Assembly: GCA_016748015.1 (NCBI GenBank)
Contig: JAAOMT010000299.1
Span: 124,001-188,000, forward strand
DNA from: Geosiphon pyriformis uo1
Lineage: Eukaryota > Fungi > Glomeromycota
Length of the DNA: 64,000 bases
Direction of reading: 5' to 3'
The notes beneath the pieces were generated by a model. The model ran no database searches, was not told the origin of the DNA, and was given only the letters and a program-made list of their open reading frames with translations. Made by a program: the position numbers and the translations under genes. This document shows, piece after piece, positions 1-64,000 of the stretch (position 1 is the stretch's first letter; each line of letters opens with the position of its first letter).

Positions 1-3000
1 GCTCTTTTCTAATGGGCACTAATTTTTGGTAGTATTTATGGAATTGTTTTGGATCCAGGAGATTTATGACTGGTTCTGGGTTCTAGTCAAGTTTTATGAG
101 TTCTGAGGGATTATTTTTTATTATTCTGATTTTCTTTGGCAATGTATCTTCAATTTTGGCAAATGTCATCCACTATATTTCATCATCATTATGTGGACAG
201 CCATCTAAACATTTTACTGCTTTTCTCCAGGTGGCTTCTATTAGTGTCCCTTTTTTAATCCAGTTGCTTATTAGAATTGTGTATTAACATGATTTATCAC
301 ATGTTTCTCTTCACTCAAAAATGTTGTTTCACATTCTTTCATCTAACAATGTTTTGTTACATGTCAAACATGGTTTATTGTCCCATTTTTTTTGTTGTTT
401 TGGTTATTTAAAGCATTCTAAAATGCATGGTTGACAATAAAACTTGGTTGCTGTGAGATATTCCTTATCATTGCCACAGGATGTGCCCATTAATAACAAT
501 TTCTTGCCACAATCAACACATACTAGCTTGGGTCAATAGTAACTGGTTGGTGGTTGTAGTGCTGAATAGGAGATATATATAGAATTGGAGTCTTGTGTAT
601 TTTTGCTTTTTTTTTCTTTTTCTTTTCTTTTCTCTTTCCAGATCCAAATTGATGATAACTTACTTTGATCATTATCAGTTCACAATAATTAGTCAATGTT
701 CCAAGTAAGTTCTTCTCTTCTTTTTCCTTTTCCTTGCTTGTTTTACAAAAGTACTGGCAACAGCTCATTGTGATTATTGTCGGCCCAAGAAACTTGATAC
801 ACTTCCCAGGTAAGTTTAGTTTTCTTTTCTTCCAGCTCAATTAGTAGTCATATGGTGGTTAGTTTAAAGTGGCCACAGGTAGCTGATACTCTCGTATGTT
901 GGCTGTTCTGGCTTAACTGGAGTTCTTAGATGGTCCAATTGAGTACCGCATTGGTTTTGGACAGCCAGTTATTACCAATGAGTGCTTGATATTAGATAGC
1001 TTCTATAACTAATATCTTGATTGGTATAATAATACCATTGACTTCTATAAAAAAGTCATTAATTTTACTGATTGGAGTTTTTGTCATTCCATCAGCCATG
1101 ATGATTTGTGTGCTAACAGCTCAATCAACTTGGTGATCTAGTTGGTCCATGAGTTGTTTTGTGATAATGCTGTCAGCTAATCTACTATCTAAAATCAGTT
1201 TAATGGAGTAGTCATCAACTCTTGCATTAGTGTACATAGTAGTAATTGGTTTTTTTTAGTGTGGCTCTATTAAACAATAGTGTTTGTGATGGTTTTTTGA
1301 ATTCAAATAGGAAAATTGCTGCTAGCAATTTGTCATTGGTTACAGTGACTGGAGGTATGTTGCTGGTAAGTAATTTGTTCTGGTTGAGTTCTTAGTTGTT
1401 AGATGAGACATCTTCTAAAATAATTAGAAAACTTAAATAGTGTTGGGAATTCGGGTTTTAAGTGTATTCAGTGCCTAGATTTTATTGTCAAGATCCTAAT
1501 GACTGGTTTGAGAAACTGGAAATCAGTTAATGTACTACTATTGCCAATCTCTAGCTTTGTTGTATTATTTTCGGCCTTTGGGTTCTGCTTTAAGGTAAGT
1601 TTTGTGGCAGTGTTGAATTTTGTTGGGGTTAATAAATTACTTGAAGCTGTGGCTAATAAATAGATTAGGGCTGCAGTTGATAAATGATGGGTGTTGTTGG
1701 CTGATAAATTAGAGCTTAATATATGAGTGGTTGATAAATTGGCTGTTGTATTATTTGAGTGTAATAAGGTGAATATTGATCCTAATTTGGGTATTGATTC
1801 AGAGTTTAAAACCTGTGATTGGCATTTCGATATTGATTTCCTGATCATTGATTATCTATTTTTAATCTGCAGTCAATTTTCAAATGTCCTTATTTACCAC
1901 AGTAGTAACAAACACACATCTTTTGCTGCCACTGTTGATTAGTTAAGGATAATGAATACAACTGATTCTAGAAACAATTTGCATTTTCTTGATTATTGCA
2001 TTATTGTGAAAGTTGATAAATTGCCTGATTGTTAGCTAAGTATTCCTCTAATTTTTGGTTAATAGAATTACTGAATTGTTTCAACTTAGAATCCAATTCA
2101 GATGATCTATTTATAACTAAATTTATGGTTTGGACATGGTTAGCTTCAAGCTTAGCTGCTTCAAAATCTCTAGCATTTGTAACTGCAGCCTAAAAGTCTG
2201 CTGGATGTAATAGATATACATATTGAAGGATGCTACTGTACTGGTCTCTAATGAATTGATTTAGAATTTGTGACACTGTAAAATAATCAGCTTAAATTGC
2301 CTGAATTTGGTGCAAATTCTTATGGAAGTGTTCTAGGTAAGTAGTGACTGCTTCATTTTCTTTTTGTTTGATGGTGGTGAAAGTATTTGCTAGACAATTA
2401 ATACTATTATTATTGCTAAAATATTGTAGAAATGCAAGTTTGAATGCATTGAAATCCTGAAGTTTATTGGCCAGACTTTGATATCATAAATCAGCAGTAT
2501 CCTGAAAAAAATATGGAATGGCTTGGAGGGCTCTTGCATTATTCCATCTATTTGCTGTAATGGCTTTTTTGATATCATTGAGCCATATTTATGCATTATC
2601 TTCTTTACCAGTAAATTTTTCAAATTTTGTTATTGGAGCATAGGCCATTGGATCCAAGTTTGGTTGTTGTTGTTGTGGTTGGAATGGTAACTAAATTTGA
2701 AATTGCAGCAATAGCTGTTGTTATATGGCAACTAATGGTGAGTTAATAACAATTATTGGAGATAAGTGTTTTTGATTAATAATGTCGGAGTTTGAATTGT
2801 TCTGATTTTTTGGAGTTTGATTAATTGAAGTTTCAATTTCTGGATTTTTTAGGATTGGGTTTTGCTTGCTAGTTTCTTGATTACTACTTTTCTTTTCTTT
2901 AGAGTTGGTTATTTCTCAAAAACTAATGGCTCCAAAATCTGGTTGTGGTTGTGGTGATCAAATTCCTGATAGCATTGGGGATCATAATTTAAATCTCTTA

Positions 3001-3373
3001 AAATAATCACCATATGTTCTTAATAACTCTGCTTTCTTTTGTTTACTTTGAAATGAAATTCTGTTTAGTGGTGTTGTCACACTTGCTGTAATTATGTTTA
3101 TTATATTAATAGTACTTTTGGATATATGGTAATATGATGAATTAGTAGGTAAATCAAATCTTTGTTTCTTTCAAGTGGGTAGTTGGATTTGCTTTGGTGT
3201 TCCTACTAGTGTTTGTAACCTTCTTTTTTTTTTGTTGACAAAAGTAATAAGAAATCTTTGCTTGGTGTATTTTTTAATTTTTCTGTTTATTTTTGTGATT
3301 AAAGATGCAAATAGGTAGTTTTGTGGAAGAGTGATGCTTTGAAATAGTTTACTAAAAAAATTGTTGAAGACAG
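1..3373 (-). pseudogene. gag-pol: A gag, protease and Cys-rich region (decayed)
   Basis: Minus-strand MAYAPI..F.GKED capsid start (~2648), degenerate zinc knuckle (~1900), LILDS(G) protease motif (~1170-1205), CxxC region (~330-520). Many C>T stops. Confidence 0.85.
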
Positions 3374-4271
3374 TGTTACTCATAAAATATAGAAAGTATA
3401 TTAGCATATAAATTAGCCAATCAAAAGTAGCCATAGTAAATGTAAAATTCCAGGATTCCTCTCAGAAAAATTGCAGGATTCTAAAAATTTCAGGATTTTC
3501 TCAAAGGAATCACAGGATTCCAGAATTCCAGGATTCTTCTTAAAGGAATTACAGAATTTCAGAAATTTTAGGATTCCTCTTAAAGAAATTGCAGAATTCC
3601 AAAAATTTCAGGATTCTTGGTGTGAAGAATTGAGAAATTGAGAAATCTCAATTATGTATATATAGTAGTAGGATTAAAAGTAAAAAAAACAGACTTCTTA
3701 GTTTAAATTTGATCTAAAAAACCTTCCACATCACAAATAACAAATAAATAATTATTCTTTATTTTAATCCACTTCTACTATTAACATGAAGTGTTAATAA
3801 GAATTGATACTTAACTACACTAGAACAATAGCTCTTAATCACAGTTATTAATAAGATATTAATATCTATTGCCTTGACTTATTTTTTATTTCTTTATTTT
3901 CTTTTATTTTTTTTATTATTTCTTTTGTTTTACTAAATTGATTGAGAAATAAGTGCTGAGTTATTGACATCAAGGATAGTCTGGTAAAAGACCCTAAAGG
4001 AAAAATATAGGAATTCAGAACTTAAAAATAGCTTACCAAAAGAGCATCTTTGCCAGATTACCGGCCACCATGCTGAGAAAAAAATTCAACAGAATTGCAA
4101 TTCTGAAAGATTACTGAAAAGACAAAAATTGAATTTCTGTCTATTATACAAAGAACTCAACTAAAACCTTTAGATCACCCAAACCTTCAAAAACCAACAC
4201 CAAAACATCAATTGAGCATCAGATTACAAGTTTGTTATTTGATTTGAGGCCCCAAATAATTACTTGTAACA
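3374..4271 (+). repeat. 5' LTR of B (family 1)
   Basis: TGTTAC...GTAACA ends, CCAAT box (~3416), GGAATTCCAGGA-type tandem repeats, TATATA (~3657), T-rich tract. Confidence 0.9.
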
Positions 4272-4290
4272 TTTAGAGCTCCCTATGAGG
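4272..4290 (+). promoter_or_regulatory. Primer binding site of B (decayed TTTGGTGCTCCCTGTGAGG)
   Basis: TTTAGAGCTCCCTATGAGG directly after the LTR; matches the less decayed copies in I and J. Confidence 0.8.
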
Positions 4291-4333
4291 TATAATTCTA
4301 CAGAAAACCAGCATCAACAACAATTATCTAAAA

Positions 4334-7300
4334 GTGGCAGAATCAGAAATCATAGGAGCAAACCATTTAGGATTTGTTAAATCTTTGTTTTAACAGTACA
4401 GTCAACAATTAGAATTAAACAATAACTATTTCTCAGCAGAATTAGCCTTTAACTTTTATGTCAACAATAAAATCACAGACTGCTTAAGAGAAACAGTTAA
4501 CATTGAATCCACAAAAAAAAATTTCTATACAGAATTGTTTTAACATACCAGTTTACCAAGAAACTACAGTTTTGTACCAATTATTAGGGAAATAAATCCA
4601 ACTATTGAAAGATACACCCAACAACAATTCTCCATTATCTATGCAAATAAAGGCAAAGAAAAATTGCAAACACCAGCAATAACACTCAAAAGGATACAAC
4701 CACCCACTTGTAAAAAAACCAGAGTTGAATCACCAACCAATTCATTGTTATAAGTGATTATTTGGGATTTCAAATTAAATAGCAAACCCATAACTTGGTA
4801 TTCAATTAATGTCTTGATAATAGTTTCTAAAGGTTTTCATGATCTGAAGATTTTGGTTGAGTTTTTTGTATAATGAACAGAGATTCAATTGGTTGTTTTC
4901 ACAGTAGCCTTCCAGAATCGCAATTTTATTGAATTTCTTTCTTAGCATGATGACCAGTAATCTTGGCAGAGATGCTCTTCTGGTAAGCTATCCTTAAATT
5001 CTCAATTCTTAAACCCTTCCTTTGGGGTCTTTTATCAAACTATTCTTGATGTCAATAATTCAGTACTTAATCCTTAATCAATTAGCAAACACAACAAAAT
5101 AAGAAAAAAATAATAATAAAAAAATAAAAAAAGATAAAAAATTAAGCCAAGGCATTTGCAAGTTAGTATCCTGTCAATAGCCATAATCAAGAGCTATTGT
5201 TCCAGTATGGTTAAGTATCAATTTCTATTAACACTTCATGTTGATAGTAGAAGTGAATTTGGAGATATTGAATAATTATTTATTAATATTTGTGATGTAG
5301 AAGATTGTTTAAATCAAATCTAAACTGAGAAGTCTGTTTTTTCTACTTCTAATGTTACTACTATATATACATAATTGAGATTCCTTAATTCTTCAATTCT
5401 TTACACCAAAAATTCTGGAATTCTTGGAATCCTGCAATTTCTTTGAAAGGAATCCTGGAATTCTGGAATCTTGTAATTCTTTGTATAAGAATTCTGAAAT
5501 TCCTGGAATCCTGCAATTCTTCTGAGAGAAATCCTGGAATTCCACATTTACTACAGTTATTTCTTGATTGGCTAATTTATGTGCTAATATACTTCTTATA
5601 TATTATGAGTAACACCATCATATCATTATATATTAAGAAGTGCCCTCAATATTTCCTTAGCAGATGCATTCACATTAAATGTAACATCAATTTTTGGACA
5701 ATTCCTATTTCAAAGTAAACAAAGAAGAGCAGAGTTATTAGGACCATATGGCAAATATTTTGAAGGATTTAAATTGCAATTACCAATGCCATTAGGATTT
5801 TGATTACTGCCACCTCAACCAGATTTTGGAACTGCAAGTCCATAGGAAGTAATAAAATCAAAAGAAGAAAAAAGTGAGAATCAAGAATTTACTTACCAAA
5901 ACCCAATCCTAGAAAAGTCGGAAATTGAAACTCCAAATTTTCAAACTCACCAAAATCCAAACAATACAAACCCTAAGCTAATTAATCAGAAAAACTTACC
6001 TCCAAAAATCATTATCAATCAACAACCAATTGAACTGATTGCTGAACTGATTCAACAGCCACAACAACCACTCCAACAACCACCACAGCAACAACAACAA
6101 GTTATAGCACCAATGGCATATGCTCCTATTGCCAAACTGGAAAAATTTACTGGTGAAAAAAATAATGCCCAAGTCTGGCTCAACAATATTATCAAAGCAA
6201 TTACTGCTAACAATTGGGACAATGCCAGAGCACTATAAGCCATCTCATACTTTTTGCAAGATACTACCAATTCATGATATCAAAGCTTGATTAATAAACC
6301 TGTCATCTTCAATGTGTTTAAAACAGAGTTTTTGAGATATTTTAGCAACAATAATAGCATCAACCAATTGGCTAACACTTTTACTACCATCAAGCAAGGA
6401 GAAACTAAAGCAGTCACTACTTATTTAAAATGCTTTCACAGAAATTTGTGCCAAATTCAGGCCATACAAGCTAATTATTTTACAGTGCCACAAATTTTAA
6501 ATTAATTTATTAGAGATCTGCACAGTAATATCTTCTAACACATATATCTATTGCATTCAGCAGACCTTCAAACTGCCATTATAAATGCCAGAGATTTTGA
6601 AACAGCTGAACTTGAAGCCAACCACATCTAAGCTGTAAATCTAGTAATAAACAGATCATCTGACTTGGAAACAATTCAGTGAATCAATCAATCAGAAATT
6701 AGAGAGATACTTAGTTAACAACAATTAGACAATTTATCAATTTCTTTAACAACACAATAATCAAGAAAACTCTAATTGTGCTTAAAATTAACTGTGTTTA
6801 GCATTGATGACCAATTACCAGTGGTAGCAGAAAACATGCATATACTATTATTGTAGTAAACAAAAACATTTGCAATTTGAATATCACAAAAAGATAAGCA
6901 ATCTACAATCAGTTAATCAGTATTAAAACTTCAATTGCTGACTACAAACTCAGAATTACATCAGTAATCAATTATTAGAACAATACCAACCTTAATTACA
7001 TTACTCTTTAATGACACAGCTGATTTATCAAACCCCAATGACACAGCAATTATACTCACTTTTAGTATATTAGTATCCAGCATCAATTTATTAACTGACA
7101 ATATTTGTAATCTATCAACTATTGCAGCCACAAGTAATCTATTAAACACCAGCAATCTTAATCCCAAACTCAGCTCATATAACATCAAGAAATCCCAGGT
7201 CTAAAGTTACTCAAAACTGGAGATCAGTGATAATTGTTTACCAACTGATTCTCAGCTCCTTAAACCAGCCATTAAGATTATGCCAGTAGAGTTCAGAAAC

Positions 7301-7883
7301 CAGATATATCCAAAACCTGAGTTCTCAAAACTATTTAAGTCTATTGGTAACTCCAGAAGATGTCTCATCCAACAACACAGAATCCAACCAAAAACAACCA
7401 CTCATCAGCAATATATTTCTAACTACTGTTATCAATAACAAATTACTTACAGCTATTTTTCTGTTCAAACTTGAGAAACTGACATCTATGCCTTTGTTCA
7501 GTAGAGCTGTATTTAAGGAAAAACCAATCACCACCATGTATACTAATGCCAAAGTTGATGGCCATTTTATCAAGCTTATCCTTAATAGTCGGTTAGCAGA
7601 CAGTATTATCACACAATAACTTATGAACCAATTAGATCACTGAGTTAATCATACTGCCAACACCAGGATTATAACTGCTAATAGAGCAACCAAAACTCCA
7701 ATTGGTAAAATAAACAACTTCTTATTTGAAGTCAATGGCATCATAATACCAATCAAGATATTAGTAATGGAAGCAACTCAGTACCAAGCTCTTGTTGGAA
7801 ATAACTGGCTATACAAAACTAATGCCATGCTCAATTGGAACACTCAAGAACTGCAGTTCAGCCAAAATGGCCACTATACATGC
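4334..7883 (+). pseudogene. gag-pol: B gag-protease (interrupted by solo LTR C1; cut by C2)
   Basis: VAESEIIGANHLGF start, MAYAPIAKLEKFTG at 6113, KLILNSRLADSII (decayed LILDSGSAGSII) at ~7570-7610. Confidence 0.85.
4746..5614 (-). mobile_element. C1: solo LTR, family 1
   Basis: Single reverse-oriented LTR TGTTA...GTAACA, flanked by TCAT (4742-4745) and CCAT (5615-5618); host gag resumes after it. Confidence 0.9.
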
Positions 7884-8863
7884 TGTTACCAGACGAAATT
7901 AGAGATATTATTTAGCATAAAATTATCTTATAAATTCTATCATTAATTAGCATATATTATCATTTCAAATTATCACTTATTACATTAGCAAAATGTCCAA
8001 AATTATCATTTAATTAATAACTCAATTTGTACACAACACAAATGTAATCTAATTGTGATGATCAAATCATGCAATACCCCAAACTATGTAACATTCAAAA
8101 GTTCACTGAAATTTGTAAAAATTTGCCGAAATAATTGATAGTTCACCGAAATATCTAATAGTTCGCAGAAATAACTTGTAAATTTGCCGAAATGTATCTT
8201 TAGTTCAGCGAAATTGTAGAAAATAGCAAAGTTCAAGTTTATAGAATAGTGTTACAACAAGTTGTATAAAAAAAGAGCTTCTCTTTTTGAGAAAATGTAT
8301 CTTACTTTAGATTTATTACTTAGAACCATTCCTACACACACAAAAAGAAATAAATATCAAATAATTTGAAAAACCAAACTCTTTAATTATTGTACTTGGA
8401 AAATCCCCAAAACCCAACTAACGTTTTGAAATTGATTAGCTACCAATTTCAGTAAACTGTTAGTGACTTCAGGCCTGAATAGAAAACGTTTCCCTTGACA
8501 GAATTCTATTTCTTTTACATTTCTTTTATTTTTTTTTTCTTTTCTCATTACAATCATTAAAGTAGCCTACAGATGAGATTTCTGTAAAAGAGTTGACTTT
8601 CACAGCAAAGTAACTACACATTTTAGTGAGCTTCCAGATGAGCAATTCCTGGAAAAAAGTTGACATTTACTACAATGTAACTACATAAAGCAACTGGCAC
8701 GGAATTGGCCATTCCACTCATAAGCCCAGCAAGTTCAAATTATAGGATATAATTTGAAGATAAATTCAGTTACTGGAGGTCTAACTACTTCCTGGAAATG
8801 TGAATTTACAGCAAACAGACATCAATAACATTCAAGAAAAGAGACCAAAAACCTCTGGTAACA
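7884..8863 (+). repeat. 5' LTR of C2 (980 bp)
   Basis: TGTTACCAGA...TCTGGTAACA inverted ends, ~22-bp GTTCRCCGAAAT repeats at ~8100-8215, GTATAAAA at ~8264. Confidence 0.95.
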
Positions 8864-8880
8864 TTTGGTGCTCTTCCACA
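8864..8880 (+). promoter_or_regulatory. PBS of C2 (short match TGGTGCTC)
   Basis: TTTGGTGCTCTTCC follows the LTR end. Confidence 0.75.
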
Positions 8881-8908
8881 GAAACAACACAGCAAAAATA
8901 ACTTCAAA

Positions 8909-11900
8909 GTGGCGACCACACCAGATGCAACAACTCTAGAGTATTACCAGTCAATTTACACTCACTGCAAACAAAGATTCAACATTCCAGACGGAATTGA
9001 AGTTGTCAAGAAATCAGTATACCAATACATTGAAAACCACATCAACAATTATCTTTTTAGAAATTACAATATCTTAAAAGTTAGAAGCAATCTTTACAAT
9101 AATTTAGCACACTATTCACAGTTGGGAACTGAAGACCTTAATAGTAAAACACTTGCCACTTACTTTCATGAACTTAATTTTAACATTATCAAGTACTGTG
9201 AAGAAACATATCCAGTGCAGTCTCAATACACTATTGATTTTGAATTAGAAACAGAAACAAGCAACAAAGACAAAAACAAATTGAAGCAATACTTAAGAAC
9301 CACCCCAAATACTCCAACACTACCGAAAACAACTGCCATACATTTACAAACACCTGAACAAGGAACCAGTTCAAAATTTCCACTTACTATCACACCTTTT
9401 CCAGCTTCACTTGCATAAGCACAAACACTTAATTCACCTTTGAATCAATTTTTAAGACCAGAAGATTTTACATCACTCAGAAGTTCTACCAGACAACAAG
9501 AATTCCTTCAAACTAGTCCCAATCTTCTTGAATTTATAGCTGAAAATCAAAGTAAACACTCTGAGACAGCAACGAATGAAGAAAATGACCCTAAAACATC
9601 TAAAGAAGAATCAATAGTTAACGAAAATGAAGAAGACGAAATGACAACCTACATCACAAAAATCTCTGAATTTAATGGAGAAGACATTGAGACTAGTCCT
9701 CAAGAATAGCTCAACCAAGTTACTAAAGCCGGAGATGCAAATGGATGGAATGCTGCCAGAATGTTAAGAACAATTCCTTACTTTCTCAAAGGAACAGCAG
9801 GAGAATGGTTTGAAAACCTGGCCACCCCATTCAATGATTGGAATGCTTTTAAAGCAGTCTTCCTTGAACAGTTCACCGACAATAATACCTCCATTATCCT
9901 TCATAATCATTTTCGAAATATCAAACAAGAACCCTCCGAATCTGTTATGACTTATATTGGGAAATTTAACAAACTTCTCAGACAAATTTGCCAACTCAAA
10001 ACAAATGATTATTATTCTGATGCTCAAATCCTGAATCAATTTATCACTGGTCTAAAAGATAAACTAATTAAAAAAGTTTGCCCACATGCCCCAGAAGATT
10101 TGAACTCTGCCATCCAACATGCAAAAAGATATGAAATGGCTATGAAAGAAGCCAATCATACAAAACTTGTAAATTTGGCAATTGGAGAAACCAGCTCAGC
10201 AGCTGAAGAAAAAATTGACCAACTCACAAAGAAAGTTGAAAACTACTTTACCAACCAACAACAACAACGCCAAAGATATCAACCACCCCAAAAACGAAAT
10301 CAAAATAACTTTGCACCACTTTTCAATAACCAGCCTCAGAATTGCCATTATTGTGGAATCTCTGGTCACTGGAAAAAAGATTGCAGAAAGCTACAATGAG
10401 ACCAACAAAATAGGAGTAATCAATGTTACTCTCCACCACAGCAATCTTATTATCAACCACCATCATCAGCTTACTATCCACCAAGACCCCAATACCAAAA
10501 TAACTATTATTAGCCCGTCCCACAGCCAATCCAACAGCAATACCAACAACCACCCACACAACATTATCAAGTACCTGCTCGAAGACTGAGTACACAAAGT
10601 CAATTCACACCACAAAACCGATACCAAGTAAACAACAATGGAATCAGTTCAAACAACCAATTGGTTCCCCGAAATTCCATTCAACCAAGACCCAACCACT
10701 ATCACACTCAACCCAGTTATTTAACAATGTCAGAAAAACAGGATTTTCACCATACTGCACCCTCGGAAGATAAAGCTGCAGCACAACAACAAAACTCTTC
10801 TCATAATCACACCACTATTCCACCAGCCCGAATTGCTGAAAATGCCAATCTCTCTGATATCTTTCCTTTCGAATTTGAAGCAAATGAATCACCATTCTTG
10901 CTTAGCAATGCAGTGGCTAATGAGCAAAAAGCCATCACTGCAATATACACAGAAGCTGAAGTAGAAGGAAAGCCAATTCACTTGATCCTAGACAGTGGAT
11001 CTGCTGGAAGCATCGTCACATATCAATTAATGCAACAGCTAAAGAGAAATGTTGACTGACCAGCTCAGACAATTATTGTTACTGCTGATGACATGAAAAA
11101 AACTCCAGTAGGAGAAATTGACAATTTTCCATTCACTCTTAACAGAATCACCATTCCAACCAAAGTTCTTGTAATAGATGCTCCCCAATATCAAGCCCTT
11201 GTCAGAAATGATTGGCTCCAAAAAGCCAATGCGAAATTAGACTGGAAAACTCAAGAACTACAAATCTCCTACCAAGAACAACATGCCCAAGTACCTGCCA
11301 CTTGTGGTACATTCAATAAACACTCCGAAAAGGCCCCGGCTTTTGAATTCGAACCAGAAAAAGAAAAACCAACAATCAAAACTTTCATGGCACTTGGATC
11401 AACCTCCAATTGGGCTGATGAAACTGAACAACAGTATTTTTCAACAAACAATCCTCGTGAAACAAAAGAACCAATAACACCTGGATAGAATGTTCCTTAT
11501 TCAAAACCAGAGCCACAGAAACAACGCCCTTACATTCCACTCAAATGCAAAGATTGCCACAAGAAACTCTCATCAATGGGAGCCTGCATTTCACCTAAAA
11601 AAGAATATGAAAAACATACTTGTTATTACTGCAAAGTGTGCCACAGAGAATGATGGGGTTATCTAATAAAAAGAAGTAGAAAATGGGACAACACCCCTTG
11701 TTTGACTTGTGGAGATATGCTACCAGAAGAATGCAATTGGATTAATGTAGCAATGAGAGGAGGAGTCTGCGATCAGACCTGCCAATATGCTTTATCAATT
11801 TCAGAAAAAGTAAAAAGAGGAACACCCTTTAATGTGGCATACAATAGTGCTCTTAACAAACTTTATCACTACCCCCATGATGCTGAGATGATTTTCAACT

Positions 11901-14538
11901 TAGCAATGGCATTAATTAATAAAGCTACCAAAGAAGATGTTTATCAAATGAAGGAAGCAAAATACATTAAATACACCATGGAATTAGCTGGATTTGATTA
12001 CGAAGACAAAGTAGAAGTCTATCACCAAATTGCAAGTCACATCTACCCAATCCAAGAAGCTCAAATTCAACAATTAGAGCAAATAAACATTAGGCTATGT
12101 AAAGAATGCATTATGCCTTGTGATGAACAGTGGTGTTCTGAATGTTATGCTCTTAATATCTCCTTGCCCAGCGAAAATGATGAGAATGAAATTGAATTTG
12201 GAGAACCTGAAGCAATAGAAGAAATTGAAATAACACCCATCTACCTTATTGAAAATCAGCCTGCCTTACAACTCAAATATTTCAACAACAATGAACAAAG
12301 AATAAAACCTGAAAAAGCACATGAAATTGATGCTAGATATAACCTAAGATATCTAAACAAGGATACTCTTGTTCTCAAACCCAAATCTCTTACAAAAATC
12401 AACCTCAAAATTGCACTCGAAATCCCGCCAGGAGCAATGATTCAAATCACCTCCTGGTCTTCTCTGGCAAGCAAAGGAATCAATATCAGAGGAGGAATAA
12501 TCAATGCTGGATATATTAGAGACATTACAGTGATGCTTCAAAATGAAACTGACAAACCATTCAAGATCGAACATGCTAAAAAAATTGCCCAAGCTATTTA
12601 CCTACCCCTAATCAACATTTCGAGTTTGCAACTAGTCAATTAAAGAGAACAATTAGGAAAAAGCAACAGAGGAACCCAAGGTTTTGGTTCAACTGGACGA
12701 TTCACAGTTCCAGTTAATATAGCTCTTAACACACAGAATGAATCCCACCAGATTCTCAGACTTCCACAACCAATTATCATCTCACCCTTTGGAGAACATC
12801 CAGAAATCTACACCTGCCCAAAACCAATAACCACACAACAAATTTTTGAGTCCAATAAACAAGTCTGCTTGGAACATAACATTTTGATTTCAAACATTTA
12901 TATTCCAGAAGGAACAAAGAAAGTCCGAGTTACTTTTTACAATCCCACAATTATCCCATAGTTCTATTAAATAACTTAGAAATTGGAGTTATTCACAATA
13001 ACATCTTTTAACAAGAACTACCCCAGAAAGTTCCCAATTTCTCAGAAATCATTGGATATTCACTACCAAAAATCAACCCAAACCCTAACTCTGAAAACTA
13101 TCATGTTGTCATGGAAAAACTATCTTGAATCAACATAGGACAACTTGAACTACAACAACAGATCCAGCTCAAAGAGCTAATTGCAGAATTTGCCGATATC
13201 TTCGCCAAAAACAACAATGACTTAGGAAGAACTGATTTGGTTCAACACCAAATCTATACAGGAGATGCCAAACCAAGATGACAACAAGCCTACCGAGTTG
13301 CTCCAGAAAGTTACCAATTTATCTGAGAAGAAGTACAACAGATGCTTAACAATGGGCTTATTCAACCATCAATGAGCCTATGGGCCTCACCTGTGGTCCT
13401 AGTTAAAAAGAAAAATGGAAAGATACAATTTTGTGTTGATTATCGACAACTCAACAGTGTCATCATTGAAGATGCCTACCCTCTTCCCTGAATTAATGAC
13501 ATGTTGGATGCCCTTGGAAAGTCCAAATACTTTTCAATATTAGATTTAGAGAGTGGATATTGGCAAGTTGCTATGGATCCCAAAGACTGCCCCAAAACAG
13601 CATTCACCACTCAAAGAGGAAATTACAAGTTCAATGTAATGCCTTTCGGATTATGCAATACACTAGCAACATTCCAAAAACTCATGGATGTTGTTTACAA
13701 AGGCCTCCTTTGGAAATCAGTAGTAGTTTATCTTGATGACACTGATGTTTATTTACCATCTTTTGAGTTACATTTAATTTACCTGCGAGAAGTTTTTTAA
13801 CGATTACGGAAAGCAGGATTGAAACTGAACATTGAAAAATGCTACTTCGGAAAAACAAGTTTAGCTTTTCTTGGTCACATTGTTAGCAAAAATAGAATTA
13901 AACCAGACCCCAGAAAAATCAGTACTGTCAAGAACTTCAAGACTCTATAAAATACCACAGAATTAAGAGAATTTATTGGATTAGCATCCTATTACTGAAA
14001 ATTCATCAAAGAATTCTCAAAAATTGCAAAACCCCTCAACCAGCTCACTACTAAAAATGTCAAATACAAATAGACAGAAGAACATCAAAATGCCTTTGAG
14101 ATACTTAAAGAAAAACTTACAACAGCTCCAATTCTCATCTACCCAGATTTCAGCAACTGATTCTGGTCAGCAACCGACGTCTTTTATACTGCCTTTGGTG
14201 CCATTCTATCACAGTTAGATGACAATGGAAATGAGCAAATAATTGCTTATGCTAGTAGAACATTAAAGCCAGCCAAAAAAAACTACCCCGCAACAAAATT
14301 AGAAACCGCAGCAGTAATCTGGGCCTTACATCACTTCAACCTTTACCTCAGACCCAAAGAATTTGATATTATCACTGATAATATTGAACTTAAATGGCTT
14401 CAGAACAAAAACACCCAGCTAAATGCAAAACAAACCTGATGGACAGGATTTTTAGCTAACTACCAATACATTGTACACCACAAACCAGGAAAACTCCACA
14501 CCAACGTCGATTGTCTCTCAAGAATGAGGCAAGATTAG
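8909..14538 (+). pseudogene. gag-pol: C2 Gag-PR-Cys-rich-dUTPase-RT-RNaseH polyprotein
   Basis: ORF pieces starting at 8909, 9440, 9761, 10661, 11093 and 11702 share one frame. Motifs: CHYCGISGHWKKDC knuckle, LILDSGSAGS protease, dUTPase motifs, RT YLDD at 13729, RNase H IAYASR...DCLSRMRQD* (TAG 14536-14538). One indel near 12950. Confidence 0.92.
12290..12700 (+). pseudogene. dut: dUTPase domain of C2 (between protease and RT)
   Basis: Trimeric dUTPase motifs: AHEID(AGYD)L-like, SSLA, GGII(D)AGY, KIAQ, RGTQGFGSTG. Confidence 0.9.
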
Positions 14539-14587
14539 AAAACAAAACCAACACCCATTTGAATTAACAGCATCAAAACAACAAACA

Positions 14588-15871
14588 ATGAACCCTAAAA
14601 ACTACAACAACATTATTTACTATCGAAACTTCAGAAACCCAGACAGTTCACTCAGATTAATACAAGAACATGAAAAAGAAACTATTTTATACAACATGCA
14701 CTCAAACCCTTCATCAGCACACTTCAGAAAAGACAGTACCACCCAAAAAACACTAGAATACTACTTTTGGCCTCGAATGAGAAAAGACATTCACAAATAT
14801 GTCGAATCTTGTGATAGTTGTCAAAGAAGAGGAGGAACTCGCTCTACAGAACCTTTAAATCCAATCAAAGTTGGACAGCCTTTTAATAGAGTTGGTATCG
14901 ATTTAGTTGGACCACTACCTATTACAAACCAAAGAAACCATTATATTGCAGTAGCTGTAGATTATCTTACCAAATGGCCCGAAGCCAGAGCCATTCAGCA
15001 AGCAGATGCAAAATCAGTAGCAAATTTCATCTACAAAGACATCATTTGTAGACATGGATGCCCAATTGAACTTTTATTTGATCAAAGAACACATTTTGTG
15101 AACAATCTAATTCAAGAAATTTGTGAATGATTCAATGTCAAGAGACCTTTATTTTCACCCTACTATCCACAAACAAACGGACTTGTGGAACGTTTTAACA
15201 GAACATTGTGTGAGTTATTGGCCAAAGTTTTAACTGATTTTGAGCAAGAATGGGATATTTTTATTCCATCAGTGTTACTAGCATACAGAACACTAAAACA
15301 AGATACCACAAAACACACACCATTTGACTTAGCCTATGGAAGGACAGCAATGTTATCAATCAATTTTACAGTAGAACCATATCCAGTGCAATCAATCAAC
15401 AAAGAAAACTTTCAGGAAACACTTTAACAAAGAGCTTACACTCTTTTCAGCACATTGGAAGAAAAATGATGAATAACAGCCACCCATATCAGACACTCCC
15501 AAGCTCAATAAAAAGAACAGCATGACAACAAATTGCCACCAGTCACCAACGAATTTAAAGTTGGAAACAAAGTTCTCTTACACAGAACTAAAGCTGAAAA
15601 ACAATGGAGTGGAAAATTTGAAAATAAATAGGATGAACCATTCTTTATCCATGAAGTCCTAGGCAATGGATCATACAAGCTAAGACTTGATGACAAAATC
15701 CTAGCAAAAGTTGCACATGGAGATTGTTTGAAACACTATCATTCCAAAAACAATCCTGAACCATTAATTCCACAAATTGGTACACATTTCCCTTTGGTCA
15801 GTCCTGAAGATATTCTACGAAACTTAGAACCAATAGTTGTCATTGAACAACCTTCCAACCTGAACACTTAA
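14588..15871 (+). pseudogene. int: C2 integrase as a separate ORF
   Basis: Own ATG. HHCC (MHS..SAHF..CDSCQR), GIDLVGP, DYLTKWPEA, NGLVERFNR, decayed GPF/Y module, no chromodomain. Confidence 0.9.
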
Positions 15872-15953
15872 TTTAATTTTACTAGTTATTTTCTTATAAT
15901 TTAGAAACAATCTCACAAAAAAAAACAAAAACAAAAATAACATAAAAACCCAT

Positions 15954-16712
15954 ATGCCAAAAATAATTTCCTTTTATTTCAAATTGCTTATAATAACTAT
16001 TCCTCAAAACATCCAACAATTATCCCAAAAACTAATGTTAGCTTTAAAAACAATACCCGAATTATCCATTACTGTTACTGGAAACCACATTAATTATATC
16101 CAAACAGAAATAGTTACAAATTTAGCCCCAAATTCACAAAAATATCACCCGTATAAGAAAAACACAAGAAGTTATACTGGAATTCACCTGCCAGAACTTT
16201 TAAAGCTTGCTTTAAAAGAAAATCTAATGCTCACTCCAATTAGTATTCCACCAAATGCTACAATTCAACAAAGACTTCAATTGTGTTTCAATGAGGAAAA
16301 CACTGAATATCCTCCAATTTATAGATATTTTCACATTAGAAAAACACTCTACGAACGGAAACTGGAACTTACAACAGCAAACCTCACAAAAGAAACTATT
16401 CAGAAACAACTCCACAACAAATTCAAGACAACAACGGGATCAACAAACAGTCACTACAGGCTCAGAGCTGCTCTTAGACTCTATGACCTATTCCACACCT
16501 GTGAAAACATACTACAAAACCCAATTTTTCAACCTTTGAAGATTCAATACATTGGAAAGCTCACAGAACTGAAATTTCAACAATTTTCAGACCAAATTTC
16601 TTCAATAATTTTGGATTATTATCTGGAAATGACAGACAGTACTTGGATTTTGATGGAGCTCAGTCTTGAAGAGAAGGTTATGTTACCAGACAAAATTAGA
16701 GATATTATTTAG
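15954..16712 (+). CDS. C2 ORF3, uncharacterised accessory protein (open, 252 aa; runs into the 3' LTR)
   Basis: Uninterrupted ORF between integrase and PPT; homologous to ORF3 remnants in B, E, F, J and K. Confidence 0.75.
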   Translation: MPKIISFYFKLLIITIPQNIQQLSQKLMLALKTIPELSITVTGNHINYIQTEIVTNLAPNSQKYHPYKKNTRSYTGIHLPELLKLALKENLMLTPISIPPNATIQQRLQLCFNEENTEYPPIYRYFHIRKTLYERKLELTTANLTKETIQKQLHNKFKTTTGSTNSHYRLRAALRLYDLFHTCENILQNPIFQPLKIQYIGKLTELKFQQFSDQISSIILDYYLEMTDSTWILMELSLEEKVMLPDKIRDII

Positions 16713-17876
16713 CATGAAATTATCTTATAAATCTTATCATTAATTAGCATATATTATCATTTCAAATTATCACTTATTACATTAGCAAAATGTCTGAAAT
16801 TATCATTTAATTAATAACCCAATTTGTACACAACACAAATGTAACCTAATTGCAATGATTAAATCATGCAATACCCCAAACTATGTAACATTCAAAAGTT
16901 CGCTGAAATTTATAGAAATTCACCAAAATAATTGATAGATCACCGAAATATCTAATAAGTTCGCAGAAATAACTTGTAGTTCGCCAAAATGTATCTTTAG
17001 TTCAGCGAAATTGTAAAAAATAGCAAAGTTCAAGTTTATAGAATAGTGTTACAACAAGTTGTATAAAAAAAGAGCTTTTCTCTTTGAGAAAATGTATCTT
17101 ACTTTAGATTTATTACTTAAAACCATTCCTACACACACAAAAAGAAATAAATATCAAATAATTCGAAAAACCAAATTCTTTAATTATTGTACTTGGAAAA
17201 TCCCCAAAACCCAACTAACGTTTTGAAATTAATTAGCTACCAATTTCAGTAAACTGTTAGTGACTCCAGGCCTGGATAGAAAACGTTTCCCTTAACAGAA
17301 TTCTAAAATGTATCTTACTTTAGATTTATTACTTAAAACCATTCCTACACACACAAAAAGAAATAAATATCAAATAATTCGAAAAACCAAATTCTTTAAT
17401 TATTGTACTTGGAAAATCCCCAAAACCCAACTAACGTTTTGAAATTAATTAGCTACCAATTTCAGTAAACTGTTAGTGACTCCAGGCCTGGATAGAAAAC
17501 GTTTCCCTTAACAGAATTCTATTTCTTTTACATTTCTTTTATTTTTCTTTTCTTTTTTCATTACAATTATTAGGGTAGTCTAAAGATGAGATTTTTGTAG
17601 AAGATTTGACTTTTACAGCAAAGTAACTACACATTTTAGTAAGCTTCCAGATGAGCAATTCTTGGAAAAGAGTTGATGTTTACTACAACATAATTACATA
17701 AAGCAACTGGCACAGAATTGGCCATTTCACTCATAAGCCCAGCAAGTTCAAATTATAGGATATAATTTGAAGCTAAATTCAGTTACTAGAGGTCCAACTA
17801 CTTCCTGGAAACGTGAATTTACAGCAAACAGGCATCAATAACATTCAAGAAAAGAGACCAAAAACCTCTGGTAACA
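16681..17876 (+). repeat. 3' LTR of C2 with an internal 216-bp tandem duplication (17089-17304 and 17305-17520)
   Basis: Preceded by PPT GAAGAGAAGG; 1196 bp = 980 + 216. Confidence 0.95.
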
Positions 17877-20800
17877 ATGCATGCCAGCCACTTGTGGTCA
17901 CTTTAAGACCATTATCAATAACAAGCCACTTATTGAATTAGAAAAAAAAAAAAGAAAATCTACCTAGAAAGCATACTAAGTTTTCTGGGCTGACATTAAA
18001 CACAATGAGCTACCACCAGTATTTTCCTGGGATGACAAAGGAAAAGAAAAGGAAAAAGATGCACCAGAAGAAAACACTACTACAGAGGAAATAACTAATG
18101 GCTGGAAAAGAGAATACTTACGTAAACTGATAAAAGAACCACCTTATATACTCTTCAAATACAAGGACTGTAAAAAAAAACTTTCCTTTATAGAAACTTG
18201 GATAGCTCCTGATGAAGACTATTAGACCAAAATCCACTACTACTGCAAGTTATGCCATAGAAAACATTATGGTTACCCAAAGAAATAGGGAAAGTAGAAC
18301 AATAAACTATGTTTTGCTTATAGCAAATAGTTACTTGATGAAAGAATGTGGAATAACATTCTTGGTCAAGGAGAAACATATAATGCTTTGTGCCAGTACA
18401 CAATCCTTATAAGTAACTGGATCAATTGTGGTACTTCTATTACTGCAGCCTGATACCAAGCAATAATTTGCTTGGATGGCTATCCACATGATAAAAACAA
18501 GATCTAAAGAATGATGAATGCCAAAGTTGAAAAAGCCATGCCCAGTGAAATTCTGGAAATTAAGAATAATCTCTCAGAACCAGTTAACATCATCCTTATC
18601 CCAAATCCAGATGCTTTTCTTGACATAGAGGCAAGCCCAAAAAAGTTTTATGAGCACTATCAAAACTTGGCACCAATAAGAAAAGAACAAAAACAACATT
18701 TGAAAGAAATAAACACAAGATTATATGACCACTGTTTAATTCCATGTGATTTTTAGTATTGTAATGAGTATGACTTCATTTACAATTCATCATTATGTAT
18801 AATCTACACAATTCCAGAGAAAAACAAACCAATCAGCAACTGCACATCAGAATCAGAATCAACTTTCAATCCTGATTCAAACTCCAACAATGACAATAAT
18901 AAAAACAACAGTTCTAGTTCTGCTCAATATAACAACAAAAATAACAACAATTTGGATTCTGATTTAAACTCCAAAACATACATTGTACTGCCTGATCTTA
19001 CCAAAGAGCAAGAACTTAAATGGTTTAGTAATAATGATGAAGATATTATGCCAAAATGAGTGCATAATACTAATACAGAGTTTAATCTGAAATATTCAAG
19101 AAAAGACACTCTCAAATTGGAACCACATTTGTGTACTTGTATCAATTTAAAAATAGCACTGGAAATTTTAGCAACAACAATGATTCAATTAGCATTTAAG
19201 AATAGTCTAGCAAAAAAAAGAATTAACATCAGAGGAAGAATAATTGATGCAAGATATATAGAAAATATCATTGCAATGTTATAAAATAACTCAGAAAAGA
19301 CCTACATTATAAAACCAAATGAAAAAATAGCACAGACAATATTTCTGCTTCTAATCAAAATAACTCAATTAGTATTAGTGAGAAATAGAAAAAAATTAGA
19401 AATTACAACTAGAGAGATACAGAGTTTTGGATCCACGGGTAGAATAGATGTACCAGTTAATATGGCAAAGAAAAAAATTATTGACAAGGGAGAAATTATC
19501 TCCACCCATTAATTAATTTCTATTTCACCATATAATTAGTACATGGTAGTTATAGAAAGAAAAATAAAGGATCAAGTTCAGATTTTTAAAACAGAAACAA
19601 CACTTTGTGAATTAGGAAAAATTAGACTAGTCAATCTATATATACCAGCTAAAAACTACAGACACATCAAAATTTTTATTTATAACAACATGAAAAATAT
19701 TATTGAGATATCAGAAAGAACCACTATTGAATACTTAATTATTGAAATTGAAAACCAATTGCCAAACACCATTCCAGACTTTTCACAACTATGTGGATAT
19801 GTAGATATTATATTTTAAACAATATATGGATGAGAAAAATATTATCTGCTCTAACCAGAACAATTGAAACAGATAAACTTAGGAAATCTAAACTCACTAT
19901 AACGTATACAGCTTAAGATATTACTCAACAATTTTAACAACATTTTTGCAAGCAAAAATGAATTTGGCAGAATTGACATAATTTAGCATCAAATTAAGAC
20001 TGAAAATACAATGTCAATTAAACAAAGAGCATACAGAGTACCACCAGCCAGCCATAAGATTATTTGTCAAGAAATCAATTAGATGCTTGAAAATAGGCTA
20101 ATTTAGCCATTAATAAGCCTATAGTTATTATCAGTAGTATTAGTTTATAAGAAAAATAGGAAAATCCACTTTTGTGTAGATTACTAAAAACTGAATAGAA
20201 TAACCAAAAGAGATAGTTACCTGACTCCAAAGATCAAAGAATTGTTTAATGCTTTTGAAGAAAAAAAATGGTTCTCAATGCTAGATTTAAATAGTGGTTA
20301 CTGACAAGTAGCCATGAAATCAGAAGATAAAGAGAAAACAGCTTTTATAATGCAAGAAAGGAATTTCAAATTCAATATTATGCCATTTGGCTTGATGAAT
20401 GCTCTTGCCACATTTCAATGACTCATGAAGATTGTCTATACTGGACTGCTATGGAAATCAGTAGTCGTATACTTGGATAACACCAATGTGTTCTCAAAAA
20501 TATTCAATGATTATCTATATTATTTTCAAAAAATATTTGAAAGACTCAGATGAGCAAAATTGAAATTAAATGCCAACAAATGCTTCTTTGGCAAAACAGA
20601 ACTCAAGTTTTTGGGAGATGTTATGAGCAAAGATTGTATCAAAACAGATTTAGACAAGATTGAGATTGTTAAAAACTTTCCAGTACCAAATAATCTCACA
20701 AAACTAAGATTATTATTGGGATTTGTCAGATACTATTGCTGCTTTATCAAAAACTTTTCCAAAATAACTCAACCACTATACCAACTCTAAACAAAGAACA

Positions 20801-21272
20801 CCAAATATAAATGGACAGAAACTCAGCAAGAAGCTTTTAATACATTAAGAAGAAAGCTTATTCAAGTTCCAGTACTAATCTATCTGGATCATAGCAAGCT
20901 ATTCATAATCACAACTGATATATCTGGTCAAGTATTGGGAGTGATACTATCTCAAAAAAACCAGATGGATAAAAATACCTAGTAGTTTATGCCAGCAGAA
21001 GCTTAAATTCAACTGAAAAGAACTATAGAACTCCAGCACTGAAACACTTAGCTATTTATTGGACTGTCACCAAATAAAAAGAATACTTGAGTCAAAAGTT
21101 TGATGTGTACATTGATCATAAAAGATTGACTTCAATCCAAAACCAAGAATTTGGAGATGATTATCATGCCAGATGGAAAATAAAACTTTTATCATTTAAT
21201 TATATAATACATTACAAAAAAGGAAAAAAAAATGGAAATGCCAATGGATTGTTGCAAATAAGACAAATCTAA
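17877..21272 (+). pseudogene. pol: B Cys-rich region, dUTPase (~19020-19445), RT and RNase H
   Basis: CKKKL..HYYCKLC, CLIPCDF, SLAKKRINIRGRIIDARY, FGSTG, RT YL(D)N at ~20470, RNase H ending ANGLLQIRQI* (TAA 21270-21272). Confidence 0.88.
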
Positions 21273-21302
21273 AAACATTTCAACCCAAAAATATAACAAA
21301 AG

Positions 21303-22678
21303 ATGAATATACAAAAATACCAACAATTGCAACATTATATAAATACCCAATTGTTCAAGGAAAAATTATCTCAAAAAAAACAAAAAAACATAAAACAACA
21401 ATCAAAACATTTTATCAACTATCAAAATATACTTTATCAAAAGAACAAAAAAAATCCAGATCAACCAACCAGAGTAATCACAAAACCAAAAAAAAAGACA
21501 ATACTGTTCAATATGCACTCAGATTCAATAGTAGAACATTTTCACAAAGAAGCAACTATGGAAAGAACCAGAAAAATATATTATTGGCCATCAATATATT
21601 CAGACATCATCCAATATGTTCAAAATTGTAATGCTTGTCAGAAAAGAAAGAGAACAAGACCCAATGAACCATTAAGACCAATCAAAGTGGGACAACTATT
21701 TGATCACATTAGAATTAACTTAATTGGACTATTAACAATCACTAGCAGAGACAACAGATATATTGCAGTAACAATGGATTATCTCACTAAATAGCCAGAA
21801 GCAAAAGCCATTCAAAGAGCAGATACAGAATTCATTGCTGAATTTGTTTATCAAGATTTGATCTGTTGACATGAATGCCCAAAAGAATTGTTATCTGATC
21901 AAGAAACTCACTTTGTGAATAGAATATTGACAGAATTGAGTCAAAGATTTGGGATAAAAAGACCACTATTATTATCATATCATCTACAAACAAATGGGTT
22001 AATTAAACAATTTAACTGAACATTATGTGAAACAATAGCCAAAATCAGCCAAAAAAACCAGGATGAATAAAATTTATTCATATCATTAGTATTATTTGCT
22101 TATTAGACAATAAAGCAGAACACTACACAAGTAACATCATTTGAATTAGTATATGGTAGAACAGCAATATTACCAATTAAAATAGAAGTCAACACTTATT
22201 CAACAGAACCAATAACTGAAGACAATTTTTAGAAAACATTACTAAGAAAAACATATGACTTGATAGAAACTCTAGAAAATAAATAATAAAGAACAGCTGA
22301 CAACATCCAAAAGTCACAAAAAAACAAAAAAAAAGACACAATAACCAACTACTAAAGAAACCAATTGAATTCAAGATTGGAGACAAAGTACTTTTACATC
22401 ATACCAAAACAGAAAAACAATAAAGTCGAAAATTTGACCCCAAATGGGATGAATCATTTCACATAAAAGAAATTCTAGGAAATAGAGCTTATATATTAAG
22501 ATTAAACAACAAAATTTTAATCAAAGCAGCACATAAAAATTGACTAAAATCATACTACAATATAACAATATCATCTATCAGTAATATTCTACAATTAGAA
22601 GTACAGAGAATAATAGTTAAACCAAATGAAATTTCATGAAATCTGGAACCAATTATAATTATTGAACCAAACACATAA
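21303..22678 (+). pseudogene. int: B integrase (separate ORF)
   Basis: MNIQKYQQLQHY start, H..H..CNACQ, DYLTK, C-terminal LEPIIII tail. Confidence 0.88.
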
Positions 22679-22738
22679 AATTGAACAACCAAAAGAGTAT
22701 ATAAAAACATGGTATATGCAACAAAAAACAGCAGAAAA

Positions 22739-23368
22739 ATGGAAATTACTGATGGTATTCACTTACTAACACAACAACTCTTCCAAATGATCCAACAACA
22801 AGAGATGGAAATTACAATCAACCAACAAACTATCAAATATACAAACACCAAAAAAAGACCACAAGATAATATATGGAAAAAAACAGAAAACACTGTTGAC
22901 AAAATAATCACAAAAGTGAAATTAACAATAGAAACACAACTAAAAGTTACCCAATATTAAGAGTTAACTATAGAAACTTGGAATTGGTGAATACAACAAT
23001 TTTCAAAAAACTTTTGTTATTTTTATTTGAGACAACACTTGAACATTCAAAGCTTATACATGGATAAAACAAAATGATTATTTAATACAATAATACTGTA
23101 ACAACTGGAACAATTTGTGAGAAAAAACAATTTAACCACACAAGCAAGAACCATTTATCAGCTACACACCAGATTTTAAGATCGACCAGAAATCTTACTC
23201 AATTCAGAAATAGACTCTATTACCATTAACCAAATGGAAAAAATAACCAATGCTCAATTAGAAGACTTACAGAACAAAATTGCACAAATAATTCTTGAAA
23301 AAAAAGTCCAAGAAATACTTAAAAATAAAGAATTAGAATTAAAAAATCTTGACAAATCACAATATTAA
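22739..23368 (+). pseudogene. B ORF3
   Basis: MEITDGIHLLTQQLF...CYFYL...ITNAQLEDL...QY*; colinear with ORF3 of J and K. Confidence 0.75.
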
Positions 23369-23382
23369 AAAAGAGGGAATAA

Positions 23383-24273
23383 TGTTATTCATAAAATATA
23401 GGAAGTATATTAGCATATAAATTAGCCAATCAAAAGTAGCCATAGTAAATGTGAAATTCCAGGATTTTTCTCAGAAAAATTGCAGAATTCCAAGAATTTT
23501 AGGATTCTCTTAAAGGAATCGCAGAATTCCAGAATTTCAGAATTCCTCTTAAAAAAAGTGCAGAATTCCAGGAATTGCAGAATTTCAGAAATTGCAAGAT
23601 TCCAGAAATTCCAGGATTTCTGGTGTAAAGAATTAAAGAATTGAGAAATCTCAATTATATATATATAATGGTAGTGTTAAAAGTAGAAAAAACAGACTTC
23701 TTAGTTTAGATTTGATCTAAACAACCTTTTACATTATAAATAACAAATAAATAATTATTTTCTATCTTAATCCACTTTCACTATCAACACTTTATATTGA
23801 TAGGAATTGATACTTAACCACACTGGAACAATAGCTTTTGATCATGGCTATTGACAGGATACTAACATCTATTGTCTTGGCTTATTTCTTATTTTTTTAT
23901 TTTCTTTTATTTTTTTTGTTATTTCTTTTGTTTTACTAAATTGATTGAGAAATAAGTACTGAGTTATTGATGTCAAGAATAGCCTGGTAAAAGACCCCAA
24001 AAAAAGAGTATAAAAATTCAGAACTTAAGGATAGCTTACCAAAAGGGCTCTCTGTCAAATTACTGACCACCATGCTGAAAAAAAAATTTGATGGAATTGT
24101 GATTCCAAGAAACTACTGAGAAGACAAGAATTGAATCTCTGTTCATTATACAAAGGACTTAACCAAAACCTTTAGATCACCCAAACCTTCAGAAACCAAC
24201 ACCAAAACATCAATTAAGCACCAGATTATAAGTTTGTTATTTGATTTAAGGCCCCAAATAATCACTTGTAACA
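23383..24273 (+). repeat. 3' LTR of B
   Basis: Follows PPT AAAAAAGAGGGAATAA; homologous to 3374-4271. Confidence 0.9.
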
Positions 24274-25907
24274 GTGGATTCTGGATCTCTTTGGTCTCTC
24301 AAATAATATACTATTTTTTTGTTGACATAACAGTTGAAAGCTGATTCTGTTAGCCAACTATTATTTGTTAATTCAAGATAGATGTTATAATGTTGAAATA
24401 AGGATTTTGCAAATTCCAAATGGTTTGTCCCTGTTTCTTCGGATTCTGCTACTGTTTCTGATGGATGTTGTGTTGGTGCTAGTTTTCTATAGGATTATAC
24501 CTTATAAGGAGCACTAAATATTACAGATAATTATTTGGGGTCTTAAAGCAAATAACAAACTCATAACTTGGTGCTCAATTGATGCTATGGTGGTGGATAT
24601 TTAATAAGATTATAGATCTGAAGGTTTTTATATTCAAAGATTTTATTGTGGAGTTCTTTATATAATGAACAGAGATTCAATAGTTGTTTCAGTAGTCTTC
24701 TAGAATTGCAATTCTATTGTTATGGATAAACTTGGTGGGGTATAATGGTAACATTTAGTGCTCTAATTTAGTATTTTAAGGTTGTATGTTTTTTATAGAG
24801 TTGATGTTTATCAGTTTTTGAAGGTCTTTTCTGAATGTAAATTTACTCATTGAGTTTTTTGGTTATAAGACACAGAGTTTTGGTTTTTACTGATTGCAAC
24901 TTCTTATAATGGTGAGTTTTTTTCTCCAAACACAGTTGTTAAGATTCGGTGTTGTCTTTTCACCCTTTTGGTAAGCTATCAAGATAACATTAATATTTAA
25001 AAACCTAGAGGGAGCTTCTTTCTTTTACCAGGCTATCACAAAGTCTATTTTCAGACAGTCAATTTTTCTATGTTGCCATTTCACAAGAGAAAAATAAAGA
25101 AAATAAAATAAAATAAAAGAAAATAAAATAAAATAAAAATAAAAAAAATAAAGAAAATAAAATAAAAAATAAGTGTCTTGTCAATAGCCATGATTAAGAG
25201 CTATTGTGCCAGCAAGTTAAATAGTAGATAATAACATGGATTTGAAGAATTGAAGAGATATTTTATTAATATAATTCCATTTTGGCTGATAGCAACTATC
25301 TTTGAAAGGAGAAGTATTTAATAATTATGGTCTGTGAGTCTAATTGACTTCTGAAAGTCTAATTTTTTCTCTGGATGTCTTTTAACTTCTACAGCTACTT
25401 ATTTTTATACATTTTTTTTGTTCTACAGGATTGCTTTTGATTGGTTTACTATTGCTAGCTATTGTTTTGTTATTGCTAGCTATTGCTTATTATTGTTAAC
25501 TATTGCTCATTATTGTTAGTTATTGTTCGCATTTGTCTTATGTTACCTCGAATTGTACCGTATTTTTTTGTCATGTTTTTTTGTCATGTTTCCCCATAGC
25601 TTTTTGGTTTTTCTACTTGGATAATATTATCTCTCTCTTTTAGAATTAAGCTCTTGTAAAAACTTTTAAATTTCTCTCTTGTCTTTATGTTGTTGCCATA
25701 ATTTTTATTGCTATTTTTAAATCTATTTTGGTGTGTGAATGGTGTTTTTAATCTATAGAGGTCTGTCCAAGATATCTAATTTCAAATTTTGTATTCATAT
25801 TATGTGCATGTTCAGCCATAATGCCCTTATTATTATCACTGAATTGAGTTAATTCCTACTCCATTATAAGATCTAAAAGTGTAATATATTGTTTGGTGTT
25901 TGAAGTA

Positions 25908-26010
25908 AAGTTTGAATTGTTGTTGTCATTGTCAATGGAGTTTGAATTATTGTTGTTATTATCAGTGGAGTTTGAATTATTGTCATTATCATCAATAGAG
26001 TTTGAATTGG
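25908..26010. repeat. 30-bp tandem repeat (about 3.5 units) in D; minus-strand Asn/Ser-rich linker
   Basis: GTTTGAATT at 25910, 25940, 25970 and 26000. Confidence 0.85.
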
Positions 26011-26329
26011 GATTAAGTTCTGATTCTGATTTTCGCTGATTGGGTCGTCTTTCTTGGAGTTCAAATATATGACATGTGGAAGTGGATTGTGACTCGGAAC
26101 CATCAAGTGAGTTTTAATGGTTTGTTGATTGATTTTGGTACTACTGATTCTCAAATTTCTTTTTCTTCTCTAAGTCTTTTTTGTATTAACACTTTTTCAG
26201 CACAGACTTTTGGCACAGAAGAAGGCAGTCTTTACACAGGTAAGTATAAATCTGGGTAGTTTTTTCTGGAATTCTTTCAATAGGTCTTTAAATAATCAAA
26301 GTTTTGAATTTCTAGAGGTTTGATGGGTT

Positions 26330-27062
26330 TTATCTGAGGTAAGTTTCCTTGTACAATAGTAGGGTTGAACTTATTGGGTTTTGAACTATCAGGTCTTAAA
26401 GAATTGGAGTTTTAATGAGTTTTATTAAAGATAAGTTTCTTTATATAATAGCAGAGTTGAAATTTATTGGGTTTTGAATAATTTTTGGAGTTTTTAATAA
26501 GTTTATCAAAGGTAAGTTCTTTATACAATAGTGGGGTTGAAATTATTGGGTTTCACATAATTTTTGGAGTTTTTAATTTAATGAGTTTATCGAAAGTAAG
26601 TTCTTTATATAATAGCAGAGTTGGAATCATTGGGTTTTGAATAATTTTCAGAGTTTTTAATTTTAACAAGTTTTTGAACGATTGGGTCTTGAATAATCAG
26701 AGTTTTAATTTAATGAGTTTTACAAGTTTATCAAAGATAAGTTTCAAATATTCAGGGTTTTAATGATCAGGTTTTGAATAATCAAAGTTTTTAATTTAAC
26801 AAGTTTTATGAGTTTATCAAAGATAAGTTTCAAATGTTCAGGGTTTTAATGATCAGATTTTGAATAATCAGAGTTTTAATTTAACAAGTTTTACAAGTTT
26901 ATTAAAGGTAAGTTTCGAATGTTCAGGGTTTTAATGATCAGGTTTTGAATAATCGGAGTTTTAATTTAATGAGTTTTACAAATTTATCAAAGGTAAGTTT
27001 TGAATGTTTGGGGTTTTAATGATTGGGTTTTGAATAATTGGAGTTTTAATTTAATGAGTTTT
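26330..27062. repeat. ~85-bp tandem array in the D internal region (two sub-types)
   Basis: TTGAATAAT anchors at ~26689, 26774, 26860, 26945 and 27030 (85-86 bp spacing). Related 79-93-bp units at 26370-26640. Confidence 0.9.
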
Positions 27063-29075
27063 TCAAAGAAAATGCTAAAATAAAGATTTCATAAATCCTA
27101 AGTGATTTTTCTCTTGTTTTCTCTTGGTCTTTTACTTTTGTGAATTTTTGGAGGCTCGATTTCTGTGAATTTATAATCTCACAAAGAGCACCAAATGTTA
27201 CAGGTAAACTTGGTAGGGTATGGTGGTAACATTTGGTGCTCTAATTTAGTATTCTAAGGTTGTATGTTTTTCACAGAGTTGATGTTTATCAGTCTCTAAA
27301 GGTCTTTTCTGAATGTTTTTTTACCTGTTGAGTTCTTTGGTTATAAGGCACAGAGTTTTGGTTTTTGTTGATTGCAACTTCTTATAATAGTGAGCTTTTT
27401 TTTCTGATCTAACAAGCACAGTCATTAGGGTTTGGCATTGTTTTTTTGCTCTTTTGGTAAGCTATTAAGATAATATTAATATCCAAAAACCTAGGAGAAG
27501 CTTCCCTCTTTTATCAGGCTATCACAAAGTCTATTCTTAGATAGTTGATTTTTCTATATTGTTACTTCACAAGAGAAAAATAAAAAAAATAAAATAAAAA
27601 TAAAAAAAAAATAAAATAAAAAAATAAGAAATAAGTGTCTTGTCAATAGCCATGATTAAGAGCTATTGTGCCAGCAAGTTAAGTAGTGGATAATAACATG
27701 AATTTGAAAAATTGAAGAGATATTTTATTAATATAATTCTATTTCGGTTGATAGCAACTATCCTTGAAAAGAGGAGTATTTAATAATTATGGCCTGTAAG
27801 TCTAATTAACTCCTGAAAGTCTAATTTTCTCTCTGGATGTCTTTTTAACTTCTACAGCTACTCGTTTTTTTATACATTTTTTTTGTTCTATAGGATTGCT
27901 TTCAATTGTTTCACTATTGCTAGCTATTGTTTTGTTATTGCTAACTATTGCTTGTTATTGCTAGCTATTGCTTATTATTGCTAACTATTGCTTATTATTA
28001 CTAGCTATTGCTTGTTATTGCTAGCTATTGCTTGTTATTGCTAGCTATTGCTTGCATTTGTCCTATGTTACCTCGAGTTGTACTGTATTTTTTTGTCATG
28101 TTTCTTTGTCATGTTTTCTCATAGTTTTTTGGTTTTTCTACTTGGGTAACACCATTGAATTTTTTTTCAGCATGGTAGCTGGTAATCTTTCTGGTAAGCT
28201 ATTCTCAAATCTATGAGTGTTTTACCCTTGTTTCACAGGTCTTTTACCAGTTTCTATAATGTCTGTACTTCAGCACTTTAATCTTTTAAACAATTAACAA
28301 ATAACAACAAAAGAGAAAAATAAAAGAAATAAGAAATAAGCCAAGGCAATTCAAGTTAATATTTTATTAATAGCCATGATCAAGAGTTATTGTTCCAGCA
28401 TGGTTAAGTATTTAATACTATTAATATGAAATGTTGATAGTGGAGAATGAATTTAGATAGCAAATAATTATTTATTAATATTTGTGAATTGAATAATTGC
28501 TTAGATCAAATCTAAACTGAAAGGTCTGTTTTTTCTTCTTTTAATGCTACCACTATATATACATAATTAATGTTTTACGAGATCACTTACATTTCCAAGC
28601 AATGTGCTATAATTTCTTAAGCAATGCACTATGATTTCTGACATTGTTTTACATTGTTGAACAATATGCTCACATGCTAACTACTACTTTTCTATTGGTT
28701 TACTCTTTTTTATATCTGTTGTTTTTTTTTTCTTTTTATAAGTAACAGCAAAAAAACAATACCAGATTTTAACAACTGCCTTTGTTAACTTGGAAAAAAA
28801 AGTTTACTTTTATAAGAAGTTGCAATTAGTGAGAACAAAAACTCTGTGTCTTATAACCAAAGAACTCAACAGGTAAATTTACAACCAGTAAAATAAGACT
28901 TTCAAAGACTGATAATCAAGACTAAGCCAACAGAATTATGCAAAAGATGTATTATCAATACTTAAGAGCACTAAATGTTACCATTTCTCTATCCTACTGA
29001 GTTTACCTATAACATTTGGTGTTTCCTGTGAGGTTATAAATTCACAGAAACAGAGCACTCCAGAAATTCACAAAA

Positions 29076-32000
29076 GTGGTGATTATTGGAACAGTAGAAA
29101 AGGACTACTTCTTATACAGAAGAGCATTATTTCAATACTTTTGAAAAGACCTAGAAATATTAGCAGAAACTGCTTACACAGAAAGTGATTTTTGTAACTA
29201 TATTAATGCAAAAATTGACTGCTTATTAGGCTGTACAACCAACACAGAAAAACTGGGAGAACAAATTCATCAAAACTTATTAGGGTACTTAACAGCCATA
29301 ACTACTTGAGCAATCACTAAAACTCTGCACATAATCAATATAGACATTAAATATTACATGGCAAAACAATTCTCTCAAATACAACAACCAGTGGAATCTG
29401 ACTCTGAGAAATATGAAGATAAATCTAACAACTCTACAACTGCTCAAGTCAAGTCTACAGTTAACAAAAAACCAAGATTCTTTTCTTCAACAACTTCATT
29501 ATATTGTCAGACATTCCAAAGTAGAATTGTATTCAATTCACCCCCAGAAACCCAGTCAGAAACATCATAAACTCCTGGAAATTCACACCTCTGGGATCAA
29601 CACAGTTGGACCAAATCATTAGGAGAATATGAATCACTGTTTGGAAATCTTACTCTGACAGCCAGTCAAACAAAAGGAAACCCATCAATCTGGAAAGAAC
29701 CACCAGCACAAATCCCAGCCAAATTAGCATCTCTTCTAATGAAAGAAACAGCTATCCTCCAGCCCATTGAGAAAATTAACAAAGAGAAACAACCAGAATT
29801 AGCACCAAGAGAACACTCTAGCATGCAAACACCAAGTCTTTTATCATCAACCAGTAAAACTTCATCTACTCACCAGATCATAGCTTACCGAAATATTGCC
29901 AAATTAAAAAAATTCTTTGGTAAAAAAAACAACACATATACATGAATTGTGAAAGCCAAGAAAGCCATTACTGCCAACAATTGGAATGATAATAGAGCCA
30001 TTCAAGCATTGTCATTCTTTTTGACCAAAACCATAGACTCATGATGTCAAAGTTTTGCAGAGAAACCAACTGACTTTGCTGTTTTTAAACTTGCTTTTTT
30101 GCAATACTTTTGTGATCTCAATACTTTCATCAGATTACAAAATTAGTTTAGTATCATAAAACAAAAAGATTACAAAGCAGTGACCACTTATCTTGAACAA
30201 TTTAACCAAATCCTTTGTCAAATCCAGATTATTGAAAAGAACTACTACACTGTAGTGCAAATTTTTAATCAATTCATCAAAAGATTAAAGAGCAGCCTTC
30301 TTCAATCTATAAGATCCCACCATCCAACAAACTTATAAGAGACAATTACTCTTGCTCATAACTTTAAGTCAGTAAAACAAGAGGCTATCCATACTCAAGC
30401 CGTTAATCTGGCTATTAATAGAACATCTGATATTGACACAAAAATAACTCAATTAAGTAAAAAATTAACTCAGAAAATTAAGGAATTTTTAGCCAGTATC
30501 ATAGGACCCTACCAGCCACTACAACAAAGGGATAATAATAACAACAGATACTAACAACAACAGAATTGTTAGCAATAACAACAACCTTGGAGATCTGATC
30601 TTCACAATTGTTACTATTGCCAAAAATTTGAACATATTTTCTGGAATTGCCATAAAAAAGTAATAAACCAAAATTAAGGAAATCAATATTAGCAACTGAG
30701 ATACTCTCAAAATATGGTATTTCAATACCCTGCATCTTAATATCAACTGCCTTAATATTCACAACAAATTCAGTATATCTAGCAATTGCATAAAACTACT
30801 ATCAGTTATTACAGCCAATGGCTCAAACAGCACTCCAGTACCAAAACTCTGTTAATAATCAACCTAGACATTGTGTAATTGATTACAACCAAAGATGGAA
30901 GAACTTCAGCAACAATCAGATATTAACTAACAGTATATCATCACAATTTCTAAATCATAATAATGTCCCATCTCGACCAGTACCAACCAGATATCCTAAT
31001 CAAGCCTCATATTTTGGTCTTACTAAAAATCAGGATTTTTATAGCTCTATACTTTTAGAAGAAAAGAATGTAGAAGAGACTTCCAACTCTTTGAAACAAA
31101 ATTAAACCAACAATATTATTCCACCTGTTACTATTACTAAAGACACTACTCTTGCTGCTATCTTCCTCTTTGATATTGACAATCTGAATACCAATAGCAT
31201 TTTTAGTGGAGCCACTATTAATTAAGATAAATCAATAACTGCCCTGTATACTGACACTAGAATTAGAAACATAGACATCAAATTAATTCTTAATAGTGGA
31301 TCAACAGTTAGTATAATCACGAAGCAACTCATGGATCAACTAGGTTGCCAAGTAGACCATGCAGTTACTGCCCAAATTATAACTGCAAACAGAAATACTA
31401 AAATCCCAATAGGAAAAATTGACAACTTCCTCTTCAAAATTGACAGAATTCAAATTCCCACTAAAGTACTTATTATAAAGACCACCCAATATCAAATCTT
31501 TGTAGGAAATAATTGGTTAGCCAAAGCTAATACTACTATCAACTAAAATATGCAGGAACTACAGATTATTTTTAATGGACAGCACACACAAATTTTGGTT
31601 ACATGTAGATACTTTAAAGCTCAAAGCCCAGAAAAACTGCTGATTGAATTTGAAGACTCAATACTACCACCAACAATAGAGGCCTACCAAGTTTTTTGGA
31701 CTGACAATTATTGAGCAGAGTTATCCTTACTACCAACTTGGAAAGAAAAAGAAAAAAAAAAGCAGAAAAAAAACTACAATCAGCATTTACAGGTTATTCT
31801 GCCCCAAGTCAAAGAAGTCAATAGTATCAAACCCCAAAATTAATTTGTGTTAACTGTGGAAAAAAGTTATATTCTATAGATGCATGTATCAGAAATGACA
31901 AGAAATGACCAACTACCACCAAACATTATTGCAAACTTTGTGTATTGGAAAAATTTGGCAGACCAAAACAACAAAGTAAATAGGACAATATACTATGTTT

Positions 32001-34869
32001 TGTCTATAATAAGATCCTGCCAGATGAAAAGCTGTGGAACAATATTCCTGGCAAAGAAAAAACATGTAATAAAGCATGTTAATATACAATTTTGATCAAT
32101 GATTGGGTATGAAAAGGAACCTCTATTGAGGATGCCTGGAGATAGCACTTAGTAGATTGAACAAATACCTGCACAATAAACATGAAATATGGAAAATGAC
32201 AAGTGCTAAAACCAAAAGTGCTATACTCAATAAAATATGATAAATTAAGAAAAATCCATTTGTCTCTAAATATGATGGATCCGACTATATTATGGATGAT
32301 TTCTTTATGGATGATTTGGATATATTTCAAGATTAATACCAGAAATTGGCTCTGTCCCAAAAAGAACAAAAACAACAACTGGCCAACTTAAACATAAAAC
32401 TATGTAATTACTGCTTGATCTTATGTCACTTTTAGTACTGTAACAATTGTGATTTCATGTTCAACTCTCCTTTAAGAATGCTATATCTGATTACTAAACT
32501 ACCAGAAATAGAAGAAGATTATGAATTGATTACTAAGGACATGTCATTTCAAGAGCCAATTGAGACTACCAAAATGATATAGTATTTCACCTATTCTGAC
32601 CTCTTCAAAAAATTGGAATTAAAATAGTACAGTAACAACAAGAAAAAAATCTGTTCAGAAAAAACACATAACACTAATGCTGGCTTTAATTTATAATACC
32701 CTGGACAATCACCCATAATTATAGCCCCATATTCTCTTGTAACAATAGATCTTAAGATAGCATTAGAAATTTCTATTAGTACAATAGTACAAGTTGTCTC
32801 TCAATCTAGTTTAGCCAAGAAAGAAATTGACATAAAGAAAAGAATTATTAATGCTGGTTATACAGGAAACATTATCATGATATTGCAAAACAATTTGAAT
32901 AAACCCTACAAAATAGAATCAAATAAAAAAATAGCCCAAGCTATCTTTTTGCCCTTAGTAAAAATACCACAATTAAACCCAGTAATAACCATGAAAAATT
33001 AGGCCTCATTGTCAGAGAAATCAATGGATTTAGATCAAGTAAAAGAGAAAACGTACCAGTTAATTTTATGGAGGAGAACAGTAACAAAGTAAAACTTATC
33101 TACACTAACACTGTCATTTCCATCTCTCCATATTAACAATACATTCTTAAAGTGAACAGAACAATTTAAAATCAAGCCTTGTTATTCAAAGCAGATTCCA
33201 AAATCTGTTTTTTAGCTGATGTTGCTAATTATACCTACCAGCCAAAGTCCATAAACACTTCAAAATCCCTATTCACAACTCCACAGAAGATGTAATTGAA
33301 ATCTCTGAAGGGACCCTCATTGGTTCCATCTCACCAGACATTTAACATCCCAAAAAACTCCAGCTTATTCAAAATTTCATACAGCTATTCTTATTTTGTA
33401 ATATTACTTCACAAATATGGAATTTGCCAAAAGAAAGTTATCTGTTCATGCCAGAAAAAATTAACAAACTATACTTGTAAAACCTGAATACTCTCTAGCA
33501 AATTCAACTTAAGATTCTCTTAAATTAATATGCTGATGTTTTTGCCAGCAAAAATGAGTTCAGACACATTGACATTGTGAAGCATTAGATTGATATGAGA
33601 GATGTGTGATTTATTAAACAGCAGACTTACTGAGTACTCCCATCTGGTAACAATCTTATTAAACAAGAAATCCAATGAATGTTTAACAATAGCTTAATCA
33701 AAGAATTGTTAAGCCCTTGGTCCTCCTCAGTAGTTCTGGTCACCAAGAAAAATAAAAAGATATGATTCTGTGTGGATTACTGAAAATTAAATAGCATTAC
33801 TTATGGAGATAGTTACCCCACTTCGCTCATCCAAAAAATTCTAGACAATCTAGAAAAAAAAAAATGGTTCTCGTCATTAGACCTAGCCAGTAGATATTGG
33901 CAGGTCAAAATAGATCCCAAAGATAAAGAAAAAATGGTATTTACTACTTGAGACAGAAATTTTGAGTTCAATATAATGTCTTTCAGACTCTGCAATGCTC
34001 CTGTTATGTTTCAATGTTTTATGGATGTTATGTACAAAAGAATTTTTTGAAAATCAGTCATAGTTTACTTAAATAATACAAGTGTGTTTTCCGAAATATT
34101 TGATAATCATCTACTGTACCTTCAACAAATCTTCAAATGCCTTTGAAATACCAGATTAAAACTCAATCCCAAAAAATGTTTCTTTGGGAAAACTGAGTTG
34201 AAATTTCTAGGACACATAATTAGTAAAAATGGAGTCAAACCCAATTCAGACAAGATCCAAAAAGTTTAAAATTTTTTAGTCCCAATCAATTTTTAAGAGT
34301 TATAAAGATTTTTAGAATTGGCAAAATATTACTGCCAATTTGTCAAAGGGTTTTCAACTATCACAAAACTTCTTCACCACTTGTTGTTCAAATATATGCT
34401 GTACCTATGAAAAAAAGACTAACAAAAAGCATTCAATTATCTCAAGCAGTGATTGATCACATCCCTAATCCTAATTTATCCAGATTTTACTAAATAGTTT
34501 ATTGTTGCTACAAATGCCTCAAAAAATGCTCTAGAAACAGTCTTATTACAGATAGGACCAGACAATAGAGAACATTCAATTGCCTATGCTAGTTGTAGCA
34601 CTAGCCCAGTAGAAAAAAATTACAACACAACAGATTTAAAATGTCTTGCCATTTATTGGGCCATACAGACATAGAGACATTATCTCAGCTTATTTTTTAA
34701 TCTATATACTAATAATAAAAAACTTGTTTGGTTACTCAACAATTCACAACTAGAGAAAAAATATGCAAGATGGAGTACTTATCTGCAACAATTCCCACTC
34801 AAAGTTTATTACAAGGAAGAATCCAAAAACACCAATGTCAACAGTTTGTTGAAGATACCACAAACTTAA
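29076..34869 (+). pseudogene. gag-pol: E Gag-PR-Cys-rich-dUTPase-RT-RNaseH (heavily decayed)
   Basis: IAYRNIAKL capsid start, CYYCQKFEHI knuckle (~30610), LILNSGS (~31280), dUTPase SSLAKK..IINAGY..KIAQ (~32650-33050), RT PWSSSVVLV / FCVDY, RNase H stop TAA 34867-34869. Confidence 0.85.
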
Positions 34870-34879
34870 TCCCAGACTC

Positions 34880-36246
34880 ATGAACACAATTAATTACCAC
34901 TGACTATATCAGTACCTATCAACACTATGTTTCAAGGAGATATTATCTTAACAGAAACAAAATACTATACAAAAACAAACCTGAAATTATTTTATTCAAG
35001 ACAATTAACTATATTGGCAAGAATGCCAAAACCACTTCATCTCACAATGAGTTATCAAAAACAATGAAAAGAAAATTATATTACACAGTATGTATTCTGA
35101 TCCAACCACAGAACACTTTAACAAAGATGCTACTCTCAAAAAATCCTAAATTTATACTATTGACCAACAATGTACAAAGACATTTTTGAATATGTGCTCA
35201 ATTGTGACTTATGCCAGTGAAGATAAGGAGCCAAAACAATAGAACTACTTTGATTCATTTCAGTTGGAAATTTATTTAATAAAATTGAGATCAATTTAGT
35301 TGGTTCTTTCTCCATAAAATCTAAAAAAAATTGTTATATTGCTGTGACCATAGACTATTTGACAAAATGGCCAAAAGCCAAAGATATCTAAGTAGCAGAT
35401 GCAAAAACAGTAGTTGAGTTCATACACCAAAAGCTAATTTGCAGACATGGATGTTTAAAAGAACTGCTATCCAATCAAGGAACATATTTCATAAATAATA
35501 TATTAATTAAATTAAGTTAACAGTTTAGAATAAAACAGCCTTTATTGTTACCATATTATCCACAAACAAACAAATTGGTAGAACAATTTAACCAAATGCT
35601 GTGTGGAGCACTACCAAAAATAAGTCATAAAAATAAACAAGAATAGAACTTATTTATATCTTCTGTACTTTTTGCATATCAAATATTAAAACAAAATATG
35701 ATTCAGTTCACACTATTTAAATTAGTCTATAAAAGAAAAGCCACTCTACTTATTGAAAAAAAAATACAGTCATACCTAACAAAAACTATCACTGAAGAAA
35801 ATTTTGAAGTGACTTTATACCATAAGACATATTAGCTTATGGAAATATTAGAAAATAATTATAAAACAGCAGCTAACAATATTAGTAATGCTTAAGAATA
35901 ACAAAAAAAAAGACATAATAAATGCCTATCTGAACAATCAATAGAATTCAAGATTGGAGACCAAATACTATTACATTGTACAAAAGCTGAAAAACAATAG
36001 AATGGAAAGTTCAACCCAAAGTGGAATGGTCTTTTCCATGTACACAAAGTTTTAGGCAATAAAACTTACAAATTATGATTGGAAAAAAGAATTCTAAAGA
36101 AAGTAGTGCATTGAAATCAGTTAAAAATTTATTATGCAAAACAAAAATTATCATTATCAATATCTCAACTAAGAACACAAATTTCATTAATCAGACCAGA
36201 AGATATATCATGAGATCTGGAACCAATCATTGTTATCATACTATAG
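34880..36246 (+). pseudogene. int: E integrase (separate ORF)
   Basis: ATG at 34880, CDLCQ, DYLTKWP, WNGLF (GPF), LEPIIVI tail. Confidence 0.82.
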
Positions 36247-36310
36247 ACAATGTGCAGCAAATTAAATTAGGGAATTCAAATATATATAGCATTCAAAAAA
36301 CAACAAGAAA

Positions 36311-37064
36311 ATGATAAAACTTTCAACATAAACCTGTCAAATCAAATTCTACAACTCTTGAAACAACAATTTGATGCAATTCAACAATTTTTTGCTCAAA
36401 TAGAAGTGACAATTGATAAAAAAAAATATGCTATAAAGATAAGAGCAAGAAAGAGATGGATGTGAGTTCAACTAAACCTAACTGTTCTTATTCCTACACT
36501 CCATCCAAGAAAGAAATTTTACAAAAAAGAATTAAATTGTCTTGGACAGGACTTGAAAAAAGAGTGGAAGAATGAAAAAAAGTTTATAAAAAAAAATACT
36601 TGGTCTTCAAGCTTGAAAAAATTAAAGAAGCTTTAGCTTATGGAACCAAACTCCCCAAAACAAAGGAGTGAACACCAGACAATATCCAGAAAGGAAAAGA
36701 AAGATTTTCTCTAGCATATTGGTTTTACAAAATTGGTAAACAACTAGATTTAAAGACACTATATGGAGACCTTAGTCAGAAAACTTTTAACAAAAAAGCA
36801 ATACAACAAGTAGAAAAATTTATAGGAAAAAGCAACTTGACTTTATATTACAAAGCAGCATATTAACTATATGCCACTTTTTAACATTGTCCAAATATAC
36901 TGTTGTATGAATCTATAAAGACTATAACAGTTAACAACATAGGACAAATAACCAATCAACAATTCAAAGATCTATGAAGAATAATACTCAACATAACCAT
37001 TAAATATTACATGAACAAAGCCAAGATAACAAATACATACAATTTTACAGAAGCTCAATTTTAA
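36311..37064 (+). pseudogene. E ORF3
   Basis: AYWFYKIGKQL...KAAY*LYATF*HCPNILL...IGQITNQQFKDL. Confidence 0.7.
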
Positions 37065-37078
37065 AAAAAGAGGAATAA

Positions 37079-38116
37079 TATTATCCAAATAGAAAAACCA
37101 ATCCAAAATTATAAAGAAACATGACCAAAAACATAACATAATACAGAATAGCACACAATAACATTGGATAATGTGTTATAACTTAGGATAACACAAGATA
37201 ACACATTATAATATGAGATAACACAGAATAACATGTAATAACACCAGATAATGTGTTATAACAAAGAATAACTAGGAATAACATAGAAGAATAAAGCAAT
37301 AACAAAAATAGCAAAGCAATAGTTAACAATAATAAAACAATCAAAAGCAATTCTGTAAAACCAAAAAAATATATAAAAGTGAGTAGTTGCAGAAATTAAA
37401 AAGAAACATCTAGATATGAACCACTAGACAAGAATCAAATATCCATACTCCTTTATTATTTATTATATTCCATATTTATTTTCTGAAATAAATCAATTAT
37501 TAAGATATCAGAATCATGAATTCATGTTCTCAAACTTTGTAAAATTTACATAAATTAACCATTGTTTTGTAATTTCGTTCCAGGACAAATGCTCTTAGCA
37601 TAACTGTCTCAAATTATTAATAATTTGGACCAATCATTCTTGATTATGGTGATTGATAATATTAATTTATCTTTTTCTTTATTTTTTTTCTTTTTTTTTC
37701 TTTTTTTTTTCTTTTTTTATTTTTTTCTTGTGGAGTAACAATATAGTAAAATCGACTGTCTGAGAATAGATTTTGTGATAACCTGATAAAAGAAAAAAGC
37801 TCCTCCTAAGTGTTTGGATATTAATGTTATCTTGATAGCTTACCAGAAGGGCAAAAAGACAATACCAAATCCTAACAACTGTGCTCTTTAGCTCAAAAAA
37901 AAAAGCTTATCTTTATAAGAAGTTCCAATCAGCAAGAACCAAAACTCTGTGCTTTATAACCAAAAAACTCAATGGGTAAATTCACAACCAGTAAAATAAG
38001 CTCTTCAGAAACTGATAATCAAGACTAAACCAACAGAATTACGCAAAAGATGTATTATCAATACTTGAGAGCACCAAACATTATTATTTTCCTAATCCAC
38101 TAAGTTACCCATAACA
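37079..38116 (+). repeat. 3' LTR of E (family 2)
   Basis: Follows PPT AAAAAAAGAGGAATAA; homologous to H and to 28748-29014. Confidence 0.9.
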
Positions 38117-38175
38117 ATAGTTTGTTGTAAATAAGACAAATTTAAGAACATTTTAATCCAAAAATATAACAAAAA

Positions 38176-39560
38176 ATAAACACACAAAAATTTCAACAAC
38201 TCCAATATTATATTAATACCCAACAGTTCTAGGAGAAATTATCTCAAAAGGAATAAAACAACATTAAACAACAATCCAAGTATTTTATCACTTACCAAAA
38301 TATATTATATTAGAAAAACAGAAAAGATCCAGATCAATTACTTAGAGTAATCACAGAATCAAAAAAAAAAACAATACTATACAATATACACTCAGATCCA
38401 ATAGCAGAATATTTTCATAAAAAAGCAACCATAAAAAAAATTAGAAAAAAATATTATTGGCTATTAATATATCCAGACATTATTCAATATGTTCAAAATT
38501 GTGATGTTTATTAAAAAAGAGGAGAAACAAGATCTAATAAGCCACTAAGACCAATTAAAGTGGAATAACCATTTCACAGAATTGGAATTAACTTAATTAG
38601 ACTATTAACAATAACCAGCAGAGACAATTAGTATATAGCAATAGCCATAGACTATCTCATGAAATGGCCAGAGGCAAAAGCAATTCAAAGAGCAGATACA
38701 GAATCTATAGCCAAATTCGTTTACCAAGATCTGATTTGTCAACATAAATGTTCAAAAAAATTACTATCAGATCAAGAAACCTATTTTGTAAACAGAACAT
38801 TAACAGAATTAAGCCAAAGATTTGGAATTAAGAGACTATTATCATTACCATATTATCCATAAACAAATGGTTTAGTTAAAAAGTTCAACAAAACATTGTG
38901 TAAAGCAATCACCAAAATTAGCCAAGAAAACCAAGACAAATAGGATTTGTTTATATCATTAGTACTATTTGCTTATTGAACAATGAAACAAGATATTATA
39001 CAAGCAATACTATTTAAACTTGTTTATGATAGAACAGCAATATTACCAAATGAAATAGACATTAATACATATTCAACAGAACCAATAACAGAAACCAATT
39101 TCCAAAGAATATTGCTAAGAAGAACATACAAATTAATGAAAACATTGGAAAACAAAAGACAAAAAGCAGTTGATAATATTCAGAAATTACAAAAAAAACA
39201 AAAAAACCAATATAATAACCAGTTATTGGATAAATCAGTAGAATTTAAGATTGAAGACAAAGTACTTTTGCATTATACCAAAGCAAAAAACAATAGAGTA
39301 GAAAATTTGACCCCAAATGAGATGGACCATTTTACATAGAAGAAATTCTAGGAAATGGAGCTTATAAATTAAGATAAAATAACAAAATCTTAGCTAAAAC
39401 AGCACATAAAAATTGACTAAAACCATATTACAAAACAGCATTATCATCTACCAGTAATATTCTATAGCTGAAAGTACAACAAATACTAATCCAACCAGAT
39501 GAGATTTCATAAGATCTAGGACCAATTATAATCATCAATACAAACACATTAAATTGATCA
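38176..39560 (+). pseudogene. int: F integrase
   Basis: DYLMKWPEAKAI, LLSDQET, NGLV motifs; colinear with B and J integrase. Confidence 0.82.
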
Positions 39561-40655
39561 ACCAAAAAAGTATATAAGAACACAGTATATATGACAAAAA
39601 AACCAAAAAAATAGAAATATCAGACCATATTTACATCTTAGCTTAACAATTATTTCAGGTCTTAAATCAACAATAATTAGACATAGAAATCACCATCAAC
39701 CACCAAACAATCTGCTATCAAAACACCAAGCAAAAAAAAAAGTACACCATACCAGAGACCATAAAACCAACCAAGAAACTGGTCAGATAAATAGTAGAAA
39801 AAATAAAGAACACTTTTAGAAAAATATCCATTATGGTTTTAACAGAAAAACTTTCAAAAAAAATTAAAAACAATAGATAAAACAACTTTCAATACCATAT
39901 TACTACTGTTATGGGTTGGAGTAATAAGCTAATAGATAGCAAGGGAGAACAGAATTGTAGGGTGATGGAAATAATCAAAGAGAATTCAACTTCAAGGAGC
40001 AAATTAAATAAGTATGAATTCAATGAGCAAGATCAGTCTCATAAAATATCTCAGTCACTATACTTTTTAAAGAATAACTAGGGAATCTGAAGGTAGAGGA
40101 ATAATCCGTACTGTCAACAAATAATCACACCTGGTATAATTCTATGCCTTATGTTGGCATTCTTAAAATTCAATATCAAGTATCAAATGTACTCTTCAGT
40201 CACATTTTATTCAATAATTTTCAAATGCTGCAATTACACATTTTAGAAAAGGGTAAGGAATAATCAACAAATAATCTTTTATTTTTAAAATGTTCAGATA
40301 CTTGAAAGTAGAAAAAGAGAAATTAGTGATAAGAGAAGAATTAAGATGAAATTGTTATTTTATTTCTTTATTTTTTTGATTTTTATATGCTTTTCTACAG
40401 TTAAAAGATTTATTGCTTATATAGCTATTAAAAATAGTTAATAATCAGGTCAACAATTAAGTCAATAATTAGGTCAATAATTAGGTCAATGATCAGGTTA
40501 TTGATCAGATTAATAATCAGGTCAATAATCAGGTCAACAGTCAGGTCATTAATCAGGTCAATGATCACTTTCTAAAAATAGAGTGGCTAATTTATGTGAC
40601 ATCAGTGGCTAATACATGTAATAATTAATAAGAAGTATAAGTTTCAACCATAACA

Positions 40656-41300
40656 TCATCCTCTTCAAAAAGATTGAGCTCTGGTAAAATTAAGCTATTT
40701 ATAATGTAATTTATTGGAAGAGTTTTATTTAACTTAAAGCTAACTAGTTTGTTGAAGTTTTTTGTGGATAAGGTATATAATACTTGAGACAAAATGAGTT
40801 TTATATTCAAGAGACCAAATCTTTGTATTAGAGTTTTGGCTCTTCTAGCAATAGTTAAAACTCTTGGGACATCTAATCATATAATGCCCAAAATTTCTGC
40901 CTGTATTTCTGAAATTGTTTTCTTTATGAATTTTATATTTTTTATGATTTCACCAAAGTGACCATAAAGTTTTAATTGCCTTCCATATAACAAGTTTTTG
41001 TCTATGGGTAAGATTTCTTGAAGTGTTTTTCCAATTGTGTTGAAAGATGGGAGTATAGCTGCTGTTATACTTTCCAACAGATACTTATCCATTTTACTAC
41101 CAATTTTTTCTCTTCTGGTAGTAGTTTTCTTTGGTCTAATAACAGTATGTGTTCTACTGTTATCAATTATGGTGATTTGTTTTCCAATGGTTAGAGTAGC
41201 ATTTGGATAGTTTTTGATCCAATACTCATAAAGAGTATAGAAGGTGTTTTGAATGTTTTGATCCAGAAAATAATTGTTCATGTCAATTGAAGATACCTCT
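40656..41300 (-). pseudogene. G ORF3 (divergent)
   Basis: ORF pieces 40877-41281 and 40625-40810 share a frame between integrase and PPT. Confidence 0.6.
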
Positions 41301-41339
41301 GTTTTGGAAATAGTGCATTTATTATACTTGATTTTTGCT

Positions 41340-42641
41340 AATCATTTGAGTCAGTATTATCACAACAGACAGCCAATTAGGTCGTTTATGATATTTTTTT
41401 AGTCATGTATCATAAACAGAACAATCATTGAAGATTGTTCCAGATTGATCTTGAAGAATATAAGAACTATTGTTCAAAACTTTGTTGATTATAAAGAGTC
41501 CTTTCCACTGGCTAAAAAATTTATTATCATAAACATTGTCTCTGTTAGAACAGTATTCTAGTACCAAATTACCAATACTTAAAGAAAGTGTTTTATAGGT
41601 TTTCTTTTTCTTAAGCTTTTCTTGAAACTGTTTTATCTTTTCAAAAGCAATTATTCATGCTTCTATCAAGAAATCAAGAATGGTATCAAGTCTTCTTTGC
41701 AAAATGTCTTTGTAATTTTCTATTGTGATCTCTTCAAAGAGTATTGTTTTAATGTTAGTTTCTATTGGTAGTGTTACCATGTATTCATAGAGCAGATAAA
41801 AAGGTTCATAACTTGTTATGTCATGATTTACAGTTTTATAAGCAAACAAAGCTGAAGACAGTACTTTGTCTCATAAGTTTATTTCTTTACTGGGTTTGGT
41901 TAGAGTTTTACATAATGTTCTATTGAAATGTTCTACTAAGCTATTTGTTTGGGGATGATAAGGGGAGGAAAGTTTATGACGTATTTCCATTTTTCTACAA
42001 AGTTCTTTAACCAGTGTACTGAGAAAAGCTCTTCTTTTATTAAATAAAAGTTCTTTGGGACAGTCATAATGGCAAATAATATCTTCATAAATAAAATTGG
42101 CTATTGAAACTGCTGTTTGGTCTGGGATGGCTCTTGCTTCTACTCACTTTATAAAATAGTCAGTAGTTGTGATAATATATTTGTTGTCATCAGAAGTAAT
42201 TGTTAAAGGCCTAACAATATCTATACTAATTCTGTCAAAGGATTGACCAACAGAGATTGGATGAATATCTTCTTTGCAATTGGGTTTGCTTCTTCTTTGG
42301 CAGATGTTACAAGTTTTAATGTATTCAACAATGTCTTTTCTCAAGATAAGCCAATAATAATGAGCTAAAGTTTTCTGAATTGTTTTTGTTTTTCCAAAGT
42401 ATCCAGCTAATAGGTCAGTATACATATTGTATATTACAATTTTTTTTTCTTTAAATCTGATGACTTTTTGGAAGCAGTCAGGATTTTTTCTGTTTCTTTT
42501 GTATAATTGGTTCTGGTGAATCAAATAGAAATTTGATTGTTTGTGCAAATGTTCTCTTTAATGTCGAGTGTATTCTGGTGGGTATTGTCTTTTACTTAAA
42601 AATTCTATTAAAGCAGAGTAGTTGTCCAAGTCCATTATCAT
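41340..42641 (-). pseudogene. int: G integrase (separate ORF, YP..Y..Y-type N-terminus)
   Basis: MDLDNYSALIEFLSKRQYPPEY...NQLYKRN, CNICQR, SIDIVRP, YHPQTNSLVE, WKGLF. Confidence 0.82.
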
Positions 42642-42699
42642 GTTTGTTTGTGAAAAGGTTACTAATAATTAAGTTGGTTTGGTTTGAGAGATTGTACTA

Positions 42700-45600
42700 T
42701 CACTAGATGATAAGTCTAGAAAGAGTGTTGGTGTTTTGATAATTTGCTCCTTTGTGGTGTTGAATGTCATAGTTAAATTCATCCAAGTGGAGTATTTAGT
42801 GAGTTAGTTGTTTGTGTTCTAACTTTTTTTTCTTGCACAGTCAAACCAAGACTTGATGATCTGTTAACATTAAGAATTTTGCACCAAGAAGATATTGATC
42901 TTAGTAGTTAGTAGCCCAAACTACTGCTAAGCATTCCTGTTCAGTAACTGAATAGTTTTTTTCTACTGGTATAAGAAATCTACTGGCATATGCTATGGCA
43001 TGTTCTCTGCCATTTTTATCTTTTTGTGAAAAGACAGCACCAAGTCCATAGCCAGATATATCAGTGTGGAGGATAAAAAGTTGGTCCAGATCAAGTTGTT
43101 TGAGAATTGGTTCAGTAACCAGTTTTTCCTTCAGAAATTCAAAAGCTTTTTGTTGATGAGTGTCTCAGTAATAATTGATATTTTTCTTGAGTAGCTGATT
43201 GAAAGAAAAGGTGATTTTGGAGAAATTCTTAATAAATTTGCAATAGTAAAAAGTTAAACCAAGGAAAAAACATAGTTCAGGAACATTCATTAATTGTCTA
43301 ATGTTCTGAACTTTTTCAACTTTAGCTGGGTCAGGAAAGATTCCATTTTTTGTAATAAGATGACCAAAGAACTGGGTGGATTGGCATCCAAAGAAAGATT
43401 TAATTGGGTTGATCTTAAGGCCAGCATTTCTGAGCAGGTCAAAAATTTTCTGTAAATATTCAAGGTGTTCATCCCAGGTTTTTGAATATACTATTATGTT
43501 ATCCAAGTAAACCAGAACAAAGTTTTCTTTTACTGATTCAAACACTTTATCCATTAGGTGTTGAAAGGTGGAAAAAGCATTGGTGAGACCAAAAGGCATA
43601 ACTGTAAATTCATAAATGCCATACTTGGTGATGAAAACAGTTTTTTTTCTGCTTTCTGGATCCATCTTTATTTGCCAGAATCTAACAGTTAAGTCAATGG
43701 TTGAGAAGAAAGCAGCACTATTGAATTTATCTAGCATTGCATCAATTTTGGGAAGTAGATACATGTCTCTTATAGTGATGGCATTTAATTGGCAGTAGTT
43801 AACACAAAAGCATAGGGTTCCACCTTTTTTGAATACTACTACAACTGAGAAAGCTTATTCACTTTTGGTTTCTTGTATGAATCCAAGATCTTTTATCTGG
43901 TTTATCTCTTTCTTGATAAACTTATTATTATATTAATTGGATTGATAAGACTTCAAATAGATGGGGCAAGTTTTTTTGGTAGTGATAGTGTGTTGTATCA
44001 CATGGGTTTGTCCAAAAGTGTTATCTTCTTTTGAAATAACTGGGCTATTTTTAGCCAACAGATTTTCAATGTCAATTTTTCTTTCTTTAGAAGAAGGTTT
44101 TCTTTGTTTTACAACTAATGATTGGATTTCAAATGGTTCATTTTCAAAGGACTTTTGTACTTCTTTAAGTTTTTCTCAAGATATCAAGCTAATTGGTTCC
44201 AAATCTTTGTAATAAAGCAGGCAGGATTTGCATTTATTACTTGGTAAATGCAAAGGTTTATTACACCAGCACTGTGCACAAGGACCATGCCACCAATAAC
44301 TGTATTTTGCTTTCTTGCCAGGTTTTCTGTTAAAGGTTCTTCTGAGAATATCATAGTAGGACCAGCAGATTAGCTTGCCATTTACAATGATTCCTTCTTT
44401 GTTAGCTTTAACATTATCTAGTGGCTTGTCATTACTGGTAAAGATAGTATAGGTGAGTTTAGCAGTTTTTTTTGGTTTTTTTTGATCTTCATTATTACTT
44501 TCATTATCATCTGATTTATCTGATTGTTTTTTTTCTTGGTTCTGTTTGGTTGCTAGAGAAGTTGTCCAATGACAGCATTTAACCACAATGGGTTTTTTAC
44601 CATATCTGATGGTTAGCTTGCACAGTTTATAGTCAAGTAGTGCTTTGGCTTTTTTAAGCCACTCATTACCAACAATAATGGTATACTTTTTTGCTTTAGA
44701 TACTTCCATATCTGTTTCAATGCTGATATTATTGATACGGACAAGAATAGCTTTGGCTATGCCCAGGCCTTTTTTTTTGTCACCATGTATATTGGTCATT
44801 GGTCTTGTAGAAGGCTCATCAATTTTTCTGCCAATTGCTTCAAGAAAGTGTTTGGCAATTACATTAACAGATGATCTACTGTTTAGAATCAGGTTAATAA
44901 AGTAACCAGCCACTTAAGCTTTACAAATCAAAGAGGTAACATTGCTGTTATTAGCAAGTCCAGCTTGGTGAGAGCATTTGTTGATCTTTGGTGTTTTTTT
45001 CTTTGGTATTCATGATTTATGAAGATTTTTTCTAAACTGTAGATAAGTTATTAGTTGGCCAAATGTTATGTGTGCTGGGATTTTCATGAGATCTTTAACA
45101 ACAGAATAAGGACCAAATTTTTGTACTATTTCTGGAGGTTCTAACTTTAGAGAATTCTTGAAAACTTTGGTCTTTTGTGGTTCATTGTTATTAGCAGATA
45201 ATTTGGATGCTTTGTTTGGATCCAAGACGAAATCAATCTTGGCTTTCTTCTTTTTTCTGGTTAATTCAGAAGTGTTGATTGCTAGTTTATTCATATTATG
45301 ATTATCATCAATTAGGTTAAAAGCATAAAAGAGGTTTTCTTCTGATTGGCTTGCACTCTTATCCTTTGGAAGTGTGCCTACTAGTTTAAAGACTGATAAA
45401 CAGTGGCTTCAACTAAGGGATCCTCTTCAAAAAAATTGATATTAGCATGATTGGGTCTTTGATTGGGGACATTGTTGTTAATAGTTCTGTTGTTTTGATT
45501 GTCATTGTTTCTAGGAGCTAGAGGAGGCAAAGAAGAATTGTTACAATCTTTGAAGAAATGTTCAGTTAATCCACAGTAGTAACACACAGGTGGGTTACGA

Positions 45601-46931
45601 TTTTGTTGTTTTTAATATGGGAGTTGCTAAGGCTAATTGAAGCAGAGTTCAAATCTGGGTCTTTGGGGTTGCTGATTGTTTCTGACTACTTGGGCTAATA
45701 GTTTTAATAACTAAACAAGATTAACTATAAGTCTATCTATTAACTGTTCATTTGGGTTTTGAGTTTGGGCAGCAAAAAAAGTAGCAGCCATTTGGGAAGC
45801 AGGAGCCATAACAGAAGCAAGAACAAAAACTGGAAGTGTGAATTCTAGATACATCCTTTGATTGTCTTCTATTCTCTAAGCAAGTTTAATGACCATATTC
45901 ATTGTGGGATTATTTTTTAAGACTAGGAGGGGCCAAAAAGCATATGATAGATCAGTTCTCAGTTCTTTTGTGAAGGAATGTATTTTCTGCTTTTCTGTCT
46001 AATTTCTTCTAGAGTCTACACATTTAATGAGTTTTCTTATTGCTTTGGTATATTTTGTCACAATTTTACCAAGGCCTTGAGTTCTTCTTTCTAATTTTAT
46101 ATGTCATTTTGAGATTAAGATGGGAGTTCTAAATTTCATTTCAAACTGGGTAATGAAAGAGGTGTTGTCTTCTCCAGCATTTGCTGGTGCCCATCTAATG
46201 ATTTTTTGTTAAGCATTGGCATTGGTTTCTTGTGAGAACCAAGTAGCAGAAGAGCCTTGAAGGTAGCCACCAATGATTTGGAACTTGTATTCATTATCAT
46301 ATTGGTTTGCTGTAACAGCTCTCTCAAAATCATCTAGCCATTTAATTGGATCTTAGACATCACCTCTGAATAATAGTAATAAGATGTTGTTTCTTTGCCC
46401 TAAAGCAGTCTGTATACCTTGGAGGTCGATCAGAATGTTTTGTTGCAAAGGGTCTTGAGCCATTGGTTCAGGTGTGACTGTTTGTGTAGAATGTTCTGAT
46501 TTACTTGAAAAGAGATCAAAAACAGAAGTGGTTTGATAGCTTTCTTCTTTTGTTTCAAGAGGAGTTTCAATTGATTGATGGACAGCAATCCAAATGTGGA
46601 TTTGATAATTCAGATATTCAAAATCAGAGGGCTGTTGTTTAAAAGTTGTTGAGTATAAAAGTTGATTAATGTTGTTGTTTCTTTCTTCACAGTTGTTTTC
46701 AAAATAAACTTGGTTAAAGTAATAGATTGTATAAGCTGTATAGGTTTCAGCTGAATGTTCATTCAAAAACCAGTTCTAAAAGTCTTGGAATTGTCTGCTG
46801 AATTGTTCTTCAATAGGGAAGCAAATCAAGCAAAAGGGCAAAGAATTGAGTTTAATAAAGTCTAGATCATTTTTGTTGTGTGCTTTAAAGTGTTCTTTTG
46901 ATTGTTGTGGCAGGTATGAATAATTACCCAT
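42700..46931 (-). pseudogene. gag-pol: G Gag-PR-RT-RNaseH
   Basis: CYYCGLTEHFFKDC knuckle, LILNSRSS protease, short Cys cluster, RT FTVMPFGL / YLDN, RNase H IAYASR. Confidence 0.85.
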
Positions 46932-47234
46932 ACAATAGAAAACAAAGTGGATTTTGACAACCTTACAGGAAGCACCACTTTTATGTTACAGGTTGGAGTA
47001 ACAAGCTAACAAATAACAAGGAAGAACAGAATTGTAGGGTGATGAAAATAATCAAAGAGAATTCAACTTTAAGGAGTGAATTGAATAAGTATGAATTTAA
47101 TGTGTGAGATTAGTCTCATAAAATATCTCAGTTGCTATACTTTTTAAAAGATAACCAGAGAATCTGAAGATAGAAAGATAGTCTGTACTATCAACAAATG
47201 ATCACACCTGGTATAATTTTATGCCTCATGTTGG

Positions 47235-48262
47235 TGTTACCTGAGTAGAAAAACCAATCCGAAGTTAGGAAGAAACATGACCAAAATGTGACATAACACA
47301 GAATAGCATGCAATAATGTTGGATAATGCATTATAACTTAGAATAGCACAGGATAATGCATTATAACGTAGGATAACACAGAATAACATGTAATAACACC
47401 AGATAATATATTATAACATAGGATAACTGGTAATAATATAGAAGAACAAAGCAATAACAGAAATAACAAAAGCAATAGTTAGCAATAACAAAACAATCAG
47501 AAGCAATCCTATAAAACCAAAAAAATGTATAAAAGCAAGTAGTTGTAGAAGATAGAAAAAAAAAAAACAGATAGATATGAATCATTAGACAAAAAACAAA
47601 TATTCATATCCCCTCCTTATTTATTATATTCCATATTTATCTTCTGAAATAAATCCATTATTAAGAAATCAGAATCATAAATTCATGTGCTCAAACTGTG
47701 TGGAATTTATGTGAATTAATCATTGTTTCATATCTTCATTTCAGGACAAATGCTCTTAGCATAATCATCTTGAACTATTAATGACTTAGACCAATCACTC
47801 TTAATTATAGTGATTGACAATACTAATTTATCTTTCCTTTTTTTTCTTTTCTTTTCTTTTCTTCCTTATTTTCTTTTGTGAAGTGGCAACATAGTAAAAT
47901 CGACTGTCTGAGAATAAACTTTGTGGTAGCCTGGTAAAAGAAGAAGGCTCTCTTTAAGTTTTGGATATTAACATTATCTTGTTAGCTTACCAGAAGGGTG
48001 AAAAGACAATGCCAGACTCTAATGACTGTGCTTGTTAGCTCAGAGAAGAAAGCTTACATTTACAGAAAATGTTGCAATTGATGAAAAACAAACTCTGTGT
48101 CTTATAACCAAAGAACTCAACAGGTAAATTCACATCCAGAAATAGACCTTCAGAGACTAATAATCGAGACTAAGCCAACAGAATTATGCGGAAGATGCAT
48201 CACTTATAATTAAGAGCACCAAACATTATTATTTCTATTACCCACTAAGTTTACCCGTAACA
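47235..48262 (+). mobile_element. H: solo LTR, family 2, inside the G 5' LTR
   Basis: TGTTAC...GTAACA with perfect TSD TTGG; the empty site is visible in G's other LTR (~40151-40162). Confidence 0.95.
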
Positions 48263-49521
48263 TTGGCACTCTTAAAATTCAATATCAGGTATCAAATGTA
48301 CTCTTCAGTCACGTTTTATTCAATAATCTTCAAATGCTGCAATTACATTTCAGAAAAGGATAAGAAATAACCAACAAGTAATCTTTTATCTTTAAAATGT
48401 TTAGATACTTGAAAGTAGGAAAAGGGAAATTAGCAATAAGAGAAGGATTAAGATAAAGTTGTTATTTTATTTCTTTATTTCTTTGATTCTTATATGCTTT
48501 TCTACAGCTAAGAGATTTATTACTTATATAGCTATCAAAAGTGGTCAATGATCAGGTCAATGACTAGGTTAATGATCAGGTCAATGATTACTTTTTAAAA
48601 ATAGAATGGCTAATTTATGTAACATCAGTAACTAATACATGTGATAATTAATAAGAAATATAAGTTTCAACTGTAACACTACTATTAGTTGGAACAAAAG
48701 TTAGATATTCAGAAGTTATATCTCAATAAAGCCAAAAAAATATTCAATTAAAAGATAATATAGAATATTAAAGACATTATTAAAAAAAAAACAAATCTGA
48801 TACTACATATTAAAACAATCTATTAATTACACATAATATTTTAAAACTACCTAGAAATATTGCTATACTTTAACATGGAGACAATAACTATTAACCAGTA
48901 GAGGAGAATAAACAATTCACAAATTGAAGATATAAAGAAACAAAATTAAATAAACAATATTAGAAAGAGAAGTTATGGACCTAATTCAAAATGAAGATTT
49001 TGACAAAGCTCAATATTAAAAGGAGGAGATAATATTACTCATAAAAAAAACATACAAGAAAATAAGTAGAAAAAACAGATAGACCAATAAGAGAATAATA
49101 GCTAATATGTAAACATATTACTTAGCAATATGGAGCATTATTAGAAATTATGGCATATTGCTCAGCAATGTAAAGCAATATTAAGAAATCATAACACATT
49201 GCTTAACAATGTAAGCATTGCTTGAGAAATTATAGTATATTGTTCAGGAATATGAGTGATCTTATAGAACCCAAATTATGTATATATAGCAAAAGTATTA
49301 GAAGCAAAAAAGACAGAATCAATACCAAAATCTCTTAGTTAAAACATCTTAATTAGAATTATCAATATTAATAAATAATTATTTATCATCTAAATTACTT
49401 TTATCATTATTAACACTTCATATTAATAGTCTTCAATACTTGATCACACTAGAACAATAGCTTTTAATTATGGCTATTGATGAGATACTAACTCTTTTTT
49501 GTCTTGGCTTATTTCTTTATT

Positions 49522-49572
<51 letters not shown>

Positions 49573-52003
49573 TTTTGTTATTATTTACTAATTGACAAAA
49601 GATTAAAATATGCAGAGTTATTGATGTCAAAGTAACTGGTAAAAGACCCAGAAATAAAAGTAAAACACTCAAGGATTGAAGATAACTTATCAGAAGGATT
49701 ACTAGCCACTATGCTAAGAAAAAAATTTAATGAAATTGTGATTCTGGAAAGTAATAGTGTTACTTATAGAAGATAGGAAGTATATTAGCATACAAATTAG
49801 CCAATTAAAAATAGCTGTAGTAAATATGGAATTTTAGAATTCTTCTCAAAAGAATTGCAAAATTCCAGGAATTTCAGGATTTTTATACAAGGAATTGCAA
49901 GATTTCAGAATTCCAAGATTTTTCTCAAAAAAATTGCAGAATTCCAGGAATTCCAGGATTCCTGATGTAAAAAATTGAGGAATTAAGGAATCTCAATTAT
50001 GTATATATAGTGGTAATATTAGAAGTAGAAAAAACAGACTTTTTAATTTATATTTGATCTAAAAACACCTTTCTATTCACAACTATTAATAAATAATTAT
50101 TTACTATTTCAATCTACTCTTCACTATCAATACTTTATATTAATAGTAATTGATACTTAACTATACTAGAACAATAGTTCTTGATCACAGCTATTGATGA
50201 GATACTAATATTCATTGTCTTGGCTTATTTTTTTATTTTTTTTATTTTTTTTTATTTTATTTTTTTTATTTTATTTTTTTTATTTTGTTATTCTTGTTGT
50301 TATTAATTGATTAAAAATTAAGCACTAAGTTATTGACATCACAGATAGCCTGGTAAAAAACCCAAAAATAAGGGTAACATTATATATATTTTAACAAATA
50401 GCTTATTAAAAGGGCACAAATGCCAGAATAAAACTGGTCACCAAGCTAAAAAACAACAATCACAACTGAATCTCTGTCTATTATACAAAAAACTTTACCA
50501 CAAAACTTTCAAACTACTAAAACCTTCAGATTACCAAAATTTTCAGATACAAACATCTTACAGATAATACTAACCAATTTATCAATTGAATACCAAGTTA
50601 CAAATTTGTTATTTAATTTGAGACCCCAAATAATCACTTGTAATATTTGGTGCTTCCTGTAAGGTATAATCTAACAGAGAACCAGTATTAACTGCACCCA
50701 TTCAAAACAGTAGCAAAATCAAAAGAAACAGAAACAAACCACTTGGGATTTGCAAAATTCTTATTTCAACATTATTACACTCATCTTAAATTAACAAATA
50801 ATAGTTGGCCAACAGAATTAGCTTTCAATTACTATGTCAATAAAAGAATAGTATATTATTTAAGAAACCAAGGAGATCCAGAATTCATCTTCAATAATTT
50901 TTTCAGTAAACTATTTTAAAGCATCATATTGCCACAGAATTATTTATTTGCACCACTAATCATAGAAATAAATAAAAAATAGAAAAATACATCAAACAAA
51001 GATTCTCCATTACCTTTGCCAACAAAGGAAAAAAAAGATTGCAAACACTAGCAAGAACTCCAAAGCAAATCCAACTACCCACTTAGAAGAAACAAAGATT
51101 GAATTCACTTGCTAATCTATCATATCACCACTGTTACAGGTGATTATTTCTGCTGTTGAATTAAATAACAAATCTGTAACTTGGTGCTCAAAAGCTATTC
51201 TCATTGTCGATAATCTGAAGGTTTGGTATTTGAAGGTGTTGTATCTGAAGGGTTTGATGGAGTTCTTTGTATAATAGACAGAGATTCAATAGTGTCAATA
51301 GTAGGTGTATCTTTCAAAGAGTTTTCCCAATTTCTTTCTCAGCATGATGGCCAAATTTAGTCTGGCAGTTGTGCCCTTCTGGTAAGCTATCTGATAATAT
51401 ATAAATCCTACCCTTATTTCTGGGTCTTTTACCAGGCTATCTTTGATGTCAATAACTCAGTGCTTAATCTTTTAATCAATTAGTATCCAACAACAAAATC
51501 AAAGACAGAAAGAAAATAAAATAAAGAAAAATAAAAAAATAGAGAAAATGAGTCAAGACAATTTGGTACATTAGTATCTCATCAATAGCTGTGATTAAGA
51601 GCTATTGTTCCAGTGTGATTAAGTATCAATTACTATTAACATGAAGTGTTGATAGTTGAGAATGGTTGAGATATGAAATAATTATTTATTTGATGATTGG
51701 GAACTAGAATGTTGCTTAGATTAAATCTAAACTAAAAAGTCTCTGTTTTCAGCTTCTAATCCTACTGCTATATATACATAATTGAGATTTCTCAATTCCT
51801 CAAATTTTCACAACAGGAATTCTGGAATTCCTGGAATCCTGCGATTCCTTTGAGAAAAATCTTAGAATTCTGGAATCCTGCAATTCCTTGTCAGAGAATC
51901 CTGAAATTCCTGGAATTCCACATTTACTACGCCTACTTCTGATTGGCTAATAACTATGCTAATATATTTCCTATATTTCTATGAGTAACATTATTTCCTC
52001 CTT

Positions 52004-52633
52004 TTAATATTGAGCTTCGTCAAAATCCAACTCATTTAATTCCCTCTTTTGAAGTATTTTCTGGATTTTGTTTTCGAGAATTACTTGTGTTATTTGGGTC
52101 TGTAATTCTTCAAATTGAGCATTGGTGATTTTTCCCAATTGGTTACTGGTAACCGCATCTATTGCTTTGTTGAACAATATTTTTGGTCTATCCTGAAATG
52201 CTGTGTGTATTCGGTATATGGCTCGGGCCTGTGTGGATAAGTTGTTCTTTCCCACAAAATGTTCTAATTTTTGTAGTATTCTTTTGTTGAATAATTGCTT
52301 TGTTTTATCTATATATAGATTCTGGATATTTACATGTTGTCCCAAGTAAAAATAACAATAGTTTTATGAAAATTGTTATATCCACCAATTCCAAGTTTCT
52401 TTAGTCAACTCTTGATATAGTGACTCTTTTGTCACCTTTTTTATTGCTAATTTTACTTTTGCAATGATTTTGTCCACAGTATTTTCAGTTTTCTTCTGTG
52501 TTCTGAGTTGAAATGTCTTTCTAGTATCTTAATATCGAATGGTTTGTTAATTGATTGTAATCTCTATTTCCTGGTGTTAGATTAATTAAAAGAGTTGTTG
52601 TGCTAGTGAGTGAATGTTGTCTGTAATTTCCAT
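52004..52633 (-). pseudogene. J ORF3
   Basis: MEITDNIHSLAQQLF...YCYFYLGQH...ARAIYRIHTAF...LGKITNAQFEEL...QY*. Confidence 0.78.
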
Positions 52634-52687
52634 TTTTCTGATATTTCCTGTCACGTCTACTATGTCTTTATATATTCTTTTGATGAA

Positions 52688-54070
52688 TCAATTTAACGTG
52701 TTGTTGTCGATAATAATGATTGGTTTCAGATCTCGTGGAATCTCATCTGGTTGGACTAGTATTCTCTGTACTCCTAATTGTGGAATATTACTGGTAGATA
52801 GTAGTGTAATGTTGTGATATGGTTTTAGTCGATCTCCATGTGCTGTTTTGGTTAAAATTTTGTTATCCAATCTTAATTTGTAAGCTCCATTTCCTAGAAT
52901 TTCTTCTATGTGAAATGGTCCATCTCATTTGGGGTCAAATTTTCCACTCTATTGTTTTTCTGCTTTGGTATGATGTAGTAATACTTTGTCTCTAATCTTG
53001 AATTCAACTGGTTTGTCTGGTAGTTGACTATTGTGTCTTTCTTTCTGTGTTTCTTGTGACTTTTGAATATTATCAGCTGTTCTTCTTCATTTGTTTTCCA
53101 ATGTTTCCATTAAGTCATATGTTCTTCTCAGCAATGTTTCTTGAAAATTTTTCTCTGTTATTGGTTCAGCTGGATATGTATTAATTTTTCTCTCTACTGG
53201 TAACGTTGCTGTTCTCCCATATACTAATTCAAATGGTGTTGCTTGTGTAGTATCTTGTTTTGTTGTCCGATAAGCAAATAGTACTAATAGTATGAACAAA
53301 TCCCAATTGTTCTGGTTTTCTTGGCTGAGCTTAGCTATTGCTTCACACAATGTTTTGTTGAATCTTTCTACTAATTCGTTGGTTTGTGGATGGTATGGTG
53401 ATGATAATGATCTCTTGATTCTGAATCTTTGGCTCAATTCTGTTAATGTTCTGTTCACAAAATGAGTTCCTTGGTTTGATAATAATTCTTTTGGACATCC
53501 ATGTCAACAAATCAAATTCTGATGAACGAATTCGGCAATGGATTCTGCATCTGCTCTTTGAATTGCTTTTGCCTCTGGCCATTTAGTGAGATAGTCCATA
53601 GCTACTGTTATGTATTTGTTTCCTCTGCTGGTGATTGTTAATGGTCTGACTAAATCAATTTCCATACGGTTAAATGGTTGTTACACTTTGATTGGTCTTA
53701 ATGGTTCATTGGGTCTTGTTTCTCCTCTTCGCTAACAAACATCACAATTTTGAACATATTGAATGATGTCTGGGTACATTGATGGCCAATAGTATCTCTT
53801 TTTGGTTCTTTCCATAATTGCTTCTTTGTAAAAATGTCCTGCTGTTGGATTTGAGTGTATGTTGAATAATATTGTCTCTTTTTCTGGTTCTGTAATTACT
53901 CTGGTTGGTTGATCTGGATCTTTTCTATTTTTCCAATAAAGTATATTTTGGTAAGTGATAAAATATTTTGATTGTTGTTTGATACTCTTTCGTTCTGTTT
54001 GAGATAAATTCTCCTTGAACTGTTGAGTGTTTATATAATGTTGCAGTTGTTGATATTTTTGTATGTTCAT
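52688..54070 (-). pseudogene. int: J integrase (separate ORF, different frame from gag-pol)
   Basis: ORF pieces starting at 54070, 53458 and 52870 share one frame; HHCC, DDE core and GPF motif. Confidence 0.92.
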
Positions 54071-54132
54071 CTTTTGTTATATTTTTTGTTGGTATTGTTC
54101 TGGTTTTGTTATATTTTTGGGCTGAAATGTTC

Positions 54133-57100
54133 TTAGATTTGTCTCATTCACAACAAACCATCAACATTTCTATTGTCTTTTCTTTTTTTGTAATGTATGA
54201 TATAATTGTATAGTGCGAGTGCCATTTTCCATCTTGACTGTTTTCCATCTTCAAATTCTTGTTTTTGAAGTGATGTTAATCTTTTGTGATCTGTGTGCAC
54301 TTTAAACTTCTGGCTCAAGTATTCTTTTCATTTCATGACTGCCCAGTATATTGCTAAGTGTTCTTGTTCCAGTGTTCTATAGTTCTTTTCAGCTGGTATT
54401 AAACCTCTGCTGGCATATACTACTGGGTGTTCTCTGCCATCTGGTCTTTTCTGAGATAATACTGCTCCCAATGCTTAGCTGGATGCATTAGTGGTGATAA
54501 TGAATGGTTTGCTGTGATCTGGATAAATCAGTATTGGAGCTTGAATAAGCTTTCCTTTCAAAATGTCAAAAGCTTCTTGTTGACTTTCTGCCCATTCATA
54601 TTTGGTATTCTTGGTTTGCAGTTGGTTAAGTGGTTGCACTATCTTGGAAAAGTTTTTGATAAAACATTGATAATAGCTGGTGAATTCCAAGAATAATTTC
54701 AGTTCTGTCATATTAGTCAGTACTGAAAAGTTCTTTACTATTTCTATTTTCTCTGGATCAGTTTTAATGCCATCTTTGTTAACTATGTGTCCCAAGAATT
54801 TTAGCTCTGTCTTGCCAAAGAAGCATTTTGTTGCATTTAACTTTAACTCTGCTCTTTTTAGTCTTTCAAACACTTGTTGAAGATAATGAAGATGATCATC
54901 AAATGTTTTTGAGAATATGTTGGTGTTGTTTAAGTATACAACTACTGATTTTCACAATAAGCCAGCATAGACGATTTCTATTAGCCATTGAAAAGTGGCT
55001 GGTGCATTGGTTAAACTGAATGGCATTACTTCAAATTCGAAATTTTCTTCTCTTATGGTGAATGCTGTCTTCTCTTTGTCAGCTGGATCCATGGCTATTT
55101 GCCAGTAACCACTATCTAAGTTTAATGTTGAGAACCATTTGTTTCTGTCAAAAGCATCAAATAATTCCTGTATCCATGGAGTTGGATAGCTGTCTCCACG
55201 AGTTACACTATTGAGTTTTTTATAGTCTACACAAAATCGGATTTTTCCATTCTTCTTATGTATGAGTACTACTGGTGATGACCATGGGCTCATTGATGGC
55301 TGAATTAGCCCATTGTCCAGCATCCGGTTTATCTCTTGATAAATAATCTTGTGGCTGGCTGGTGGCACTCTGTATGCTCTTTGTTTAATTGGCATTGCAT
55401 CTCCAGTCTTGATCTGATGCTGGATGATGTCAGTTTGGCCAAACTCATTTTCGCTGGCAAAGATGTTATTGAACTGATTGAGCAACATCTTGAGTTGCAT
55501 ACATTAAAGTGGATCTAAGTTTCTCATGTTCATTTGTTCCAATTGTTCTGATTGGAGCAAATAACATTCACTTCATCCATATATTGTTTGTGATATAATA
55601 TCAACATATTCACAAAGTTGTGGAAAATCTGGAATGGAATTTGGTGGTTGATCCTCTATTTCAGTGCTTAAGTATTCAATAATGGTTCTGGCTGGTATTA
55701 CTATGGCATTTCCTGTGTTATTGTAGATGGGAATTTTGATGTGGCTGTGATCTTTGGCTGGTATGTGGAGATTGATGAGTCCAACTTCTCCTAATTCACA
55801 AAGACTGGCTTCTGTTTCAAAAATTTGTGCTTGGTCTTTTTCCTTCCTTTCTATTGCTAGCATGTACTGATTATATGGTGGAATGGAAATAGCTTGACCG
55901 GTTGAGATAATTTCTCCTTGGCCAACAATTTCTTCCTCTGCCATGTTAACTAGTACATCTATTCTATTCATTGATCCAAATCCCTGTATTTCTCTTGCTG
56001 TTATTCCTAATTCCTCCCTCTTTTCCATTGATACTAACTGAGCTATTCTAACCAGAGGCAGGAATATTGTCTGTGCTATCTTTTTGTTGGGCTCTATTAT
56101 ATAGGCCTTTTCTGAGTCATTTTGTAGCATAGCAATAATATTTCTCACATATCCTGCATCAATTATTCCTCCTCTTATATTAATCTCTCTTTTCACTAAA
56201 CTACTCTTAGATGCTAATTAACCATTGTTGTTGCCGGAATTTCTAGTGTTATTTTCAGATCAATGCAGGTGCATGAATGTGGTTCCAATTTAATGGCATC
56301 TTTTCCTGAATATCTCAGATCAAACCCTGCATCAGTATCATGCATATGTTCTGGCATAATACCTTCCCCATTGTCACTATACCATTTCAACTCTTGTTTT
56401 TTGAAAAGATCTGGTAGTGCAATGTATTGTTTATAGTTTAAATCGGAGTTTGAACCTGAGTTTGAATCATTTTTGTTGTCCTTGCCATTTTGAATGGAGC
56501 TGGAACCAATGTTTTCATTATTGTCATCAAAGTCTGGATCACAATTGATCAGTGATTCTGATTCTGATGTACAGCTGCTGATTGGTTCTTCTTCTTCAGG
56601 GATCGAGTAGATCATGTATGGTGGTGGATTGTAAATGAGGTCACAATTGTCACAATATTCAAAGTTACTGAGAATTAAACAATGATGACACAGTCTTGTA
56701 TTCAACTGTGCTAGCCATTGTTCTTGCTCTTCTCTAGTGAGTGCCAAGTTTTGGTAGTGTTCATGGAACTCTTCTGGTTCCAGTGAATTTAGGACTGACT
56801 CTGCATCCCAGTCAAGCTCGATGAATTCTGGTGGATTGTTTTTGATTTCTCTGATCTTTTCGGATGTCGCTCCTTCTATTTTGGTGATTGTCATTCTCCA
56901 CATTTCATTGTCGTTATGTGGACAACTGTCCAGTCACTGCACGGCTCTTCTCCAGGCTGCTTCTATTGGAGTTCTTTTTTACCCAGTCGCTTATTAGAAT
57001 TGTGTATTGACATGACACATCACACGTTCTTCCACATTCTGGGATGTCATTCCACATTCTTTCATCTAATAGGGTCTCTCCACAAGCGAGACAAGGTTGG

Positions 57101-60100
57101 TTATCCCATTTTCCTTGCCTCTTTGGTCATTTAAAACATTTGAGTAAGCATGGACGACAGTAGAATTTTGTTGTGGTGTGGTATTCCTCATTGTCGCTAC
57201 AGCATGTGCCCATTGATAACAGTTTCTTGCTGCAATCGATGCATACCAGCCTTGGCCATCGATAATTGAATTGTTGTGGAGTGTGGTGGGTGTAGGAATT
57301 ATAAATGGTGGTGGTTGGGGGCATTCTTTCTTTCTTTTCTTTTCCTTTTCTCTTATCTTCATTCCATTCCCAACTTGAGATTTCTTTTTGTTTGTTATTG
57401 GTCCAAATCAGATCATTGGTTTCCCAGGTAAGTTCTTTTCTTTGCTTTCCCTTGGGGTTGTTGTCCCATGATAGTATTGGCAGTAGCTCGTAGTGGTCTT
57501 TGTCATCGGTTCAAACATCAATAGTGGCTCCACCAGTATGTTCTTTTCCTTGTTCCTTTTTTCTGTTGTTATCGTCGTCTCAGGCGAGTATTGGTGGCAG
57601 TTCATTGTAGTCGACGTTGGCCCACGAGACTTGGTAAGCTTCCCAGGTAGGTTTCTTTTTTTCTTCCTCCAGTTTGATCAATAGTTTCTCTCTTGGAGGA
57701 GTCTTAAAGTGGCCACACATGGCCAGTACACATATGTGTTGGCCTTAATATGTTAGCTGGAGTTCCTGGGTGTTCCAGTCTAACATCGCGTTGACTTTGG
57801 ATAGCCAGTCATTACCAACCAGGGCTTGGTATTGAGTGGCTTCCATTACTAGAACTTTAATGGAAGTCATGATGCCATTGACTTCGAAAGGGAAGTCGTT
57901 GATTTCGCTGATTGGAGTTTTGGTCGCTCCATCAGCTGTGATAATTCTGCCACTGGCAGCTCGATCAACTCAGCAACCTAATTGATCCATGAGTTGTCAT
58001 GTGATGATGCTGCCTGCTGAACTGCTGTCAAGGATCAATTTAATGGATTGTCTTTCGACTTTGGCATCAGTGTACATCGCAGTGATTGGTTTGGCTTCAA
58101 GAGTGGCTTCACTAAATAATGGCATTGCAGCTGTTTCCTCGAATTCAAATGGGAAGATAGCAGCTAAGGACTCGTCTTCGGTAATGGTGGCAGATGGGAT
58201 ATTACTGGTGAGTGGTTGGTTTTGGGCGAATGTTGGTTTATTGGTTGAGGCATCTTCTGGGGTGACCAGAAAACTTAAATAGTTCTGGGAATTCGGGTTT
58301 TGGGTTTGACCAGTACCTGAATTCTGCTGGCATAATCCCGATGGTTGCTGTGAAAAACTAGGGATCAGTTGATGGACTACTATCGCCGATCTCCAGCTCT
58401 GTTGAGTTATTCTTAGTCTTTGGGTTCTGTTGGGTGGTAAGCTTTGGGGCGGTGTTTGAATTTGTTGGGGTTGATAAATTATTTGTGGCTGCAGTTGTTG
58501 ATAAACCACTTGTGGCTGTGGTTGATAAATTGGAGCTTGATACACCGGAGACTGATAGATTGATGACTGCATCACTGGTAAGTAAGCAGGTTGGTTTTGA
58601 TTTGGGTACTGATTTGGAGTTTGGAACTGGCGATTGGGGCTTTGATATTGATTTCCCGATTGTTGGTTATTTAATCACTAATGACAGTCAATTTGGATAT
58701 GGCCTTGTTTACCACAGTAGTGGCAGATACACGTTTCCTGTTGCCACTGTTGATTGGTTGATGAAGATAGATGTAGTTGATTTTGAACACGATTAAAGTT
58801 TCCTTGATTATTGCATCGTTGTGGAGACTGATAAATGGCGTGATTGTCAGCTAAGTATTCTTCCAATCTCTTATTAATTGATTCACTAAACTTCTCCAAT
58901 TTGGAATCCAATTCAGATGGTCCGTTCATTACTAGATTAACGGCTTGGGCATGGTTAGCCTCTGATTCAGCAGATTCAAAATCTCTGGCATGTGTGACTG
59001 CATCCTGAAGGATGCCTGAATGCAACGGATGTACATGTTGTAAGATGCTGCTGTGCAGGCCACAAATAAACTGATTGAGTATCTGTGGTGCTGTGAAATA
59101 GTTGGCATCAATTGCTTGAATTTGGCACAGGTTTTAATGGAAGCATCTCAAGTAAGTGGTGACTGCTTCAGTTTCTCCTTGTTTCATGGTAGTAAATATA
59201 TTGACTAGGCGATTGATGCTGTTATTGTTGCTGAAGTATTTTAGGAATTCCGCTTTGAAGACATTGAAATCTTGAGGTTTATTAACCAAGCTTTGATACC
59301 AGAAATCGGCGGTATCTTTGAAAAAGTAAGGAATGGCTTGTATTGCTTGGGCATTATTCCATCCATTGGCTGCGATGGCTTTTTCTACATCATTCAGCCA
59401 TACTTGAGCATCATCCTCTTCGCCAGTAAAGTTGTCAAGTTTTGCGATTGGTGCATAGGTCATTGGATCTAAGTTAGGTGGTTGTGGTGGCTGTTGGAGC
59501 AGTTGTTGTTGTTCTGGCTGCTGGGATGGTAGTTGAAGTGGCTGCTGTATGGGTTCGGCTATGGGATTAATCGGTGATTGATCGATGATGTTTACCAGAG
59601 GTAAGTTTTGCTGATTAATTAATTTGGGGTTTGGATTGTTCTGCCTTTGATGATTCAGAGTTTTGATTTCCGAATTTTCTAGATCTGGATTTTGCTGAGT
59701 TTGAAAATTCGGAGTTTCAACTTTCGGGTTTTCAGTAATCAGGTGCTGGTAAGTGAATTTTTGGTCTTCTAATTCTTTTTCCTTTTTTCTTGATTCTGCT
59801 GCTTCCCATGGATCAGAAATTTCGAAATTTGGTAGAGATGGTGGTGATTGAAGTTCTGATGAAATTGATGATTGCGAATTAAATCCCTCAAAGTATTTGC
59901 CATATGGTCCTAATAATTCTGTTTTTCTTTGTCTACTTTGAAATGGGAATTGTCCAAATGCTGGTGTCGCAGTTGATGGGAATGCATCTGTTGATGATAT
60001 GTGGATGGCACTTCCAGGTGTATAGTGGTAAGATAAATTGCTTGGGGATTCAATTCTGTTTTTCTTCCAAGTAGGTGGCTGTATTTTTCTGGGTGTTATG

Positions 60101-60444
60101 GCTGGTGTTTGTAATTTTCCCTTGCCTTTACTAGCGTAGGTAATTGGATATTTTTGTTGAGTGTGATGTTCAATTTCTTTGTTGATCTCAGTAATGATGG
60201 ATGTGAAATTATGATTTGTTGGTAGGTTGGTGTTTTGAATTAATTCCCTATAGAAAGTTTCTCTTGCTGATTCAATATTCACTGGTGTTCCTAATAAAGA
60301 GAAAATTTTTTTGTTAACATAGAAATTGAAGGCTGATTCGACAGATATATGATTGTGATTTAATCCCAAGTGTTGACAATAGTGTTGAAATAAGGATTTT
60401 GCAAATCCTAAATGGTTTGCTCCTATATTTTCTGATTCTGCCAC
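54133..60444 (-). pseudogene. gag-pol: J Gag-PR-Cys-rich-dUTPase-RT-RNaseH polyprotein
   Basis: Pieces starting at 60444, 59025, 58575, 57324, 56196, 55500 and 54873, and the stop at 54135-54133, share one frame (only 56214-56903 is locally shifted). CHYCGKQGHIQIDC, LILDSSSAGS and RT motifs present. Confidence 0.93.
55965..56390 (-). pseudogene. dut: dUTPase domain of J
   Basis: HDTDAGFDLR, SSL, GGIIDAGY, KIAQ, REIQGFGS. Confidence 0.9.
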
Positions 60445-60487
60445 TTTTGGTTTGGTGTCATTGGTGCTGGTTCTTTGTAGGATTAAA

Positions 60488-60506
60488 CCTTACAGGGAGC
60501 ACCAAA
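60488..60506 (-). promoter_or_regulatory. PBS of J, TTTGGTGCTCCCTGTAAGG (probable elongator tRNA-Met primer)
   Basis: TGG begins 2 nt after the LTR end; complementary to a tRNA 3' end ...CCU(C/U)ACAGGGAGCACCA. Confidence 0.85.
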
Positions 60507-61941
60507 TGTTACAGGTGATTATTTTTGCTGTTGAATTAAATAACAAATCTGTAACTTGGTGCTCAAAAGCTATTCTCATTGTCGATGATCTGAAGGTTTG
60601 GTATCTGAAGGTTTTGTATCTGAAGGGTTTGATGGAGTCCTTTGTATAATAGACAGAGATTCAATAGTGTCGATAGTTGGTGTATCTTTCAAAGAGTTTT
60701 TCCAATTTTTTTCTCAGCATGGTGGCCGGATTTAGTCTGGCAGTTGTGCCCTTCTGGTAAGCTATCTGATAATATATAAATCTTACCCTTATTTCTGGGT
60801 CTTTTACCAAGCTATCCTTGATGTCAATAACTCAGTGTTTAATCTTTTAATCAATTAGTATTCAACAACAAAATCAAAGACAGAAAGAAAATAAAATAAA
60901 GAAAAATAAAGAAAATAGAGAAAATGAGCCAAGGCAATTTGGTATGTTAGTATCTCATCAATAACTGTGATCAAAAGCTATTGTTCTAGCGTGGTTAAGT
61001 ATCAATTACTATCAACATGAAATATTGATAGTTGAGAGTGGTTGAGATATGGAATAATTATTTATTTGATGATTGGGAACTAGAATGTTGCTTAGATTAA
61101 ATCTAAACTGAGAGGTCCCTGTTTTCAGCTTTTAATCCTACTGCTATATATACATAATTGAGATTCCTCAATTCCTTGATTCTTCACAACAGAAATCCTG
61201 GAATTCCTGGAATCCTACAATTTCTTTGAGAGGAATCTTGGAATTCTGGAATCCTGCAATTCCTCATCAGGGAATCCTGAAATTCCTGGAATTCTACAAT
61301 TCCTGAGAAGAATCCTGAAATTCCACATTTACTATGCCTACTTCTGATTGGCTAATAACTATGCTAATATATTTTCTATATTTCTATGAATAACACCACA
61401 TATTTGAAAGCACTATTAATATAATAGACATGTCTACAACAAACATAACAACATTATTAAACAGAATCCTATTCCAAAGTAAACAAAAGAAAGCAGAGTT
61501 ACTAAGAACATATGGCAATTATTTTGAGAAATTTAAATTGTGATTTCTAACACCATTAGGAACTTGATCACTACTATCACAACCAGATTTTAGAACTGTT
61601 AGTCTTTAAAAAATAACTGGCTTCAAAGAAAAGAAAGATAATGATCAAGAAATTAATAAGCAAAATTCAATTCTAAAAAATCAAAAAATTTAAACCCTGA
61701 TCATTTCAACTCAAAAAAATCAGAACAATTCAAATACCACCTCTATTGTTGTCCAAAACTTACTTCCAGTAATTATGATTAATCTACCACCAGCCCTACC
61801 AATTACTAAACAGCAATAGCAATAGCCACAACTACCACTCTAGTAGCAACTACAACAGCAATCTTAACCTCAACTGCAACAACAACTACTATTAGCACCA
61901 ATAGCATATGCACCTATTGCCAAAATTGAGAAATTTACTAG

Positions 61942-64000
61942 TATTACAGATGATTATTTGGGGTTTCAAAGCAAATAACAAACCCATAACTTGGTGCTCA
62001 ATTGATTTAATGATGTTAATTTTTGTCAGCTCTTTGTGATCTGAAGGTTTTGAGTTAAAGTTCTTTGTATAATAGACAAAGATTCAAGAGTGTTTTAGTA
62101 GCCTTCTGGAATTGTAATTTTGTCAAATTTTTTTCTTAATGTGGTGGCTAATAATCTGGCAAAGATGCTCTTTTGGTAAGCTATTCTTAAATTCTTAATT
62201 CTTATATCCTTCCTTTGGGATCTTTTACTAGGCTATTCTTGACATCAATAATTCAGCACTTAATCCTCAATTAATTAGTAAACACAACAGAATAAAGTAA
62301 AGAAATAAAAGAGATAAAAGAACAATAAAGAAAATAAGCCAAGACAAAGTGCAAGTTAGTATTTTATTAATAGCCATGATCAAGAGTTATTGTTCCAGTA
62401 TATTAAGTATTGATTACTATCAACATAAAGCATTGATAGTGGAGGGTAGATTTGAGATAGTGAATAATTATTTATTGATATTTGTAATGTGGAAGGTTGC
62501 TTAGATTAAATCTAAATTAAAAGGTTTGTCTTTTTTTACTTCTAATACTATTGCTATATATACATAATTGAAATTTTTCAATTCCTCAATTTTTTGCACC
62601 AGAAATTCTAGAATTTCTGGAATTCTGCAATTTCTTTAAGAGGAATTCTAGAATTCTGGAATTCTGCAATTCTTTGTACAAGAATTCTGAAATTTCTGGA
62701 ATCTTGCAATTTCTTTGAGAGAAATTCTGAAATTCCACATTTATTATAGTTACTTTTGATTGGCTAATTTATATGCTAATATACTTTCTATATTCTAAAA
62801 GTAACATTATTCTCTCCTTTTAATATTGAGCTCTATTGAGATTTTCTTATTCTAACTTTCCATCTTTGAGTATTTTTTGAACTTCTTTTTCGAGAATTAC
62901 TTGTGTTATCTTGGTCTGTAATTTTTCAAATTGGGCATTAGTTATTTTTCTCATTTGGTTAATGATAATAGAGTCTATTATTGGATTAAGTAAGATTTCT
63001 GGTCAGTCTTAAAATTTGACTTGTAGTCGATAAATGGCTTGTACTTGTGTGGTTAAATTGTTCTTTTCCACAAATTGTTTTAGTTGTTGTAATATTTCTG
63101 GATCAAATAATTGCTTTGTCTTATCTGTATATAAGTTTTAAATATTTAAGTGTTGTTTCAAGTGGAAATAACAAAAGTTTTTTGGAAATTCTTGTATCCA
63201 CCAATTCCAAGTTTTTTTGGTCAATTTTTGATATAGTGTGACTCTTGTTGGTTCTTCTATTGTCACTTTTACTTTTAGCATTATTTTGTTGATAGTGTTT
63301 TCTGGTTTCCTTTGTACTTTGTATTGGGGTTTTTTTCTGATATCTTTGTATTGAATGGTTTGTTGGTTGATAGTAATTTCCATATTTTATTGTTGGATCA
63401 GTTGAAAGAGTTGTTGTGCTAGTAAGTAGATATTGTCAGTAATTTCCATTTTTTTGATATCTTTTGTCATGTCTACTATGTCTTTATATTCTTCTAATTG
63501 TTTAATTTGATGTGTTAGTTTCAATAATAATGATTGGTTCTAAATTCTATAGAATTTTATCTGATTGGATTAATGTTCTCTGTACTCCCAATTGTGGAAT
63601 ATTACTGATGAATGATAATACTATATTGTGATATAGTTTTAGTTGATCTTCATGTGCTGCTTTGGTTAAAATTTTGTTGTTTAATTTTAATTTATAAGCT
63701 CCATTTCCTAGCATTTTTTCTATGTGAAATGATCTATTCCATTTGGAATCAAATTTTCCACTCCATTGTTTTTCTGCTTTGGTATAATGTAGAAGTACTT
63801 TGTCTTCAATCCTAAATTCGACTGGTTTATCTGGTAATTGGTTATTATGTCTTTCTTTTTGTTTTTTTTGTGACTTTTGAATGTTATCAGCTGCTCTTTG
63901 CCATTTGTTTTCTAGTATTTTTATTAAATTATATGTTCTTTTCAACAATGTTTCTTGGAAATTATCTTCTGTTATTGGTTTAGTTGGATATGTTTTGATC
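61942..64000 (-). mobile_element. Element K: family-1 element, 3' end only (3' LTR 61942-62806, PPT, ORF3 62820-63449, integrase C-terminus)
   Basis: Colinear with J 51132-53170; left flank CTAG. Confidence 0.88.

Follow-up and report, generated by a model that had tools for sequence, protein, structure and literature searches.

The elements of the window

The window, the whole 64-kb stretch of Geosiphon pyriformis DNA analysed here, comes from a genome reported to consist to 41% of LTR elements (PMC11952901), and contains five such elements, J, C2, B, E and G, together with a fragment, H. The element with which we are mainly concerned, J, is organized as follows.

51132-61395, minus strand: J, full LTR element
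60507-61395, minus strand: 5' LTR with TG...CA ends
60488-60504, minus strand: primer-binding site (PBS) TGGTGCTCCCTGTAAGG, 2 nt past the LTR
54133-60489, minus strand: ORF1, Gag (CCHC)-protease-Cys-rich region-dUTPase-RT-RNase H
54071-54132, minus strand: A-rich, ATG-free spacer of 62 nt, from the RNase H stop to the integrase ATG
52688-54070, minus strand: ORF2, stand-alone integrase, 460 codons with 6 decay stops
52004-52633, minus strand: ORF3, ~210 codons, without Pfam match or hydrophobic segment
51991-52005, minus strand: polypurine tract (PPT), overlapping the end of ORF3
51132-51990, minus strand: 3' LTR

The target-site duplication (TSD) of J is CCAC (51128-51131 and 61396-61399), and its LTRs are 90% identical (blastn), differing by 53 transitions and 3 transversions. 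ORF1 terminates in TAA (54135-54133) and is interrupted by decay stops and by two frameshifts near 56960 and 56240. Pfam matches were obtained for Gag, dUTPase, RT, RNase H and integrase, while the protease was located via tblastn similarity. The integrase displays a YPYY-type N-terminus, H2C2, rve and SH3/GPY, with no chromodomain match. Geosiphon gene models of ORF3 start ~10 codons farther upstream. The other elements of the window are arranged as listed below.

3374-24273, plus strand: C2, of the same LTR family as J, split by a solo LTR (4746-5614) and by B
21270, 21303 and 22739-23368, plus strand: RNase H stop, integrase ATG and ORF3 of C2
7884-17876, plus strand: B, the least decayed element, TSD ATGC
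14536, 14588-15868 and ~15993-16712, plus strand: RNase H stop, integrase and ORF3 of B, the last extending into the 3' LTR
28744-38116, plus strand: E, 5' LTR truncated
34867, 34880 and to ~37067, plus strand: RNase H stop, integrase ATG and ORF3 remnant of E
39907-48678, minus strand: G, the most divergent element, TSD CTAC
~42705, ~42641 and 41281-40655, minus strand: RNase H stop, integrase ATG and ORF3 of G
47235-48262: solo LTR within the 5' LTR of G

The first-pass annotation had assigned all five elements a common three-ORF layout, and the downstream half of that proposal stands. RNase H ends in every one of them at a stop located 3-4 codons past its last motif, a homologous place also seen in fragment H, and an integrase ATG follows 10-62 nt later (J 62, C2 30, B 49, E 10, G 61 nt), across spacers that are non-homologous and place the integrase in frames +2, 0, +1, +1 and +1, respectively. 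The canonical Ty3/gypsy layout, with integrase as the C-terminal part of Pol, is therefore not that of the window elements. An ORF3 follows the integrase, ahead of the PPT, in 5/5 elements. ORF3 of family 1 continues the frame of the integrase stop, which might conceivably be a CGA altered by decay, though it is located where homologous integrases end. The upstream half is less uniform, since G encodes gag and pol in different frames, has a short and different Cys motif and lacks dUTPase, a domain that Pfam places between protease and RT in J, C2 and B, and tblastn in E. Pfam protease matches were found in B and, weakly, in G. All copies are rich in C>T/G>A stops, in every sequence context.

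The LTRs of B and G share just short AT-rich matches with those of the other elements, as had been noted for families 3 and 4. A single PBS type for all elements, also claimed, is contradicted by B, which has only 8 nt in common with the rest, and by the relatives described below, with at least four types. As for the proposed oriented 4-bp TSDs, 9/9 insertions show a Y-R centre in their target flanks, against a background of 0.227, and 8/9 have G as the fourth base when read in element orientation, supporting oriented NCGG-type targets within this window; the TSD of E is unpairable because of its truncated 5' LTR, and that of C2 (ACAG/GTGG) matches only if C>T/G>A decay is allowed. No tRNA genes were found within the 64 kb, Rfam gave no matches in the window or in 13 relative loci, and viral contig scans returned nothing relevant.

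Relatives, clade and ORF3

Intact copies, whose search the first-pass annotation had advised, are present in Rhizophagus and among metagenome relatives, and retain the stop. The best 120 integrase matches within 253-805 aa were all 392-438 aa long, five of them named Rhizophagus irregularis. Among 49 loci with both RNase H and integrase, 15 are split, with an integrase starting at its own ATG; of the remainder, 30, more distant, were classed as fused, and 4 are broken without ATG. The split loci include 13/13 of the closest relatives (at least 48% core identity to J), which argues that the split is not a product of decay. Likewise, 27 of the 62 long RT-RNase H proteins listed end 0-8 residues past RNase H without integrase, and 11 further ones lack integrase but have longer tails.

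The phylogenetic trees advised in the same annotation recovered a split clade, both with RT-RNase H (30 of 63 rows, support 96/99, in a tree of gypsy-type and Gmr1-type elements only, with no copia, BEL or retrovirus outgroup) and with integrase (25 of 54 rows, support 97/93), neither tree including named GyDB or Repbase references. The RT-RNase H of the window elements groups among gypsy elements, and the integrase clade adjoins Ginger1-like and plant-type integrases. One protein, P0197, is a continuous 1530-aa Gag-Pol-integrase that nests within the RT clade, with P0162 (95/85), but lies outside the split clade on the integrase tree. Locus L037 is split and lies outside both clades, although its joining them was not rejected (p-AU 0.38). 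Two loci, L071 and L080, we presume from their motifs to be 'Athila-like'. The coherent clade that had been envisaged is supported but is far wider than the four window families, which, with the placement of G unresolved, were neither recovered nor rejected (p-AU 0.23) as an exclusive group. Given that the three-ORF layout, the dUTPase, the Cys-rich insert, the single gag-pol ORF and the PBS type all vary inside the clade, it is the split integrase, and not the whole package, that counts as the shared derived trait.

ORF3, also counted among the shared parts and present throughout the window, is absent in 6 relatives, hence optional, and is dispensable for the split design. Its counterparts in relatives make up a family of ~145 aa (532 clusters at E <=0.001), for which the predicted structure consists of helices only (pLDDT 96.5). 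The window ORF3s matched this family weakly, in hhalign with E-values of 3e-4 and 8e-4 over ~50 columns at probabilities of 40% and 25%, and in hmmsearch with 8.5 and 5.8 bits; ORF3 of G gave a non-significant E of 0.1. The Geosiphon ORF3 structure model was poor (pLDDT 47) and was left unused. Sequence searches of Pfam, NCBIfam and PDB gave no convincing match to ORF3, Foldseek found nothing at E <0.001 in PDB and BFVD, and VIA gave Z 5.3 at best (rmsd 3.3, 69 aligned). The ESM Atlas offered no usable match for P0246 and, for P0245, a closterovirus coat protein (0.94, 152 shared features) and a translation repressor (0.92, 138 shared features), both below the shared-feature threshold and unsupported by fold searches. 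An errantivirus-like envelope protein was rejected, as none of 167 ORF3 sequences has a 19-residue hydrophobic window >=1.6 and no env Pfam match was seen. The likeliest role of ORF3 is that of a soluble accessory factor binding nucleic acid or protein.

Translation of integrase and ORF3

Taken together, the data make it probable that we are dealing with decayed copies of a Ty3/gypsy (Metaviridae) clade of arbuscular-mycorrhizal-type fungi in which a genuine stop codon sets integrase apart as its own gene, usually followed by a small helical accessory gene, and in which restart translation is likely. As in other Metaviridae, a tRNA would serve as primer at the PBS, the PPT would prime the plus strand and a DDE integrase would carry out integration. 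Integrase is usually a piece of Pol, cut out of it and packaged with it. Lying here as a separate gene behind a stop, it is probably made by ribosome restart on the same RNA: ribosomes on the full-length RNA would finish RNase H, restart at the integrase ATG and then at that of ORF3, and the integrase, instead of travelling as part of Gag-Pol, would get to the cDNA in another way, probably through binding to RNA or Gag inside the particle.

Judged from the junctions, restart on full-length RNA as the source of both integrase and ORF3 has in our view about an even chance, somewhat better than that of subgenomic RNAs. The RNase H-integrase spacers measure between -8 and 163 nt in 12/14 cases, stop and start overlap at 2/14 of these junctions and at 2/13 integrase-ORF3 junctions, and a purine occupies position -3 of the start in 11/14. 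The spacers are poor in ATG (2 observed versus 7.3 expected, p 0.015), and 10/11 of those preceding ORF3 are ATG-free (5.1 expected, p 0.0002). ATG-poor leaders are equally expected on subgenomic RNAs. Termination-reinitiation of the TURBS type, marked by an upstream UGGGA motif and a stop and start within a few bases, was rejected, with a UGGGA-like motif at 1/14 junctions and overlap at 2/14 RNase H-integrase junctions. No common RNA structure or motif was detected ahead of the integrase start codon (z -3.2 to +2.0). Eukaryotic ribosomes are described as normally needing a helper to translate consecutive long ORFs (PMC5902531).

Tentatively, the same split could instead be served by subgenomic RNAs, from splicing or internal promoters, a possibility that we take seriously. 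Two long spacers (365 nt with 7 ATGs and 727 nt with 12) fit restart poorly since they are rich in ATG, and there is no common restart motif; moreover, foamy virus Pol comes from a spliced mRNA (PMC3705302) and the ORF3s of LTR elements are described as typically coming from spliced messages (PMC5408684). However, stop/start overlaps at 4/27 junctions and the missing AG in the last 40 nt of 3/12 spacers do not favour it, and the top shared 6-mers, A-rich only, include no conserved acceptor or promoter motif. Of the separate expression, priming and targeting logic attributed to these elements in the first-pass annotation, the oriented targets are borne out within this window, expression is deduced from the junctions and priming varies.

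Novelty and comparison with known systems

A large and successful clade that breaks the rule of integrase within Pol raises two questions, namely how a downstream integrase comes to be translated and by what route it gets to the cDNA. No description of the split-integrase layout was found in the literature searched, Repbase and GyDB entries apart, so that this layout appears as a new feature within Ty3/gypsy. It is rather unlikely that this clade has already been catalogued, for instance near the Repbase element Gypsy-1-I_RO of Rhizopus in the YPYY groups by Athila/Tat, with its layout on record. Gypsy-1-I_RO does stand in YPYY-integrase groups beside Ginger1 and Athila/Tat (PMC2836005), and the integrase-tree neighbourhood found here is that of the same groups; nevertheless, a separate integrase ORF goes unmentioned in the parts of PMC2836005 consulted, the five integrase arrangements given in PMC2774666 include none as a separate ORF after RNase H, and the 2025 account in PMC12440569 still treats integrase as a Pol domain.

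A bolder proposal, which we regard as improbable, would make these elements a living link between Gypsy and Ginger1, polycistronic LTR elements with a free, CpG-seeking, transposase-like integrase, one deletion from a Ginger1 transposon, and would make ORF3 a new fold that either assists reinitiation or suppresses silencing, as the first TAV-like factor not belonging to caulimoviruses; ORF3 showed no resemblance to TAV in Pfam, PDB and BFVD searches. Lastly, an ordinary continuous Pol that has decayed, or is rebuilt with integrase via readthrough, frameshift or an intron, is very improbable and largely refuted by the integrase lengths, split loci and RT-RNase H protein ends: the decay stops of the window copies, the truly continuous P0197 and three Rhizophagus clarus models fusing RNase H to integrase (P0209, P0214, P0224) speak for it, but intact relatives retain the stop, show all three relative frames and have unrelated spacers, and the three models have the last RNase H motif deleted at the join, two of them also lacking parts of the integrase core, as would be expected of predicted introns skipping stops.

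Databases list the stand-alone integrases and ORF3s as genes of the host, labelled 'hypothetical' or 'DDE transposase', and the rve domain has served as a Ginger marker in screens (PMC5751038), which may consequently miscount.

Membership in Ty3/gypsy is indicated by direct TG...CA LTRs, PBS, PPT and TSD and by the order Gag, protease, RT, RNase H, integrase with gypsy-type Pfam domains. The closest counterparts are the YPYY-integrase Ty3/gypsy elements described in PMC2836005, which share the TG...CA LTRs, PBS, PPT, the protease-RT-RNase H-integrase order, H2C2, rve, GPY/SH3 and a YPYY-type N-terminus without chromodomain match; unlike them, the elements studied here have integrase in an ORF of its own with an ATG, and many members have a conserved ORF3. 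DGLT-A, which belongs to these YPYY groups, differs in its one Gag-Pol ORF (PMC5911963). Chromoviruses were discarded, with no chromo Pfam match in P0001, P0002 or the best 120 integrase matches, as were Gmr1-type elements, which have integrase before RT as in loci L078 and L108, and Troyka, with CG ends and a 3-bp TSD (PMC12440569).

The bdelloid Juno/Vesta (PMC5408684) and fungal chromoviruses (PMC2774666) resemble these elements in a dUTPase within gypsy and an extra ORF before the 3' LTR, but their integrase stays in Pol as described there, and their ORF3s are of env, GDSL, DEDDy or TM types, whereas ORF3 here has no such Pfam match or TM. Foamy viruses (PMC3705302) and caulimoviruses (PMC5902531) also make enzymes without Gag fusion; in the former, however, the break is at Gag/Pol and integrase is still in Pol, and in the latter integrase is mostly absent and a polycistronic RNA is translated with TAV.

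Ginger1 provides a stand-alone Gypsy-like integrase of ~400 aa with YPYY, H2C2, DDE and GPY/F (PMC2836005), and falls in the same 98/92 integrase-tree group as the split elements, although a sister relationship gained no support (the alternative having 82/35), nor was it rejected (p-AU 0.40). Identity with Ginger1 was rejected, since the terminal repeats are direct LTRs and not inverted, Gag, protease, RT and RNase H are present, and the integrase has no OTU/Ulp1 match, a tail that control loci L064, L107 and L115 do have. The 4-bp Ginger1 TSDs, CCGG or CCGT/ACGG (PMC2836005), fit the N-Y-R-G flanks found here, though these are decayed, with C>T in all contexts, and a CpG-centred target preference may be common to both. 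These elements are candidate intermediates for the question, posed in PMC2836005, of whether Ginger1 arose from Gypsy elements.

The split integrase and its distribution

A Ty3/gypsy clade with a split integrase, in which RNase H (RH) ends at a stop codon and the integrase starts from its own ATG, is real and widespread. The window holds a nested stack of LTR elements with a GC content of 26–41% and strongly depleted CpG, among them J:

51132–61395, minus strand: element J, with TSD CCAC, PBS and PPT
Coding content of J: Gag, protease, Cys-rich region, dUTPase, RT, RH, integrase and ORF3

The RH stop lies 3–4 codons past the D-x-L-S-R motif in the decayed elements J, C2, B, E and G and in the fragment H, and the spacers from this stop to the integrase ATG (62, 30, 49, 10 and 61 bases in J, C2, B, E and G, respectively) are unrelated in sequence. 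A homologous stop followed by unrelated spacers cannot be explained by decay of one continuous frame. Internal stops do represent decay, since LTR pairs diverge almost only by transitions (transitions/transversions 53/3 in J, 118/7 in C2, 53/4 in B and 71/2 in G), found in every sequence context. The window also contains an internally deleted, likely non-autonomous element (24718–28151, minus strand) with a PBS and TSD of its own, LTRs belonging to the family of E and an interior of tandem repeats near 26280–27070, as well as a perfect 217-bp tandem duplication (17089–17521) amid decayed sequence in B's 3' LTR, either very recent or an assembly artefact.

Searching with the J integrase returned 927 protein matches within 253–805 aa, a length filter under which fused forms could not appear; the best 120 all measured 392–438 aa, five being named Rhizophagus irregularis. 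DNA context came from 80 metagenome and 80 prokaryote-bin loci. Among the 49 loci of L001–L092 with both RH and integrase, 15 were split with an own ATG, 30 scored as fused and four were broken without an ATG; where core identity to J was at least 48%, all 13 loci were split. Among the 120 rows listed for long RT-RH proteins, 62 having a single RT match at 43% or above were considered; 27 of these 62 end 0–8 residues past RH without integrase, and 11 others lack it but carry tails of 22–398 residues. The counter-example is protein P0197, a continuous Gag-Pol-IN. RH and integrase are also joined in three R. clarus gene models, and we read these as probable predicted-intron artefacts because the last RH motif is deleted at the join.

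One subclade has acidic, Cys/His-containing tails of 200–590 residues after RH, at the usual place of the integrase, with no convincing Pfam match in the two members tested:

L006, 3488–4438: acidic post-RH tail
L022, 4936–6702: acidic post-RH tail
Proteins P0192, P0195, P0198, P0210, P0216 and P0235: acidic post-RH tails

Five soil contigs (L001, L002, L003, L006, L084) run continuously from ORF3 through PPT, LTR and PBS into gag with open frames, as expected if near-identical LTRs collapse in assembly, which suggests young, high-copy elements. Clade members with bacterial names in prokaryotic bins (L084, L085, proteins P0524 and P0086) most probably reflect fungal DNA that contaminated these bins.

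Phylogenetic analyses upheld a coherent clade, on trees that lack named reference elements and in which the decayed rows are skewed in composition. An 80% filter reduced 174 RT-RH sequences to 124 for FastTree, and with the 63 selected for IQ-TREE a 30-row clade at 96/99 united 14 split elements with 14 polyproteins that have no integrase, and also took in P0197 and one R. clarus model. The integrase tree (54 of 82 rows selected) gave a 25-row clade at 97/93 containing the same R. clarus model and every split or stand-alone integrase except L037; P0197 fell outside it. B, E, J and C2 group together at 100/99, and G falls inside the split clade with no supported position there, window-only monophyly not being rejected (p-AU 0.23). 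L037, a split element whose long branch lies outside the main clade on each of the two trees and near Ginger1-like integrases on one, may represent a second origin or a deeply branching relative.

Variable components and ORF3

The full package that the first-pass annotation attributed to all families holds for some of them only. G has no dUTPase, bears a different, short Cys motif and has gag and pol out of frame, while B's PBS diverges after 8 nt; as to shared 4-bp TSDs, J has one (CCAC), C2 matches only via decay and E's 5' LTR is truncated. Among relatives, the PBS is J-like in L006 and of three other types in L002/L003/L022/L084, L001 and L012. A Gag zinc knuckle and protease share one ORF in 14 of 38 clade polyproteins, the others beginning without the knuckle through truncation or a gag/pol break; gag and pol frames overlap in L015. 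Two different nucleotide-sanitising enzymes have been captured in this one clade, a dUTPase between protease and RT (P0174, P0206) and a NUDIX/MutT domain immediately ahead of the protease (P0205, P0215, P0220).

The best 120 matches to the ORF3 profile were all Geosiphon pyriformis gene models, one of them 86–87% identical to B's ORF3, which points to this species or a near relative as the likely host. Of 33 loci checked, 14 carry a member of one family of about 145 aa (most were profile seeds), six have no ORF3, with 21–201 nt from integrase to PPT-LTR, three show neither arrangement, nine are too short or decayed and one lacks an integrase C-terminal match. The family comprises 532 clusters at 50% identity, Gigaspora and Rhizophagus proteins among them; Arg, Leu, Gly and aromatic residues are conserved, and the predicted fold has eight helices (pLDDT 96.5); no TM segment was detected, and family and fold searches gave no match. 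Window ORF3s are longer (210–240 aa) and align with the family only across some 50 columns at the C-terminal end (E 3e-4 and 8e-4), G's match not being significant; position and motif spacing make homology likely. In several families the PPT doubles as coding sequence, ORF3 reading through it into the 3' LTR:

Window 16681–16712: ORF3 through PPT into 3' LTR
L022, about 9180: the same arrangement
L010: the same arrangement

Downstream of integrase, L020 (2370–2520) and L031 (3130–3290), divergent elements with long integrase C-terminal tails and no ORF3 or PPT seen, share a strongly conserved non-coding stretch (111 of 165 columns identical) without an Rfam match.

Expression of the integrase

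Replication is as in Metaviridae. The integrase would be translated by ribosome restart on full-length RNA, a reading to which the junction sequences lend about an even chance: spacers are short, A-rich and ATG-poor, the start context is good and stop and start overlap at 4 of 27 junctions, but two spacers are long and ATG-rich, and the junctions have no TURBS-like motif in common and no shared structure. Production from a subgenomic RNA is a somewhat less likely alternative. Readthrough and frameshifting fit poorly, since the junctions use each of the three frames and have spacers that are unrelated.

Target sites and relation to known elements

The split layout is without description in the literature searched, which agrees with its being undescribed as far as those sources go, although Repbase, GyDB, Dfam or paper supplements may hold one. 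Most fungal gypsy elements make 5-bp TSDs, in contrast to the window elements, for which the proposed oriented 4-bp targets were corroborated: in element orientation, flanks have a Y-R centre in 9/9 and G at position 4 in 8/9, and are compatible with NCGG.

The 25-row integrase clade is nested in a 37-row group (98/92) that also takes in plant-type elements and eight Ginger1-like loci, three of which have confirmed OTU/Ulp1 tails. A single group of the split clade and Ginger-like integrases was not rejected (p-AU 0.40), but is also unsupported by the tree. The YPYY cluster, a comparable grouping of integrases in PMC2836005, occupies the same neighbourhood as this 37-row group. The NCGG-compatible flanks resemble the targets of Ginger1, CCGG and CCGT/ACGG (PMC2836005).
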